Shown here: in pieces, positions 1 through 64,000 of the stretch
Layout: each line of letters starts with the position of its first letter
How positions within the stretch are numbered: the first letter of the stretch is position 1
From: Trypanosoma brucei
Lineage: Eukaryota
Assembly: GCA_000002445.1 (NCBI GenBank)
Contig: CP000066.1
Location: 256,001-320,000, forward strand
DNA: 64,000 nucleotides
Direction of reading: 5' to 3'
Position numbers and translations under genes: made by a program
The notes under the pieces: generated by a model
Told to the model about the DNA's origin: nothing
The model's database searches: none
The model's input: only the letters and a program-made list of their open reading frames with translations

Positions 1-3000
1 CAATGCCTGGAGTGAGGAATGTAAGCAGTCACACGACCCCTACATCCCTCTCTCAGTTACAATTTAAGGAGGTGGTGGTGGCCGGTATGTTATCACTGAG
101 GGGATCACATTGGAAAGGAAATGCGCACATGCGTTCTTTCCTTTGTCACCTTCTCTTTTACCCTCCACTATCACCCTTTTCTTTTCCAACCCTTCCCTCA
201 TCGTCATTCCAAGCTTTCAGTGGCACAGTCATCGCTCCGTCTTTTCGGCGGTGCGAGCGCGTCCTGCCCTGTCCTGCGCCATATAATAATCTCCATCCTC
301 AGATTCGCTTAAAACTTTATTATCTAGAGTAATAATCTTCCCCTACCGACGAATGAAATTCCAAGTGCATCCTTGAAACTTGTGGAGAAAAATTTGGGGA
401 AAAGGTGGCCCTTTTTAGGTGCCGTGGTGGAGTCTTTATTACCATCCACTGGTGCTGCGGCCAAATCACAGTTCCCAAAAACCTCCCTGCCGGTTCCGCC
501 GGTGCGACTGCGCTGAAAGAAAGAAAAAAGGGATATTGATCGACCGCCGGGAAGCTCCACTACCGTGCCCGTGCGGGCGCTTAACTTTTGCTCAAACGTA
601 TCTCCACTAGGTCCTTGAATTCATTCCCTGAGGTTCCTTCGCCTTACATGGGAATGCTTCATTACGTGTTAAGCGGGAACTACGGCGGAGAAAGGCCTCT
701 CCACCTTACGAACCGGCTCTCTCTCCTTTCCAAAATTCGTGTGAAAATACAGCTTCTGTGAGGACTGCTGCTTATTTATTAATTTTTTTTTTTTTGGGGG
801 GGGGGGGAGGAGGGTCGTAGGGCGCGAGGTTTTTAGCGACATTTTTGTCTTCCCTGCCCTCTGCGAGTAACGAACGCATTCAACATATTCAGTGTTTGAC
901 CCTCCATTGACGGTGGTGTTTTTTTTTTTCCATGAAGGGCGACGGCTACACAGAGTAGCGCGGACGGAAGTGATGGCGAGAAAGGCAGAAGCTCCCTCCG
1001 CTTCCAAGTCGCGAACTCACTTGGCATACCCGAAATCCCAGCCTCTATTAGGGCGTTCACTCTTTTACATCGTTTTTTTCACCTCCTGGAGTCTCGCAGT
1101 CCCGTCTTCACGGGGCTGAGGCCCCACTACTTGGCTATTTTCCAGCCATGACCAATACAGCGGCGTCCCGCACCGTGTTGAAACTGAATCATCCGTCCAA
1201 ACGCATTCATTTTCAGCCAGATTCCCGTCGTCAATAGCAACCGCAGTTCCACGCAGCGGGAAGCACTTCCCGTCTTCCCGCACCTTGAGACTAGGGTGTC
1301 CCAACCGGAGTGCAGTCTCCGTGAAACTGGGTCATCACTGAAATGTCATTACCTGGAGCCTCGGCAAAGGAAAATGTGGTTGTCTAAACGACTTTCTTGT
1401 GTGTGGCGTGTGGTGGGGACTGTTGGGCAGCATGCCCGCCCGCGTGCACACCCCAAGTGAGTTCGACAATGCACTGGTGGGTGCCAAAGGGGGTCCGAGG
1501 TCTTGTTGCTTGCGATGCGTCGCCGGAAAAACACAAACCACGGCCGGCTTTTGGTGTGGTCGGGGGTAAGGTTACGTGTCCGCGCCGTCGGTTAGCACCT
1601 TTCACGTTGGCGAGGTCAGTTCGTAGCACTTTGGGTGGTGGCGGACTGTGTGTGGGGACGGGCGCTTTGCTCGTATTGGGGTGTGTCCCCCCTTGCGGTA
1701 TGCTCCCCAATTTAAGCAGACCTTCAAGCAATGCAATGCACTTCGCTCGCTATCTACGCGCTATCGCACCCATATGCCAGTGATCGATCGCTTTAAGGGC
1801 GACATCCGCCCCCCTTTCCGAGCGATGCCTAACCGTTAGCACGTCCCCTGTAATGATTACTACGGGTGAGTTGGGAACCTTACGACAAGTTTGTCTCGAG
1901 ACCTACTTGTTCCACAGCTACTTCGCGATCCGTCACCCTGGCGACGCGGGCGCAAGGGCAAAATGGCGGAGATGCTGAAAGCGTTCACGGGTATTATGAG
2001 GTTGGCGCTTGTGCTACAGCCCGGCCCTGACGCGGCTCGCTATCGCTGCTTGATCTCCCTTCCCTGACAACGCCCTGGGGCGTGCCGCCCTGCGGGGGGT
2101 TTCCGTCAATCCCGTGACTGGATGTGGGGTTTATGTGGTTTCGGAGGGGTCATGGCGCTCTTCCGGCGTGCCCTGGTTCCCCCTGGAGACCCTTCTGCGC
2201 CAACTGTCTTTGGGAACCTGTATTTGGCGTTCTATTCCTTCTTGTCCAAGTTGTGAATGTTGTCTGACCAGCGGCGTTGCGGTTTTCCGCCCGTTCCCCT
2301 CACAGGGCAGTGTGTGTTGGGGTCCCGCCTAGAGGTCAACGGTTTCATGCAGCACAGCGTGCAGGGTCAGTAGTGTTATGCCCGGCTCTCTCCCTTGCCG
2401 GTGCCTGCTACCTTTCGTTGCCTTACTGAATATCTGTGGGAGCCGTGAGGCAGCGGTTTCCCCTGCGTCGCCGCGAAGTGTAGACCCTCTGTTGTGTTTT
2501 ACATTATTGCTGCGCTCTGCGCCGTGGCCACTTCGTCGTTCGATTACTACCGTAAGCCGGTGTGTTCGTGGTGGGTGGTTTGTTGATCACTATACCGGTC
2601 TGCACATATTTGCTGCCAATGCTTCTGTATTGGAGCACCCTCTTTGATAGTTGGGAGTTTATGCACCTGTGCTATGCGTTGCGCAGGAAACTCTCGTCGC
2701 TCGTGTGCTTGCATGGGGAACGCAGCGGAGGGGAACGTGGTTGATGAATTTGCCTTAACTGGACGCTTAGGGATATGGTGTTGCGGGAGATTACTTGGTT
2801 CCGTCCACTGGCGTTGCGTAAAAACTTGGTATAACACTCGTCGCTTCAGGCGTTTGGCCGCTTCCTCGACTCGCCAGGTTTACACCTGACGCAACTTGGG
2901 CAGGAGGTCCTATTTCGGCAATTACGGCGGATTGATGCCGGTTGAGTGACGGCGCACCTTTTAAGCGTACTGAACGGTAATTCGGCGTCTCCTCGTGTAC

Positions 3001-3854
3001 CACTGTGTGTAGGAGACGTTGATGTGTTTGAACTTACGATATTAAATATGTTCAGGACCTGTTGGAACGTTAATAAAAAAATTATGCGCCAACTTCACTC
3101 GATTGTACCAAGCGTAGGGTTTCAGAAGCAAATGTATACGTATATATTGCCCGACGGTCGTATGCTGCCACATAACGGCTTGCCCCATATAACCATTTAG
3201 CGGGGGAAGTGGTCTATCGAAAATAAGCAAAGAAAAAAAAACGACACGGTACGAGCGTGATGGAAAGTAAGGGTGCCCTTTGGACTAGATTTTCACGCTA
3301 GATTCTCTATATTGACTGCTCATGCCATGGGTGGTTGTGGGATAACAAACAAACACAAAAAAATGTGACTCCGCTACTAGCTGTTGCGCTGCATTTCATA
3401 CCGCGAGGTATGGGGAATTATCTTCTTTTTCTGAAACCAAGGAAGTGCATGCATGTGTGAGTTGCCACCTCTGCTACATATATGTTTGGGTCCATAGCCA
3501 AAAGAGCGGAAAGGGTGGACTGAATTACGCACGCATAATGGACCAATACAAAATATTTATTCTTTTCCTACCATTGCTTATCACACCTTTTCTGTTAGTA
3601 AGGGTTATTATTGTTTGTGTTTTGATACAAATGGGGTGACATATAAACTCAACATGCTGGGGGTCACAGGCGTGCGAAGGCACTGAGCGAACGGTGAACA
3701 CCCAATCACTAAGTAACCAAATGTGTTATTTCCGCCTTTGTGTGTGCCGTTGTTGAGAGCACTATGTTGTGCTTTAAGGGTACCACTGTATTTTTTCTCC
3801 TTTTCGCGTATGCTCATTTACTGATTTTAATTAGTTGCAGTAAAAGAAATAAGT

Positions 3855-5055
3855 ATGAAGAACAGTGTTGCGCGCACTCAACCAGTGCGCAAGTATGAGA
3901 ACTTTACTTTGGAGAATAACTTACCGTTGGCACTGGGGGCCAATTTTCACGATGACCCAATTTGTCGCGATACAAACAGAACTAGTCACACGTTACTGTT
4001 GCCACGGAATGTAGACTATGCCCCCCATACAGAGTACGTATTTAATGGAGGTGGCTTCAATCGGGAAAATAAGATGAGAACTATTGATGAAGAGTTTGTC
4101 GATGAGGACGAGCCTGTGTTTGATGGTTGGATGACAGTAAACTTTGATAACCCCGATGACGCGAAGGATCACGTTGTGTCCTTTCTTGCGTACTTTGTGG
4201 AAGATATTCCAGAAGGGACTGAGACTAAGATCGTGAGGAAGGTTTGCATTCGTTATTACACACAGGATAATAGCATATCTGTGCAAGAGGCGAAGCAACA
4301 AAACAGTGGTATTGTGCAATCGACCATTCTGTCCCGAAGACAAGTACCGAGAAGAATGGACAACATCAATGATATTGTTATGCTGGAAGACTTCCAAATA
4401 GGTGGAACAATTACGTTATTCAGCAGAGAGTATCATATTCTTGACATGGATGCGAGAAGCCGCCTTTATTATAAGAAGGTACTTGGTCAAACAGTGCCAG
4501 AACCGTTGCCGTGGCCAATTGAGATTGACAAATTCACTACAATGCAAGCTCAACTATCCAAAAGCACTCATCGTCTTGCTACATCTGAAGATATGGACCA
4601 GAAGCGTGCGATTGAACAACAACTGACTGGTATTTACACGAAGCATCCCACGGAAGATATTCTTACAGCTCAAAACTTCCTTCGTCATAACATAAATGAG
4701 CACCTGACATTTTTAGCCCTGTGGGACGATCGCGAAAGTCTTAGTGGCGACCTTCGCTTTGTTGTGATTCGTCTGTATCTAGAGAATAACACTGTGGAGA
4801 TTATTGAGAGAAGACAAGAAAATTCCGGGCGAATGGGCAGTTCGGTGATTTTGGGCCGTCAGCGGGTTGCTCGCCCCGGTGCGGAAGGGAGCAAAATCCG
4901 TTTCCAGGAGCATACGTTTGGTGTTATATTAAAGCGGGACTTTCTTGTGGCAGAAGACATGAAAGTGGGAGAAACATATCATATTCACGGTCGACCCTAT
5001 TTTATATACGATGCCGACGAAGCAACACGCCGTTACATGAAGAACGAACTTGGTA
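3855..5055 (+). CDS. EFHC1: N-terminal fragment of the EFHC1/Rib72-like gene (upstream of IS10 insertion)
   Basis: ORF track 3855..5093. Two DM10-type segments. The last 38 nt of that ORF are IS10 sequence. Confidence 0.75.
5047..5055. repeat. Left copy of 9-bp target-site duplication AACTTGGTA generated by IS10 insertion (right copy at 6385-6393)
   Basis: Identical 9-mer immediately abuts both IS10 termini. 9 bp is the TSD length made by IS10/Tn10 transposase. Confidence 0.9.
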
Positions 5056-6384
5056 CTGATGAATCCCCTAATGATTTTGGTAAAAATCATTAAGTTAAGG
5101 TGGATACACATCTTGTCATATGATCAAATGGTTTCGCGAAAAATCAATAATCAGACAACAAGATGTGCGAACTCGATATTTTACACGACTCTCTTTACCA
5201 ATTCTGCCCCGAATTACACTTAAAACGACTCAACAGCTTAACGTTGGCTTGCCACGCATTACTTGACTGTAAAACTCTCACTCTTACCGAACTTGGCCGT
5301 AACCTGCCAACCAAAGCGAGAACAAAACATAACATCAAACGAATCGACCGATTGTTAGGTAATCGTCACCTCCACAAAGAGCGACTCGCTGTATACCGTT
5401 GGCATGCTAGCTTTATCTGTTCGGGCAATACGATGCCCATTGTACTTGTTGACTGGTCTGATATTCGTGAGCAAAAACGACTTATGGTATTGCGAGCTTC
5501 AGTCGCACTACACGGTCGTTCTGTTACTCTTTATGAGAAAGCGTTCCCGCTTTCAGAGCAATGTTCAAAGAAAGCTCATGACCAATTTCTAGCCGACCTT
5601 GCGAGCATTCTACCGAGTAACACCACACCGCTCATTGTCAGTGATGCTGGCTTTAAAGTGCCATGGTATAAATCCGTTGAGAAGCTGGGTTGGTACTGGT
5701 TAAGTCGAGTAAGAGGAAAAGTACAATATGCAGACCTAGGAGCGGAAAACTGGAAACCTATCAGCAACTTACATGATATGTCATCTAGTCACTCAAAGAC
5801 TTTAGGCTATAAGAGGCTGACTAAAAGCAATCCAATCTCATGCCAAATTCTATTGTATAAATCTCGCTCTAAAGGCCGAAAAAATCAGCGCTCGACACGG
5901 ACTCATTGTCACCACCCGTCACCTAAAATCTACTCAGCGTCGGCAAAGGAGCCATGGGTTCTAGCAACTAACTTACCTGTTGAAATTCGAACACCCAAAC
6001 AACTTGTTAATATCTATTCGAAGCGAATGCAGATTGAAGAAACCTTCCGAGACTTGAAAAGTCCTGCCTACGGACTAGGCCTACGCCATAGCCGAACGAG
6101 CAGCTCAGAGCGTTTTGATATCATGCTGCTAATCGCCCTGATGCTTCAACTAACATGTTGGCTTGCGGGCGTTCATGCTCAGAAACAAGGTTGGGACAAG
6201 CACTTCCAGGCTAACACAGTCAGAAATCGAAACGTACTCTCAACAGTTCGCTTAGGCATGGAAGTTTTGCGGCATTCTGGCTACACAATAACAAGGGAAG
6301 ACTTACTCGTGGCTGCAACCCTACTAGCTCAAAATTTATTCACACATGGTTACGCTTTGGGGAAATTATGAGGGGATCTCTCAG
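5056..6384 (+). mobile_element. IS10: Complete bacterial insertion sequence IS10 (IS4 family; the IS of Tn10), 1,329 bp, with outside end CTGATGAATCCCCTAATGATTTTGG... and inside end ...GGGGAAATTATGAGGGGATCTCTCAG
   Basis: Seen directly: the terminal sequences match the IS10 outside and inside ends as I remember them. The length is exactly 1,329 bp. It carries one 402-aa ORF whose sequence I recognise as the IS10/Tn10 transposase (MCELDILHDSLYQFCPELHLKRLNS...HGYALGKL). It is flanked by a perfect 9-bp direct repeat. Its composition and codon usage are unlike the surrounding trypanosomatid DNA. Confidence 0.93.
5163..6371 (+). CDS. tnpA: IS10 transposase (DDE transposase, IS4 family), full length 402 aa, no frameshift or premature stop
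   Basis: ORF-track protein 5163..6371 is recognisably the Tn10/IS10R transposase, and it lies entirely inside the IS10 ends. Confidence 0.93.
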   Translation: MCELDILHDSLYQFCPELHLKRLNSLTLACHALLDCKTLTLTELGRNLPTKARTKHNIKRIDRLLGNRHLHKERLAVYRWHASFICSGNTMPIVLVDWSDIREQKRLMVLRASVALHGRSVTLYEKAFPLSEQCSKKAHDQFLADLASILPSNTTPLIVSDAGFKVPWYKSVEKLGWYWLSRVRGKVQYADLGAENWKPISNLHDMSSSHSKTLGYKRLTKSNPISCQILLYKSRSKGRKNQRSTRTHCHHPSPKIYSASAKEPWVLATNLPVEIRTPKQLVNIYSKRMQIEETFRDLKSPAYGLGLRHSRTSSSERFDIMLLIALMLQLTCWLAGVHAQKQGWDKHFQANTVRNRNVLSTVRLGMEVLRHSGYTITREDLLVAATLLAQNLFTHGYALGKL

Positions 6385-6393
6385 AACTTGGTA
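6385..6393. repeat. Right copy of 9-bp target-site duplication AACTTGGTA
   Basis: See left copy at 5047-5055. Confidence 0.9.
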
Positions 6394-7532
6394 TTGAACT
6401 CGCACCGTGTGTAGACATAAAGCCTATCCTTGCCTCCGACGAGAAAAAGCCAATAATATTCTTTCCTCCCCCACCAAACGGCTTTGGGAGCGAACGAGAA
6501 AACCGATCAAGTTGGCTAACTTTAAATCCAAGGCCGATGCGCCGTGATGTTGAAAAAATTGAAAAAGAAGAGGGCAGGGTCATGAATTTTTTGGCGGAGT
6601 TGGCCAATCCTTTGGTCCGCGGTGATGAGAAGAGGAGATTTGTTATATCCTTTTTTAGAGAAACTGATGAAATGTCTATTTATGAAAAACCCGAACGGAA
6701 CTCAGGTTACCTTGCCGGGAGGTTTCTTGCAAAAGGTGTTTATCGGAAACCAATGCCAGATGGCTCAACCGTTCCCTACACGGCAGAGGACTTCCAGGTT
6801 GGGAAGGAGATTACAATACTTGAGCGTCCTTTTCGTCTCCTCGATATGAGTGAAGAGACGAAGAGGATACTTACCGTAACGGAGCAACTCCCTTCTGAGC
6901 AGCGGCTGAAGGAGTTACTTCTTTTATTCAAGCAGCAAATTCAGCTAAAATTTACTCGTGGCCACGAAGCCTACTGTACATTGGCTCCTAAGGGAGTATT
7001 GGGCTATCGTCAGGTTCGCGAATTCTTAAGGTCGTGTAGCTGTTCTATAACCGAGGACGAAGCACTCCTCCTCGTACACAACCTCGTTCCTTCTAGTGCC
7101 GGAGTGATTTCATTTAATGAGTTCATGGATTTGGTGAACATAACCTCTTCAGAACATATGGATGAAGCTTCACTGACGGTGCGCTCTGTAAAGAGCGTAA
7201 ACATGACAAAAGACGAATCACTGAAGACAGTAGCTATCAAAACAGAGGACGTGAAACGAAGGAAACAGCTTGCAGTTGAGTTACGCCAAAAGTTGATCCA
7301 AAGGAAGGGTTCCGTACAGGAGCAGTTTCGCCTCATTGGTTGCCACAGCGCATCATCCCGGTTAAATCGAGATGTTTTCCGCCACTCACTGAACGAAGTA
7401 ATGCACTTTAACGTTCCTAAGACGGACGAGGATATGCTTGTGTCACTCCTTTTCGATGGGAGAGCTGACGAAAACGGCGACATAACGTACAAGCAATTCC
7501 AAGAATTCCTTGAGGTTCAGGATGATATCTAG
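6385..7532 (+). CDS. EFHC1: C-terminal fragment of the EFHC1/Rib72-like gene (downstream of IS10). The ORF track starts at an internal Met at 6537, but the frame is open from the IS10 end.
   Basis: Same frame as 3855. Third DM10-like segment and EF-hand-like C-terminus. Confidence 0.75.
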
Positions 7533-7778
7533 ATTTTATTTTTCAAAAATTCTCCATCGTGGATGTGAACAAATACACGAATGATATTATGTTTTAAATT
7601 TTTATTCATTGATATGTATACTGGTGATGTTAGATTAGCTAGAGAGGAACTGCAACATAGGTAATCGAAACCGATACAGTAGTTTTTGTATTGAATGTTG
7701 GTAGCAGCGGTCGGTTGACTGTTTAATGGCTCAGTTTGTCGCATTTTTGTAATACTTCGTTGGTGCCATAGCTGCCTT

Positions 7779-9158
7779 ATGTTCATTTGTCCTCTCTGCG
7801 TGTTGTTTCTTCAGACTAGTTGTATGAGGAATGCCCCATTGCTCTTGTTTGGAGCGGGTGGAACCCTCGGAGGGGTTAAAAAGATAGCCAATCCTAAGAC
7901 TATTCCGTACCACAGTTGGGTGCTTTCAGAAAAGTCGAGGGTCCTATTAGACTCTATTCACCATCCTCTAGTCACAGAATACTTTCTTCGACTAAACATG
8001 AGGCGTGTGGGGCTTGAACAACAACAAGAGTGCGCTGACTTGGCTTCACTGCACACTAAAGTCGGGGACACTTCTTACAATCACGTGATGTGGAATATTC
8101 AGTACAGAGATGAACTGGACGTGTCGGAGAGGCTATCAGCCCATTTACTGAAGATTAATGACAACATAAAGTTGAAGGACCAACTTCATTCACATGAAAC
8201 TCTGTCAGACGACGATCGGGATATATTACTCATGGTAGAAGAAGATGTCCGGGAGCTCGTTGAGAAGGTTCGTGACATGGATAGTGACGTGAATGCCGTC
8301 ATGACGCGGCGTCTCAATTTGAGTGATGCTCTGGGATCATGTACCAACACATGGTCGCTTGAGGTTGCTGGAAAGGCTGGTGGCGAGGAGGCATCTCTAT
8401 TTGCATCTGAGTTGCTCGAGATGTATAGGGCATACGCAACTGAAATAAGGCATTGGAGCGTTGATGTGGACGGTGGTGAAGGAGATGGCGAGCCCGTTAG
8501 TTCCGGTGGTCCTGCAGTCGGTGGAAATGGAATGAAAATTAAAGTTAAAGGGGAAGGGGTGTACCGCAATCTACGGCATGAGATTGGGGTTCACAAGGTT
8601 CAACGGGTACCCGTTACCGACCAAGATGGAAAGATGCAAACCTCTACAGCTGTGGTTACTCTGATGCCCGTGCTTGACCCAGTTTCTGTTGATGTTCACG
8701 AAAAGGATTGCAACATTGAATTCGTTCGGGGGTCAGGACCAGGGGGTCAGGGAATGCAAAGCAGTTCCAACGCCGTTTGTTTAACGCATAAACCATCTGG
8801 TATATCAGTCAAATGTCACCAGTCCCGGTCGGCTCTTGGAAATAAGGAACTTGCGCTACAGATGGTCGCCCAACAACTGTTGGTACGTCGTGTAAAGGAC
8901 CAAAATTCTTCTCTTCATGAGACGTGGTGCAATCAATGGAGCAGTGGAGAGCGATCAGACAAAATGAGGACGTACAATTACCCACAAAACCGTGTCACTG
9001 ATCATCGCCTCGGGAGGGATTACTCCTTGGGAACGTTTTTAGATGGCGGTGCTGGTCTGGTGGGATTGCACGATGACCTTAACGCAATCGATGATAGGCA
9101 ACAACTTGTACGAGTGCTTTTGCAACATATTGAGAGCGACTTCAACTGTGTTACGTAA
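7779..9158 (+). CDS. Peptide chain release factor, class I RF1-type (probably organellar/mitochondrial)
   Basis: GGQ motif in RF-1 domain context (VRGSGPGGQGMQSSSNAVCLTHKPSGISVKCHQSRSALGNKELAL). PCRF-like region upstream. The hydrophobic/basic N-terminus is consistent with a presequence. Confidence 0.85.
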   Translation: MFICPLCVLFLQTSCMRNAPLLLFGAGGTLGGVKKIANPKTIPYHSWVLSEKSRVLLDSIHHPLVTEYFLRLNMRRVGLEQQQECADLASLHTKVGDTSYNHVMWNIQYRDELDVSERLSAHLLKINDNIKLKDQLHSHETLSDDDRDILLMVEEDVRELVEKVRDMDSDVNAVMTRRLNLSDALGSCTNTWSLEVAGKAGGEEASLFASELLEMYRAYATEIRHWSVDVDGGEGDGEPVSSGGPAVGGNGMKIKVKGEGVYRNLRHEIGVHKVQRVPVTDQDGKMQTSTAVVTLMPVLDPVSVDVHEKDCNIEFVRGSGPGGQGMQSSSNAVCLTHKPSGISVKCHQSRSALGNKELALQMVAQQLLVRRVKDQNSSLHETWCNQWSSGERSDKMRTYNYPQNRVTDHRLGRDYSLGTFLDGGAGLVGLHDDLNAIDDRQQLVRVLLQHIESDFNCVT

Positions 9159-9390
9159 AGGAAAAAAAGTGACAGAGAGAAGACGTGGGTGCCTAGTTCT
9201 ATCAATCGGTACTGCGATCCTTATTCGAGTGAGCAACCCGTGTTACTCTAAACTGATGTACCTTTTTTCACCCTGCTTGGAGGTTAATAGTCCGATATAG
9301 TTATTGCTGGCCTTTTGTGCACTTTCATCTGCACCCTATTGAGTCTACTTGGAAACTATTAATAGCCAACAACCAGCTGAGGGATAACGG

Positions 9391-10188
9391 GTGACGAGTA
9401 CTGGAACATTACAAGAAGCAACAGTATTTTCGATGGCACAGGAGGGATTGAAAGAGGTAACGGATTCTCCATATTTTCTTAAGAAGTGGCTTGCCTTTAT
9501 CGATTACGCAGCCAATGACCTTTTCGGAGGCCCGCGGCCCCTCAAGGCAGCCCATGTCATCAATCTGCAGAAGGGCGGGACGCTCTTCTTTTGCTTGTGG
9601 TTGATGAAGAAGTCTGGTAACTACTCCGCAACGGCGATAACATATACCGCCCTTCATGGTGGATACGGTCTCTGCTGGTTACTGAAAGAGCTTGTTTTCC
9701 CAGATCCAAAGTGGCAAAAACACATCACGTTTGCAGGGGCTCTCACCATATTTGCCTCTGTTCTGGGACCCTACTGGTATATTGTATACAATGCAATTAT
9801 AAGAAAGGCAGAGCGTTCTGAGGGTGCACTCTGCGCAGCAACTCTTGTATACTTAATTGGACTTGTAATGATGATGTGCAGTGACTGTCAAAAATACTTC
9901 GTGTTGAAGAAAAAGAAGGGTCTTATAACTGATGGTTTTTTCTCTCGTATTCGGCATCCTAATTACCTTGGGGAGATGATGATCTATGGTACGTTTGGCT
10001 TCATCTCGAATCATGTGGGGTCCTTTGGGGTTCTTGCGTGGGTTTGGGTAGGACTGTTTCTCCCTTTCATGATTCAAAAGGAGGCAAGCATGAGTCGCTA
10101 CAGTGAATGGAGGGCGTACAAAAGCCGGACTGGTTTCTTGCTACCAAGTGTTCTTCCTCCGAAGCAGAAAACTACAACGGTAGAATGA
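9391..10188 (+). CDS. Polytopic membrane methyltransferase of the ICMT/PEMT superfamily (isoprenylcysteine carboxyl methyltransferase-like)
   Basis: Several hydrophobic helices. C-terminal signature FSRIRHPNYLGE…FG…EASMSRYSEWRAYKSRTGFLLP matches the RHPxY–EE family motif of the ICMT/phospholipid-methyltransferase superfamily. Confidence 0.6.
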   Translation: MTSTGTLQEATVFSMAQEGLKEVTDSPYFLKKWLAFIDYAANDLFGGPRPLKAAHVINLQKGGTLFFCLWLMKKSGNYSATAITYTALHGGYGLCWLLKELVFPDPKWQKHITFAGALTIFASVLGPYWYIVYNAIIRKAERSEGALCAATLVYLIGLVMMMCSDCQKYFVLKKKKGLITDGFFSRIRHPNYLGEMMIYGTFGFISNHVGSFGVLAWVWVGLFLPFMIQKEASMSRYSEWRAYKSRTGFLLPSVLPPKQKTTTVE

Positions 10189-10610
10189 TGCAGCGCGAGC
10201 ATTCGAAGTTAGTTCTTTTCTCCCATCAATATTAGTGGGGCTATGGTTCTATCCCATCTTCAGTGTGGTCGGCTGCGTTTTTTTCCTTTTACTTGGCGTG
10301 CTGTAGCTCGCGAAACCATCACTCCATCATTTGCCGGTTTTCACCCCACTTAGTTTAGGGGACGGAAATTGCTTGTGTTTCTTAAATTTCTTGGGCGGTT
10401 ACCTCTCTTCACATCACCAGGCAATGCACGTGTATATTTAACTAAACGCTGTGCTTCACGCGGGGTTACCCCGACTTTAGAAATTGTGGTTATGTTTTTT
10501 CCACCTTCCTTTTGCCCTTCAGGAGTATCAAAGTTAGAGTGTGTTGTGCTGGTGCGACAGTGAAAAGACAAAAATAAAGGGCAATACACATCTCACAAAC
10601 CGAGTTAACC

Positions 10611-10889
10611 GTGTACCAAAGGACGAGCAAGATGAGCTCACTATTGTCTGCAGCCGACGCGAAAGTTGCGGGGAAGGGTTATCCGCCAGCTGACAATTCC
10701 AAGACGTACACGGAAGTACCCCGGCACCAGGTGCCTGCTAAGGGACCTATCAGGTCTTTTTTGTCACTCGTTAGCACGGAGTTCGCCCTTAACACTATGG
10801 ACACCACAGAGCGAGTTTTTACTGTTTTGCTTTGTGTGGCGTTTATCTCTTTAGTTCTTTGGTTGCTCAACCTTGTCTTTATTTCCTAG
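10611..10889 (+). CDS. Possible small tail-anchored membrane protein (92 aa) in a 1.2-kb spacer; hypothetical
   Basis: Same strand as neighbours. The soluble N-part is followed by a single C-terminal hydrophobic helix (VFTVLLCVAFISLVLWLLNLVFIS). No homology recognised. Confidence 0.25.
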   Translation: MYQRTSKMSSLLSAADAKVAGKGYPPADNSKTYTEVPRHQVPAKGPIRSFLSLVSTEFALNTMDTTERVFTVLLCVAFISLVLWLLNLVFIS

Positions 10890-11366
10890 CCACGTGGACA
10901 TTGAAGGAATTTTGGTGGTTGCCGCTCGCCGGGGCGCTGCCTCTGGAGCGGACCCAAACCTGTTGAAGGTCAAGTGTGGCGTATGTGCGTAGCGAATTGT
11001 TCTTGTTATGCCTGTGCATCCCTGGCCGCGTTATCCACTTTTCTTCTGTTACCCATTGCAGTGTAAAAAGATTTGTGCTTTGCGCTCGGTGCGTATGTAT
11101 ATCCGCGATTCGTTGGTGTGGTGACTAGCGATGGGTTAATTTTTTACGCTCTTTCTTGTGAAAGGTTACTAGAAGTGCAGTGTGACCTCTATTCTCCCCC
11201 TTTAGTCATCCATTAGGTACATATTGCTTTTGAAAATTGAATCTGCATAGGCTACATTCCCCTCATGATTTCCCCCTTAGCATATCTCGGCTGGCTTTCC
11301 CCTCTGTTGATCTCTCTAAATCCTTTATAATGCTGTTGTTGCGACGCACGTATGTTGATTAGTTAG

Positions 11367-12005
11367 ATGACGTACTGCCCCATTACGCGAAAGGAGTTGG
11401 AGAGGTACCTTCCGAACTTCGATCCTCTCCTTGACCCGCAAATTGGGGAATGGGTGCTTGTAACCCCGGAGCGTCGCTTTGCTATCCTTGGTCCACTCTT
11501 GCAGTTTGTCCAAGAACATGCGATTAAACCAATCTATCCATTTCTTGACAATAGTGAACCATCATCTGCCCCCGTGACGACCTTTAATTTTTGCAAAGAA
11601 GACTCACCTAAAACACTGGGCGATCCATCTAAGGTGTTCCCCACGCTGAGTGAAGTGTGGCGGAGGTACCGCCGTCGTCGGTTCCACATTTCTGGCATGG
11701 ACGAGGATGGAATCGGAGAGGAGGAGGAAAATGATGACACGATACTGTACCTAAATCCACGGGCCCTGTTGCTCACACCGTGTGCTCCAGCCGTGTTTGG
11801 GGGCTCTGATTTTATTGAAGGATTGGATAGGGAAGGTGAGCGGGTGGTGTTCGTAAACTGGAAAACAGGGGAGACTCGCACCGATAGCGGGGTGTTGAAG
11901 CCGGCTCCGATTCCAGCATGGGCAGAAGATGTTGCGGAAAAGGCTGCCATGGAGTGGGAGTCATGGAAGAAATGTGTGATTCCTCCCTCATCAACCAGAG
12001 AGTGA
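11367..12005 (+). CDS. Hypothetical protein, 212 aa
   Basis: Long + strand ORF in register with the polycistronic array. No motif recognised. Confidence 0.5.
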   Translation: MTYCPITRKELERYLPNFDPLLDPQIGEWVLVTPERRFAILGPLLQFVQEHAIKPIYPFLDNSEPSSAPVTTFNFCKEDSPKTLGDPSKVFPTLSEVWRRYRRRRFHISGMDEDGIGEEEENDDTILYLNPRALLLTPCAPAVFGGSDFIEGLDREGERVVFVNWKTGETRTDSGVLKPAPIPAWAEDVAEKAAMEWESWKKCVIPPSSTRE

Positions 12006-12863
12006 CATGGTGGGACTTCCTCTTCGTGGGGAAATAACGGAGAATAGGGGAAGGAAGTTGGAGGTGGTACAAGTGCGCTGGTGCTACCGCGGGAAATGCG
12101 TCGGGCCCCACGTGACCGTCAGCCTTGTGAACCACACAGGCGGCGGCGAAGGTCAATGGATGTTTGGGGGTTTGAAAAAGGTGATCAAAGAAAAGGGTGC
12201 TTATTTACATTGAATGAGGTTCCGTATCGTAGTTGGTCGTGTGGAAGGCGGACGCAAATTTTCTTCCACACCCCACTTGCTTTTTTGCACGGGGATTTAA
12301 GTGCACATGGAGCGGACTGGCACTGTGTTTGATTTTCCGGAGTTATTCTGTAACCGGTGCCACTATTTGGAATATCGTAACACGGTAGGTGACATTCTTT
12401 TCATTGGCTTTCTTGTATAGTGTTCGGGCCAATAACTTTCTTTGCAGGAAATGTGAACCAAACATTGGCTTCCATTGGTGGCCCTTGTGATGGGAGTCTT
12501 TGGGAATGGTAATCTTACGCGAGCGTCCAGCCACTTGTTGTCCGCTAATATGGCACTAATATCGACTAACCGGATCCGAAGCAGCGGTGGGGCTTACTCC
12601 ATGTGTTCCTGGTGCAGTTTCTGTTGCGTAACGTTGCACTATTTTTTGAAGGGGGTCAAGTTGAGGGATGGCGGCAAAGGGATGTGATGAACCAAGAACA
12701 TTTGCTGCTTGCATTGTGTTGTTCCTAATCCGGCGTTGTAATTTCACGTTTATATTTTTTGCGGCGATGGAACTTTTTTTCTTGATGTCAGGCGTCATGA
12801 AAGACTGCTCTGTCGTCCATAGTCTGGTCTGGGAAGCAACTAAGCTGTTCCTGAGGAGCTTTC

Positions 12864-14153
12864 GTGTTCACTATTCGGGACAGCTGCACAACATTAGTTC
12901 TTGATCTTGTACATGCAACTTTCTTTTTATTTACAAAAAGCAGACGAAGCCAGAGGGACATGAGACGCGCTTGTGTACATTTTGCCCGAGCCATCAAGGC
13001 AACACAAAACCTTACTCATTTGGAGGTCTTCACACAGCTTCAACTAGGTATCCACCCGCCGTTGAGTACTCAGCGTCAATTCCTTCAACAACACTTTGAT
13101 GTGGAGATGGAGCGTCGAGGTATAACAGAGACAAAACTCTTAGCTATGGATGGGCACCTCTGTACTCAGCTACTCCGTCAGTTGTTGTTTGAGCGGTATC
13201 TATCAGTTCCGTTTCGTCTTTTCACCTTTGATTTGGAGTTTACGGGGCCGCCTGTGTTTGGACCTGATGGCCCTACCGAGGATATCATGGAGTTTGGGTT
13301 TTATTCTCCGGCTCATGACAAAGTGTTTTCGTGTCTCGTTCGGCCGAGCAATGGTCGCTGTGTTTCTCCCGAGGTAACAACTCTAACGCACATAACTCAG
13401 AAGATGCTAGAGGAAGACGGTCTTCCCTTTCGAGATGCTTGGGCAAAGGTGCTTGATTTTCTTAATACACCGGAACCCCAGGAGCTCCCCGGTGCTGAGA
13501 AGCGGCTGCTTGTGCTCAGTCACGGAGGAAAATTGGCTGACGTTTCCTTGATCAAGTGGACTCTGGAAGCGTCGGGTATGGAGCTCCCTTCAAACATTAT
13601 TTTTGGTGACACGTTTCATTTGATTCGCGACGCCCATCGTCGTCGGCCGGTGACATTGGATAAGCACCCACCCACTTGGGGCCTCAGTGACCTTGTGCAG
13701 TGGTTGCGGATACCCCCAACGCTTCCTGCCCACCGCGCAGGTAACGATGCGAAGATGACATGGGACGCCTTGTATCACACGCTGGAGCGCTATGGTGACG
13801 AGGATTTGACACCGCGTGAACAACTTGTCTCACGGTTCTTTGATGTGGAAGCCAAACAAGTGATGAGTCAAGCCGGAATACGCAGTCATGCGCAGCCTGA
13901 TGGGACGTTGGAAAATGATACCAGTTACATGGAAGCTTCTGTTAGCGACTCCCTCGACCTTGACTTTGATGAGATATTTACCCCTGACGGAAAGCAGCGA
14001 CCTGAAGTGTCAGAAGACCGTACGGACGATGTTCCTGACGGTTCGAAAGGGGAGAGTCACAGTGGTGCATCCCGCGGAAAGGTGCGAAGTGGAAAACGTA
14101 ACGGTAGGAGCAGTTCCAGCGGCGGGGATCGTGGAGAGGAGTTCATCATTTAG
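12864..14153 (+). CDS. DEDDh-type 3'-5' exonuclease domain protein (DnaQ/RNase T/ERI-1-like)
   Basis: Exo I motif FDLEFTG, central hGG/D block (LLVLSHGGKLADVSL), Exo III motif HRAGNDAKMT (H-x-A-x-x-D-A). Basic/acidic low-complexity C-tail. Confidence 0.75.
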   Translation: MFTIRDSCTTLVLDLVHATFFLFTKSRRSQRDMRRACVHFARAIKATQNLTHLEVFTQLQLGIHPPLSTQRQFLQQHFDVEMERRGITETKLLAMDGHLCTQLLRQLLFERYLSVPFRLFTFDLEFTGPPVFGPDGPTEDIMEFGFYSPAHDKVFSCLVRPSNGRCVSPEVTTLTHITQKMLEEDGLPFRDAWAKVLDFLNTPEPQELPGAEKRLLVLSHGGKLADVSLIKWTLEASGMELPSNIIFGDTFHLIRDAHRRRPVTLDKHPPTWGLSDLVQWLRIPPTLPAHRAGNDAKMTWDALYHTLERYGDEDLTPREQLVSRFFDVEAKQVMSQAGIRSHAQPDGTLENDTSYMEASVSDSLDLDFDEIFTPDGKQRPEVSEDRTDDVPDGSKGESHSGASRGKVRSGKRNGRSSSSGGDRGEEFII

Positions 14154-14402
14154 TCTTTTTTTCTGACTTATCCTTTCAATGGTTTAAAGTAGATCGTGCT
14201 CTGACTCTTATTTTTGCCACCGAGCCGTTTCGGTGTGCCCGAAGGGAGAGTCCTTTAACTTTTGCTCCAGGTTATCCACGCTGTGGAATTTCTCATGGAT
14301 TTACATCATCAGCATTCAACGAAGGAGCACGTGACCATTGCTGCCGAGGCGTAACAATATGTCAGGAAAGAAGAGTATTGTACAATCATTCATGAAAATA
14401 AT

Positions 14403-14405
<3 letters not shown>

Positions 14406-14437
<32 letters not shown>
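14406..14437. repeat. (AT)16 microsatellite in the exonuclease–IFT38 spacer
   Basis: Seen directly. Confidence 0.95.
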
Positions 14438-14440
<3 letters not shown>

Positions 14441-14797
14441 GACATTAGTCGGTGCGAAAAACAACGACACACACATATTCGCATAAGACAGTACAATTCA
14501 CTCCCAAGGTCTGGCTTTTTGTGCTCTTTTTTTCACCAATGTCACCGAACCTTCTGTGCACCGTTTTTTTTTCTGTGATGCAATTAATTTTGTACTTAGA
14601 TAGTAGGGAGTTGCAAAATACAATTCTTGCTGTCAACTCGTTTTGTGGTTTCGTTCCAGACGTACGTATTACAATCCGTTGCTCATATTGGCGTGAGTCA
14701 GGCATAACGCCCCCCCCCCAAAAAAAAAAGAAGACGATATATTTGTTAGCTTTGCGTATAAGGTTAGCATCGGCTCCACCACGTCGAAACAGTCGAA

Positions 14798-16231
14798 ATG
14801 TCTTTTAGAGAGCTTCGTTCCTTTGCAGAGACGATGCGGTTGTTGGGCTACCCCAACCTAATCAGTATGGAGTCATTCCGAAATCCCAATGTGGAGTTGG
14901 TGGCGGATTGTCTCTTTTGGCTCATTAAACGCTACGAGCCATCCGCGGAAATTGTGTACGAAATAGAACGTGAAGCCGATCGAGTGTTTTTCTTCAAACA
15001 AGTATGCGAGGTGGCTTTGGCCAAGGGGAGGGTGAAGTTGAACATAAAGAAATTATACCAATCTGACGGGAACGCTGTGCAGGAAATGCTTATCTTAGCG
15101 AATGTACTGAAGAAGGCTATGAATACGACCGGGCTGGAGGAAATTGATCATGCTACGTTGCAGCAGGTGATTGCGCAGAGGAATGTGCAGGATGCCAAAC
15201 GTGTGCAGCAACTTTGCAGTGATTTGACGAACGATGGAAGTTCGCTCTTTTTTCTCATCGAAGAGGAAACAGGTCAGAGGGGGGAACGACAACGCGTTCT
15301 ATCGCGAGCTACAGAGGTAGGTGAATTTGAGCGCCGGCTCCGTGAAGTACTGAAGGATGTGACCACACAAGTGGAGCAACTGCAGGCATCTATTGCGAAC
15401 CTCAGTGCAGACGAGACAACGCTCGAGCAGAAGATTGAGAGCAAAAAAACCCAGTTGGAGCGAACGCAGAAGCGCCTAAAGTCCCTGAACGCTGTTCGCC
15501 CCGCTTTCATGGAAGAGTATGAAAAACATGAGGGCGATATGCACTCGCAGTTTGTCATATACCTTGAGCAGTACCGTAACTTGGAGTACCTCGAACACGA
15601 ACTCGCGAAATTCAATGCTGCGGAGGATGCCTTACTGGAGGAACATGAAACAAAGCTGCGGGTGATGCGTGAACGGCTGCGCAGGGAGGAATTAAACGCC
15701 CTTCGAGGGGAAGCGGGCCGCAAACGTGGTAGTCGCTCTGAAAACGACGGGGCGCCAAAGATTGGTGGACAAGGTAATGGTCCTGAAGGTAATGGAAGTT
15801 CTGCTGGCCCCCGCGTTCCTAAAGCGAGTGGAAACATGCGCGATGCTGCTTTAGAAGGCAGCAGTGGAAGTGACTCGAGCGGTGATTCGCAAGAAGAGGA
15901 ACATATACGCCCACAAGGAGCTTTGGGCCGACCGCGTCCCACAGCAGGACCTTCCACCAACCCACCACCGCGTGCCGGCCCAGATGGCTACGATGACTCC
16001 AATGCGGGTGGGAGGTCGGTGCGGCCGGGATTATCAGTTCGAGGAAGTTCTCCACCAGACCGCAATATGCGTGGACCGCCACCTGGTGGTGCTGGTGGAG
16101 GCGGTATGAGTGATGTTGACAGTGACTCTTCTGATGATGACGATGATGATGATGACGACTCTGACATCGATACTTCAGAGATTAGCATCGGTAGTGACGA
16201 TTCAGGTTCGGAAAGCAGCAGCGACCTCTAG
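14798..16231 (+). CDS. CLUAP1: Intraflagellar transport protein IFT38 / CLUAP1 (qilin) homologue
   Basis: The N-terminus MSFRELRSFAETMRLLGYPNLISMESFRNPNVELVADCLFWLIKRYEP…DRVFFFKQV…LNIKKLYQSDGNAV closely matches the conserved CLUAP1/IFT38 N-terminal calponin-homology (CH)-like domain. Coiled-coil middle, then an aspartate-rich acidic tail. Confidence 0.8.
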   Translation: MSFRELRSFAETMRLLGYPNLISMESFRNPNVELVADCLFWLIKRYEPSAEIVYEIEREADRVFFFKQVCEVALAKGRVKLNIKKLYQSDGNAVQEMLILANVLKKAMNTTGLEEIDHATLQQVIAQRNVQDAKRVQQLCSDLTNDGSSLFFLIEEETGQRGERQRVLSRATEVGEFERRLREVLKDVTTQVEQLQASIANLSADETTLEQKIESKKTQLERTQKRLKSLNAVRPAFMEEYEKHEGDMHSQFVIYLEQYRNLEYLEHELAKFNAAEDALLEEHETKLRVMRERLRREELNALRGEAGRKRGSRSENDGAPKIGGQGNGPEGNGSSAGPRVPKASGNMRDAALEGSSGSDSSGDSQEEEHIRPQGALGRPRPTAGPSTNPPPRAGPDGYDDSNAGGRSVRPGLSVRGSSPPDRNMRGPPPGGAGGGGMSDVDSDSSDDDDDDDDDSDIDTSEISIGSDDSGSESSSDL

Positions 16232-16912
16232 TCAACCTACTTCTCACCACTGCTTAATTTTTTTTTCTTTGATTCCACCGTGCTGCCGTCTTTTCCACGT
16301 GGTTGTGCAATGGTGTGACTGAATGTAATAGAGATGCAGCAATGTCGGTTCATTGTGCGAGTGCCTCGCGCTTGAGGGGTAGCACTGGTATATTTGAGAC
16401 GTGATGTATGAGGGTTCCATGCACTGTGTCGCTTCATGCTGTCACTGTATGCGCACAGGAACCCTCCGCGTTATCTCTCCCTTTATATATATATATATAT
16501 TAAATCCAAGAGGGGGAAAAAATGACGCCACCATTTCTCCGTATGATCATACATGTCTGCGTTCTTCGTGTGTTTTCTTGTTGTTGTTATCTAATCCCTT
16601 TGCTTGAAGGCGACGGCGGTTGCCACTCCAACACTGTGAACTTGTTCGAAAGGGATGACGAGCTCATGAGAGATGTTGAAAACAGTCAGTTGGCTTTTCA
16701 ATGTTTTTTTTTTGTCCCCCTGTTGCTCCAACTCCGTGGTAGAAAACGTGGGAGTAAAGTAATTTAGTGAGGCAACAGTACAGTTGGAGAGGGGCCCCTT
16801 CCGAATGTACGCATTGTGTTTACCTGCAGAAGGAACGCTACTGACTTTGCACAGGAGGTTTTGAGAGAGAAAAAAAGGCGCAAGAAGGTGGAGAAACAAA
16901 GATTTCAAATGA

Positions 16913-17108
16913 ACCACAAGCAAAAAAAAAAAATAATAATATATATATATAGAGAGAGAGAGAATGGAAGGAAAGGTGAAGTTGAAGAAAAAAAGGTAGG
17001 GAGAGAAAACAAAAAAGAACAGGCGAAAGATGCAGGAAAAAAAAAATGAGAATGTGAAAGAGAGAAGTTGAGGGTAGTGTGAAGGGGTTATTGAGGGTGA
17101 AGAAGCTG
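16913..17108 (+). repeat. About 200-nt sense-strand polypurine (GA/A-rich) tract in the IFT38–Ran spacer. A second one lies at about 18380-18475 downstream of Ran.
   Basis: Seen directly: almost exclusively A/G on the + strand (…agagagagagagaatggaaggaaaggtgaagttgaagaaaaaaaggtagggagagaaaac…). Confidence 0.8.
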
Positions 17109-17211
17109 TTCAAATGCTGCTTTACCTCCTTTTTTCTAAAAAAATTCTCCATTCACTTGTTCGTGCATATGCTTGTGAGTAAGGAGCGTACACGCTGCAT
17201 AGGTATATTAC

Positions 17212-17320
17212 GCTTTCCTTTATTCTTTTAATCTCTTGTGTCGTTTTAAAGTTATGCTTGTGAATACCGTTTACTTCTTCTATTTCCGTTACTGCTGATG
17301 TTATTCTTGGTGTTCTGGTG
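17212..17320 (+). promoter_or_regulatory. Polypyrimidine-rich region upstream of Ran (candidate trans-splice/polyadenylation control region)
   Basis: C/T-rich stretch between the upstream polypurine tract and the Ran ATG. Confidence 0.35.
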
Positions 17321-17589
17321 TGTACGGGGTGTAGTGTGCAATATCCTAAGCGAAGGGTAAGATTTATTTGGGGAATCCCTTGAACTACTGCAGTGTTCCA
17401 CTTCAGAGCAATAAAAGGAGTTATCTTCCTACACGAAAGGGAAAACAACAATTAGAAGGCCGATCTAAAAAAACAAACAAAGAAAGAACCAACAATAACA
17501 ACACGGGAATAGACATAGTGCAAGTATATCAGGAAATATACAAGGGAGAGTCGTAAAAAAAAAAAAAAAGTAAATAAACATAAATAAAA

Positions 17590-18243
17590 ATGCAGGCTTC
17601 CTCGACGGCTGACTGCGTTGCCACATTCAAGCTTGTTCTTGTTGGTGATGGTGGTACGGGTAAGACAACTTTTGTGAAACGTCACTTAACGGGTGAGTTC
17701 GAGAAGCGGTACGTCGCGACGGTCGGTGTTGATGTCCATCCGCTCACTTTCCACACCAATCGGGGGAAGATTTGCTTCAACTGCTGGGACACTGCTGGTC
17801 AGGAGAAGTTTGGTGGTCTGCGTGACGGCTACTATATTGAGGGCCAATGTGCCATCATTATGTTTGATGTCACAAGCCGCAATACGTATAAGAATGTACC
17901 CAACTGGCACCGTGACATCACGCGCGTGTGCGACAACATTCCAATTGTCCTGGTAGGTAACAAAGTAGACTGTGCAGAGCGCCAGGTGAAAGCGAAGATG
18001 ATTACGTTCCACCGCAAGAAGGGACTTCAATACTACGATATCTCGGCCAAATCTAACTACAACTTCGAAAAGCCGTTCCTGTGGCTCGCAAAGAAGCTTG
18101 CGAATGATCCCAACCTCACTCTTGTGGAGGCACCGATGCTCGACCCCAACGTGCAGCCGCTCACTGCTGAACAGTTGCAGGCACTTCAGGAGGAGGCCCG
18201 CGCAGTGGAAAATGTTGTACTGCCGATGGGCGAGGACGACTAG
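17590..18243 (+). CDS. RAN: Ran GTPase (GTP-binding nuclear protein Ran)
   Basis: [20 protein letters not shown] (P-loop), [24 protein letters not shown] and SAK motifs with the Ran-specific effector region. 217 aa with acidic C-terminus (…PMGEDD). Confidence 0.95.
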
Positions 18244-19809
18244 AGACGGCACACCTCTCATCATTGAATTGAGTTAACTCGCGTGGAATAAATTTGTGTA
18301 AGTCGATGTATGGAAGGAACGTGTTGGTGTAATGCAAGGTTGATGGATGAAGGAAACGGAAAGCGATATGAAGTAAGCGCGCCATCAAAAAAAAAAAAAA
18401 AAGAAGAGGAGAAAAGAAAAGAAAAAAAGAGAAGAGAAAAAGGGAAGGAGGGAGGGAACAGAAAGTAATTATAAATGAAAAGAATGGTAATAAGGAGAAG
18501 GTCAATTAACTGTAATGCAGAGAGGAAATGAAGATGCTCGGAAAAGGCACAATTTATCAAAAAAGAAAAAAGAAAAAAGAGCAGATGATAAAGATGGGCA
18601 GGCGGGATTTATTAGAGACCAAATGGATCGGGAGGAACAGCACTGAGAGATATACAAAGGGGGGACAAATCAACCTTCATATGAATATGTGCGTGCGTCT
18701 GTGTGTATTTCCTTACTTTTATTATTCGAGACATGGAAACGTAAGCGATAGACTCGACCAGGTTTCCAACCCAAGCCAATGCATATGGGCAGTTATATCC
18801 CTTTCCGGAGTTTGCGTGTTTAATCATTTGTATACGCGTAGCAGAAGGTTAGAAGAAGGATTGCACATGTGGGATAGATAAGATGGCGGAGATGGGCGCC
18901 TCCCATCAGAAGGAGATATGTTACATGGGAGGGGAATGAAGGGTAGTAGGAATGCGGTTCATTTTTTTTTCTGTTTTGTGTGGAGGTACTTGAAGTGTAC
19001 GCCGTTACATATCTTGGGCGGGAACACCGTATCAAACCCCGCAGCATGTTGAATTATCACTACGGAACGAACCTTGTACCTTCAGTGCGATACTTCTCAT
19101 GAAAACTAGAGTTGAATGGGAGCCACTTCAGCCACGTTGCCCCACTGAAAATCCGTCACATCACGCGACAGGAAAATGCATGCGAGCGCCGCACCTTCTC
19201 CCTTTGTTTCTCTCAACGTTTTGCCCCTATACTCGTCGTTTGCAACGTCATTTCATTTCGTTTCATTTGTCTTTTTTTTTTCTTTTGTTCCCGTTCTGTT
19301 TGTGTTGTGGTGTTCTCCACTTCCCTCTGCTTCCATTCTGACTGCCCCGTCGCTGCTACAAGAGGCGCGTTATTGTTGCACGCAGGTGCATATTTTATGT
19401 GCCCGAGGAGCAGCGGTAAATGAAGAGGAAGAAGCGCAGCAAGCGTATCACTCAATAATTAGACGACGCTATTGGAGTGGGGGTAAGGGACTATAACGCA
19501 TTTCAAGTCCACACAGTAATGTCGTACACATTTTTGTATTACGATCATCGAGAAAAAAAAGTGATGAAGGAACACTGTGGGCTTTGAATATAGATGCTAA
19601 TGACGACCTCCTTCGTGTATTAGTGGGTTCGTCACGCACTAGGGGTTCTTCGTTATGTTTCTGCTTGACATTCGAGCACTAACCATCGTAAGATTGTAGA
19701 CACACGCTCATCACATCTTACTCTTACTTCATCTTTTATGAGTTACAGTGTTCATTTGTTGTAGGCTCGCAACCAAGAGCAGACATCACCATATTAAAGA
19801 GAATTTGCA

Positions 19810-21510
19810 ATGTCTGAGGCTCTGATTGACGAGGAAAATTTCGTTCCACCGACGGCGCGGGTTGGGTTGTCCATAGTACGGACACATCGCCGTTTCCTTT
19901 TGCGCCACCGCCACTTTGTTCATCAGTACGCTGCCATGTACAGAGCACGGCTGGAAGCACTGGAGAGGCGTGTTCTCAAGGCGGTAAGTGCCAAAGTCGC
20001 TGCTGGAAATGTTGTTGGCACTTTTCCTCAAAGGTCTCGCGTGCTGGAACTTGGCATAGGGGAGCGGGCGCTTTGTGTAGGGGTAGCGTACAAGGAGGCG
20101 CGTCTGCTTCCACGCTTCTTGGACGAATACCAGAAAGAGTTGGTGCGCATTGATGCTGGTGAGGAGGAAGACTCGTATGGGGGTTCTGAAGCTGTCTCGT
20201 GTTCTGTCCCTCTGCGTGCAAATAGTCGGGGAGTAAACCCTACACCTGGAAATTGTTGTGAAGGTGATGCACGTAATCAGTCTCACTTATTTAACATATG
20301 TGGTGAGGATGATGAGGTATTCATGGAGGACGACAGCGGTCGCGTGCGTTTGGAGGGTATCCCCGCCGCGGTTGTTTGCACGGGATTAGTACTGGGCGTG
20401 GATGGCACGTTGCTTGAGAACGGGTGTCTTTCTGTGAATTGTTACGCTATAGGAGATTTGCGGGAAGTGTATGTTCCTCGTACATTGCCGACCGTGTCGT
20501 CTCCTACGCCCTGCTACGTTGGCTTTGTTTGTGGTCTTGAACTGTGCTCTGCGCAGACACAAACCGATGCAGCAACGAACGGTCGAACAATGATCGAACT
20601 TCTTGTGGATTACCTTAGCGGCACCTTGGGAAGCACTGGGAAGGTTGTGCAGCCGTCGTACATATCCCGCTTGGTGATTGGCGGAAACAGCATAGCCCCC
20701 ACCGAAGAACTTCGGTTAAAGAGGAAAGTGAAGCTTGACCCTTCGGATCATGTGAAACTCAGCGATGACAAGCAAAACAACGGCACGGTGACCTCTGCTT
20801 CGCTTATGCGAGAGTTAGACGCGATACTTGCTCGCCTAGCGGACTCCATTGAGGTTGAGTTGATGCCAGGCGATAACGACATGACAAACGCCTTCCATCC
20901 ACAACAACCTATACACCCACTGTTGCTGCCAGAGGCGGCGCGCCGTTCCTCCATAGGTTTTGTGACGAATCCATATGAATTTGTTGCGTTCCCCAGCGAT
21001 GATGAGGAAAATCATGTAGAAAGGAGCGGCGCCGATGCGACAGAGGGTGGGACGATATTTTTTGTCTCTTCCGGCAGTAATTTGAATTGTGTCAACCGTG
21101 AGACACGATTTGACTCCCGTCTTGATGCTATGTCTTTGATTCTTCAGAGTGGATGCGCCTGCCCCACAGCACCGAACACTGTATTTAGCTACCCCTTCAC
21201 AGATACCGATCCCTTCGTTTTCCCCAAGGCTCCCCACTGTTTCGTGTGTTGTGATCAGCCGGAGTGGGAAACGCGTTGGGAGCCGCTTGCCACGTTCGAC
21301 CCAACGCGTGATACCAACGGTTGCGGTATCCTCCTGAACGAAGAGATGGAAGGTCAGTCCCAGGAAATTGAGAGCGATGGGGCTGGTGTGCGACTCGTTT
21401 GTGTACCGACTTTCGCTCAGACAGGTAAGCTAGTACTCGTGGATGTTAATTCTCCAACACTAGAAACTACTTATGTTGACTTTGCGTCAGGGCTGCGCAA
21501 CCCACGTTAA
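19810..21510 (+). CDS. POLD2: DNA polymerase delta small (B) subunit, POLD2/Pol31 family
   Basis: N-terminal QYAAMYRARL block (cf. QYAHIYATRL). Phosphoesterase-domain blocks MPGDNDMTNAFHPQQPIHPLLLP, VTNPYEF, APNTVFSYPFTDTDPFVFPKAPHCFVC and C-terminal LVCVPTFAQTGKLVLVDVNSPTLE, all collinear with POLD2. Confidence 0.85.
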   Translation: MSEALIDEENFVPPTARVGLSIVRTHRRFLLRHRHFVHQYAAMYRARLEALERRVLKAVSAKVAAGNVVGTFPQRSRVLELGIGERALCVGVAYKEARLLPRFLDEYQKELVRIDAGEEEDSYGGSEAVSCSVPLRANSRGVNPTPGNCCEGDARNQSHLFNICGEDDEVFMEDDSGRVRLEGIPAAVVCTGLVLGVDGTLLENGCLSVNCYAIGDLREVYVPRTLPTVSSPTPCYVGFVCGLELCSAQTQTDAATNGRTMIELLVDYLSGTLGSTGKVVQPSYISRLVIGGNSIAPTEELRLKRKVKLDPSDHVKLSDDKQNNGTVTSASLMRELDAILARLADSIEVELMPGDNDMTNAFHPQQPIHPLLLPEAARRSSIGFVTNPYEFVAFPSDDEENHVERSGADATEGGTIFFVSSGSNLNCVNRETRFDSRLDAMSLILQSGCACPTAPNTVFSYPFTDTDPFVFPKAPHCFVCCDQPEWETRWEPLATFDPTRDTNGCGILLNEEMEGQSQEIESDGAGVRLVCVPTFAQTGKLVLVDVNSPTLETTYVDFASGLRNPR

Positions 21511-22136
21511 TATGCACCTACCAGTAGCATCACGTGAAAAGGCGTGTTGTTGTGTTTGTCCGTGTGAATAAGCCGATGCAGTAAGTGTGGTGGAGGCGGC
21601 ATCTCATACAGCTCTGTCATATAACACGCAACCACACCCACATTTACTCAGAGGTAACTGCGTCTAATGGAGGGGGCGTAAAGAGGAATTAAGCAACGCT
21701 ACCGGAAGAAATGGCCATGCAAGTTCTTTTGGTCTGTGCGCTCCTCTACTTAGCTTTCTTCTTAATATTTCGTCCCTTTTTTTTTTTCTCTTCCGTTCAT
21801 TCTTCTGCTTTTGTGACCGTGTGTGACGCTGCAGATGAGCGTCTGGTCTGCGGGGGAGACCGTAGCACAGCATTGTGTGATTTGGCCGTTTTTATAAACT
21901 GGTAATTCAGGGAGTTATGCTCCTGGGTTGCGGCTCGGTGCGGGTTTCCACTTCTTTTCTACCTCATTTGTTTCACAAACTCCTATTCATTTTTCTTTCT
22001 GGAAATCGTTTTTTTTTTTTAAAAACAAAACCAATTCACTAAAAATGGACATGATTTACGTACATGAAGCAGAGGGGACACAACATAGGCTACTGTAAGG
22101 TGAAGCAATTTTCCTGGGTGTGCGTGTGTGGCAGCT

Positions 22137-22262
22137 TCGGACCCTTCCTTGCTTGCCTTGACCCAGGAGTTTTTCCTTTCCTTTTTCTGTTCGCCTTTTC
22201 GGCTGTGGCCCTCCCTTCCCTCCCTTTACATTTTTTTGTTGTTTCTACTTTACCGTCTCGTA
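22137..22262 (+). promoter_or_regulatory. Polypyrimidine tract ending in AG about 4 nt upstream of the SURP-protein ATG. Candidate spliced-leader trans-splice acceptor region (and coupled polyadenylation signal for the upstream gene).
   Basis: About 125 nt, >80% C/T (cccttccttgcttgccttgaccc…ctttaccgtctcgtag|gcaATG). In kinetoplastids, polyY-AG elements direct trans-splicing. Confidence 0.5.
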
Positions 22263-22266
22263 GGCA

Positions 22267-23439
22267 ATGTCTGGTGAGGCCGATTCTACTCCGGGCATTA
22301 TTGCTCCTGGTCCGGAATTGAGGGCAAAAATTGAGCGGAGTGCCGCCAGTCTCGCGAAGCGGGACAAACGCAAGGCGGATGAGATGATGGCAAAGGTCCT
22401 TGCCAGTCAAAGACGTGAGGAATTCCTTTACTTTGAAATGACACACGTGTTTTACCCCTTCTTTTTGCAGAAACTCAACGAGTATCGGGCCCATCCGGAG
22501 TTGATTCCAACCGACAAGGACGGGGCGGCCAAGGGGACAGGAGCCCCTGGTACGGAGGGCGCAGTTACCTCTACAACGACTGTCAAGGCTGGCGGTATTG
22601 TTCGGCGGGAGGGCGGTACGAGACGCAGTGAGGTGTTGCAACAAGCCGAAGTGGAGGCGCAGCGGTATCTCGAGGATCCGTTCCCCAGTAAATACTCCCT
22701 CGATCTTCTTCATGGCACTGTGGACATTCCAACGACTACGTTTAACTACATGACTTGTACAGCACAGTATGTGGCGAAATACGGCGATCGATTTTTACAA
22801 GACTTAACAGCCCGACACCGCAACAACGCGGCGTTTAGGTTCCTGAATAGTGAGGATGTGCGACACGAGGTCCTTCTCAAACTCATTGAGTCCTACCGAC
22901 GCATTTTACACTTTGATTCAGATGAGGTTGAGGACCGATTGGAACGTTACCATTCTGTTCGCTATATAATAGACACGGTGTGCAAAGAAAAGGTAAAGTA
23001 TGCGCGGGCCGCCATCGCCCGACAGAAAGCTGCATTACTGACGGATGAGGAATTGCGGGAGAAGCTTGAGTGGAATGTGTTTACTGTTGTGCAAAACTTT
23101 TCAGCGAGCGACCTAGGCCTTGATGCACCGATGCCTGAGGCAGTGGCAGCTCGCCGGCGCGCACGCTTTGAGGCCCCCAATAATGTAGCGGATCTTCCCG
23201 TGTCCGGTGGTGGTGATTCAACAAAGGATGAGCATTTTGGGGCACCTGCAAACGGAACGTTTGTTGGCGAGCAGGACGCATCTAGGGAACCAAAACCCCC
23301 CGAGGGGATGATGGCACCCCCTACCTTCAGTCCCACGTTCATAAGTAGCAGCCTCATTCAGCCTGCTGATCAACCTGTCGCGAACAGCAACTGTAGGAAG
23401 AGGACACATGATGATGTGGACGGAAATAACTCTGCGTGA
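22267..23439 (+). CDS. SURP (SWAP/Surp) module protein, SF3a120/Prp21-like splicing factor candidate
   Basis: The segment TTTFNYMTCTAQYVAKYGDRFLQDLTARHRNNAAFRFLNSEDVRHEVLLKLIESYRR fits the SURP consensus (tA.fVa.nG..Fe..l...e.nnp.F.FL…). No other domain recognised. Confidence 0.5.
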   Translation: MSGEADSTPGIIAPGPELRAKIERSAASLAKRDKRKADEMMAKVLASQRREEFLYFEMTHVFYPFFLQKLNEYRAHPELIPTDKDGAAKGTGAPGTEGAVTSTTTVKAGGIVRREGGTRRSEVLQQAEVEAQRYLEDPFPSKYSLDLLHGTVDIPTTTFNYMTCTAQYVAKYGDRFLQDLTARHRNNAAFRFLNSEDVRHEVLLKLIESYRRILHFDSDEVEDRLERYHSVRYIIDTVCKEKVKYARAAIARQKAALLTDEELREKLEWNVFTVVQNFSASDLGLDAPMPEAVAARRRARFEAPNNVADLPVSGGGDSTKDEHFGAPANGTFVGEQDASREPKPPEGMMAPPTFSPTFISSSLIQPADQPVANSNCRKRTHDDVDGNNSA

Positions 23440-23974
23440 CGAGTGTGTTGTTGGTGAAAAGGCGAGGCAATTCAAGGAATAGTGGTCGAATTTCCCCGCT
23501 GTGATGTGGAATGTTGGAGAGATGTTAACTGTGCTTTGCCTCCGTCAAGAAGGGAGAGTTAAGGGGAGGGATGGTATGTGGAGGTGTGGAGGGGATAGAG
23601 CGAAGTAAGTGGATCGGTAGATCATCGGAGCAGAAGGCAGCGGGACCACCAACCGACTGAAGATACGTGTGTGAAACTGCGGCACGTCGCTTGGAAGTGA
23701 TCGCCACTTGTTGCGTTAATCAGTGTCGTGAGACGATCCACCTCTTTACAATATTGTATTGTGCTTTTGGAGGATAACTGAGGCATTTGTGCGTGTGAAG
23801 CGCGAAGTGGTCTCCTGAAACGTTGCGTTTCCGCCTCCGTCGCCTTTTCTCCGCTTTGGTGAGTTTACATTTTTTATCCTTTTCGCATACATATATCCGT
23901 CTTTTTTTTTTTGCTATTCATTCTGATTTGCGTTTGGCGTGCTTGATTTGTTGTTAATGATCATGTAGCTAACG

Positions 23975-24817
23975 ATGGGCAAATACGCTGTTGTCGTTAT
24001 TGGGCCAGCGGGGAGTGGAAAGAGTACGTTATGTTGTACCATAGCCGAGCACTATGCAACAAAGGGTCGCAGCACGCACATCTGCAACTTTGACCCGGCT
24101 GCGGAGGAACTGCGCTATAGTCCGTCTATTGACGTGCGTGACCTCATCTCGCTTGAAGATGCAATGGAGGGGAAAGGCCTTGGCCCGAACGGGGGGCTGG
24201 TATTTTGTATGGAGTATTTGTTGAGCGCCGGGGAGCAGTGGATTTGTGAGCAGCTGGGGGATCACGCTGAGGACTTTATTATTATTGACATGCCTGGGCA
24301 GGTGGAGGTCCTTTCACACGTTCCTGCGGTCCCAAACTTTGTGCGGCTTTTGCAGCGGGTCGGCTACAATGTAGTTGTGCTTTTTTTACTGGACGCATTA
24401 GCAGCGACAGTGGACGCGGGGAAGTTCGTGTCAGGTTGTACCTTTGCCCTCTCTAGCATGGTTTGTTTTGACTGTCCATTCATGACAGTCTTAACAAAAT
24501 GTGATTTGCTCCCACCAGATGTGAAAGAAGGGGATCTGGAGCACTACTGCTACTGCAACTTTGACCACGTAAACTTGAAGCCTTTACAGGGACGGTGGCA
24601 AGAGATGGTCCGCACGATGGCCTCTGTTATACATGATTTTAATTTAGTTTCTTTTCGGCCAATGGATATTACTGACACCGCGTACGTATCGAACATTTGT
24701 CAGCAGATGGATGAGGTACTGCAGGTAGTGGATGAGGCTGAGGTAAACGACAGAGACCTTCCAGGTCCTCCGGGTGAAGGTGATGGAGACATCCCCGGTG
24801 AGGATGTGATGTGGTAA
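23975..24817 (+). CDS. GPN3: GPN-loop GTPase (GPN3-like)
   Basis: MGKYAVVVIGPAGSGKST P-loop at the extreme N-terminus. Diagnostic GPN motif (GLGPNGGLVFCMEYL). DMPGQ (G3). About 280 aa, typical of GPN2/3. Confidence 0.85.
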   Translation: MGKYAVVVIGPAGSGKSTLCCTIAEHYATKGRSTHICNFDPAAEELRYSPSIDVRDLISLEDAMEGKGLGPNGGLVFCMEYLLSAGEQWICEQLGDHAEDFIIIDMPGQVEVLSHVPAVPNFVRLLQRVGYNVVVLFLLDALAATVDAGKFVSGCTFALSSMVCFDCPFMTVLTKCDLLPPDVKEGDLEHYCYCNFDHVNLKPLQGRWQEMVRTMASVIHDFNLVSFRPMDITDTAYVSNICQQMDEVLQVVDEAEVNDRDLPGPPGEGDGDIPGEDVMW

Positions 24818-25290
24818 CTTAAAAAAAATCTAGCAGAAGGTTGGTCGGATGTTGTGTAGCGGTGCCTCCCTGTTCCTTTTTGCATTATTTTTCAATGCAT
24901 CTCCCCTTCCCACATCACTACGATGTTACCCTTCTGCCCGCTACTGTTCGTGTCCCACCCACCAACTTATGCGTATGCACTTAAATATTCCAGAGGAGTT
25001 TAATAGGACGATTGTGTGCGTGCATGACGGGGCCCGAAGGAGGGGGGACAAAGGAGAATGAGGAAGTGGAAAAGGGGGTTCTCAGTATCTTTTCCCTCTT
25101 TTTTCCCTCTCCTTTATGATGACTTGCTAGCTCGTCTACAAGGGTAGGGATTTCCATGGTCTCTTGAATTCATTCTCTTCATGTAGCAGAAGTTTTAGGT
25201 GACCCTGTCAGTGGAAGAAGGAGAGGGTGGAGGGGAAACTGGCTGCGTTGAACTACCGGGTTAGTTGATCTCTTGTGGCATCCCTCGTAG

Positions 25291-26109
25291 TTGTGTGTGT
25301 TTGTTGCAGGTGCCGAACGAAGCGGCAACTATATATTACCTAAGGTAGTATCCGAGAAAGTAAGGATGTTTGCCCCATTCTTTCGTTCATTGAAATCCAA
25401 TGCAATAGCGCAAAGAGGGTTGTTTGTCGCCAAAACTTCGCTTCGACAATACCGGTGCCGGTTGTTTTGCTCACCTTCTGCTGTGTTGCTGTGCAGTTTC
25501 AGTAGAGATATGCCTCTTTCCATTTCACAGTTGCGAACACGACTACGGAGTCAGCTGCAGGACGGGTGCCCACGGATGCAGTCCATCGACACCGAAGGTC
25601 AATTAACGCTCACACTTGCGAGAAGCCGTCGACCAGCAGAGCAGGAGGAGGCGCTGGAGCGAGCAGAGTCCCTATGGCGTGAACTAGAGGATTCCGCCTC
25701 GCCACTTCCGTTGACGTCCATCACGGGACTGCGTGTGTCACTTTGCACATCCATGCGCCGGTGTGCACTTGTTGCGCGAAAGCAAGAACTGGCGGAGTCA
25801 TGGACCCGACGTTTTGCCAACCTACGGAACCTACAACCAATGGACTTCACTACTGGGGCTAATGTTGCTGCAGGGCGTGTTCGGGGTTGGCAACACGGAC
25901 GGCCTGCTGAGGAAACGGATCAAGAGGAGATGAGTGGTGGGGTGGTTGATGATGACGGGGCGGGTGCAGAAGGTGCAGGCAGGAAGTCTGGAAATAAAGA
26001 AACTCCACTGCAGAAGTATCGCCAGGAAGTTATGATGGACCACCCCATGATGCAACTGGCGTTTAAGCGAGGAGTACACACCCCTGGGCCGCGTTACACA
26101 GGGGATTAA
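25291..26109 (+). CDS. Hypothetical protein (272 aa). The true start is possibly the internal Met at about 25366.
   Basis: + strand ORF fitting the gene array. No motif recognised. Confidence 0.45.
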   Translation: MCVFVAGAERSGNYILPKVVSEKVRMFAPFFRSLKSNAIAQRGLFVAKTSLRQYRCRLFCSPSAVLLCSFSRDMPLSISQLRTRLRSQLQDGCPRMQSIDTEGQLTLTLARSRRPAEQEEALERAESLWRELEDSASPLPLTSITGLRVSLCTSMRRCALVARKQELAESWTRRFANLRNLQPMDFTTGANVAAGRVRGWQHGRPAEETDQEEMSGGVVDDDGAGAEGAGRKSGNKETPLQKYRQEVMMDHPMMQLAFKRGVHTPGPRYTGD

Positions 26110-26257
26110 CTCATCGTGCGTTAGTGGTGTGTTTATGTCCTCTGACACGGGTTACATTGTGAGGTGTGGATGGATCAAACACATAGTTTGAAAGCATTGT
26201 AACTGGTCGCTTTGACCTGCTTCTCCTTTTTTCTTCCGATTAACCGGCAAACCGCGC

Positions 26258-27598
26258 TTGTGCCCATGGTTTCGGTCATATAATGAACTAAGCGTTGGTT
26301 GGGGTATATTGATATCATTCACTTTTATCATTTTTCCCCCCTTGTCAAGTTACTTGGATTCGTGTCTACGCTACCATCAAGGGAATAGCAGTGTGAGGAA
26401 TACAATGTCTACCGATGGCAGTGAAGTCATTGACGATAACAAAACTGTAAGGAGTCTCTTTAACGGACTAGCACAGAGGTACAAGGACACCGTTTTGAAG
26501 AGTGAGACGTCCATCGAACAAGATGAGAATTCACGCTCTCTTATTCCACATTTGGAGAAGCTATGGTATATGATGGGTGCGATGGGTGTTGTTTCCCCTA
26601 ACGAACAGTTGGATGATATTTCTACGAACGCGTTGGAATTGTTATGGACTCCTTACATCATTGCAGATCTCTACCAGCGCCTACAGGGACCTATGCCCAC
26701 TCCAGCACCGGTCACTCCAGGCGAAACAAATGAAGTTGCTGGAGCTGCGGGAATGACACGTGAGGAGGCCCTTTCTCGTTCGCATCACTGGTATGATGTT
26801 TTCTTCCGTTGGGCACAGGACTGCGAGTTGGTGGACGAACGGACGCTGGACACATATCGCACGTTTCGTGCGGACAATCGCACACAACGCGTGGAGCTCT
26901 CCCGGAAGCGCCGTGAGCTGGAGGTGGTACTACTCCAATATGAGGATAAGGTAGAGTACTTACAAGCAAAAAGAAAACGTATGAAGGAGCTGATGGCGGA
27001 AGACGGTGACGAAATATCTGAAAGTAACGGGGATGAGGAGGAAGCACTCCGGGGTCGCGCTCTCGCACGGTTGCGTTGGTCTGTTTACGAGGCTTGCCAT
27101 CACCTGCAGTTGTCAGCGCGCGAGTTGGAAATGCTCACGGCATTGTCACCAGAGAGGCGGCAAGAAATAGCAAACAACCACCAGCGTACGTTGGATGCTG
27201 TGCGTCGGGGAGAGTTATCACTTGGTCGGCACACGTACACTATCCTACCAGGTGGTCTCGTCGCACCGGGAGGACCGTTTCCTGTGGACCGCATTAACAG
27301 TACCGTTATGAGCGCGATAGCAAGCCAGGAGAGTTTCCGTCAGAAAGTCGTGGAAGAGTTGATGATAAACAGGAATAATCCAACTATGACGTTGGCAGAG
27401 TTCGCCGACGCGGAGATGGCAGATGTGCAGCGTCGCATGGAGGCAAACGCAGATGCGCAGCGGCTCCAACAAGAAGAGGATGAGTTACTTGGGCCTGAAG
27501 GAGTTGAGGAGCGTCAACGGAAGCGGGACTCGGCTCTAGCTGATTGGAAGGATGATCACCCCCCAATTGGCCAAACTGCAAGAGGAAACTACGCATGA
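26258..27598 (+). CDS. TAP42: TAP42/alpha4 (IGBP1) family PP2A-type phosphatase regulator. The likely start is the internal Met at 26405 (MSTDGSEV…).
   Basis: TAP42-family block SPNEQLDDISTNALELLWTPYIIADL (cf. SRNEDLEEIASTDLKYLLVP). C-terminal PTMTLAEFAD and terminal DWKDDHPPIG…RGNYA match the alpha4 C-terminus (PTMTVSDW… / EWDDWKDTHPRGYGNR). Confidence 0.75.
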   Translation: MCPWFRSYNELSVGWGILISFTFIIFPPLSSYLDSCLRYHQGNSSVRNTMSTDGSEVIDDNKTVRSLFNGLAQRYKDTVLKSETSIEQDENSRSLIPHLEKLWYMMGAMGVVSPNEQLDDISTNALELLWTPYIIADLYQRLQGPMPTPAPVTPGETNEVAGAAGMTREEALSRSHHWYDVFFRWAQDCELVDERTLDTYRTFRADNRTQRVELSRKRRELEVVLLQYEDKVEYLQAKRKRMKELMAEDGDEISESNGDEEEALRGRALARLRWSVYEACHHLQLSARELEMLTALSPERRQEIANNHQRTLDAVRRGELSLGRHTYTILPGGLVAPGGPFPVDRINSTVMSAIASQESFRQKVVEELMINRNNPTMTLAEFADAEMADVQRRMEANADAQRLQQEEDELLGPEGVEERQRKRDSALADWKDDHPPIGQTARGNYA

Positions 27599-28022
27599 GC
27601 CGGCAATTACTCTGGCTTGCATGACAGACGCTTCCTAAGGGACCGAGCGGCGCCTACAATTATGTGTAGCGACGACCTGCCCAAGTGGTTGTTAGGTAAT
27701 CACTGTTTTCGTAGCCGTTTTTTTTTTCGTGAAGGTAAAACGTGCTTCAAAAAGTACTAGTTTTAGATGCATCACTGGTCTTTTGAAACTGCCGCTTGTC
27801 GCTGCCTGGCCAGTGCCACTCCTTTTATTGCATGGTCTGCAGGGTGTTTTTGACGGTTACATACACGTTCCGGATGGACCACATGTTATGCTGGCGTGCT
27901 TCCCCTATCGAATCGTGGAGGTGAGGGGCTCTCGCGTCATTCTGTACAGCTTCTTCGCCGGTTGAGGGTCCATTCGTTTACCAACTCCCACGCAATTGTA
28001 CGTCGCTATATATTATGGAAGT

Positions 28023-28213
28023 TCTTCGATGTTGTGGCGTGGTGTGTTGTGTTGTGTTATCCTTTCCCGCAGGTATGTTATTAGTGGTGAACCCAACTCT
28101 TTGTAGCTAACCGCATGACACGTTTGAGGCCTCAACCCTTCGCATATCGCTTAATGGTGTTTTTCTCTCTAATCTTTTTTCCTTTCTTGACGTGAACTGT
28201 TGCGGTTAGTTGG
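28023..28213 (+). repeat. Copy A of a 191/192-bp dispersed intergenic repeat (about 98% identical to copy B at 43391-43582, same orientation). It contains a polypyrimidine tract followed by AG.
   Basis: Direct visual alignment: tcttcgatgttgtggcgtggtgtgttgtgttgtgttatcctttcccgcaggtatgttattagtggtgaacccaactctttgtagctaaccgcatgacacgtttg[a/g]ggcctcaacccttcgcatatcg[c/g]ttaatggtgtttttctctctaatcttttttcctttcttgacgtgaactgttgcggttagttgg. There are only 2 substitutions and 1 single-T indel between copies. Confidence 0.85.
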
Positions 28214-28557
28214 ATCCGTGTGTATTACCTTGCTCTCTTTTTGTTGAGTTGTATGAATGTGGTTGCGTGGGCCGTACCTTTGGGGTCTCTGCGTTAACTT
28301 TCCAACGGATTTTCTGCACGAATAAACCTTTCTTTCCTTTTCCTCTTATATTATCTCTTTTCCCACCGCCGACGTATGTGTCAAGTGTGGGTACACTTCG
28401 GTGGAGCCTAACAGGTAATTTTTAGTCCGTGGCACTGGGTCACCACCTGTGCCCAGCTCCTCGGGCTCGTGTTGAGGGGTGGCGGTTGCTTCGTCATACC
28501 AGTGCGTTAAAAAGGGCGCTTTTGTGCAGCAGGTTCAAAAACTATAGTAGCAACTAA

Positions 28558-31098
28558 TTGCCGATAACTTCTGCTGGAGTAAAAGTCGCTCTCGGTTTGT
28601 CGATGCCGGGCTACCCCACGGGATTGTTACTGGGCTGTCGAATGTCTTCGCGGCCTCGTGTATCATGGCTTTCGCCCGCGCTCGCTTCCCACCAACAACT
28701 TGATGCAGGGATCGCTGCACGACACCAGGTGGACCGTAAAAGTATTAAAAAGTCCAAACGCCCCTTCGAAAACTATTTTCGGTCGGAATACCGCTGCTCT
28801 CCATCACCCAGTAGGTTCACTCTGCGCCCAGGTGGCCGGGTTTCATCGTACGACGCAGTGAAACTCATGACTGATCCTAGGCGCAACTGGTCACCCTTTT
28901 GGGGCCGCGTTGTGGGTAACGTGCGGACACAAAAGAAGCGACAGGATGTGTTGCAACCTGCACCTCAGCAGTTCGGCGAGGACAGCCTTGACCAAACAAT
29001 ACAACGTTTCCTAGAGCTTCGCTTTCAATGGGATCGTGGGGATGACATCCTTGCTCCGAGTTTGGTTCCGCCTAGTTTGTATAGTTTGACTGAGCACTGT
29101 CTTCCGTACGCGTGTGATGAGCAACAACAGCAGCAGACGGTTAGCGACTGCGTAGAGTTAGACGGGGGTGGCGCACACTCATCTGCATTCCGTGCGCGGG
29201 GAAGGCGGAAGTGCTTGTTAGTACCCAGAGGAAATTTAGGTTCAAGTGGTGTTGAAACTATCCCTTCTATTGTTCTCGATGCAGCAAGAGGTCCTCTTGT
29301 GTCATCGCCGACGGAACTTTCGTTGAACCTGCGTTGGAAGGCAACGAACCGTGAGGCCACCAGTGTAAGTGAGGTATTGCGTTTGCAGCAGTGTGTAGGG
29401 CATGTGCCTGTCATGGGTATGACGGCACGATCATTGCTACTTTTGCTGAAAGCTCATGCCACCGCTGAGGTCGAGAATCCCCCACTGGCCGTTGCTCTCG
29501 CTATAGCAGCTGCGGAACACTACCACGAATACACCCCTACTGAGTGTTTGGAGCTTCTGCGGTGCCTACGTAGGGTTGCCTTTGTGAAGGGGTTGACGCA
29601 GCTGTCGCACTCACAGGTTAATGTTGTTTCTTTGTACCGTGACTCGAGACACTCCCAGATGTTTTTCGCAGGGTATATAGGAGACGCAGCCCCTTTTTTG
29701 GTAGAACGTGTATGGTCTCGCCTTCCCGAGCATGCTCAACGGCTCTGTCGGCGACGACTCTTCCTCGACTTTATAGATCTACTAGCACTAGCGGTAGAAA
29801 TGAATGGCTGGAGGTTCCCGTGTAATTTACCGAACCCCGCCAGCTCCGCAACTTATGCATCCAAGTATCTCTTCTTGCGCTATACACTGCAGTTGGATGA
29901 AGCCATGATGACAGAGTATGTGAGGTGCGTTGCAGACGCAACATTTTCCGCACCGCAGACCGAACTATATACAAATGTTGGCGGACAACAGCAAAACTCG
30001 AGGCAACTGATTGCCAGTCGCTGTGATCCAGATGACAGCGAAACCTTATTCACTCCACTTATTACATGGCTGTGTGTGTCTTTTTTGGCTCGTGTTACTG
30101 CAGAGGCCGTCGGGGATGTACTGCGGCACACTGAGATATCTCTCAAGCAACACATGAAACTTGCCAAAGATTATCAATCGGCGGCAGCGCGCGGGAAGTC
30201 GAAACTACAGCGACTAAAGGCTGAGAGGGACCTGCAGCAGTTCCTTGACAGCATTGCGCTCGTGAGGCCACGACATCATGTATACCAGTGCATTGGGCGT
30301 CGACACCCGAGGAAGATGCGCCTCCGTGTCATTCCGCTTGAAGCCTTTCCTGCAATATCGCGACACACAGGGCTTCCCTTTGGATCGGCGTCGCGACACG
30401 CGCACCTGTCCGCAGAGAGGCGGTGTGGAAGTTTTGAACATGACGATTGGACGTTCGAAGCTGTTGTAGCTCGTTCAGCTCTCGCACGGAAGCACATCGA
30501 GCGCGCTAAGGATGCGCTGGACTGGGCCGCAATGATGCTGACAAATTGTGCAGTAATTGCCAGACACATTCCGACCCCGGCCAAACGGCTAGAAGCTTGT
30601 GGTCCCAAGCATACGTTTGTATTCCCTGCCGCATCTCATCTACCGTCAAGCATTGATGCAGCAAGTAATCGTCTCGCTTGGTGCGAGGCGCTGGTGCGGT
30701 CCCGTGTGCAAGAGGACATAGACTCGCTTTTCCTCCACATACCCTGGTGCGAACTGGAGGAGCAGCTGCAGCCATTTTTAGATTCCGAGGGGAAAGCTAA
30801 CGGTATTGAAAGTAAGGAAGGAACCCAACGTGCTGGTAAGGTCACAACAGCAGGGGATGATGGGACCAGCTTGTTGGATGCATATTTTCCTTTTGACTTT
30901 CTGGACAATTCCGGCGGGACTGGTGACTGCAGGCAGGTGCCGCCCATCGAATATGATGACGCAGAGCACACAAAGCACCCGAAGACGGCGCAGCAAGATC
31001 AGAATTCTCTAGAGGCGCTCCAGGTTAGTATCGAAAAGTTTCAAGTTACCGTGGCGGAGTTGATCCGCGCACAGGAGGATTACTTTCTGATTCTTTAA
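28558..31098 (+). CDS. Hypothetical protein, 846 aa
   Basis: Long + strand ORF. No motif recognised. A short QQQQQ run. Confidence 0.6.
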   Translation: MPITSAGVKVALGLSMPGYPTGLLLGCRMSSRPRVSWLSPALASHQQLDAGIAARHQVDRKSIKKSKRPFENYFRSEYRCSPSPSRFTLRPGGRVSSYDAVKLMTDPRRNWSPFWGRVVGNVRTQKKRQDVLQPAPQQFGEDSLDQTIQRFLELRFQWDRGDDILAPSLVPPSLYSLTEHCLPYACDEQQQQQTVSDCVELDGGGAHSSAFRARGRRKCLLVPRGNLGSSGVETIPSIVLDAARGPLVSSPTELSLNLRWKATNREATSVSEVLRLQQCVGHVPVMGMTARSLLLLLKAHATAEVENPPLAVALAIAAAEHYHEYTPTECLELLRCLRRVAFVKGLTQLSHSQVNVVSLYRDSRHSQMFFAGYIGDAAPFLVERVWSRLPEHAQRLCRRRLFLDFIDLLALAVEMNGWRFPCNLPNPASSATYASKYLFLRYTLQLDEAMMTEYVRCVADATFSAPQTELYTNVGGQQQNSRQLIASRCDPDDSETLFTPLITWLCVSFLARVTAEAVGDVLRHTEISLKQHMKLAKDYQSAAARGKSKLQRLKAERDLQQFLDSIALVRPRHHVYQCIGRRHPRKMRLRVIPLEAFPAISRHTGLPFGSASRHAHLSAERRCGSFEHDDWTFEAVVARSALARKHIERAKDALDWAAMMLTNCAVIARHIPTPAKRLEACGPKHTFVFPAASHLPSSIDAASNRLAWCEALVRSRVQEDIDSLFLHIPWCELEEQLQPFLDSEGKANGIESKEGTQRAGKVTTAGDDGTSLLDAYFPFDFLDNSGGTGDCRQVPPIEYDDAEHTKHPKTAQQDQNSLEALQVSIEKFQVTVAELIRAQEDYFLIL

Positions 31099-32013
31099 CT
31101 TGGTCGTGTGTGTGCGATTAGAATGCTGAAGAAGGCAGAGATTGATTGAATTTTATAGGAGGTTGTGGCCGCACAAGGGATATTACGGCGCAGCGGGGCG
31201 CGGCGCTCGATTCCCATTCGTTTCTAGTATACTGTTCCACTGCAGCAGTGAGATTTGACCATGCCTCAGTTCGTCCTTCCGCGTGACTCACTTTTCTATG
31301 TGCGTCTCGTCCCAGTGGGTTCGCTCCTTCTGTGCTCCACATGTGTATGCACACACCTGTGACTGACATTGGATGCTCAAAGAAGTGCTCGTAGATGTTG
31401 AGGGATTGCAAGTTTTCTCCTTCCCAACGACTGGAAACCATGAACCGCCCCCAAATCGTTCGGTGCAGGTTGTGCCTACTTTCATAGACTGACCAAATAT
31501 TTCACATTTCTGATCTCGCACCGTTTATTCAATGTGCTTATAAATATATACGTGCATTCACAAAGTTATCCGTTGCCAAGTGTTGTCTGACTCTGATGGC
31601 GCCTTTGTGACTCCTTCACCCGTAAGCATTGCCATTAGCGGCTACTGGGGGACTGCTTAGAGTTCATACCGGTTCTATACGGCTGTCGTATATATGTGTG
31701 TACCCATTCATACTTCTTGTTTAACGTCCGCCCATACCTTTTCTTTATACTGCCGTGTGGTAAATGGTTGGGGGAGTGGATGGCCACCACACACCTTGAA
31801 GTGTGTAGTCTTTAACATGTTTTTTTCCTCCTTGATTCCTTTTAAACTCTTAGAACCGCTGTAGAAAAGTTGGTCACGCGGTGGGAAATAGGCGGGAAAC
31901 TTAACAAGTAGGGAAAATAGACTTGTTAAACAGTTCCTTATTATTGGAAACTGAAGGGCAGTATCATCATCACCACTTAAAGAAAGCAGAACCGTAGGAC
32001 GAAAGGTAAGTGT

Positions 32014-35000
32014 GTGGAAATGGACCAACCGGAGCGTCTTGTGGAATCACTTGTAGATTCTTCATGGGTGGTTTGTGGGACTGAGTTATTTGCTGATGAA
32101 CTTAAGGACTTGGAACATTTAGAAGAGATGGATGAGAAGCTAGCATCACAACAGCAGCAACAACAACATCGGAGCGAAGTCGTCGATGGTTGCGATGTCT
32201 TGCGGGAGAGTTATGATGGGAGCGCGTGGAGTCAGGAAAGACGGACCACTAGCAAGCCAAGGAAATCTCCAACGTTCTCAAAGCAAAAGTTGCCAGACCG
32301 CCCGAGTTCGCGGGCGTCCACTGGTGGACAAGCTAAGGAGCCTTCCAGTATATGTTCAACAGCTGCTTCCGTTCGCGTGAAGACAGAAAAAGTAGTAAAT
32401 GTTGCGGAGAATCGAGGGCAGGATCTATATAAGCAGATGTTACAAGCGCTAAAACAGCAGATACGACAGGTACGCGAAGAGGCAGATCTTCGTCGTTCAG
32501 CCACGCGTCGGCAACTGCGTTTTTTTAGTGCACGCAACGTTGATGAATACTTACCCAGTGAAATCCTTCGGGGGGCCCCGGAAAAGCATTACCAGTGGAG
32601 GAGTGAAGTTTCTGGTTTAGATTATGTTACTGAAGATGTATGGAGGAGGACACCGCACCAAGATGATGCAGCATCGTCTCCGTCCCCTAGTGTTACTGAT
32701 AGTCGATCAGCGCTTACCATACTGCAGACGCCTTATGGGAGTGGCACAAGCTACCCTGCAATTTGTGATTTCACCATCGATCCCATAAACTTCATGGCGG
32801 AAATTAATGTAGCACTGGAGAAGAATCATGGAGTTCGTATCGTCACTAAGGAGTCACAGCCGCCCGCAGAAGAACCAGATCCATCTATGTTGCTCTCCAA
32901 TCAGTTATGTGAGATGTTAGAACACCAGCCGGGGCCCATGATGGACTTGAAGGAACCAACGTGGTTCAACACTGTGCTGCCTCCAATAGCATCAAAAATG
33001 GAGGAGAAATGGGTTGTCGACAATAGTGAAGGCCAAATGCCATGGAGTGGCGTTGGGCCGACGAAAAAGGTGAAGGGTGGTGGTGTGGAGAGACTACAAC
33101 TAGCATTTCCCCCACTCCCAGCCCGTGCTGGTCAAGATAGCAGGGTAGCTTCTGGTGGGACAGCGACCAAGAGAGCGGCTGTGGGGACTACCACTGATGG
33201 TTGCAACTCAAGCAAATACACGGGAGCTGGGCGCAGTGCAATCGGTGATATGGATAAACTTGTACGATGCTCTGCCACAGACGACACTGTGCGGCTGCGG
33301 GCGAAGGCGGGGACGAAGACAACTAGGACGGTGCGCTTCACTAACCACTGTACGAGGCACCTCGCCATGCGATTACAACCGGCCACGCATCCGTGGTTAA
33401 AATATTCCATTGTGAAGGCGTCCGCGGGGAAGCCGCTGGCGGCGTCGTCAGGTCTGTGTACAGCATTGGACAAGCCAGTTACCTTCTTTGAGTATATTGA
33501 CGTGATGATAACGTTTGAACCCCAAACGGTCAGGGAGCCTTCGATAGCAGAGGTTTTACGGATTGGGTATTGCGTAGAGCTAAATATCCGAAGTGGCGAG
33601 GGGGCACAGTGGCATTTTCTCGAAGTGACTGTTCTATGCGATACACAACAACCTGAATTTCGCCTCGTTCCGTTGGAAAAGGTTGCAGATCGGCGCGAGG
33701 AGGCTGCGGACACATCCGCAGAAGATTCGTCAAGAACAACACGTGTGAACTCGAGGGCCTCCAAAAAGGATTACATCACGACGTGTGAGTTTCCATGTAC
33801 TTTTGTGTTCCATTCCTTCACCAAATACTTCCAGCTGGAAAACATTGGGTCCGATGCCATCATTTCGTTAGGTACCAGTTCCTCTTGCTTCAAGATTACT
33901 TCACCCTTAGAGGAGGACATCGAAATACCCGGTGGTAGCACCGTGGAGATCGCTGTTTGCTTTTGCCCATTGAGCGAGGCTCACTATGACGCAGAGCAAT
34001 TGTTTGTTACTGTGAGGGACGAAAGAAACGGTCCTGTCTTGGCCAAACACACGTTTAACCTTCGGGGGGAAAGTGCCCTTCCCCACATTGACCTCTTGCG
34101 AATAGGACCCATGGAACTGAGTCCATTCGAAGGGGACGAGTGCAGTAGTGTGCCGCAGTATTTCCTCCCTGAAACCACATTGGGGGAGGAGGTAGTTGAG
34201 GAGGTGGTTGTACGCAACAATTGCCCAATTGCAGTAGAGTACTTTTGGCAGGTTGCCACTGTTGGTGGTGGACCCTCTGGAGCGCAACTGCAAATAACGC
34301 CGTGTCGTGGCGAGTTTCTTCCAAAACAAGACACTAGATTCACGGTGACTCTAAAACCTTCCGTGGTGGAGCCGTTCGCTGCTGTTCTCAACCTCTTCCT
34401 TGAGGGTCTTCCTAGGATTCCCATAGAGGGTGAACTAGGGAGGACTGTGGACAGCTGTGGCCCCCCGTTGCTTCCCCCACAAAATGACTCACGCATGGCG
34501 GAGTTAGATGCAACAAAGGGGGTGTTGAGGCTCTTATCTCGCTCTAGGATGGTTCCTGCTTTACCAGAGCCCGAACAATTGCGCCGACTCATGGACCCGT
34601 GTGGTGCGCTAAAGAACATTATGAAACCGCAATCGAGCGAGTGTAGTGGCGTCTTTGCGAGCGGATTCTACCTTTTTGCCGATCCTAGTCCTCCGCGTCT
34701 CATGCTTATTCCCGATCGTTTTGATGAGGGGTTGGAATGCCTCATTAACGGTGAGAACGCACGTCGCGTGGTGTTGCGAAACACTTCCCACCGGCTACTG
34801 CACTTCATCTTTGACCCGACGCCACAGGAATGCCCAGTGGGTGTGTGTTTTCCAGCCACATATGACCCAGAAACTGTGGAAGTGAGGTTTGAGCCGCGGG
34901 CAGGACGTGTGCCCCCACAAGGTTCTGTTCCTATCACATTCTTCTACACATTGAAGGAGGTTGGACATCACAGTATGTCGGTAAACTGTTACATCCCGGA

Positions 35001-38000
35001 GCTGTTTGAGCTGGGAGTGGAGTCTTCTGAGGGGTCACCTCCACTAAATCTTGTAACAGAGGTCCCGTGCACTCATGCTCTCCACCTCAGCGTGACGGGT
35101 GTTGGACCGACGCTGATTGCCAGTACTCACTTGTTGGATTTTGGACTCATTGAGCAAGGGCGGGAGTCTGAAGCGTCTTTTACTGTGACAAACGACAACC
35201 CTATTCCTGTTTCCTTTGAGCTACAGGATCCAAAGAAATGCGAGCCTCCGCGCTTCGTTTTTCTCCCGCAATCATTCCGTCTCGGTGTCGGTGAGTCAGT
35301 GGAGATTACTGTGTACCGCCAAGCTGTGGATATCACCGAGCCACAGACATTCTTTGAGTTAGTGGTGCCAAATGGTGGATCAATAGCAATCGAAACGCGA
35401 GCGGATATTCAGTTGCAAACATTGGTGTTACGCGAAACCGTCGTCAATTACGGTGTGGTGCCCAATGGGTCTTGGACAACGCAGTCGTTTGTTGTGTCGA
35501 ATCCGTTTGCCTCTGACATACCGTATACTGTCCAAGCCGTGGACGTGCCGCCGAATATTATGGTTCAGGTCCCACCCTCTGGTGTGGTGCGTGCAGGCTG
35601 TGTAGATGTCCAAATACCAATTCGCTGCGCATTTAGTGTCGTTGCAGCTGGAGGTGGGAAAAGGGCTGTCGTCAGTTTTAAGAATATGCGTACTACGCAG
35701 GAAATACTAGTAGAGCTTTGCTGCGAAAAGATCAGTGAACTTACGGTGGCGATTGATCTTATTCCCGTCCCGAAGGTATCGGAAGGCACTTGCTGCATGG
35801 CGTACACTCCCCCAATCCTGCCGTTGAATTTACCTGAAGCGCCAGAAATGGAGATATCTTCGTACATTGAGTCGGTTCTGCGTAACCTTATAGAGCTTGA
35901 GGTTCTGAAGTGTTGCGTTCCTCGCAAGAGCAGGAAAGAGAGTTTTAGTGCCGCCGTTGATGATGCTGTCACAAACTCTGTTTCTGCCTTGGACGCCATG
36001 GCAAGCGCGTCCGGAGCTGGAGGGACCGGGGAATTGGTTTTACGACCGTACTGTCCACCTGTGCATCTCCGTGCTTTACTACCTCATGGAGAGCCTGTAT
36101 GGTCAGAGTTGGTAGTTTTGCGTATAACCAATTTGACTGGCTGCCATAGTACGTACGGTGTCAACTGCACGCAGTATGGCTTCAACCAGACTCTAGTTGA
36201 TATGCGTCGAAGTCCCACAGTGGGCCGTGCAACCTCGAAGTCTATGACAATGACGGCTTCTAGCATAGCGGCCACGTCAAAAAATCGCGGTAGAAGCAGG
36301 GACGGTACCACTAGCAGGAGACGTGACTCCCGGCGTACCTTCGTCGGCAGTCCCGACAGCAGGCACCCCTTTTCAGCGGGGTATGCGGATGGTGACGACA
36401 CAAAAGGCAGAAAAGCCGTCGTGCAACCGACTTTCTGGTGCAAGAACTTGGATGGCTCAGAACAGAGGGAGCGTGAGCGTCGCGCTGCGCTGGTTGGTGC
36501 TCAGGAGGCTTTACTTGATGGTCGTGGTTGTGCCACCATCTTTGGTGGACCAACAGCTGGTGCGTTAAATCCTTTTGCCGAGTCAAAACTTCCCTTAACG
36601 CTTTCTGCCAACCTTCCCGGACGATACGAGGAGACCCTCAAGGTACACTGTGGTAACATGCCTCCCGTGCACATCCCAGTATCACTAGAGCTTCGTGGGA
36701 GACCCGTTCTTTTAGATTCCACTACTGCGGGTTTGTTGGTATCGGACGGCAAGGAGATTCTCTTAATGCCGTCAGTTCTTGCTGGTGTGGGGCGCTCTCA
36801 GCGCACGCTGCGGCTCGTCAACCGTCTTCCGCGAGACGTGAATGTGTCGTTTAAAATATTTCTGACAAACGTAACATTCTCTGTTTTTGCAGTTGATGAC
36901 AATGTGGAGGCCAATGCTGTAACGCTTCATCTCGGGCCTGTGACAGAGGAGGATCACCGACGTGAATCTGAAGGAAAGGGTGAGGTGGCCGCCGCACCTG
37001 AGAAGTTCTTTCTACCCGCGATGGGTTCGCAGTTGGTGACAATTGAATACGCTCCGGATGCAAACTTTGTGGGAGCCAACTGTTCCGAGCGGAAGTGGCT
37101 CGGTGGTGTTATTATCACAGCTGAATATGCTGACACGTCTTTTAACGATGCTTTTATCATTGATGAGTTTTATCGAATACATCCTCAATACCGGCCTATT
37201 GACCGTGTCGTTAAGAAATCTGCGCGTGAAGGTGACGCCGCGTGGACGAAAAGCCTTCTGCGACCCGCTGCAGTGTTGAAGGTGCGGCAACCTGTGATCA
37301 CACGGCCTGGTTTAATAAAAAAGAGCACCATCATCGTACCCGAGCTGGGCGTAGCTAGTTTTTCGAAGCGGAGCGGAGCATCCCGACGCAGATCTCTTCC
37401 GATTTGTTCTGATTCATTTTTGGGGGACCACACAGCTTTCAGTGACGACACCACTGATTCCGACGAGGAGGGGGGGGAAGCATCGGCTGTAATACGACAG
37501 ACGGAAACTGGTCGAGCCCAACGTCATGATGTATTACGTTCCTCGACTTCTCTGGAGGGGGAGCGCATGGAGTTGCTTTCATTCATTGAGAAGCGCCGGC
37601 AAGAGATGATGGAACACAGCAGGCGCTACTTTGTTCCCATAGAGTTGGAATTACAGGCCCTATGCGGCGTGGCCCAGCTAACTGTGGAACCATCAGAGAA
37701 CCTGGTTCGTTTTCCTACCTGCGTCGACGGACAGCGATGTACGCAAACAGTTCTTTTAACGAATAGAAGCTGTGCTGTGATGGCGTTTATGTTGGACATA
37801 CCTTCCCCTTCATTTAAATTGTTGAAAGCCCGCCTCATATTTTCTGATAAAGACTACAAGCAGCTGGAAGTGGAGGATGAGGAGACTCTCATATGCCGGA
37901 AAGCTTTAGAGAGTTTGAAGTGGTGCGGTGTGGAAGAGCGCCAAAAGGCACGACGTGTGGTGTCACTGGGTCAAAGCAAAGAAAATACAAATAAGGGGTG

Positions 38001-39003
38001 CACCCAAATTGTGTTGGAAAAATACCCTACTCAAAATCAGCGGCCAACGTCTCGTGGAAGTGCGTCCACAACTGGTGTCGTTGTAAACAAGTACCAACTG
38101 TTCCCTCATGATTCGTTACAGGTGGTGCTCGAGTATCAAAGCCAATCAAAGGCAGAGAGGGATGCCTTGGCGTGTGAGGGTGCAACAGTCACAGGTGAGC
38201 TCAATATTCTTTACCTCCCTGCTGACGTTGCTATCGTGAAGCAGCAGCAAAGTGGTGCAGTTGAGGGTAAGAAGCCATTTCATCCACCACCCGTATTGGA
38301 GCTTAAGCAAAGCATTCCCCTTTCCTTGAGCTTTTTGAACCCGTCTGTAACTAGTTCACCCTCATTCCTTTGGTTCTTCCCTGGTCAGCAGATTCATGAC
38401 GGACGTCAGCAGCCCTCGTACGTTCAGAAACTGCGGTTGATGAGCTTGCACCCCTCACCTCTCTCCTTCAAGCTATCTGTGGGAAGCACGGCCGCTAACA
38501 TTGGTTTGGTGCCGGCCCGTTGCAATGCGACACCAGCCCTTGGGTGTCTCAGCGGTGTTGCCGGTGAGCCACGGAAGGCGATTCGCCAGCTAACCTTGGC
38601 AGACGAGACACACAATGTATTCACACGTGAGCGAAAAATACGGGAGATGAAATGTTACATCAAAGATGATAATCCGCCTGCTGTTGGTGGTGTATGTGTG
38701 GAGGGCTGTGCCCCCCAAGACGGGAAAGGGGTTACGCGAGAGTTGCAACCTCGTTCAACACCATATGATAGGGAGAAACTGCTGGTAATTGAAGATGCGA
38801 GCCGCTTCACAATCACCCCCATGGAAGGCATCATTCCCGCGGCCACAAGGGGTGGCCAACCTGGAGTTTTTGAAATTTTGGTGGAGTTTAAAGAACACGC
38901 TAACATGCGCTTCGAGGCTGCATTTGATGTACTAATTGGAACTCACCATGCAAAGGCTTCAAGTTTCTTTCTCCGTGGTGACAGTCGTGAAACAGAGATT
39001 TAG
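32014..39003 (+). CDS. Giant (2,329 aa) protein built from many degenerate Ig-like/PapD-like (ASH/MSP-type) beta-sandwich repeats, probably a flagellar/axonemal CFAP-type protein
   Basis: Uninterrupted 6,990-nt ORF. Recurrent short blocks of the form F-x-V-x-N-x-x-x-P-V-x-F-x-L (FTVTNDNPIPVSFELQDP, FVVSNPFASDIPYTVQAVDVP, RFTVTLKPSVVEPFAAVLNLF, VLLTNRSCAVMAFMLDIP). These are typical of ASH/MSP domains in hydin/CFAP65/CFAP74-type proteins. Confidence 0.4.
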   Translation: MEMDQPERLVESLVDSSWVVCGTELFADELKDLEHLEEMDEKLASQQQQQQHRSEVVDGCDVLRESYDGSAWSQERRTTSKPRKSPTFSKQKLPDRPSSRASTGGQAKEPSSICSTAASVRVKTEKVVNVAENRGQDLYKQMLQALKQQIRQVREEADLRRSATRRQLRFFSARNVDEYLPSEILRGAPEKHYQWRSEVSGLDYVTEDVWRRTPHQDDAASSPSPSVTDSRSALTILQTPYGSGTSYPAICDFTIDPINFMAEINVALEKNHGVRIVTKESQPPAEEPDPSMLLSNQLCEMLEHQPGPMMDLKEPTWFNTVLPPIASKMEEKWVVDNSEGQMPWSGVGPTKKVKGGGVERLQLAFPPLPARAGQDSRVASGGTATKRAAVGTTTDGCNSSKYTGAGRSAIGDMDKLVRCSATDDTVRLRAKAGTKTTRTVRFTNHCTRHLAMRLQPATHPWLKYSIVKASAGKPLAASSGLCTALDKPVTFFEYIDVMITFEPQTVREPSIAEVLRIGYCVELNIRSGEGAQWHFLEVTVLCDTQQPEFRLVPLEKVADRREEAADTSAEDSSRTTRVNSRASKKDYITTCEFPCTFVFHSFTKYFQLENIGSDAIISLGTSSSCFKITSPLEEDIEIPGGSTVEIAVCFCPLSEAHYDAEQLFVTVRDERNGPVLAKHTFNLRGESALPHIDLLRIGPMELSPFEGDECSSVPQYFLPETTLGEEVVEEVVVRNNCPIAVEYFWQVATVGGGPSGAQLQITPCRGEFLPKQDTRFTVTLKPSVVEPFAAVLNLFLEGLPRIPIEGELGRTVDSCGPPLLPPQNDSRMAELDATKGVLRLLSRSRMVPALPEPEQLRRLMDPCGALKNIMKPQSSECSGVFASGFYLFADPSPPRLMLIPDRFDEGLECLINGENARRVVLRNTSHRLLHFIFDPTPQECPVGVCFPATYDPETVEVRFEPRAGRVPPQGSVPITFFYTLKEVGHHSMSVNCYIPELFELGVESSEGSPPLNLVTEVPCTHALHLSVTGVGPTLIASTHLLDFGLIEQGRESEASFTVTNDNPIPVSFELQDPKKCEPPRFVFLPQSFRLGVGESVEITVYRQAVDITEPQTFFELVVPNGGSIAIETRADIQLQTLVLRETVVNYGVVPNGSWTTQSFVVSNPFASDIPYTVQAVDVPPNIMVQVPPSGVVRAGCVDVQIPIRCAFSVVAAGGGKRAVVSFKNMRTTQEILVELCCEKISELTVAIDLIPVPKVSEGTCCMAYTPPILPLNLPEAPEMEISSYIESVLRNLIELEVLKCCVPRKSRKESFSAAVDDAVTNSVSALDAMASASGAGGTGELVLRPYCPPVHLRALLPHGEPVWSELVVLRITNLTGCHSTYGVNCTQYGFNQTLVDMRRSPTVGRATSKSMTMTASSIAATSKNRGRSRDGTTSRRRDSRRTFVGSPDSRHPFSAGYADGDDTKGRKAVVQPTFWCKNLDGSEQRERERRAALVGAQEALLDGRGCATIFGGPTAGALNPFAESKLPLTLSANLPGRYEETLKVHCGNMPPVHIPVSLELRGRPVLLDSTTAGLLVSDGKEILLMPSVLAGVGRSQRTLRLVNRLPRDVNVSFKIFLTNVTFSVFAVDDNVEANAVTLHLGPVTEEDHRRESEGKGEVAAAPEKFFLPAMGSQLVTIEYAPDANFVGANCSERKWLGGVIITAEYADTSFNDAFIIDEFYRIHPQYRPIDRVVKKSAREGDAAWTKSLLRPAAVLKVRQPVITRPGLIKKSTIIVPELGVASFSKRSGASRRRSLPICSDSFLGDHTAFSDDTTDSDEEGGEASAVIRQTETGRAQRHDVLRSSTSLEGERMELLSFIEKRRQEMMEHSRRYFVPIELELQALCGVAQLTVEPSENLVRFPTCVDGQRCTQTVLLTNRSCAVMAFMLDIPSPSFKLLKARLIFSDKDYKQLEVEDEETLICRKALESLKWCGVEERQKARRVVSLGQSKENTNKGCTQIVLEKYPTQNQRPTSRGSASTTGVVVNKYQLFPHDSLQVVLEYQSQSKAERDALACEGATVTGELNILYLPADVAIVKQQQSGAVEGKKPFHPPPVLELKQSIPLSLSFLNPSVTSSPSFLWFFPGQQIHDGRQQPSYVQKLRLMSLHPSPLSFKLSVGSTAANIGLVPARCNATPALGCLSGVAGEPRKAIRQLTLADETHNVFTRERKIREMKCYIKDDNPPAVGGVCVEGCAPQDGKGVTRELQPRSTPYDREKLLVIEDASRFTITPMEGIIPAATRGGQPGVFEILVEFKEHANMRFEAAFDVLIGTHHAKASSFFLRGDSRETEI

Positions 39004-39733
39004 TCTGGACAGTTTGTTTCGGCTGTTTATTGAGCATTGGACTGCTCGGTGCGTGAGAGAAAAGACAAAATTTCCCCTTTAGAGTGCAGGGGTTTGGCCA
39101 CTCACTTTTCTACTAAGTTGGACTTGATGTATAAGAAACACGCAGAAAATAAAACAAAAAAGTGAAAACAAGAGAACGCCACATGATTCACCTGTTTTTG
39201 CATTGTCAGTGGCAGAATAGAAGAGCATGGCGATGCTGATTCCCACTCTATTGTTGTTTGTGCAGGCTGTTTTTTTTTTGCCTGCGGTGGTGTGAGTGTG
39301 TACAGAACAGGTAGCATTATATATGTATACCGAATTGTTTGAACTATTATTATACTTTGGGATTGCCACTCTTTTCCCCATTTGTCAATTTAACTTTTCC
39401 ATTCCCCTTTCTTTCTGTTTCTCCCCCGCTAAAATGTACTTGGTTCAGAAGCACAGGAAAAGAAAAGGATATTGGAATACAAACCGTGGCCACTGGGCCT
39501 CCTCTTTTTTTTTTTAACATAGACAGTTTAGCATCAACAGATACATTACTGTGTTACGACCCTTCCCTTTTGCTTTTTTTGTTTTCTCAGAATCATTCTA
39601 AAGGTACCCTTTCACTTTTTGTCATCGTTGTTACCACCACTCCTGTTGTCTGCAACGCAGCAGAGAGAGAGAGAATTCGAAGACCAGCGGCTCCGCACAG
39701 CGCTTGGGGAGTACCTTTTAAAAAAAAAAACTA

Positions 39734-42091
39734 TTGTTTGTTTTACAAAGTTCGGGGCCTGGGGTTGCCATGAGTTTGCATGTCGGTAACGGTTTGCAGC
39801 AAATGGAGAAGAAACAATGTGTCTCCTCGTGCCTGCTGCTGACGTCGCTGCACGTGCGAGGGCCCCTGCCCCTTCCGTCAGCGCGGTCGTTAGTTGCCAG
39901 TGTTTGTGTCGGTACTTCTTCCATTACGACAGATGTTTTGCAGCCCGTGATGTCAGATGAAGTGAGTGGTTCTTCCGTGCCTTTGTCTCCGGTGTTTCAG
40001 CGCGCTTCGTCGACTCATCAGCGGTTGGCCTCCGCCAGCAGTGTTATTGGGTTGGAACCCCTTCGCATTATGTTTCCTCTCATCGACGACGACGCATGTC
40101 ACGGTGACGGCGGCTCGGGTTCTGCACAACCGCACAAGTACGAGTTTTGTATAGGATTGCGCGAGGCTGATAGCAATGCGTTATTAGGCGTCGCCATATG
40201 TACGCGGTCGGGCGCGTGGTTCCCCTTCAAACCATGTGGGGGATCTGCACGTATAACGTTTAGATACTGTGAGCAGATGGAACGGAAGAATCGAATACTG
40301 CGGCACTTACAGGAGGCGCAGTTGTATCCAACTTCTTCTGACACGAAGATGCAGTCCGATGCTTCGTGCAAGCTGGAGGCCTCGTCTTCCTTCCTTGCAC
40401 CTACGGCCTCCTCTGTTCTCTCAGCAAGTACATCCTTCGTGGACGGTGGCGGTCCGGGGAAGGGTTCCAGGCCCACACACAGTGGCTTGTCGGCCACCGA
40501 TGCACTTGCCGTTGCGCGGCCGCATTCAGCGTGTTCCTCGCCAAACTTTCCGCTGCTTCCTGCAACCGACACAAAAGTCAAACCGGAAAATGAACATTCA
40601 AGTCACATTATGTCCGTTCCCAACGTTACAACTGAGGGACCACGTCACCTTGCGAGTTCGAATGTTGCCACCAGTCAAACATGCAAGAAGGAACCGCGCA
40701 GAAATTATCATTGTGGATTAAATCCTATCTCTGTAAATGGTTTCTTTACAACATCTGATCCGTGCCCCCCTGGTGGGTTGCGGGAGCGTGAGGGCCAGCC
40801 GCGCAGCCTTGTCTTCTCGAACATACATGTGAAGGGCTTCTTTCCACTTTCCCTAACCGGTAGTTGGCGATTGGAGTTCCTAATACCGCACCCCTGCATA
40901 CCGGTTACGAAGCACACGGTAACTGTGCCAGCTACCTTCGACACAGACGGCAGCAGCGCACTTCGTGACACTCTCACGGTTGACCTTCCGTTATTCCTTA
41001 GAGGTGAGGTGCAGACGCGGCTGCGCGCCACGTGGGTCGACAGCAATAATTTGGACGATATAACGGAGGTACCCACGGTGGTGGAGTTTGACCCTATTGT
41101 TATCAAAGTAGGAGGAAGTGAGGTGTGTCAGCAGGAAAGGCGTTACCACAAGCTAGTTAGGCACAGTGCGGAGAAGTTCACGCTGTCCGAACTCGGCGTG
41201 CAACTGCTAGTGGCATTAAAGTATTTTGCCCCTCATCGGGAGGGACAGAACGGTCGACCCACCAGCGCACATTCAGACGCTCGACTTTGGAGGTCTGCGA
41301 TGGCTTGGAGGGAGGGGGAAAAGGATGCTGACGCTGTGAAAACTAAGGGTAACGGTCTTGGCAAAGGAGGGGACGGAGCAGATATGGACGTACGTTTGCC
41401 TGAACTACAGACAGCTGCAACTCCAGATGGGAAGAACATGAGCAAAAACAGTATATTTACTGAGGAAGCGATGTCCGCAAAGGCCCTTTCGTTTGGTGAT
41501 AACGCTAGCCAATCGAATGCCCACAGGAGTCCACCTTCCAAGGAGGTGCCTCCTCCACGACGGGCTTCCAAAGAGGAAGTTCGTAACCCAGGAATGGGCC
41601 ACTTTAGTACGCTGAAACCTGCAACTAATGCACAATTGGTTGCGTCAATGGACGATTTAGTGCCGTGCTACACTGAAGAGCAGCGGAGGGCTGTTTTTGC
41701 TCTCTACGACACTAACAACAGAGGCTACATGACACAGGAGCAAATACTTCACTTCTGTCGTGCTCATGTAGCCCTGTTCGATGGACACCAAAACGATGCG
41801 AATATTGTGCGGCTACTTCAATCTCTGTTCCCCCGAATGCCCCGGAGGCGTATGAATGCTACAGAGGCCGCTGCAAAAGCCACATCCTCCTATTTACTGC
41901 AATCCCGTAAGCCTTGTGCACCGGCGCTGGAACAGCGCTTAAAAAATAGAGGACTACAAACACCAAGTGGGCGTCCGACATCAGGTCAGCACACGGCGGG
42001 TGGCTCCCCACAGGGCGCGTTAGGCTTGCCGAGGAGGTGCATAACGTATGACATATTTGAGGTTATTGCCCTTCGCCTTGCCGGAATGTAG
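39734..42091 (+). CDS. Hypothetical protein, 785 aa, Ser/Ala/Thr-rich with a degenerate C-terminal EF-hand-like loop
   Basis: Long + strand ORF. LYDTNNRGYMTQEQILHF resembles an EF-hand loop but is non-canonical. Confidence 0.55.
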   Translation: MFVLQSSGPGVAMSLHVGNGLQQMEKKQCVSSCLLLTSLHVRGPLPLPSARSLVASVCVGTSSITTDVLQPVMSDEVSGSSVPLSPVFQRASSTHQRLASASSVIGLEPLRIMFPLIDDDACHGDGGSGSAQPHKYEFCIGLREADSNALLGVAICTRSGAWFPFKPCGGSARITFRYCEQMERKNRILRHLQEAQLYPTSSDTKMQSDASCKLEASSSFLAPTASSVLSASTSFVDGGGPGKGSRPTHSGLSATDALAVARPHSACSSPNFPLLPATDTKVKPENEHSSHIMSVPNVTTEGPRHLASSNVATSQTCKKEPRRNYHCGLNPISVNGFFTTSDPCPPGGLREREGQPRSLVFSNIHVKGFFPLSLTGSWRLEFLIPHPCIPVTKHTVTVPATFDTDGSSALRDTLTVDLPLFLRGEVQTRLRATWVDSNNLDDITEVPTVVEFDPIVIKVGGSEVCQQERRYHKLVRHSAEKFTLSELGVQLLVALKYFAPHREGQNGRPTSAHSDARLWRSAMAWREGEKDADAVKTKGNGLGKGGDGADMDVRLPELQTAATPDGKNMSKNSIFTEEAMSAKALSFGDNASQSNAHRSPPSKEVPPPRRASKEEVRNPGMGHFSTLKPATNAQLVASMDDLVPCYTEEQRRAVFALYDTNNRGYMTQEQILHFCRAHVALFDGHQNDANIVRLLQSLFPRMPRRRMNATEAAAKATSSYLLQSRKPCAPALEQRLKNRGLQTPSGRPTSGQHTAGGSPQGALGLPRRCITYDIFEVIALRLAGM

Positions 42092-43390
42092 AGAGAGAGA
42101 GAAAAGAGAAGGAAGTAAAAATAAGTCCGTCATCACCGTCTTTCACGGAGCGCGGGAGTGGCGGTCTTTTTTGCGATGGAAACCAAATTACCCAAATCAT
42201 CATCGATTACGGAGGAGGAGGAGGAGGAAGCAGGAGTAACAAGTGGGAGTGGTATATAAGGGAGCATGTGTGGGAGTTGCGTGTTGACTCCTTCACTTAA
42301 AAACAGCTTATTTGGATGCGCGTTAGAGTGCTGCGGTGACCGGTAAGCCGACACGGCGCGGTGGGATCCTTCACACTGCTGTCGGTGGTTTCCTTTGTTT
42401 TTCTTTCTTTCTTGTTCGTAGTTGTTAAACTTACCTTTGCTCTTTACCATCCACTCTTCGCTTTTTTATTTGCTTATTTCTTTTCCCATTACTATTATTA
42501 TTATTATTTTCATCATTTTTGTTGTTATTTCTCTCGCGGTGGATACCTCGCTATGTTTGCTCGACTTCGCTATATGCTAAATGGGCCAGGTAAGAGAATG
42601 ATTGGAATGAGCGGCATTGAAACCGCAGGAGCACGTTTTTATGGGGAGGAGGAGGACGATTTGTTTATAGAGAAAAGAAGAAATGATTAAAAAAAAAGAG
42701 CAATTGGCTAGAGTTGCTTAGAATGTAATACAAGAAGTGGTGGTTGTGGGAGAGAGTGAGTCAATGTGATAATCGGCAAGAGCAGGTAGCACAAATAAGT
42801 TTGGTTTCCCCTCTCTTGCTCTTACAAGCACAAACGCAGGCACCCCACGGGGAGAAGCGCAACCATATACGTACTTGGTTGTGGTGTTAAAGAAGGGTCG
42901 AAACCGAGGGTAGCCTGCTTGTATCTGTGCGTTTACGCCACTATGATTTACCGGGTGCGTCACACACTGTTGTGACCAACGTGATGTACTTTTTTTCTTT
43001 TCTTCTTAACACGCTGAGCCTCTTTTCAGCAGAAGGTTAGAAGCACTGAAAAGAAAGGAGTAGGTCCAAAAACAATATGTGACCGTCAGTTGCTCTCACA
43101 TTTCTCAGATTTTAAGATAAAATTGGACTATGCTGTGAGGACGGGCGTTGTGGGGTATGCGTTCCACGAGTCATCCATATAGACGCACTCCTTGAACAAG
43201 AGGGGCATGATCATTTACAAGTTCGCAACCCACTAAAGGATGACAAAAAAACACCGGCGGTAAGGCAGCGTCTGCAAAGCTAATAGTAGCTGTGTGCAAA
43301 CGGTGCTCAAACAATTACTTACATATGAAAACAGGTATATGCACATGCGCATTTGGAAAACATTTTATCCTTTTCACCTCGAGAGAATTC

Positions 43391-43582
43391 TCTTCGATGT
43401 TGTGGCGTGGTGTGTTGTGTTGTGTTATCCTTTCCCGCAGGTATGTTATTAGTGGTGAACCCAACTCTTTGTAGCTAACCGCATGACACGTTTGGGGCCT
43501 CAACCCTTCGCATATCGGTTAATGGTGTTTTTTCTCTCTAATCTTTTTTCCTTTCTTGACGTGAACTGTTGCGGTTAGTTGG
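43391..43582 (+). repeat. Copy B of the 191/192-bp dispersed intergenic repeat (see 28023-28213)
   Basis: As for copy A. It lies about 250 bp upstream of the Sec24 start codon. Confidence 0.85.
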
Positions 43583-43833
43583 GTTCACATGCGCTACTTT
43601 TGACCTCCTCATCTTTGTGTATTGTCAGTCACGTAGGCGCAGGCATCGGCTGCATTTGTATGTAGGGGTACTTATGCGAGCACGTCTGCATGTGCAAGTT
43701 TCTGGCGTAACGGCATCAGTGACTGCACCGCCGTCTCTGTGTGCAATGCGCGCCAGAATCGGCAGAAGAGCTATCCGTGTTTCCGTAATGCCCTACCCCG
43801 TATTTCATCAATTCATTACTTTTCCATACTTTT

Positions 43834-46776
43834 TTGTTACTAGCCAAATTTAGGATGTCGTACCCACACAACTTTGACCACCAGGCGCCACCTCTACAAC
43901 AACTGCAGCAACAAGTACCTCCTCCATTACCACACGGGTCGTGGGCTCCGCAGCCAAACCAGGGTCCAGGTGTACCATTTAATGGTGTGGGTCCGGGGAT
44001 AACGGGAGCTTACGGCGCGGCAAGTGCCTCGGGTAACGCACCTACGGCACAGGATTGGTACTACAACCAATGCCCCACTTCGGCTTCCGGTGCACCTTAT
44101 AGCAATGGGACGAACAACTTCGCCTACACACCCGAGATGCAGTACCAACCGCCGCACGCGCAGCAGCAACAGCAGCAGCAACAACTGTCGTATAAAATTC
44201 CATCGGCGGCGGCAGCCCAACCATCATTCCCAGGCCTCGGTGCGACGGCGGCAAGTTCTCCCCACACGCCCGCTACCGTTGGTCAATATTCTGAACACCC
44301 ACCTGCCGCCCGGCACCACGACGTTTCGGAACGCAACGAGCATCGGGGAATTCCTTGTCAGGAGAACTTACGTTCCTTTCCTGCGCCTCAGTCACGGCAT
44401 AGTGCAGATTCAGAGAGACAGTCCACCGGCCCCCCACCTAATTATGTGCGTCCTCCTCCGAGACGCGCTGTGGACCTCGTTAAGGCGCCTAACCCTAATG
44501 AGTGTGTACCTCCTTCCTCGGACAGTCTCATGTCCAACCACTCTAACCTCCAGTTTCCATCTGGTGCAGATGCCAACATTAGCAACGCAAGCGTAAAGTT
44601 TTTTCGACCGACGATGAAGTGGGTGCCCGCAAGTGCCAATCTCGTGAAGGACAGCCGCGTGCCATTTGGGGCTGTGATTGCCCCTCTTTGCCAACCCGTT
44701 GATCCGCAGGAAGAGGTTCCGTGTGTTTCCGGTTACCCACCCGTTCGGTGTCAGCGCTGCCGAGCTTATGTTTCTTGTCACGCGCGCTTTACAAACATGG
44801 GTCGAAACTGGGTTTGCCCTCTCTGCAGTATGTGCAACGATGTGAGCGAAGAGTACTTCTGCAACTTAGATAATCAGGGCCAGCGGTTGGATAAGATGCA
44901 GCGACCAGAACTTTCACGGGGGAGCGTGGAGTTCGACGTGGATGCATATCCTGAGTATGCGTTACGGAACAGCGATGATGCGGCTCTCGAAGCTAGACCA
45001 CTGCATTATCTGTTTCTGTTGGATGTGTCGGTAAAGGCGGCAACGACATTTCTGTCTGACTATGTGGATGCTTTACTCCGCTCACTTCACGAGATGGCAG
45101 TTCAGTATCCCGAGTGCCGCGTTGCCTTTATCACGTACGCATCAACGCTTCACTTCTATAATGTCCGTCACCCTCGCATGCCCCAAATGATTGTTTCAGA
45201 CGTGTGCAACCCGTTCGTACCCCTTCCCTTCACGAGTCTCTGCTGGCTTACACTCGGCACTGAGTTAGACTTGGTGGATGCGTTCTTGTTGCGTGTACCG
45301 GAGTATGCGAGTGACCTCTGTGAGACCGGCTGCGTGCTGGGTGCTGCGGTGGAGGTGGCAAAACTCGTGTTGTCCGGGCAGCATGGTGGTCGCGTTATTA
45401 TAACCGCGCATAAGGCACCACAAAATGGGATCGGCGCTATCAAACCGCGCGAGCAGCATGTCCTATACGGAACGGAAAAGGAAAAGGAACTGCTGCGCCC
45501 GCTAGACGGATACTGGCAGACGATTGCAACCACGTGTGCAAAGGAGCAGATTTCACTTGATTTGCACATGTTCGCCGATGAATATTGCGAATTGGTGACC
45601 CTCTCACATCCCTGCCACGTCACAAACGGCCGTGTACATCTCTTCTCCAACTACGATAGTCAAACTGACGCCGTTGAACTGCAGGCTGTGCTTGATCAGG
45701 CGCTGTTAGAGGAGGCCGGTTATGCTGGTATACTGCGTGTTCGCTGCAGCACCGGTCTGCGTGTTCAGAGGTATCATGGACATTTCTTCTCCCAAGACAA
45801 GCACGATATGGATCTTGTTCACGTTCAGGGCTCCTCCTCCTTTTATGTTGAATTTGCGCATGAGTCGAAGCCTGATAGCAGTTCTGCCGCATACTTTCAA
45901 ACCGCGTTACTGTACACCACGCGTAGGGGCAATCGTCGGGTGCGCGTTCACTCAGTGCGAATACCGATAGCTTCGTCTATTTCATCAATTTTCGATGGAG
46001 ACACTGTGGCAGTCCTGATGGCGTACATACACCAGGTTATTTCTAATTCGGTGAACAAGGGGTTGAAATACGCTAGGGAACAGATGCATCAGCAACTGTT
46101 ACAACTGTTAACTAGCTACCGCCGTGTTGTTTCACAGAAATCCACATCGGTGCTGCTTATGCCTGGTAGCCTCCGTCTTATGCCACTCTATACGCTGTGT
46201 GTCCTGAAATCCGATGCAATTGCCGAGGGTACTACTGTTCGTATCGACGACCGGGTGCAGAAACTCTTTCACTTACTTACTGTTCCCACTCATCAATGCC
46301 TTTCGTACTTTTACCCCACCCTTTACGCCATGCATTCGTCGATGGAGGAAACGTTCTGTGGGGCGATAAACCCCGAGACCGGTGACTGCGTTATGCCACC
46401 GCGGAAACGACTGTTCTACGAAAGTATTACAACTGACGGTGTGTACATTCTTTGTGATGAGCAGGCACGGTCGGTGTACTTGTGGGTTGGCTCTGCTGTG
46501 ACGCCTGAGATATCTTTGGAGTTGTTCGGAACGGCGAATTCAGCAGAGGTGGGGCGCAGCGTATTCTTCGATCACTTTGGGGAGCGGCTGCGGAACGTAC
46601 TGTGGGCTTGCCTGAATCGTGATGGACGCATGCGGCGTTTGGTGATTTTGCATCAAAAGGACCGGGGTGAGGAAGCTTTCTTTAAGCAACTGAAGGAAGA
46701 AGGTGAAGGAGGAACGATGAGTTACGACCAACTACTGTTGAAACTGCACAAAGCGGTGGGCGAGTTGGCGCTATGA
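43834..46776 (+). CDS. SEC24: COPII coat component Sec24
   Basis: Gln/Pro-rich N-terminus. Sec23/24 zinc finger CQRCRAYVSCHARFTNMGRNWVCPLC. Trunk/beta-barrel/helical/gelsolin-like C-terminal organisation. 980 aa. Confidence 0.85.
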   Translation: MLLAKFRMSYPHNFDHQAPPLQQLQQQVPPPLPHGSWAPQPNQGPGVPFNGVGPGITGAYGAASASGNAPTAQDWYYNQCPTSASGAPYSNGTNNFAYTPEMQYQPPHAQQQQQQQQLSYKIPSAAAAQPSFPGLGATAASSPHTPATVGQYSEHPPAARHHDVSERNEHRGIPCQENLRSFPAPQSRHSADSERQSTGPPPNYVRPPPRRAVDLVKAPNPNECVPPSSDSLMSNHSNLQFPSGADANISNASVKFFRPTMKWVPASANLVKDSRVPFGAVIAPLCQPVDPQEEVPCVSGYPPVRCQRCRAYVSCHARFTNMGRNWVCPLCSMCNDVSEEYFCNLDNQGQRLDKMQRPELSRGSVEFDVDAYPEYALRNSDDAALEARPLHYLFLLDVSVKAATTFLSDYVDALLRSLHEMAVQYPECRVAFITYASTLHFYNVRHPRMPQMIVSDVCNPFVPLPFTSLCWLTLGTELDLVDAFLLRVPEYASDLCETGCVLGAAVEVAKLVLSGQHGGRVIITAHKAPQNGIGAIKPREQHVLYGTEKEKELLRPLDGYWQTIATTCAKEQISLDLHMFADEYCELVTLSHPCHVTNGRVHLFSNYDSQTDAVELQAVLDQALLEEAGYAGILRVRCSTGLRVQRYHGHFFSQDKHDMDLVHVQGSSSFYVEFAHESKPDSSSAAYFQTALLYTTRRGNRRVRVHSVRIPIASSISSIFDGDTVAVLMAYIHQVISNSVNKGLKYAREQMHQQLLQLLTSYRRVVSQKSTSVLLMPGSLRLMPLYTLCVLKSDAIAEGTTVRIDDRVQKLFHLLTVPTHQCLSYFYPTLYAMHSSMEETFCGAINPETGDCVMPPRKRLFYESITTDGVYILCDEQARSVYLWVGSAVTPEISLELFGTANSAEVGRSVFFDHFGERLRNVLWACLNRDGRMRRLVILHQKDRGEEAFFKQLKEEGEGGTMSYDQLLLKLHKAVGELAL

Positions 46777-48195
46777 TATCCATCCGCTTCTTTCCCCCCT
46801 TTTAAAAATTTTTAGGTGTGTTACTGCAGGCCTTCGGTTGCTCGTGCCTGGGCGGATGATGGCACTCTTATATATATATATTCTGCATATGGTCGTTTAT
46901 TTGGCGCATGAGAGGTTTCGTGTGGTTGTCATAATTAGTTGTGTCGCTTACGTCACTCCGCTGAGAGTGACTCCGTGTAAATCGTTTGTTGCGCGACCCC
47001 TTTTTTTCTTTTGTTTTCCCCTTGAAGGTGAGGCGCAACGGTGAACCTTATGGCGAAGGGTGGTCCTTCGCAGCGCTTTCGGAAACTGAATAATAGGGGT
47101 TTATGTGCGTTTTCGTGTTTTTGCTTGCGGAGGTTCAAATTCAAATCAAACTTTGAAGCACCAAAAGAATCGAGAGGGGATATGAGGGGAATCGGAATGA
47201 TAGCGAATAAGCGGGATCATCGCGATGAAAAGGAAGGAGAAAGAGATTTGAAGAAGCGAAACGTGGAAGAATTGAGGGAAGAGGAAGTACTTGTTGTGGA
47301 ATAAATTCAGTACTTAATATAGAGCACTTCACACATGTCTCTTTCACTCCCTTTGCCTCCGCTAGTTTGTTTCTTTTTCCGTATATTCCCTCTTCCCTTA
47401 CCGCTGCACTAACAATAATCCTCGTTAGGTGACTGAAGGAGGGCTTAAGTGCGTGCGTTAATTCACTCTCTTTATCTTGTTGGTAATGGTAATCCGAGGG
47501 AGTGTGAGGAGGTTTAAAACAAGAAATTGTAAACAAAAGAAACTTAAGGGTGAATGGACGAACATTCACCATTTGGGGCACATGAGTATGTGTGCATATG
47601 TTGGTGTTTTGTTAGTAGAAATATTTATATGTACGAAGTTGAGCGGCTGTGCATCTGTCATCCCTTTGTGCGTAAGAGACCGGAAACCAGTGGAGTGAAA
47701 AAGAAGGAGCGTGGAGGGGAGGGGGGAAGAATTGAACCATGGTGTCGGTGACGTGAGAAAATAATTCGCGTTAAGCTTGTTTCACTTATTCTTTCCAACT
47801 TACCTCATGTTTCCTAACTTCTTCCTTTCGTTTCCTTTCTCCGCTTCTTCTCTCGCTCTCAAATAACATTTTGATTTTTTTTTGTCATACTTCCTTTTTG
47901 TTTCTTTTGATTCGCCCACGTAGGATGCAAAATTGGAACCATTGATCTGTTTGTTGTTTCCTTCCTACATTTCCTTTAATCTCTACGCGTCTTCGCGCCG
48001 TTTTATTTCTGTGCTAAAAGTTTTTATCTCAATAGCGGCCCTAAGTGTTCATGCTGTTAAGCGCTAAAGTCTTCTCGTTGGGAGTGAACGTGCAATCACA
48101 GGCTTAGACGAGTGTCAGGAGGAAGCAGCAGGGGAAAAGTGTTAGGTTACGCAAGTCAGTGAAAGCAGGGGTTCCAGATACCTTACTTGACGCGC

Positions 48196-48209
48196 ATATA
48201 TATATACAT

Positions 48210-48259
<50 letters not shown>
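48196..48259. repeat. Compound microsatellite (AT)n(AC)n(AT)n followed by (TTTA)n, immediately upstream of the SLX1-like start
   Basis: Seen directly. It explains the spurious Y/I-rich ORFs 48159..48434 and 48187..48405. Confidence 0.95.
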
Positions 48260-48264
<5 letters not shown>

Positions 48265-48289
48265 TATTTATTTATTGGTGTGGAACTGA

Positions 48290-49885
48290 GTGTTTCTCTC
48301 TTTTCTTTCTGGTTCGCGTTTGGATCCCGTCTACCCCAGAAAAACGGAAATGGACACCCGGTTTCACTGTGTCTATTTACTCACGAGCTTGGACCCTCAA
48401 TGTGAAGGCGCGCACTACATTGGATACACGGTGAATCCCATCCGGCGCCTTCGGCAGCATAATGGAGAATTGGTGAACGGCGCAAGACGAACAAAGAGAA
48501 ACGGACGGCCGTGGCTGCTTCTAATGTGTGTCTCCGGCTTCGGTGAAGACCGCATAGCGCTCAAGTTTGAATGGTGCTGGCAGAATCCATCGAAGTCCAC
48601 GCGGTTAAAGTCACACGTATCTCAGCTACGGTGTGTTCACAAACTGACCCACGCTGTCGGTGTTCTGCTGCTGCTGTTGCGCACGGAACTTTTCTCTAGG
48701 CTGCAACTGACACTCCACATTTTTGATCGGGAGCACTTTGATAAGGTGATCTCACAATTGCTGTCGGCACTGCCGACAATGGAGCCGCTGGTGGAGACGT
48801 CTCTTCTTCGTGTGGAAAGCACGACTATAGAGCAGTTCCAGACCCAATACATGAATGATGGGCAGTGGGGTGCAGCGGTAGATTACGGCGCTTACTTCAT
48901 GCGAGCACCACCGGGAGCTAACGTCGACGTCAGCAAGCCTATCGTTGGCGGCCAGGATAATACACTTCGTTGCGGCGTCATGCATAACAACTTGTGTGAA
49001 GAAGAAGTCATCAGACAGCATGTAAAGGAGCGAACATTGCTTGAGTCCGGGCACTACCCCTGCTCGTTATGCTCGCTGCCGCTGAGAGCGCCGTACTTCT
49101 TGCGCTGCTCACGCACGCCATTCTGCAGGCTTCGTGCGCACATTGTGTGTCTTGCCATGTGGTTTATCTATGATTCCTCACAACGTGGTGGCGACCCTCT
49201 GGTGAAAGATGCCGGGCCAGCGGAGGTGGCGGAGAACAGCAACGACGCTGCCTGTCAAGTGAATGAGAACTGCTATTCCCTTTCTGGCTGTGGGCCTGTT
49301 GTTGGTGGTATTTTCAATCACGACGCATACACAGACCGAAGAGACGACAACTCGCCGCCGTCCCCACCTTGTCCCCTTCCCACTCAATCATCACAGGCGG
49401 ATGCATCGTTGGCTGCAACGAGTTTGCCGCTTGTACCACGAGCGCCATGCGATTGTCCATTATGTGATGAGGAGTTGCAATGGAGCGCGCTCGTCTACGA
49501 TCTGAAGCGCCGGGTGGCGGTGGAGAAGCGCCGTGCAGAACGTGAAAGGCGGGAGGCTATGGACGCCGAGTTCGCGCAAAGGTTTCAACGCCTTCAGTCT
49601 GAGAGCAACAAAAAATCGACAGCGCGGGAGCGGGGTGCATTGGAGGGTGTGAGACGAAAGCGAAGGCGGCGCGGGGAGGTAGCAGCCAAGTTAACTCAAC
49701 AAACAGCAGTTCGGCACGAGCCCACATCGGGCGCTTCTGGTGATCGTGCTCATTCCGCTCCGCCAGCCCCTTCATGTGGAGGGTTTGATGAAATTCCCGC
49801 CAACGTCACGAACCCCACCGCTCCGCTACATGCTGATGTCTTGCAGGTCACAGAGTTCAACGTCGACGAGTGGCTTAACCACTGA
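48290..49885 (+). CDS. SLX1: SLX1-type structure-specific endonuclease (GIY-YIG/URI nuclease + C-terminal zinc finger). The probable start is Met at 48350 ([11 protein letters not shown]…).
   Basis: FHCVYLLTS…[21 protein letters not shown]…GARRTKR…[27 protein letters not shown] is collinear with the SLX1 GIY-YIG domain. Downstream Cys/His cluster (CSLCSLPL…C…C…H…C; [10 protein letters not shown]). Confidence 0.75.
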
Positions 49886-50318
49886 ACCGTATTGTACTCT
49901 TGTGGGCGGAATGAAGTTGTGACACGCAAAATGAATATTTTTGTGCGTTTGCGTGTAGATCTTGGTGGAGGGGGTTGCTGTCACTTCCGCTTGTCCTGCT
50001 TTTCTTGCTCTTAGTGCTAGGAGGTAGATGCTTTTTCGGTTTTTTTCTTCGTGTGTTTACAGTAAGCAGTTGTTTAGGTGGAATGTGTCATCACCGTCTA
50101 AACTCAGTTTTTCCCCCCCTCCTTTTTCATCATCCTCCAATTATTTCTTGTCTTTGTGTTTCCGTTCATTCCTCTTAGATGCTATTGTTTGTAAAGGCAT
50201 AGTTTTCCTCTTACTTGTGTTTACCTCTTGTTTTCGATTTGGTTTCCGTGTTCTGAGGCACGTCCGCCGAGTAAGGTACGGAATTTAGAATACAAAAAGA
50301 AATATTTGTTACCGTCTA

Positions 50319-53165
50319 ATGATTTTCGGGGAAGATATTGGACCGCAGGACTCGGTGGCCGTGTCATGTGGAAGCACTAACATGGTCAACGACACGCCCA
50401 AAGAGGCCCTTGTGCTGCAGCGACGTGGCCGATGGGTCATGAAGCTGGCAGTTGCCCTTTTTCTCAGCGGAAAGGATCTACAAAGTGAGGGGGAGCTTTC
50501 CATCATGCACAGCGAAATTTGGAGTTACGCCGCGCTCGGCAATGAGGCGGTACGTCGCGGGTACGTTCCGTTAGGCACACCGGTGGCAGGGGCACAGTCC
50601 GTATGGAAGCGAAAGCTCGGTGAGTTGTGGTTGGAAAAAGGTTTTGAACCTTGTATGATTCAACTGGAGCCATACTTTCAGCAAGAGTTTGAACGACTGT
50701 TGGCGAAGGGGATTCTGAAACCGCAATCGGGCACAGAAAAGGATAGTAATTGCAGTGCAGTACGTCCAGTTGACACACCGGAACCTGCGAGACTTTCTTC
50801 ACGAAACAACGGAGCTGTGGAGGAGTTCGCAAAGCCGTTAGCGAGCCTATATGAGGCCTCCTTGCGATATCTGCGTAATGTGGGTATGAAGACGACCGCA
50901 TCAACAAATGGATGGGTCAGCGCTGAGGAGCTCTACTCATACTTAAAAGACCGCAAGCACAGTCTAATAGTGAAGGTGCCCGATGATATCGTGAGCGAAT
51001 GCGATGTTCTTCCCACTACACCAGCTCGTCTCCTCGTAGTGCTTTCTCAACTTGATTTGATTGGACGGCTCCAGTTCCGGTGGGAGCGTAGCTCGAAAGT
51101 TGACGGAAAAAGGGATGGTGAACGTATGTCGCTTGGGGATGAGCAGGTGGAGTGCTCAGTGAGCGTTCGTGCGGCGTGGGCGCACAAAGATAGCTCTCTC
51201 GCTTCCAAGGTAGTGTCTGATCACCCCAAAATGGCGCTTGAGAAGGCGTTGGAGATTTTCAGCCCCTGTAGAGAAATTTATGATTTTGTTGAATCCGTTG
51301 AGCGCTGGGAGGTGGCGGCAAAACTCCACGGGCGTGAGATACCGACGTTTCGCCCCTTTCTGATGCTTGCGGTGGGTGATTCGATCAGAGCCCGTATCCC
51401 CAAAGATCCTGTGCGGCGGGCAGCCGCTCTGTTAGCAAGTAAGGTGACAACTAAGTCGGCCTTTCTTTCTGTCAGTAGGAGCTTTTTAGGTTTGCATCTA
51501 CAGCGCCCAGTGTGTGTTGTGCATTCAAACATTTTTGAGGGGGGTGCCATGCATTTGAGGCAGACTGCGGGTCACGGCCAGCCCCCTAGGGGGGTGCTGC
51601 TCCTTCACTTGAGTGACATAGTTTATAATGCCATTTCAAATGTGGATACAAAACGTGGGGCACTATTTGTCAAATCCGAAATTTTATACTGTGGCGATGC
51701 TTCATCTGTACGCAGCGAGTCAATCAAATCTCTTTGTCTAGAGACTGAGGAGCCTAAAACTTGCACAGAACCCCCTTCCACCAGTGCACTGCTATTTGCC
51801 CGCCTTGCTGAGAAAAGTATCACTTTCAACGTGCCAGCGGAATCGCCGAGGGTCAGTTCGCCAACGTTGGCGAACAGGATTTTAACGTTGAAACGTCCCA
51901 CTCCAACAACAAACGCTACTGAGTTTCTCTGCGGGTTGCGCTCGCTCAGTCATGGGATGGGGAATTTCGCAAGGGAGGCATTCTTCAAAAAGTGGATAGA
52001 AGACATCCTCGCATTATTGAGAGCCAGAAACAACAGAAATGGAAGTGACCGAAGTAATAGTTGCAGAACGCCGACGGAAAAGGTATTGAGCATTACTCCT
52101 GACTGTGTATACACCGACTTCTCTTTGATTATTGCAGGGAAACAAAAAAAAGATAATAGCCGTCCACCTGGTTTGCGGAGTTTATCGAAGGAGTTAATCA
52201 ACGGTATAGCAGAGGGTGGATGCGATCCATTGTACATCAAGAGCAAACAAGAAGGTACGATTGTGGTTTATTTTCAATCCACAGTAAGTGACGAGAGGGA
52301 CGTTACTGAAATTTTTTTCAGCAGCCCGTTGCTGCTTTTGCGTTCTTCATATACCGTAGGAGATAATGAGGGCAAACAAACGGAGGAGGAGACATCAGTT
52401 GCCAATCATCGCTCCGCGCTGTTTTTGCGTGTTGACAAAAGCAGCGACAGTTTTGCCGAGGGAGATACCTTCAGGAGCTTGACGGTTGTTGAATTGGACA
52501 GGGAGCAAAAGAAGGTCGCAGAGGCCTTGCGTAGCGACTGTAACACAGAAGTGACACTACGGTCGGTGGAATTGTGTGTTGATGAGTGGTGTTTGGAGGT
52601 GTTAGTTCCCCTCGAAAAAGTTGTTGAGGAATACATATTTGCCCCAATCAAGCAATGCCTTTATGGTCGTGGAAATTCTGAGTCTCCATTCCTGCTGCTT
52701 TCGGAAGCGGATCAAGCAAAACTCGAGCAGTCTTTGATGGAGCAACTGTTGTTAGCTGTCACTCCGGTGAAGAACGAAGCCCTTGAGTACCTGGGCGATG
52801 CCGTTCTTGATTTCGTTGTCGCCCAGGAAAAACTGAACAGCTGGACAGGGGGCCCCATAGTTGATGCTACGTGCAACGCATCTCTCGCTAAGTGTCTTTT
52901 TCCGCAATTGCGCAATTACTTTGAAATGAAATTGGGGATCTCCAACCAGAAACGACAAGCCGATATGGTGGAAGCCATTTTTGGTGCTGTTGCCATGGCG
53001 TTATGGGTCATTCCCCGCCGAAAAGTTTTGGAATCATCGACGGATACAACGGTGACCGGAGGTGGAGGAGGCGAAACGCCGGCAGCTGGAGGACTCCTTC
53101 CCTTCGCGGCTCTTCTGTCGGTCACTAAGGCATTGATGGATGCGTTGAATATTACCACTCAGTGA
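50319..53165 (+). CDS. RNase III-domain protein, 948 aa, with Dicer-like 2 (DCL2)-type architecture: C-terminal catalytic RNase III signature, a possible degenerate upstream RNase III-like segment, and no helicase
   Basis: C-terminal NEALEYLGDAVLDFVV…ADMVEAIFGAVA matches the RNase III signature ERLEFLGDAvL…aDvvEAliGAi. An upstream segment FLMLAVGDSIRARI may be a degenerate second RNase III motif. Confidence 0.6.
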   Translation: MIFGEDIGPQDSVAVSCGSTNMVNDTPKEALVLQRRGRWVMKLAVALFLSGKDLQSEGELSIMHSEIWSYAALGNEAVRRGYVPLGTPVAGAQSVWKRKLGELWLEKGFEPCMIQLEPYFQQEFERLLAKGILKPQSGTEKDSNCSAVRPVDTPEPARLSSRNNGAVEEFAKPLASLYEASLRYLRNVGMKTTASTNGWVSAEELYSYLKDRKHSLIVKVPDDIVSECDVLPTTPARLLVVLSQLDLIGRLQFRWERSSKVDGKRDGERMSLGDEQVECSVSVRAAWAHKDSSLASKVVSDHPKMALEKALEIFSPCREIYDFVESVERWEVAAKLHGREIPTFRPFLMLAVGDSIRARIPKDPVRRAAALLASKVTTKSAFLSVSRSFLGLHLQRPVCVVHSNIFEGGAMHLRQTAGHGQPPRGVLLLHLSDIVYNAISNVDTKRGALFVKSEILYCGDASSVRSESIKSLCLETEEPKTCTEPPSTSALLFARLAEKSITFNVPAESPRVSSPTLANRILTLKRPTPTTNATEFLCGLRSLSHGMGNFAREAFFKKWIEDILALLRARNNRNGSDRSNSCRTPTEKVLSITPDCVYTDFSLIIAGKQKKDNSRPPGLRSLSKELINGIAEGGCDPLYIKSKQEGTIVVYFQSTVSDERDVTEIFFSSPLLLLRSSYTVGDNEGKQTEEETSVANHRSALFLRVDKSSDSFAEGDTFRSLTVVELDREQKKVAEALRSDCNTEVTLRSVELCVDEWCLEVLVPLEKVVEEYIFAPIKQCLYGRGNSESPFLLLSEADQAKLEQSLMEQLLLAVTPVKNEALEYLGDAVLDFVVAQEKLNSWTGGPIVDATCNASLAKCLFPQLRNYFEMKLGISNQKRQADMVEAIFGAVAMALWVIPRRKVLESSTDTTVTGGGGGETPAAGGLLPFAALLSVTKALMDALNITTQ

Positions 53166-53325
53166 TTCATTCTCTTACTGACATTGCTGTTGTCAGGGAC
53201 GGGGAAATTATGTATGTGTGTTTCTTGTGCAACACTTTTGGGCTAACACGAGAAACACATGAACGTAAAAACGGGCCGATTGCAATAACTTAGCGGTGCT
53301 AAGCCATGGCTACTCACCTTAGATA

Positions 53326-53392
53326 CTTCCTTTCGTTCTTTTTTTTCTCCTGTTAATAAGCCCTTTCTTCCTATCCTTCCACTTTTTGACAG
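53326..53392 (+). promoter_or_regulatory. Polypyrimidine tract + AG upstream of the PP2Ac gene (candidate trans-splice acceptor)
   Basis: cttcctttcgttcttttttttctcctgttaataagccctttcttcctatccttccactttttgacag, about 90 nt upstream of the ATG. Confidence 0.5.
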
Positions 53393-53481
53393 GCCGTCGT
53401 CGCACTACAAGTAGTTTTTGCTAGTTTAAGTTGTCATCTACTCAAAACCAAACCCACCAGCACATTATATAGGGGCGGGGG

Positions 53482-54453
53482 ATGCCTGCGACTACCTCAA
53501 TTCCACCGGTGACGGCTCCGGGGACCGGTGGGGAGGCGAGCAGTTTTAATGTGGATGAACTGATTCAATACGTGTTGCAGGGGAAACCTCTCAGTGAGCC
53601 GCAAGTGGCCCGACTCTGTCAGAAGGCGAGAGAGGTTTTGGAGAAGGAGGAGAATGTACACACCGTCCGTGCACCCGTCACGGTGTGCGGCGATATTCAC
53701 GGCCAGTTTCACGACTTGCTGGAACTTCTGAAGATTGGTGGACTTCCGCCGGACACTAATTACCTCTTCATGGGCGATTATGTCGATCGTGGGTACTACA
53801 GTGTTGAGACAGTAACTTTGTTACTCCTCTTCAAGATCCGTTATCCGGAGCGCGTTCAGATATTGCGTGGAAATCACGAATCACGTCAGATCACCCAAGT
53901 TTACGGCTTTTACGATGAGTGCGTCCGAAAGTATGGCAGTGCAAACGTCTGGAAGTTGTTAACGGATCTCTTCGATTATTTGCCTCTTGCTGCTGTCGTT
54001 GAGAATGAGATATTTTGCCTTCACGGTGGCCTTTCGCCAACACTTGATAGTCTTGCCCACATTCGCAGTTTAGAACGTGTTCAAGAGGTGCCCCACGAGG
54101 GGCCAATGTGCGACTTACTGTGGAGCGACCCAGAGGACAAGGACGGTTGGGGTATCAGCCCTCGCGGCGCCGGTTTCACTTTTGGCGCCGACATTACAGA
54201 ACAATTTTGTCATAATAACGGTTTGAAAACAATTGCTCGTGCGCATCAGCTTGTGGCTGAAGGGTACAGTTGGGCACATAGCGACAAACTCGTAACAATA
54301 TTTAGTGCTCCAAATTATTGCTACCGTTGTGGCAACCTTGCGGGTCTGCTGGAATTGGACGAGCATATGAACAAATGCTTCTTCCAGTTTGATCCCGCAC
54401 CACGCCGTGGTGAGGCACAGGTGTCAAAAAAGACACCTGACTACTTTTTGTGA
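53482..54453 (+). CDS. PP2AC: Serine/threonine protein phosphatase PP2A-type catalytic subunit
   Basis: GDIHGQ, GDYVDRG, GNHE, HGG, RG and H motifs of PPP phosphatases. Near-identity with PP2Ac over long blocks (…[18 protein letters not shown]…[23 protein letters not shown]…[11 protein letters not shown]…) and PP2A-type C-terminus …TPDYFL. Confidence 0.92.
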
Positions 54454-55366
54454 TGAAAAAAAAAATAGATAGATGTGCTGACAAGCCTACTTCTGAAAGC
54501 GTCTAAGTGCGCGCTTCAGTTGTATGCGGATAGAAAAAACGAGTGACATTGCGCCCACTGCGTGTGGATGGACGTGTGGAAGGAGGGGCGATAGTACGTA
54601 TATGAGTGTAGGTGTGTGGTAATTGATTAATTAACGCGAACCATGGCAGTGGAGCAATCACATCCACGCGATGGCGTATGAGGTGGAGAGTGGTTACATC
54701 AAAGATGGGTATAAACATGTAGACGAAGGGCAGAGGGAGGTAAGTGAAAGAAGATATGTTTGCATGTTTATGAAAGTGACGGATGGAAAGAGGGAGAACC
54801 CAGCAGATTCATCAATATTTTTATTTTGATATCAGCGAATATGAGTGTTCAGTGTTTAGCGTTTGTTTGCGGACGCGGGTATCGTCCTCCCCCGTGCTGT
54901 CTCCTTTCTTTTGCTTCCCTTACCGCCCTTCCCTCCCCAGCTTGATTGTTTGGTTTTTTTTTTGTGGGCGTGCGCTTCTTGTTCCGCCCTTCCCTCTTTT
55001 CTTGTCCCCTTCTCCACTCTTCCCATTTAACAAATAGGCGAAGGGCGGGTGCCACTACTCCCTTCCATAGCCTTTTGTTAAGTGCAGCTTACACGCTAGC
55101 CAATGGTGAGAGAAAATGAATGATCCAACAAAACTGAAAGGAACTTACATATCACAAAGGATGCCTGTTTAGTTGGTAATGACGCCTTGTCACGTGGTAG
55201 TGGTGTCAAGATAGGCAAGTGCCGTCAATACACGCGAATAATTCTCTTTCTTTCTCTTTCTCTCTTCTCTCTGACTGTTTGGTTTTTGTTCTTAACTCTA
55301 GTTCACTAGCGTCAGCTCAGAGGGTTCGTTTCGTTGCTCGCGCTTTAGCTGTTTTTTTTTGCCCTC

Positions 55367-55621
55367 ATGCTGATTCCAGTCCGTTGCTATTCATGCGGAA
55401 AAGTGGTTGGGCACCTTTACGAACTATACCAGGAACTGCTCAACCAAGACCACACGGAAGCTGAGGCTCTGAACGCACTTCGGTTGAGCCGCATGTGTTG
55501 CCGTCGTATGATTCTTTCTCATATTGATCTTGCAGACGATTTACTGCCGTACAGTGTGCCAGTGGTTGGTTCAATGCCGCTGATAAACCCGGTTCAAGGA
55601 CCGGTGCCACGCCGGCAGTAA
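55367..55621 (+). CDS. RPB10: DNA-directed RNA polymerases I/II/III common subunit RPB10 (RPABC5)
   Basis: MLIPVRCYSCGKVVGHLYELYQELL…RMCCRRMILSHIDLADDLL matches RPB10 (MIIPVRCFTCGK…RYCCRRMLLAHVDLIEKLL) including the CX2C…CC zinc bundle. Confidence 0.85.
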   Translation: MLIPVRCYSCGKVVGHLYELYQELLNQDHTEAEALNALRLSRMCCRRMILSHIDLADDLLPYSVPVVGSMPLINPVQGPVPRRQ

Positions 55622-56144
55622 TGCAACTTATGATTCGCGTAACCGTTTAAACGAATGTGGTTGAGTGGGTTTTGTGTTCGTTTCCCCCGTCCTTGCGGTT
55701 GTTGAAGGTGCTGAAGTGATCTCGAGGCGGTTGAGTAGAATCATTTTCATTGCCCCAACCTTCCCTTCTCGACCCACCGTTTGTGTGTGTGTGTGTAGGA
55801 GGAAAGAAGATAAATAAATGGATGAGGGAGAGATTCAGCGACACATTTTCAGTAGGGACATTGTCGAGCACTCTATTACCTTACAACCAACCAAACAAAC
55901 AAACACGCACATAGATATGCACAACCTCGTCGTCTGCATGTGTTCACACGTATTTGCGTGCTTTTGTTCATGTTCCTCTGCCACTCTCCTCTTCTCTCCT
56001 CTTACTTAACTTTACCTCCCCCTCCCACGCGTGCTCCCTACTGTTGTAGGGGGAAACAACACTCAATTCACAACTGTGTGCCAACAGAGTGCGCTGAGCG
56101 GGAATGTTTGTTGGAATTGTTGTTGCTGTCGCTATTATGGTGTG

Positions 56145-56146
<2 letters not shown>

Positions 56147-56178
<32 letters not shown>
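56147..56178. repeat. (TA)16 microsatellite upstream of the PPP4R2-like gene
   Basis: Seen directly. Confidence 0.95.
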
Positions 56179-56180
<2 letters not shown>

Positions 56181-56231
56181 TCCCTTCCAACTGATCTTCC
56201 ATTCCACCCTCTCACATGATTCCTAATCATT

Positions 56232-56852
56232 ATGTCTATTAACTTTTCAGCACCATATTTAGTAACCGAGATGGAGGAGAAAGTGGTGACTTCGCTTCCC
56301 TCCGGTGATACCGCGAGTGGAAGCGGCGAGTCCACCGCCTCACCACCAATTGTTATTTCAGCTGCCGTACCGTACACGGAGGAGGAAAAAAAATTACTGA
56401 CAGAACAACTACGCCGACACCAGCGGCAACAGTCGCAAGGTGATGACGATAGTTCATGGAATGAGACGACGTTACCTTTTATATCTTCCATGGTGGAGAA
56501 GGTGTTGCAGCTAGCCGCGCAAAATCGTGAATCAGATAGCACGAAAGATAGTGGTAGTGGTGATGAGAATAAGCCGCAAGAAAAGGCAAATGCAACTGAC
56601 GACGTCGCCGGTGCAGATGCTGTTTCCAAAGTGGATACGTTTGTTGAGGATAACGACTATGTTTTGGAACAACTACGGCTGCAACCATGGCCTTTCTTCA
56701 CGCTCCCGCGTTTGTGTGAGATCCTTGCCGATCCATACAAGTACAACAGCATTGGTGACAAACTACGTGGTGAGAAGCTCCAGTCAGCCATTCGTCGTTG
56801 TGTCTTGGTGTCGGCCCCACTGAACTGTGATGTAAGGAACAATTCTTCATAG
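56232..56852 (+). CDS. PPP4R2-like protein (conserved core of protein phosphatase 4 regulatory subunit 2)
   Basis: C-terminal block PFFTLPRLCEILADPYKYNSIGDKLRGEKLQSAIRRCVLVS parallels the PPP4R2 core [37 protein letters not shown]. The acidic/Ser-rich N-part is unalignable. Confidence 0.5.
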   Translation: MSINFSAPYLVTEMEEKVVTSLPSGDTASGSGESTASPPIVISAAVPYTEEEKKLLTEQLRRHQRQQSQGDDDSSWNETTLPFISSMVEKVLQLAAQNRESDSTKDSGSGDENKPQEKANATDDVAGADAVSKVDTFVEDNDYVLEQLRLQPWPFFTLPRLCEILADPYKYNSIGDKLRGEKLQSAIRRCVLVSAPLNCDVRNNSS

Positions 56853-57262
56853 AGTTGGCCGCATTCAGAGCGTGAGGAAGTTGGAAAAGGGACAAGATTA
56901 GGTCTTTATGTTCTACAAAACGTTTTCGTTGGAGTAGAATAGCACAAACTAGAAGAAAAAAGAAAAGAAAAAAAGACGATACCCCGTGCTTTCGTGCTGT
57001 CATATTGGTGTTGGTTTGTTCCAACGAAGGTTTTATGCCCACCTGTATCATTTCCTCCACGAGGTCTTCCTCTTTGTTTTTCCTTCCCCACTTTTTGATT
57101 GGCTCTTCCGGTTTTTACATTACCTCATGCGCACGTGGTGAAGTTTCCCACACTTTGGAAAGGGAAAGGGGGAACCAATAGCGGAACAATACGTGTTTGT
57201 TTTCCCGTCTTTCCCCCCAAATTTGTGGTGTTGGTAATTTATACCATCTTCACGAATAAGGC

Positions 57263-58954
57263 GTGTGGAGGAGTGGAGAAGTTTTTAGATACTTAATATC
57301 AGGTTTTAAAGAAAACAAAAATAGTGGAAGTATGGTTGAACCGCACTTATTTTGTGGTCCAGAGTTCACACTGGAAGTTCCTTCCGAGTTGCCATTGCCT
57401 GTTGAGCCCAATATTCTTCTTCAACTACAGTCGGAGTTATATAACCTTCTCACCCCACTCGTGCGCCACAAACTTCACGCAACATGGGGAACTGGAACAG
57501 GTAGTTGTGACGGCACTGTTCCACCACCGCCCTGTGAGCTCTGCTTTGTAGAGGTGGTGGAGTCATCACCAGTGCCGGATCCCGGCGCTAGGGAAAATGA
57601 GAAGGACAACGTATCTAACGAAAAAAATGAAGCAACTGCTAAGCTGGTATTACGCATCAAAGACTCCAGAGCAGCTAGTGAATTGTTTGTTATTGGGCTT
57701 CGCAATCCTTTCATTACACTACCGCACGGCATACGTTTGCACAACCGCTGTGGTGGAAGCGCAGTGGGTACTGCGAAGGCGCGTGCCACGCCAGTTGAGA
57801 TCCTCCGCAAGAAGGAGTTATTGCGTTCCCGCATGAATTTTGACGAGGACTTGTGGGAACTGCTTCAAGGGAGCCTTACTTCTGAATGGTTGCTAGCGTT
57901 AGAGGAGACATACAAACAACACAAACAGCAGCAGAGCTCTAACCATGAGGCAGTCACATCGCTGCGTGAGTCTCAACGCCACGAACGGCGGGTGGAGAGT
58001 TTGCTCCACTATTGTGAGCAGAATGTGCTCTACATTGGTGTGATGGACGAGGAGGGGAAGGCTACTCCCTTTTTGCTTGCCATCGGAGCTTTTTATAAAC
58101 TTGGCTTAACCCGCCATGATGCACTTGTACACTTTGCGCGTCACCACCGTCGAACCATTCGTGCGCTGGCTCTCTTTATTGCGCGTTACACCACAGCACC
58201 AGAGGAGTTGGAGCCATTTTTTACACCGTCCTTGACCGATGAAGTGGTGGTGGCATGCGCGGAAGATCAGCAGGTGACTTGTTCCATGCGGCAGTTGGCT
58301 GAGGATTTGTTGCTGCATGATGAGGTTTGCGAGGCATGGCCTCCTACGCTGCACCCGTTCTGGATTGAACACACGGTGCGACCCATGATGTTGCGTGTGG
58401 AGGCAGATCGCAAGAGGCGTGAGGAGCTTTTCCAAGAGCGTGAGAGTGGTGTTGCAACTGAAAAAGAGCAGGGGAATCGGACTGGAAGCGGGAGTTCGGC
58501 CCCAGGGGGATCGGGCAAAGGTGTTGGTGTGTTTGGTTTTTGTAATATCATGGAGCTTCACGCGTACGTGCGTGAGAAACAGCGTGTGTTGGTGCCGCAG
58601 CGGGTGCTATCGATGCTCAGTAAACCCCGAGGTGGTGATAGCGGTGATCGAGATTACGCGGATGATGGTGATGATGACGATGATGATTTCCTCATCAAAG
58701 TAAGGGTTGAAGGAGATGGAGATGCGGAGCAAAATGCATTACACCACCAAAACAAGAGGGGAATAGACACAAAGCAACCGAAACAAGGGCAACAACAATT
58801 ATCTGTGAGGCAGGGAGACTCCAGGAAGAGGAGGCGCCAGGGGACCACAACTGCTCGTTCGTTGGCCGTGACTGGCGCGTACCGCACCATTCTGACGTTG
58901 CTTGGTCGAACCGAACCCTTTGATCCGCATTGTGAGCATTTTCTTCAGTTCTGA
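57263..58954 (+). CDS. Hypothetical protein, 563 aa, with acidic D-rich and Q-rich stretches
   Basis: Long + strand ORF. No motif recognised. Confidence 0.55.
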   Translation: MWRSGEVFRYLISGFKENKNSGSMVEPHLFCGPEFTLEVPSELPLPVEPNILLQLQSELYNLLTPLVRHKLHATWGTGTGSCDGTVPPPPCELCFVEVVESSPVPDPGARENEKDNVSNEKNEATAKLVLRIKDSRAASELFVIGLRNPFITLPHGIRLHNRCGGSAVGTAKARATPVEILRKKELLRSRMNFDEDLWELLQGSLTSEWLLALEETYKQHKQQQSSNHEAVTSLRESQRHERRVESLLHYCEQNVLYIGVMDEEGKATPFLLAIGAFYKLGLTRHDALVHFARHHRRTIRALALFIARYTTAPEELEPFFTPSLTDEVVVACAEDQQVTCSMRQLAEDLLLHDEVCEAWPPTLHPFWIEHTVRPMMLRVEADRKRREELFQERESGVATEKEQGNRTGSGSSAPGGSGKGVGVFGFCNIMELHAYVREKQRVLVPQRVLSMLSKPRGGDSGDRDYADDGDDDDDDFLIKVRVEGDGDAEQNALHHQNKRGIDTKQPKQGQQQLSVRQGDSRKRRRQGTTTARSLAVTGAYRTILTLLGRTEPFDPHCEHFLQF

Positions 58955-58992
58955 ATACTTCTGAAATTATTCGGTCTTTCATTCAACTGGCT

Positions 58993-60522
58993 GTGCAAGA
59001 AGGGTTACGAAGTGTGCTGATGCGATTATCAGATGTTCTGAATGCCCGACTGCCTGTGATGATACTATCTCACCGCACAACCAATTTTCCTAGTTCGTGT
59101 GTTGCAGTTCATGTTTTCTGCGAAGACTTCATAATTTTCATCAGATGGCGGTTAACATGTTTTTCTTCGCCCACTTTTGTCTTGAATATAGGTAGTGATC
59201 TTGCTTTGGATAACATTTTCGATTTCTTGATTAAAGACATTGCACTTAATCGTGGGGCAGCTTATCTTCTTTGTCCTGTGCATCGTTTTTTATTTATGGC
59301 TGATGCTTCTGCACTTGAAGAGTTACGAAAGGAGCGGCAGCGGCGGTACGCGCAACTTTCCCGGACCGAAAAGCCTCGCATCGAGCCGTGTTGCCACTGT
59401 AATGAACCGCCGTATAAAGAGCGAGTATGTCCCGTTACGGGAGTTTACCATAATCACGACAAACAGAAAATAGTCGGGGGTTCTGTCGTCAACTCGAACA
59501 TCGTTAACTCTTCTGAGCTGATGAAAGCCATTGAACTCTCACGTGTGCGGTGGGCGCCCAGCCGGACCAAACTCGTTCGGGTGGATGTCACTTCCTTGAA
59601 TCTGTTTCAAAGTTTTGTACGACAGAGCGGCTGGGCAGTTCAGCGATGTGGTATTTTGTACGGCAAGTACGATTCAGCCGAGTCCACGATAGAGGTTCAT
59701 GCAGTGTACGAACCAGAGCAGGAGGGAGGCTTACAGAAATTTATTTGCCTACGTGATAGTCGTGTCGGGACGGTAGATCGACTGGCGGAGCGGTTGGGTC
59801 TCCGGCGCGTGGGCATGGTGTGTACACATCAGGCAAGGGATCCAGATAAAATGGTTCTTAGCGGATACGAACTGCTACTCTGTGCTCGAGAGCAGTCCCG
59901 TTTTGGAGATGAGTGTGTTTTGTTGACCATGAGTCCAAGCATCACCACCGGACGCATTGAGTGCCAGGCATGGCAGGCGTCCCCACAAGCTGTGCACTTT
60001 TACAGACTTGGTACCCTCACCGAGAAACTTGACGCTGACCCAAGAAACAGTACCGTGGTCACAGGCACTGCCGATGGGTTTTGTGGGGATGAAATTCCGA
60101 GCCATTTTGTATACAGTAGCATTTCACTAGAGGTAGCTCAGGAACAGACAGACGACAAAGGGCGCCCGCAGGTGATTACCAAGGCCCCAAGTAAGGAGAT
60201 TGATACACGCTGGTTTACAAGTTACGTGGCGGTTGACCCGTTCGACTCACACGTCGTGAAAAATTTGTTTGTACGTATCTCCCGACCAGGGATGGATCCA
60301 CCGACGATTACAAATCTCCGCAATTACCTGAAGGATCCCAAGAGGGCCGACGTGCCGATATTGCAGAAACTTGCTGACTTTCACGTGCTTATTTTTCTTG
60401 CCTTTGATGTCTTTTCTGGCGTTAATGAGGTACTGACTATCATTGATGCGATAAAAGAGAATAGCCTCGCACCGCTTGCCGAACCGCATGTGAAAACACT
60501 GCAGTTGCTCATCGAAAGTTAG
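58993..60522 (+). CDS. NPL4: NPL4 homologue (Npl4 zinc finger + MPN-like domain). The probable start is the internal Met at 59296 (MADASALEEL…).
   Basis: CCHCNEPPYKERVCPVTGVYHNH zinc-finger region. MPN core QRCGILYGKYDS…IEVHAVYEPEQEG…RLAERLGLRRVGMVCTH matches NPL4 (QRMGFLYGRYTE…AIYEPPQ…AAKLGLRKVGWIFT). Confidence 0.75.
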   Translation: MQEGLRSVLMRLSDVLNARLPVMILSHRTTNFPSSCVAVHVFCEDFIIFIRWRLTCFSSPTFVLNIGSDLALDNIFDFLIKDIALNRGAAYLLCPVHRFLFMADASALEELRKERQRRYAQLSRTEKPRIEPCCHCNEPPYKERVCPVTGVYHNHDKQKIVGGSVVNSNIVNSSELMKAIELSRVRWAPSRTKLVRVDVTSLNLFQSFVRQSGWAVQRCGILYGKYDSAESTIEVHAVYEPEQEGGLQKFICLRDSRVGTVDRLAERLGLRRVGMVCTHQARDPDKMVLSGYELLLCAREQSRFGDECVLLTMSPSITTGRIECQAWQASPQAVHFYRLGTLTEKLDADPRNSTVVTGTADGFCGDEIPSHFVYSSISLEVAQEQTDDKGRPQVITKAPSKEIDTRWFTSYVAVDPFDSHVVKNLFVRISRPGMDPPTITNLRNYLKDPKRADVPILQKLADFHVLIFLAFDVFSGVNEVLTIIDAIKENSLAPLAEPHVKTLQLLIES

Positions 60523-60669
60523 TGTGTGTGTGTATAGGGTGAAGTGGGGAAAATGAAGGCAATCATTTTGATATTCTTTATTCATACGATATCACTGTGT
60601 ATGCGAGGAGAACCCGTCCGTTTTCATCTTTTTTTGTTATTTGTGTTATTGAAGAGTATTCTCCACAAT

Positions 60670-60691
60670 TGTGTGTGTGTGTGTGTGTGTG
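60670..60691. repeat. (TG)11 microsatellite downstream of NPL4
   Basis: Seen directly. Shorter (TG)n at 55782-55796 and (TA)n at 16484-16501. Confidence 0.95.
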
Positions 60692-61254
60692 GTGGGTAAC
60701 CCGTGTGATTGTCCAATGGTGACACCCTGACATATTCTTTTTCCAGGATGCGGACGAAGCATTAACAATGATGAGGTTTATTGCTCGTACTGAACCTCTT
60801 CCAAATTTCATGTATAAATATGTCTGGGTGTGCCGGTATATATACAATCCCTCACCTTCCGTTCTTCCTCATTCTTTTTACTCGTGCTTTACTGCGTTTA
60901 ATTTTCTCAGGGTAATTCTCAGTAGTTCTTCCGAGTGCAATTTCAGTTGTATGAGTTCAAGGCCGACGCCTTATATTCACGGTAGCAGTTTGTTTTTATT
61001 GTTTGCTCTTTCTCCCCTCAATACCCAAGAACAAAAACCACAAACAAAATCGTGAGGGGCCAGAGGCCAAGCAATTGGCGAGACGCGGGGGTGAAATCTT
61101 GCGTGTGCACACAAAAGAAGTAAAAGTTTATAGAGAACGCAACATTACCTGCTATAAATAAAGTAAAGACTTGGAGGTGGAGACTGTGGTAAGCATCGGT
61201 GACGCAAGAGCGCTTTAACTGTCGTTTCTTTAATATTTTTATCCGGGTTCTGCA

Positions 61255-64000
61255 ATGTCATCACGGACGCTGTATGATCAAGGTGTAACGCAAGCTCAGT
61301 GGGGTGAGCAGTTGCTTCATACCAAACCGTGCGTAAATATTCAGCTACCACAGCCGGAACATTCACTTCACCGCGAGGCCAGTGAGGCAGAGCGCGATAA
61401 AGCGTTGAAGTCGGCTTTAGGCATGCTGAGCGCTGTACTTGCTCGATCATCCGGGAACACGAAAGCTATCGTTGATTCTCCCGCTTTCGTGGCGAAATCT
61501 GTTGAATTACTACTACAACTGCTCTGCACCTCTTCTTTTCCGTCGCTCCCGCATCAACATAATCCTTCGGCATCACCGGCACCCCTGTCAACGGTCCCGC
61601 CTATACAACAGCAGCGGTGGCTGAAAATCGATTTTTGCGATCGAGAATATTTTGTTGATTCTGTCTGTAGGAACGTTCGCACACTTGTTGAACTAGACTG
61701 CGGCCCGCACCTCTTCGCCGAACTGGAGCAATGCCTAAAGGGGTACGTCACATCCATGGTGGAGTTACTTACGAGTAGTGGGGAAGATGGTGTGACTGCC
61801 GATGTGTTATTTGTGCGTCTTGCTCATGCATGGGGCCATTACTACCTAGCCGTTGCGGAGCTGCAGGAGGTTTGGGTCTACTTCGACCGCTGGTACGTGT
61901 TTAAAACACATGCAGTGAAGTCTATCGAGGGGTTGGCTATTGAAATTTTGCGTGAGGGGCTGTTGCTTCACCCCTGGCTTCTACCACGTGCGCAGTTGGG
62001 ATACCTGGATTGCCTCAGTCGTGATATTGTTGTGCACGCAAATAGCAGTGTAGAGAATAGCAACGGTGACGGTTGGAACTCTCGTCACGAACTTCGGCTC
62101 TTCACAGACCTGTGCGCAGCAGTGCAGGTGTATTTCTTGCGCGTGGAGCCGGAGATTGTGGCATTGGTGGGGAAGTTCTACATGGAAGAGGCAGATCGCA
62201 TGTGGAGTGCAGGTGTTCCCGCTGGAATATTCTTTGCTAGAGTAGAGCAGTTTCTGCTAGAATGTCGGGAGCGCGTGCGCGTCTGCTTGGTTTCTTACTC
62301 CTTACCAAAGCTTGAAAGCGTTACTCAGAGCTCTTTGCTGCTTACTCACGGCGTCGCCTTCCTCGAGCGTGATTTCGCAAATCTGGCAATGGAGAAAAAA
62401 TACGACTGCTTCCGTCTTGCGTGGAGGCTTCTTGCTTCGGGGAAGTATGTGCGTCTCGGTAAGCAGTGCAATGCCGTTTTCCGCGCTTATATACTGCAAC
62501 AAGGACTGTTAGTGATGCAACGATTTGCTGCGAGATCGGTGGAGAGGGATGTATTTGGGACCGTCAAAGCAATGATCGAGCTCATGCACCGTGGTGAAAC
62601 TATAATTTCTGAAGGGTTTCCTGAGGATAGTGCAACATTTTCCATACAGTTGCGTGATGCGCTAACTGAAGTCTTGCAAGGGCATCAGATGGAGTTTGTT
62701 GAGCAGTTAGCCCGCTACTTAGACTGGGTGGTGCGTGGAAGTGACACGAGCACCGCGCTTGGGCAAAGTGATCATAGTGAAAGCAAGCCGATGGCCACCG
62801 CTGATGGAAGCAGTGACGTTGGTGGCGTCCTTAAGCTTCTGGATGATATTGGTCGCATCTATTCTTTATTTCCGTCCAAAGATATTTTCGAAAAGTTGTA
62901 CTGGAGAGATCTTGCGCGTCGGCTCCTTCATCACCCGCGAGGAACGCCATGTGTGGACGTGGAGGGGCACTTTATTCAGATTCTGCGTGAAATCGTTGGA
63001 ACGGATGCGGCAAAGTTCGAGGGAATGGTTAACGACCTCATGTCGTCGCAGGAGTTAAATGAGCGATTCCGGTTGTGGGTAGTAAACAAGCACACCGAGG
63101 TGCCGCCGTTATCTCCCCCACCCACGAGCGTGGCCAATGAAGAGGATGACCAGACGGAGACACCTCAGCCGAAAGCACAACACAACAATGAAGGATATGA
63201 AGAGGAGGAGGAGAACCACGAGGCTGTTGAAGCCGCGCTCGCCGCAGTAGACGTGAAACTGAACGTTCTCACGGATGGATACTGGCCAAAGCAAACGCCA
63301 CTGAGTACCGAGCTACCCCCACAGTTGCGCGTTTTAGCCAAAAGTATGGAAGTTTTTTACCGAAAGTGCTTCGCTAAACGCCGTTTGATTTGGTTACATC
63401 AGCTTTCTTCCGCTGTTGTTAAGTCGGCAGTCGGTAACTCAAGGCGGCAATTGTCAGGAACTCTTGTACAAGCGAACGTGCTGCTCGCCCTGCAAGAAAT
63501 TATAGATGCAGGGATGCATTCGGAGCAGTTATGCGTATCAGTTGGCGAGATTTGTGGTCAACTTGGGTTGGATATCTCATTGCCTGACGTTGTTGGTGCT
63601 ATTCTTGGTCTGTGCCATCCCAAATTTCGGTTACTTCTTCGCGCTCCCGGTTCCGGTACGGATGGCTCAAACCAACATGGGAGTGATGACGCCTCCGGTT
63701 ATGGGTCTTCGGTTGGTGTTGTGGCTGCCACCCTTCTCGGTACTGATATCTTGCGCATCAACCACAGCTTTAGTGTTCCGTCACAGTTCTGCCGCATTCC
63801 GTTCCTTGGCGCTCGCCGCCGCGGAGGTGACGGAGCTGTTGACGAGAGAGCTGCTGATACCGACGGAGAGCAGACAATGGAAGACATAATGAAGGATCGA
63901 GTGCATGTCGTAGATGCCGCCATTGTTCGTTTGATGAAGCAACGTCGCCGCGCGAGTCACGAAGAAGTCATGGAGGAGGTACCGAAACTCGTGAGGTTTC
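61255..64000 (+). CDS. Cullin (5'-partial; the ORF runs off the end of the window with no stop)
   Basis: Frame-1 ORF from ATG 61255 is open to 64000. It is absent from the ORF track only because it is unterminated. Cullin-repeat N-terminal region, cullin homology region, and near the end the neddylation/winged-helix block VDAAIVRLMKQRRRASHEEVMEEV (consensus IDAAIVRIMK.RK.L.H..L). Confidence 0.85.
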   Translation, partial: MSSRTLYDQGVTQAQWGEQLLHTKPCVNIQLPQPEHSLHREASEAERDKALKSALGMLSAVLARSSGNTKAIVDSPAFVAKSVELLLQLLCTSSFPSLPHQHNPSASPAPLSTVPPIQQQRWLKIDFCDREYFVDSVCRNVRTLVELDCGPHLFAELEQCLKGYVTSMVELLTSSGEDGVTADVLFVRLAHAWGHYYLAVAELQEVWVYFDRWYVFKTHAVKSIEGLAIEILREGLLLHPWLLPRAQLGYLDCLSRDIVVHANSSVENSNGDGWNSRHELRLFTDLCAAVQVYFLRVEPEIVALVGKFYMEEADRMWSAGVPAGIFFARVEQFLLECRERVRVCLVSYSLPKLESVTQSSLLLTHGVAFLERDFANLAMEKKYDCFRLAWRLLASGKYVRLGKQCNAVFRAYILQQGLLVMQRFAARSVERDVFGTVKAMIELMHRGETIISEGFPEDSATFSIQLRDALTEVLQGHQMEFVEQLARYLDWVVRGSDTSTALGQSDHSESKPMATADGSSDVGGVLKLLDDIGRIYSLFPSKDIFEKLYWRDLARRLLHHPRGTPCVDVEGHFIQILREIVGTDAAKFEGMVNDLMSSQELNERFRLWVVNKHTEVPPLSPPPTSVANEEDDQTETPQPKAQHNNEGYEEEEENHEAVEAALAAVDVKLNVLTDGYWPKQTPLSTELPPQLRVLAKSMEVFYRKCFAKRRLIWLHQLSSAVVKSAVGNSRRQLSGTLVQANVLLALQEIIDAGMHSEQLCVSVGEICGQLGLDISLPDVVGAILGLCHPKFRLLLRAPGSGTDGSNQHGSDDASGYGSSVGVVAATLLGTDILRINHSFSVPSQFCRIPFLGARRRGGDGAVDERAADTDGEQTMEDIMKDRVHVVDAAIVRLMKQRRRASHEEVMEEVPKLVRF

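What the first reader, a model, noticed from the sequence alone, without database searches (positions are those of the whole stretch)
3855..7532. IS10 lies in frame inside an EFHC1/Rib72-like flagellar gene; precise excision restores one 779-codon ORF
ORFs 3855..5093 and 6537..7532 share the same reading frame, as does the transposase. Deleting IS10 plus one TSD copy (1,338 bp = 446 codons) joins …MKNELG to IELAPCVDIK… with no stop. This gives a protein with three DM10-like segments and a C-terminal EF-hand-like region, the EFHC1/Rib72 architecture of axonemal protofilament-ribbon proteins. The absence of any secondary decay (no frameshifts or stops in either half) supports a very recent, post-cloning insertion. 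If the insertion were genuine, it would be a null allele of a conserved flagellar gene. Annotation pipelines will otherwise report two bogus 'genes' (a 412-aa one with an IS-encoded tail and a 331-aa one starting at an internal Met).
Basis: partly seen in the sequence, partly recalled or inferred. Interest (0 to 1): 0.65.

Follow-up and report, generated by a model that had tools for sequence, protein, structure and literature searches.

The report
Known IS10 cloning artefact splitting CARP4
A bacterial jumping gene (IS10) from the E. coli cloning host landed in a cloned piece of Trypanosoma brucei chromosome 3 and split the flagellar gene CARP4/RIB72B in the reference sequence; the reading is correct, but this artefact has been documented since at least 2010, so it is ordinary.

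Summary
A complete 1,329-bp IS10 lies at 5056..6384, flanked by a perfect 9-bp duplication, AACTTGGTA. It matches E. coli copies at 100% identity and is of the IS10-Right type. It carries the 402-aa DDE transposase and the antisense RNA-OUT.

Removing IS10 and one duplication copy (1,338 bp) joins 3855..5055 to 6394..7532. The result is one 779-codon ORF with no stop. Its product is residue-for-residue identical to "CMF34/CARP4" of T. b. brucei 927 and to chain 0G of PDB entry 9e2g. It has three DM10 domains and weak C-terminal EF-hand signals.

T. equiperdum and T. b. gambiense carry the exact empty site. Sixteen homologues, from other trypanosomatids to unnamed environmental sequences, align across the junction without a gap.

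It is not new. Kolev et al. 2010 describe Tb927.3.1050 as a Tn10 transposase and relay GeneDB's note that it is a BAC-construction artefact absent from genomic DNA. Gould et al. 2013 merged Tb927.3.1040/60 into the 779-aa CARP4 and showed by PCR that the ORF is contiguous in strain Lister 427.

Interest is low. The finding is already known.

The parts
3855..5055 (+). 5' part of CARP4/CMF34 (a RIB72-family gene; historical gene model Tb927.3.1040): codons 1-400 plus the first base of codon I401
   Evidence: ORF. The fusion is identical to P0054 and to PDB 9e2g_0G.
4164..4454 (+). DM10 domain 1 (aa 104-200)
   Evidence: Pfam PF06565, E = 1.1e-21 on the fragment.
4677..5027 (+). DM10 domain 2 (aa 275-391). 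It ends 9 residues before the insertion point.
   Evidence: Pfam PF06565, E = 3.8e-22 on the fragment.
5047..5055 (.). Left copy of the 9-bp target-site duplication AACTTGGTA
   Evidence: It is present once in T. equiperdum and in T. b. gambiense. It fits the NRCNNNGYN consensus quoted in PMC2758499.
5056..6384 (+). Complete IS10 (IS10-Right type), 1,329 bp. The outside end is at the left and the inside end at the right.
   Evidence: 100% identity over its full length to E. coli IS10/ISVsa5 copies. It has 1 mismatch to the tetD-side copy of Tn10 in R100 and 16 to the other copy. The terminal inverted repeats match at 17 of 23 positions.
5101..5170 (-). RNA-OUT, the IS10 antisense RNA (IS10 nt 46-115)
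   Evidence: Rfam RF00240, 98.8 bits against a gathering score of 41, E = 2e-19.
5163..6371 (+). IS10 transposase gene, 402 aa (historical gene model Tb927.3.1050)
   Evidence: ORF. Pfam DDE_Tnp_1, E = 1.5e-24. It starts at IS10 nt 108. Kolev 2010 names it Tn10 transposase.
6385..6393 (.). Right copy of the 9-bp target-site duplication AACTTGGTA
6394..7532 (+). 3' part of CARP4/CMF34 (historical gene model Tb927.3.1060): the rest of codon 401 through codon 779 and the stop. The 6537 ATG of the mechanical ORF is internal Met449.
6555..6860 (+). DM10 domain 3 (aa 455-556)
   Evidence: Pfam PF06565, E = 1.4e-22 on the fragment.
6993..7133 (+). EF-hand-pair-like segment (aa 601-647), below the Pfam threshold
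   Evidence: PF13499, 21.8 bits against a cut-off of 30.
7467..7514 (+). Degenerate EF-hand-loop-like segment near the C-terminus (aa 759-774), below the Pfam threshold
   Evidence: PF00036, 15.8 bits against a cut-off of 25.4.

Best explanation
The window is Trypanosoma brucei brucei TREU927 chromosome 3 sequence derived from a BAC clone. While the clone was propagated in E. coli, a resident IS10-Right copy transposed by cut-and-paste into the insert. As IS10 always does, it duplicated 9 bp of target (AACTTGGTA). The insertion landed inside codon I401 of CARP4/CMF34, in the linker between the second and third DM10 domains.

CARP4/CMF34 is a RIB72/EFHC-family microtubule inner protein of the flagellar A-tubule and the orthologue of Leishmania RIB72B. 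In the living parasite the gene is intact and encodes the 779-aa protein. The split into a 412-aa ORF, a transposase and a 331-aa ORF exists only in the deposited sequence.

What is shown here: the IS10 anatomy and its identity to E. coli copies, the duplication, the restoration of the exact 779-aa protein, the empty sites in sister taxa, and collinearity with homologues. What is taken from the literature: absence of the insert from genomic DNA and from other BACs, absence of RNA-seq reads on the transposase, and PCR evidence of contiguity in Lister 427. What is inferred: the identity of the host strain and the moment of transposition.
For: IS10:
- It is 1,329 bp with a perfect 9-bp duplication.
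- It is 100% identical to E. coli copies, which are found in 1,968 of 5,426 complete E. coli genomes.
- It is of the IS10-Right type.
- It has RNA-OUT and a DDE transposase.
- The rest of the window, 6394..64000, contains no other E. coli DNA. Positions 1..5059 match T. equiperdum at 99.5%.

The restored gene:
- The excision product equals the 779-aa UniRef 'CMF34/CARP4' of T. b. brucei 927 and PDB 9e2g chain 0G. The next best PDB match is 'RIB72B' in 9e78.
- The empty sites in T. equiperdum and T. b. gambiense are base-for-base the in-silico excision product.
- The excised CDS differs from the T. equiperdum CDS at only 6 of 2,340 nt.
- Sixteen homologues align without a gap at the junction.

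Literature:
- Kolev 2010 (PMC2936537, Fig. S2) reports no RNA-seq reads on Tb927.3.1050 and a single transcript spanning 1040 and 1060. It relays GeneDB's statement that the insertion is a BAC artefact absent from genomic DNA and from other BACs.
- Gould 2013 (PMC3811416) amplified and sequenced a contiguous ORF from Lister 427 and describes a 779-aa CARP4.
- Bachmaier 2023 lists Tb927.3.1060 and Tb427_030010200 as 779 aa.
- Kobori 2009 (PMC2758499) shows IS10 transposing into plasmids in DH10B, and cites Kovarik 2001 for IS10 being a major contaminant of eukaryotic database sequences.
Against: Nothing substantive. I could not inspect raw TREU927 reads or the other BACs myself, so absence from genomic DNA rests on the cited papers. 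The fit of the duplication to the IS10 target consensus NRCNNNGYN is weak evidence, because 1 site in 67 bp fits it. The site matches only 3 of the 6 specified bases of the stricter hotspot consensus NGCTNAGCN, which I quote from memory.
Confidence: 0.97

Rival explanations
1. The IS10 is really present in the T. brucei TREU927 genome. This would be a bacterium-to-trypanosome transfer that created a null allele of CARP4.
For: Only that the sequence as deposited contains it, with a clean target-site duplication.
Against: - The element is 100% identical to E. coli copies and shows no divergence.
- The two gene halves show no decay and encode exactly the protein modelled in PDB entry 9e2g.
- No RNA-seq reads map to the transposase, and GeneDB reports it absent from genomic DNA and other BACs.
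- The ORF is contiguous in Lister 427, T. equiperdum and T. b. gambiense.
- IS10 transposition needs its own transposase expressed from a bacterial promoter, which is established knowledge of IS10.
Confidence: 0.01
2. This is an assembly or contamination artefact. E. coli reads were mis-joined into the trypanosome contig, with no physical insertion in any clone. Gould et al. speak of a 'sequence contaminant' and a possible 'assembly error'.
For: Gould 2013 uses this wording. E. coli DNA does contaminate BAC preparations.
Against: A mis-assembly would not give a complete element that ends exactly at both terminal repeats. It also would not sit between a perfect 9-bp duplication of a host sequence that is single-copy at the empty site. 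That is the signature of real transposition. No other E. coli DNA is in the window.
Confidence: 0.02
3. The two halves are naturally separate genes, with homologues ending near the insertion point, and the fusion is fortuitous.
For: None found.
Against: All 43 hits at E <= 1e-100, including every kinetoplastid-named homologue, are single proteins of 659-865 aa, and all but the 659-aa one cover 97-100% of the fused query. Sixteen of them align with no gap at the junction. The deposited chain of the solved structure is the 779-aa sequence.
Confidence: 0

Closest known systems
Tb927.3.1040 / Tb927.3.1050 / Tb927.3.1060 of the T. brucei TREU927 reference (the documented Tn10/IS10 BAC artefact in CARP4)
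   Same: It has the same three-ORF layout of 5' half, transposase and 3' half, and the same merged length of 779 aa. The merged sequence is identical to the T. b. brucei 927 CMF34/CARP4 entry. The downstream gene content fits T. brucei chromosome 3, including a kinetoplastid Dicer-like gene about 46 kb downstream.
   Different: Nothing detectable. This appears to be that locus itself. The window's accession is not given, so the identification rests on sequence and gene layout.
IS10-Right of Tn10 (IS4 family), as carried by E. coli K-12 cloning strains
   Same: It shares the length (1,329 bp), the 17/23 imperfect terminal repeats, the 9-bp duplication, a 402-aa DDE transposase starting at nt 108, RNA-OUT at nt 46-115, and GATC sites at nt 67 and nt 1320. 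It has 1 mismatch to the tetD-side copy in R100 and is 100% identical to many E. coli copies.
   Different: Only its location, inside cloned eukaryotic DNA.
RIB72 / EFHC1 / EFHC2 family of A-tubule microtubule inner proteins
   Same: It has three DM10 domains followed by a C-terminal EF-hand-like region. It gives strong matches to RIB72/EFHC chains in doublet-microtubule structures from Chlamydomonas (6u42), Tetrahymena (8g2z), human (7ung), bovine (7rro), Leishmania (9e78) and T. brucei (9e2g).
   Different: It is one of four trypanosomatid paralogues and is longer (779 aa against about 613-650 aa for EFHC1/RIB72). The EF-hand signals are below the Pfam cut-offs. In T. brucei it was also picked up as a cAMP response protein in an RNAi screen.

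Membership tests
IS10 (IS4 family insertion sequence) | Element of about 1,329 bp bounded by imperfect terminal inverted repeats (CTGA...TCAG) | tested here: met
   Positions 5056..6384 span 1,329 bp. The first 23 bases of the two ends match at 17 positions.
IS10 (IS4 family insertion sequence) | 9-bp target-site duplication | tested here: met
   AACTTGGTA lies on both sides and is single-copy at the empty sites in two sister taxa.
IS10 (IS4 family insertion sequence) | Single 402-aa DDE transposase | tested here: met
   ORF 5163..6371 matches Pfam DDE_Tnp_1 at E = 1.5e-24. RefSeq annotates the matching E. coli copies as 'IS4-like element ISVsa5 family transposase'.
IS10 (IS4 family insertion sequence) | Antisense RNA-OUT overlapping the transposase start | tested here: met
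   Rfam RF00240, 98.8 bits, at 5101..5170 on the - strand.
IS10 (IS4 family insertion sequence) | Near-identity to reference IS10-Right rather than IS10-Left | tested here: met
   There is 1 mismatch to the tetD-proximal copy of Tn10 in R100 and 16 to the gltS-proximal copy. Calling the tetD-proximal copy 'Right' rests on my recollection of the published Tn10 map.
RIB72/EFHC family (axonemal protofilament-ribbon / A-tubule inner proteins) | Three tandem DM10 domains | tested here: met
   PF06565 matches at aa 104-200, 275-391 and 455-556. The whole-protein E-value is 1.2e-67.
RIB72/EFHC family (axonemal protofilament-ribbon / A-tubule inner proteins) | C-terminal EF-hand domain | tested here: inconclusive
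   EF-hand_7 scores 21.8 bits against a cut-off of 30 at aa 601-647. EF-hand_1 scores 15.8 bits against 25.4 at aa 759-774. Gould 2013 and Bachmaier 2023 describe one EF-hand.
RIB72/EFHC family (axonemal protofilament-ribbon / A-tubule inner proteins) | Sequence homology to experimentally placed RIB72/EFHC chains | tested here: met
   It is identical to 9e2g_0G. E-values are 3.5e-274 to Leishmania RIB72B (9e78_1O), 2e-56 to human EFHC1 (7ung_T) and 3.7e-53 to Chlamydomonas RIB72 (6u42_6T).
RIB72/EFHC family (axonemal protofilament-ribbon / A-tubule inner proteins) | Physical location in the A-tubule lumen of doublet microtubules | not testable with these tools
   This is inferred from the chain name in PDB entry 9e2g and from Doran 2025 (PMC7617938). 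That paper places four RIB72 paralogues in an A-A-A-B-C-D pattern, one every 8 nm, in the A tubule. I could not inspect the coordinates.
E. coli IS cloning artefact in a eukaryotic database sequence | The element is identical to host-strain copies, and the disrupted gene shows no decay | tested here: met
   Identity to E. coli copies is 100%. The excised ORF equals the deposited native protein sequence.
E. coli IS cloning artefact in a eukaryotic database sequence | The insertion is absent from uncloned genomic DNA and from independent clones of the same strain | not testable with these tools
   This is reported by GeneDB as relayed in Kolev 2010, together with the absence of RNA-seq reads. 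PCR in Lister 427 is reported by Gould 2013. Here I could show absence only in sister taxa.

The most novel reading that the evidence does not exclude
The IS10 copy is not purely a clone artefact and exists in at least part of the TREU927 parasite population. That would be a bacterial insertion sequence transferred into a trypanosome chromosome and knocking out one allele of a RIB72 paralogue.
Probability: 0.005. Interest if true: 0.7.

Novelty: already known. Interest (0 to 1): 0.06.

Why it matters
The value is practical, not scientific. The locus is a textbook case of host-derived IS10 contaminating a eukaryotic reference genome. A clean 9-bp duplication together with 100% identity to E. 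coli copies is enough to diagnose such a case from sequence alone.

Anyone using old TREU927 chromosome 3 records should merge Tb927.3.1040 and Tb927.3.1060 into the 779-aa CARP4/CMF34 (RIB72B orthologue) and discard Tb927.3.1050. The community has already done this (Gould 2013; the 779-aa Tb927.3.1060 entry in Bachmaier 2023; PDB 9e2g). The finding therefore carries no new biology.

Tried and rejected
- **Exact look-up of the two half-ORF products.** Neither the 412-aa nor the 331-aa product is in the 15-billion-protein collection. This fits their having been annotated as pseudogenes, and it gives no independent support for them as genes.
- **Search for more bacterial DNA in the window.** Megablast of 6394..64000 against all complete E. 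coli genomes found nothing. ARAGORN found no tRNA genes. The only Rfam hit is RNA-OUT.
- **The DH10B genome paper.** PMC2293198 is not held in the library. The link to a particular host strain therefore rests on Kobori 2009 and on my own recollection that the TREU927 BAC library was propagated in DH10B.
- **The paper behind PDB 9e2g/9e5c.** It could not be found in the library. I therefore use only the chain name and sequence from the PDB search.
- **Any meaning in the shared reading frame of the transposase and the host gene.** None was found. In-frame stops separate them.
- **The target-site consensus as evidence.** It is too permissive to carry weight, with 937 fitting sites in 62.7 kb.
Full report
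**1. The observation**

The mechanical ORF list shows three + strand ORFs: 3855..5093 (412 aa), 5163..6371 (402 aa) and 6537..7532 (331 aa). All three start coordinates are 0 mod 3.

The sequence between the outer ORFs is a complete insertion sequence. It begins CTGATGAATCCCC at 5056 and ends GGGGATCTCTCAG at 6384, a length of 1,329 bp. Its terminal inverted repeats match at 17 of the first 23 positions. It is flanked by a perfect 9-bp direct repeat, AACTTGGTA, at 5047..5055 and 6385..6393.

Deleting the element and one repeat copy removes 1,338 bp, which is 446 codons. This joins 3855..5055 to 6394..7532 in a 2,340-nt ORF of 779 codons, with no internal stop. It reads ...RRYMKNELG|IELAPCVDIK....

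The left ORF's last 12 residues (TDESPNDFGKNH) are read from the IS end. The right ORF starts at internal Met449. So every number in the finding is right.

The shared frame of the two halves follows simply from 1,338 being divisible by 3. The transposase sharing that frame is a coincidence, and stops separate it from the left ORF.

**2. What the insert is**

- The 1,329 bp are 100% identical over their full length to IS10 copies in E. coli, which RefSeq labels 'IS4-like element ISVsa5 family transposase'. Matches occur in 1,968 of 5,426 complete E. coli genomes.
- The 402-aa ORF has a DDE_Tnp_1 domain (E = 1.5e-24) and starts at IS nt 108.
- Rfam finds the IS10 antisense RNA, RNA-OUT, at 5101..5170 on the minus strand (98.8 bits against a gathering score of 41).
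- Against Tn10 on plasmid R100, the element has 1 mismatch to the tetD-side copy and 16 to the gltS-side copy. By the published Tn10 map, as I recall it, this makes it IS10-Right, the active copy.
- The duplication fits the IS10 target consensus 5'-NPuCNNNGPyN-3' quoted from Kovarik et al. 2001 in PMC2758499. One position in 67 fits that consensus in this window, so this adds little.
- No other part of the window from 6394 to 64000 matches any E. coli genome.

**3. What the interrupted gene is**

The fused protein has three DM10 domains at aa 104-200, 275-391 and 455-556 (whole-protein E = 1.2e-67). It also has two sub-threshold EF-hand matches, at aa 601-647 and 759-774. The insertion sits in codon I401, nine residues after DM10-2 and 54 before DM10-3, which is in an inter-domain linker.

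The homology search found 43 hits at E <= 1e-100, of 659-865 aa; all but the 659-aa one cover 97-100% of the fused query. The named ones come from Trypanosoma, Leishmania, Leptomonas, Phytomonas and related kinetoplastids. [quoted passage not shown]

The fused sequence compares with the closest entries as follows:

| Sequence | Difference from the fused 779-aa product |
|---|---|
| UniRef 'CMF34/CARP4', T. b. brucei 927/4 GUTat10.1 | Identical |
| T. equiperdum protein | 3 residues |
| T. b. gambiense protein | 1 residue, apart from that model's 29-aa N-terminal extension |

In the PDB, the fused sequence is identical over 1-779 to chain 0G, 'CMF34/CARP4', of entry 9e2g. The next best match is 'RIB72B' of entry 9e78 (E = 3.5e-274). 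After that come EFHC1, EFHC2 and RIB72 chains from human, bovine, mouse, Chlamydomonas and Tetrahymena doublet-microtubule structures.

Doran et al. 2025 (PMC7617938) report that trypanosomatids have four RIB72 paralogues. These bind the A-tubule lumen every 8 nm in an A-A-A-B-C-D pattern. The gene is therefore the T. brucei orthologue of RIB72B.

**4. Empty sites and collinearity**

I retrieved the orthologous loci of T. equiperdum (L001) and T. b. gambiense (L002). The window aligns to T. equiperdum at 99.5% identity over 1..5059 and at 99.99% over 6384..13532. Only IS10 is unmatched.

At the junction, both sister genomes read GACGAAGCAACACGCCGTTACATGAAGAACGAACTTGGTATTGAACTCGCACCG... This is base-for-base the in-silico excision product, with a single AACTTGGTA. 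The excised CDS differs from the T. equiperdum CDS at 6 of 2,340 nt.

A MAFFT alignment with 16 homologues shows no gap at the junction. These range from T. vivax to distant unnamed environmental sequences. The following motif, FYPPPPNGFGSE, is conserved among the trypanosomatid sequences and more loosely in the distant ones. Each sequence has about 384-447 residues before the junction and about 372-420 after it. The finding's own refutation criteria are therefore not met.

**5. Mechanism**

The best explanation is cut-and-paste transposition of a resident IS10-Right from the E. coli host chromosome into the BAC insert during clone propagation.

The clean duplication and complete ends show a real transposition event in the clone, not a mis-assembly of contaminating reads. 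The 100% identity to E. coli copies and the complete absence of decay in the host gene show that the event was very recent.

The papers supply the tests that need wet-lab or raw data:

- **Kolev et al. 2010** (PMC2936537, text and Fig. S2). [quoted passage not shown] - **Gould et al. 2013** (PMC3811416). They named the merged gene CARP4 (Tb927.3.1040/60, 779 aa, three DM10 domains plus one EF-hand). They amplified and sequenced a fragment spanning the central part from Lister 427, which proved a contiguous ORF.
- **Bachmaier et al. 2023** (PMC10354285). They list CARP4 as Tb927.3.1060 and Tb427_030010200, 779 aa, and call it orthologous to Chlamydomonas Rib72 and human EFHC1.
- **Kobori et al. 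2009** (PMC2758499). They document spontaneous IS10 insertion into plasmids in DH10B and JM107. They cite Kovarik 2001 for IS10 being a major contaminant of eukaryotic database entries.

**6. Context of the window**

All credible long ORFs lie on the + strand, as expected for a kinetoplastid polycistronic unit. Their Pfam matches are:

- mitochondrial-type release factor (PCRF/RF-1)
- DUF1295
- RNase_T exonuclease
- Cluap1 (an intraflagellar-transport protein)
- a Ras/Rab GTPase
- DNA polymerase delta subunit B
- a Surp-module protein
- a GPN-loop ATPase
- TAP42
- Sec24
- SLX1
- a kinetoplastid Dicer-like protein
- a PP1-type phosphatase
- PRP38
- NPL4

This fits T. brucei chromosome 3.

**7. 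Verdict**

Both the observation and the interpretation are correct. The case has been documented in the literature for more than a decade and has since been corrected in community resources. It is already known and of low interest. The residual novel reading, a genuine IS10 in the parasite genome, has a probability well under 1%.

Noticed in passing
window 1..3854: At least 3.8 kb upstream of CARP4 has no ORF longer than 128 aa on either strand. The stretch is G+C-rich (55-60% at about 1250-2750) with a strong excess of T over A (AT skew down to -0.44). It is also less conserved against T. b. gambiense than the region downstream of the insertion site (97.9% with 11 gap openings against 99.4%). 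It may be a long UTR or intergenic stretch, or an unannotated non-coding feature.
   Followed up: partly
L002 6001..6087 versus window 3768..3854: The T. b. gambiense gene model is 808 aa and carries a 29-aa N-terminal extension (MLCFKGTTVFFLLFAYAHLLILISCSKRN). That extension is not open in this window, where there are in-frame stops just upstream of the 3855 ATG. It is also absent from the 779-aa PDB and T. equiperdum sequences. The gambiense start codon is probably called too far upstream.
   Followed up: partly
window 28558..31098, 32014..39003, 39734..42091: Three large + strand ORFs of 846, 2,329 and 785 aa. The 846-aa and 785-aa ORFs have no Pfam match at E <= 0.001. The 2,329-aa ORF was not scanned. 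They are presumably kinetoplastid-specific proteins.
   Followed up: no
window 50319..53165: A 948-aa ORF with the kinetoplastid-Dicer-specific KptA and La-HTH domains and a weak RNase III match. It is a Dicer-like gene. From memory this would be TbDCL2 (Tb927.3.1230), which fits the chromosome 3 assignment.
   Followed up: partly
window 14406..14437, 48196..48259, 56148..56178, 18387..18441: Three (AT)n microsatellites of 16, 32 and 15.5 copies, and an A-rich imperfect repeat, all in intergenic regions.
   Followed up: no
window 14798..16231: A Cluap1 (intraflagellar-transport protein) homologue (Pfam E = 4e-98) lies about 7 kb downstream of CARP4. It is a second flagellar gene in the same transcription unit.
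   Followed up: no

What the first reader, a model, noticed from the sequence alone, without database searches (positions are those of the whole stretch)
28023..28213. 191-bp dispersed intergenic repeat with built-in polyY-AG, copy A (partner at 43391-43582)
Two about 98%-identical, same-orientation copies lie 15.4 kb apart. Each sits in a spacer a few hundred bp upstream of a large gene (the 846-aa hypothetical gene and Sec24). The unit contains gtgtgttgtgttgtgttatcctttcccgcag, a pyrimidine tract plus AG suited to act as a trans-splice acceptor, followed by gtatgtt. Such near-identity in non-coding DNA implies recent duplication, gene conversion or selection. It could be a short interspersed/SIDER-like element, a shared 5'-UTR regulatory cassette, or the footprint of a segmental duplication whose other parts have diverged. 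It also generates matching spurious ORFs (27896..28084 and 43292..43474).
Basis: seen in the sequence. Interest (0 to 1): 0.55.

Follow-up and report, generated by a model that had tools for sequence, protein, structure and literature searches.

The report
Two-copy spacer repeat homogenised by gene conversion
Two near-identical 191-bp pieces of non-coding spacer DNA lie 15 kb apart on Trypanosoma brucei chromosome 3; they are real, but they are not the splice-acceptor sites of the genes after them, and they stay alike because one copy was recently overwritten by the other, which is ordinary genome behaviour.

Summary
Copy A (28023-28213) and copy B (43391-43582) differ by 2 substitutions and 1 T-run indel. 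Their edges are sharp, and they are the only copies in the window.

The window is T. brucei TREU927 chr3:256001-320000. Copy A lies between Tb927.3.1170 (TAP42) and .1180; copy B lies between .1200 and .1210 (TbSec24.1).

Published SL mapping (Kolev 2010) puts the predominant splice-acceptor sites at window 28386 and 43844. These are 173 and 262 nt downstream of the repeats, and each has its own polypyrimidine tract. The "built-in acceptor" idea is therefore not supported.

Copy B lies inside the mapped long 3'UTR, or UTR-internal transcript, of Tb927.3.1200 (3' end at 43714).

The repeat has no Rfam match, no fold signal, no snoRNA boxes, no TSD, TIR or A-tail, and no coding potential. Its neighbouring genes are not paralogues.

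In T. b. gambiense and T. b. equiperdum both copies exist, but copy A differs from copy B by 6-7 substitutions plus a 5-nt deletion. In TREU927, copy A carries the B state at every one of those sites while its flanks remain A-type. That points to ectopic gene conversion, B to A.

It belongs with the low-copy intergenic direct repeats already described in trypanosomatids. Genome-wide copy number could not be measured. Interest is low.

The parts
28023..28213 (+). Repeat copy A (191 nt), in the spacer between Tb927.3.1170 (TAP42-like, stop 27598) and Tb927.3.1180 (ATG 28603)
   Evidence: Orthologous copies are at L004:9422-9608 (gambiense) and L005:9422-9608 (equiperdum).
43391..43582 (+). Repeat copy B (192 nt), in the spacer between Tb927.3.1200 (stop 42091) and Tb927.3.1210 / TbSec24.1 (ATG 43855)
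   Evidence: Orthologous copies are at L002:9537-9728 and L003:9538-9728.
28041..28057 (+). GT-rich (TGTTG)n-like tract inside the unit. It is the site of the 5-nt TGTGT deletion seen in copy A of gambiense and equiperdum.
   Evidence: alignment columns 51-55
28160..28208 (+). Internal polypyrimidine tract (28160-28188) plus the next AG (28207-28208). It looks like a trans-splice signal, but no SL use is reported there.
   Evidence: motif; Kolev Table S12 gives other sites
28327..28385 (+). Context: the real polypyrimidine tract and AG of Tb927.3.1180. The predominant SL-addition site is at 28386 (chr3 284386), outside the repeat.
43814..43843 (+). Context: the real polypyrimidine tract and AG of TbSec24.1. 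The predominant SL-addition site is at 43844 (chr3 299844), outside the repeat.
39449..43714 (+). Context: the longest mapped Tb927.3.1200 transcript (Kolev Table S3, 'alt 3UTR'), which contains copy B. The predominant poly(A) site is at 42900, and a likely internal acceptor (polyY 42989-43007 plus AGs at 43016-43036) lies just after it.
43577..43588 (+). Right arm of a 12-nt inverted repeat found only at copy B (left arm 43455-43466). It straddles the right edge of the A/B homology.

Best explanation
This is a low-copy, non-coding direct repeat: a 191-bp patch of spacer/3'UTR DNA copied once to a second spacer 15.4 kb away on the same polycistronic unit of T. brucei chromosome 3. The copying happened before the Trypanozoon strains diverged. 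The two copies are long and similar enough to pair in homologous recombination. In the TREU927 lineage, copy B overwrote copy A by ectopic (non-allelic) gene conversion over at least 150 bp, which is why they are about 98% identical in this genome. The unit is transcribed as part of the distal 3'UTR, or a UTR-internal transcript, of the upstream gene. This is shown for copy B and inferred for copy A. It is not where the spliced leader is added to the downstream genes. It most likely has no sequence-specific function of its own. Its main biological consequence is as a recombination substrate, through conversion and potentially deletion or circularisation of the three genes between the copies.
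For: Shown:
- The pair is real, with sharp edges and only two copies in 64 kb.
- Both copies are present at orthologous sites in T. b. gambiense DAL972 and T. b. equiperdum.
- In those two genomes A and B differ by 6-7 substitutions plus a 5-nt deletion. TREU927 A differs from gambiense B by 1 substitution and 1 indel, but from its own orthologue (gambiense A) by 8 substitutions and 2 indels.
- The 60 flanking bases group strictly by locus (0-1 vs 37-39 differences).
- One derived base (alignment column 133, T) is shared only by the two TREU927 copies.
- Between strains the repeat is not better conserved than the spacer around it: A 4.2% vs 3.1% and 1.8%; B 1.6% vs 1.0% and 0.7%; Fisher p = 0.22 for A. 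This gives no sign of extra constraint.
- There is no Rfam hit even at E<=10, no tRNA, fold z-scores of +0.88, +0.76 and -0.54, and no C/D or H/ACA boxes on the + strand.
- No protein among 5.8 billion matches any frame of the unit.
- The window offset to Tb927_03_v4 (256000) is validated: 5 of 5 published predominant acceptor sites fall right after a polyY tract and AG.
- The acceptor sites of .1180 and .1210 lie outside the repeat.
- The Tb927.3.1200 transcript maps to 43714 and is flagged 'alt 3UTR'.

From the literature:
- Low-copy intergenic repeats that recombine are a described class in trypanosomatids, with 773 reported in T. brucei (PMC4028189).
Against: - Genome-wide copy number was not measured, because no tool here holds T. 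brucei DNA for nucleotide search. 'Two-copy' is proven only for this 64-kb window.
- The conversion inference rests on three genomes and on polarity. A rival reading is that all 7 changes plus the deletion accumulated on the gambiense/equiperdum A haplotype. This is less parsimonious (binomial p = 0.016 for 7:0) and does not explain the shared column-133 base, but it is not excluded.
- No outgroup (T. congolense) could be fetched, so the donor locus and the age of the original duplication are unknown.
- The 3'UTR location of copy A is inferred from the usual spacing of about 130 nt between poly(A) site and acceptor site; no poly(A) site of Tb927.3.1170 was found in the tables held.
- The SL data are from procyclic forms only.
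- Lack of excess conservation has little power at 1-4% divergence.
Confidence: 0.62

Rival explanations
1. The two copies are members of a larger, so far uncatalogued, short dispersed element family of Trypanozoon (a mobile-element relic or SINE-like unit) with further copies elsewhere in the genome.
For: The edges are sharp and the flanks unrelated. Both copies have the same orientation relative to transcription and sit similar distances upstream of the next acceptor site (173 and 262 nt). Genome-wide copy number was not tested.
Against: The unit has no target-site duplication, no terminal inverted repeats and no A-rich tail, and no tRNA-like part. There is no third copy, even a degenerate one, in 64 kb. 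No ORF called in any public assembly overlaps a copy (weak evidence, because the ORFs at the two known copies are not in that collection either). No empty site was seen in three genomes.
Confidence: 0.15
2. It is a shared 3'UTR regulatory cassette that co-regulates the upstream genes Tb927.3.1170 (TAP42-like) and Tb927.3.1200 through an RNA-binding protein site, and it is kept alike by selection.
For: Copy B lies inside a mapped 3'UTR / UTR-internal transcript. Copy A lies where the 3' end of the .1170 UTR is expected (inference). The unit is U-rich with a UGUA core.
Against: The unit is not more conserved between strains than the neighbouring spacer. Copy A in gambiense and equiperdum tolerates 7 substitutions and a 5-nt deletion. 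The predominant poly(A) site of .1200 (42900) excludes copy B from most of that gene's mRNAs. The pattern of similarity is explained by conversion without invoking selection.
Confidence: 0.12
3. It is a portable trans-splice acceptor cassette supplying the SL-addition site for both downstream genes, perhaps used in stages that were not sampled.
For: The unit contains a 29-nt pyrimidine-rich tract followed by AG (28160-28208), and a weaker tract plus AG at 28060-28072.
Against: The predominant acceptor sites are at 28386 and 43844, outside the unit, each with its own tract. The averaged 5'UTR lengths (213.8 and 11) do not exceed the predominant ones (217 and 11); they would if sites giving 5'UTRs of about 394 or 277 nt were used appreciably. 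No novel transcript is listed between these genes in Table S12.
Confidence: 0.04
4. It is a small structured non-coding RNA gene (for example a snoRNA) present in two copies.
For: T. brucei snoRNA genes are often repeated and lie in spacers or 3'UTRs (Kolev 2010, Figure S7 legend).
Against: There is no Rfam match at E<=10 or at gathering level. Fold energy is no better than shuffles on either strand. No box C, box D or ANANNA motif occurs on the + strand. The substitutions between A and B in gambiense are not arranged as compensatory pairs in any stable helix.
Confidence: 0.03

Closest known systems
Low-copy intergenic repeated sequences ('repeat alignment groups') of trypanosomatids, used for homologous-recombination rearrangements (Ubeda et al. 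2014, PLoS Biol, PMC4028189; T. brucei example of repeat-mediated deletion: Wargnies et al. 2021, PMC8065229)
   Same: The pair is non-coding and intergenic, on one chromosome, with two members, well above 85% identity and in direct orientation, bracketing a few genes. The evidence here that the copies have recombined (gene conversion) fits their role as recombination platforms. Ubeda et al. report at least 773 such repeats in T. brucei and PCR-confirmed rearrangements at four pairs.
   Different: At 191-192 bp it falls just under the 200-bp cut-off used in that screen, so it is probably not in their list, which is not held here. No crossover product (circle or deletion) has been looked for at this pair. 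What is documented here is the non-crossover outcome.
Concerted evolution of duplicated sequences by gene conversion in T. brucei tandem arrays (Jackson 2007, BMC Evol Biol, PMC1855330)
   Same: Paralogous copies within one genome are more alike than orthologous copies between genomes, while the flanks follow locus history.
   Different: The copies are not a tandem gene array. They are 191 bp of non-coding DNA, dispersed 15.4 kb apart, with unrelated genes on both sides.
SIDER1/SIDER2 (Leishmania) and RIME (T. brucei) short retroposon-derived elements in 3'UTRs
   Same: It is a short repeated unit lying in 3'UTR/spacer DNA, in sense orientation to transcription.
   Different: It has no target-site duplication, no A-rich 3' end, and no evidence of many copies. 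SIDERs are about 0.5 kb and number in the thousands; my own knowledge, and for counts in L. major.
Trypanosome trans-splice acceptor signal (polypyrimidine tract + AG)
   Same: The motif is present in the unit.
   Different: Mapped SL addition for both downstream genes is elsewhere.

Membership tests
Trans-splice acceptor signal | Polypyrimidine tract followed within a few tens of nt by AG | tested here: met
   28160-28188 (TTTTTCTCTCT AA TCTTTTTTCCTTTCTT), then AG at 28207-28208; a weaker 9-nt tract at 28060-28068 plus AG at 28071-28072
Trans-splice acceptor signal | Spliced leader actually added at that AG for the downstream gene | tested here: not met
   Kolev 2010 Table S12 gives predominant sites at 284386 and 299844 (window 28386 and 43844), outside the repeat. 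Averaged 5'UTR lengths do not exceed the predominant ones. Data are from procyclic forms only.
Retroposon-derived short interspersed element (SIDER / RIME type) | Target-site duplication directly flanking the unit | tested here: not met
   No shared k-mer of 6 nt or more abuts both ends of either copy
Retroposon-derived short interspersed element (SIDER / RIME type) | A-rich / poly(A) 3' end | tested here: not met
   The unit ends ...GCGGTTAGTTGG; its other-strand end is ...CATCGAAGA
Retroposon-derived short interspersed element (SIDER / RIME type) | Shared 5' signature of the ingi/L1Tc clade | not tested
Retroposon-derived short interspersed element (SIDER / RIME type) | Many dispersed copies in the genome | not testable with these tools
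   Only 64 kb of TREU927 plus about 45 kb of two other strains could be read, showing two copies. The metagenome scan had 0 hits.
Low-copy intergenic recombination repeats of trypanosomatids (Ubeda 2014) | Non-coding, intergenic, identity at least 85%, copies on the same chromosome | tested here: met
Low-copy intergenic recombination repeats of trypanosomatids (Ubeda 2014) | Length 200-2,500 bp (operational cut-off of that screen) | tested here: not met
   191-192 bp. The cut-off is stated; the authors note that shorter repeats may also recombine.
Low-copy intergenic recombination repeats of trypanosomatids (Ubeda 2014) | Recombination between the copies | tested here: met
   A non-crossover exchange (gene conversion) is inferred from three-genome discordance between repeat and flanks. 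Crossover products (circle or deletion) are not testable here.
Structured non-coding RNA / snoRNA | Match to a curated RNA family, or a fold more stable than shuffles, or C/D or H/ACA boxes | tested here: not met
Concerted evolution by ectopic gene conversion | Paralogues within a genome closer than orthologues between genomes, with flanks following locus history | tested here: met
   TREU927 A vs gambiense B: 1 substitution + 1 indel. TREU927 A vs gambiense A: 8 substitutions + 2 indels. Flanks: 0-1 differences within a locus, 37-39 between loci.

The most novel reading that the evidence does not exclude
The 191-mer is the visible tip of an uncatalogued Trypanozoon-specific short element. It would sit at the distal end of 3'UTRs (or in UTR-internal, SL-capped, polyadenylated transcripts) and act as a post-transcriptional cassette, a functional analogue in T. 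brucei of Leishmania SIDER2. Alternatively, the direct pair could be a used platform for excising or amplifying the three-gene, 15.4-kb segment Tb927.3.1180-1200.
Probability: 0.08. Interest if true: 0.5.

Novelty: new member of a known kind. Interest (0 to 1): 0.2.

Why it matters
It matters little on its own. It is a clean, small example of non-allelic gene conversion between dispersed non-coding repeats in the core of a T. brucei chromosome. It shows that a 191-bp homology, just below the cut-off of the published genome-wide repeat screen, is enough for the two loci to exchange sequence. For annotation, the point is practical: a polypyrimidine tract plus AG in a spacer is not evidence of an SL-addition site, and near-identity of non-coding DNA within one genome need not mean selection. 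If the pair also undergoes crossover, it would delete or circularise three genes, which a junction PCR can test.

Tried and rejected
- Rfam at gathering level on the window and at E<=10 on spacer A found nothing at the repeat.
- ARAGORN found no tRNA.
- RNA folding of both strands of A and of B plus flank gave z-scores of +0.88, +0.76 and -0.54.
- Motif checks for box C/D, TSD, TIR and A-tail were all negative.
- Paralogy of the flanking genes was tested; there is none.
- To count further copies through ORF calls, I searched a 284-aa concatenate of all stop-free frames of the unit against 5.8 billion proteins. There was no hit at E<=10, and exact look-up of eight spurious ORFs found none in the collection. 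The approach therefore has low sensitivity.
- A metagenome scan with a 28-mer gave 0 hits.
- Attempts to fetch the TREU927 and T. equiperdum OVI loci failed as 'not on record'.
- The T. congolense orthologues (P0002, P0035) have no contigs, so there is no close outgroup.
- The T. vivax syntenic locus L001 has no trace of the unit. This is uninformative, because spacers are not alignable at that distance.
- The Logan contig L006 starts at about the Sec24 ATG and does not reach copy B.
- Supplements of Nilsson 2010, Siegel 2010 and Michaeli-lab 2011 are either not held or lack these genes.
- Kolev Tables S4 and S5 (all sites) are truncated in the held copy, so minor sites could not be listed.

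Full report
**Observation.** The window holds two same-strand copies of a 191/192-nt unit, at 28023-28213 (A) and 43391-43582 (B). They differ by two substitutions and one base in a T run (98.4% identity; blastn E = 7e-93 within the window). Similarity ends abruptly at both edges. A word-size-7 blastn of the unit against the whole window, and of one spacer against the other, finds no third copy and no weaker similarity beyond the unit. The unit is T-rich (77 T of 191). It has a GT-rich (TGTTG)n-like tract near its 5' end and a 29-nt pyrimidine-rich tract near its 3' end. The two 'matching' ORFs it mentions exist but read different frames of the unit.

**Where we are.** All large ORFs are on the + strand. 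The Sec24 homologue is 100% identical to T. brucei brucei TREU927 Sec24C (accessions). That gene is Tb927.3.1210 = TbSec24.1. Window coordinate + 256000 gives the coordinate on Tb927_03_v4. With that offset, all five predominant SL-addition sites published for Tb927.3.1170-1210 fall immediately after an AG preceded by a pyrimidine tract. The gene order is:

| Gene | Window coordinates |
|---|---|
| Tb927.3.1170 (TAP42-like, Pfam) | 26405-27598 |
| copy A | 28023-28213 |
| Tb927.3.1180 | 28603-31098 |
| Tb927.3.1190 | 32020-39003 |
| Tb927.3.1200 | 39770-42091 |
| copy B | 43391-43582 |
| Tb927.3.1210 (TbSec24.1) | 43855-46776 |

The flanking proteins show no similarity to one another. The pair is therefore not the remnant of a gene-level duplication.

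**Is it the splice acceptor?** No, on the available data. Kolev et al. 2010 (PMC2936537), Table S12, gives the predominant acceptor of Tb927.3.1180 at 284386 (window 28386, 5'UTR 217 nt) and that of Tb927.3.1210 at 299844 (window 43844, 5'UTR 11 nt). These sites lie 173 and 262 nt downstream of the repeat ends. Each is preceded by its own pyrimidine tract, at 28327-28370 and 43814-43841. The read-averaged 5'UTR lengths (213.8 and 11) do not exceed the predominant ones. They would if AGs inside the repeat, which would give 5'UTRs of roughly 394 or 277 nt, were used to any real extent. No novel transcript is listed between these genes in Table S12. The data come from procyclic forms only.

[quoted passage not shown] The mapped transcript runs 295449-299714 (window 39449-43714). 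Table S13 puts its predominant poly(A) site at 298900 (window 42900). According to the paper, such genes yield a full-length transcript, a shorter ORF-containing one, and a putative non-coding UTR-internal transcript with its own SL and poly(A). A strong pyrimidine tract at 42989-43007, followed by AGs at 43016-43036, fits the internal acceptor (inference). Copy B therefore lies in the distal 3'UTR of the long Tb927.3.1200 mRNA and, by inference, in the UTR-internal transcript, 132 nt before its 3' end. For copy A no poly(A) site was found in the tables held. At locus B the poly(A) site lies about 130 nt before the next acceptor. By the same spacing, the Tb927.3.1170 transcript should end near 28250, which would place copy A at the very end of its 3'UTR (inference).

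**Is it an RNA gene, a coding piece or a mobile element?** None of these is supported:
- There is no Rfam match, even at E<=10, and no tRNA-like part.
- Fold energies are no better than shuffles on either strand.
- No C/D or H/ACA boxes occur on the + strand.
- All frames are broken by stops, and the T-run indel shifts the one ATG-started frame.
- A concatenate of all stop-free frames finds nothing among 5.8 billion proteins.
- There is no target-site duplication, no terminal inverted repeat and no A-rich end.

**Comparison between genomes.** The syntenic loci of T. b. gambiense DAL972 (L002, L004) and T. b. equiperdum (L003, L005) both carry both copies at the orthologous positions. The T. 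vivax locus (L001) shows nothing, as expected for unalignable spacers.

The six-sequence alignment and its distance table are the key result:
- In gambiense and equiperdum, copy A differs from copy B by 6-7 substitutions and a 5-nt deletion.
- In TREU927, copy A has the B state at every one of those positions.
- TREU927 A is 1 substitution + 1 indel from gambiense B, but 8 substitutions + 2 indels from gambiense A, its own orthologue.
- The 60 bases flanking the unit group strictly by locus (0-1 differences within a locus, 37-39 between loci).
- One base (alignment column 133) is T only in the two TREU927 copies.

The simplest account is an ectopic gene conversion in the TREU927 lineage in which B overwrote A across at least positions 28043-28192. 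After that, two substitutions arose in B and one T was lost in A.

The alternative is that all changes accumulated on the gambiense/equiperdum A haplotype. This is less parsimonious (7:0 polarity, binomial p = 0.016) and needs a parallel mutation at column 133. It is not excluded, because spacer A is itself unusually diverged between these strains (3.1% and 1.8% in the flanks against 4.2% in the unit; Fisher p = 0.22).

**Selection?** Between strains the unit is not better conserved than its neighbouring spacer at either locus. Copy A in two genomes tolerates a 5-nt deletion. This argues, with limited power, against strong sequence constraint. The similarity of A and B in TREU927 is explained by conversion alone.

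**What it is like.** Ubeda et al. 2014 (PMC4028189) screened trypanosomatid genomes for intergenic repeats on the same chromosome, using cut-offs of 200-2,500 bp and at least 85% identity. In L. major most families had very few members, and 242 of 507 had just two. In T. brucei they found at least 773 such repeats and confirmed rearrangements at four pairs by PCR. A natural example of repeat-mediated deletion in T. brucei is described in PMC8065229. The present pair fits that class in every respect except that it is 8-9 bp shorter than the operational cut-off, so it probably escaped that list, which is not held here. Concerted evolution by conversion is well documented for T. brucei tandem arrays (PMC1855330). 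Here the same process acts on dispersed non-coding DNA.

**Limits.** TREU927 itself and T. equiperdum OVI were not retrievable, and T. congolense had no contigs. The donor locus and the age of the first duplication are therefore undetermined. One hint that B is the source is a perfect 12-nt inverted repeat present only at B, whose right arm straddles the right edge of the homology. This is unexplained and may be chance.

**Verdict.** The pair is real and far beyond chance, but ordinary. It is a low-copy intergenic direct repeat lying in 3'UTR/spacer DNA and homogenised by ectopic gene conversion. It is not a splice-acceptor cassette, an RNA gene or a recognisable mobile element. I rate it a new member of a known kind, with interest 0.2.

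Noticed in passing
window 5056-6384 (TSD copies at 5047-5055 and 6385-6393): A complete 1,329-bp bacterial IS10 sits inside this trypanosome chromosome sequence. Evidence: Rfam RNA-OUT at 98.8 bits at 5101-5170 (-), a 402-aa DDE transposase at 5163-6371, and 99.4-99.7% identity to IS10/ISVsa5 copies in about 2,000 E. coli genomes. It is flanked by a perfect 9-bp target duplication, AACTTGGTA. Removing the IS and one duplicate joins ORFs 3855..5093 and 6537..7532 into one 779-aa DM10-domain ORF. It is almost certainly an insertion acquired while the clone was grown in E. coli, so the reference sequence and gene models here are artefactual. Kolev Table S13 gives Tb927.3.1040 a poly(A) site at window 7693 (3'UTR '2645 nt'), which is 161 nt after the stop of the restored ORF.
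   Followed up: yes
window 43455-43466 and 43577-43588: A perfect 12-nt inverted repeat (GTGAACCCAACT / AGTTGGGTTCAC) is present only at copy B. Its right arm is half repeat and half B-specific flank, so the A/B homology ends in the middle of a potential hairpin arm. This may be a clue that B was the donor, or it may be chance.
   Followed up: partly
window 42900-43714: The distal 3'UTR of Tb927.3.1200 is flagged by Kolev 2010 as alternatively processed. The predominant poly(A) site is at 42900, a strong pyrimidine tract lies at 42989-43007 with AGs at 43016-43036, and the final 3' end is at 43714. This implies a UTR-internal, probably non-coding, transcript of about 0.7 kb that contains copy B.
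   Followed up: partly
L002:5469-8240 (gambiense orthologue of Tb927.3.1200) vs window 39449/39770: The gambiense gene model is 923 aa against 773 aa in TREU927. Its start maps to about window 39323, upstream of the mapped SL-addition site (39449). The longer model is probably a start-codon misannotation.
   Followed up: partly
window 14398-14440, 48196-48260, 56150-56180: Three long (AT)n / (AC)n microsatellites lie in spacers. They account for all other 'repeat families' and inverted pairs reported by the repeat finder.
   Followed up: no
window 27599-28602 vs L004/L005: The spacer between Tb927.3.1170 and .1180 is unusually diverged between TREU927 and gambiense/equiperdum (about 2.5% substitutions, against about 1% in the .1200-.1210 spacer and 0.1-0.5% in coding DNA). 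This suggests a deep haplotype split at this locus.
   Followed up: partly
window 50319-53165: The 948-aa ORF two genes downstream of Sec24 is a kinetoplastid Dicer-like protein. The gambiense orthologue carries Pfam La_HTH_kDCL and KptA_kDCL. From my own knowledge this is probably TbDCL2; I did not check it.
   Followed up: no
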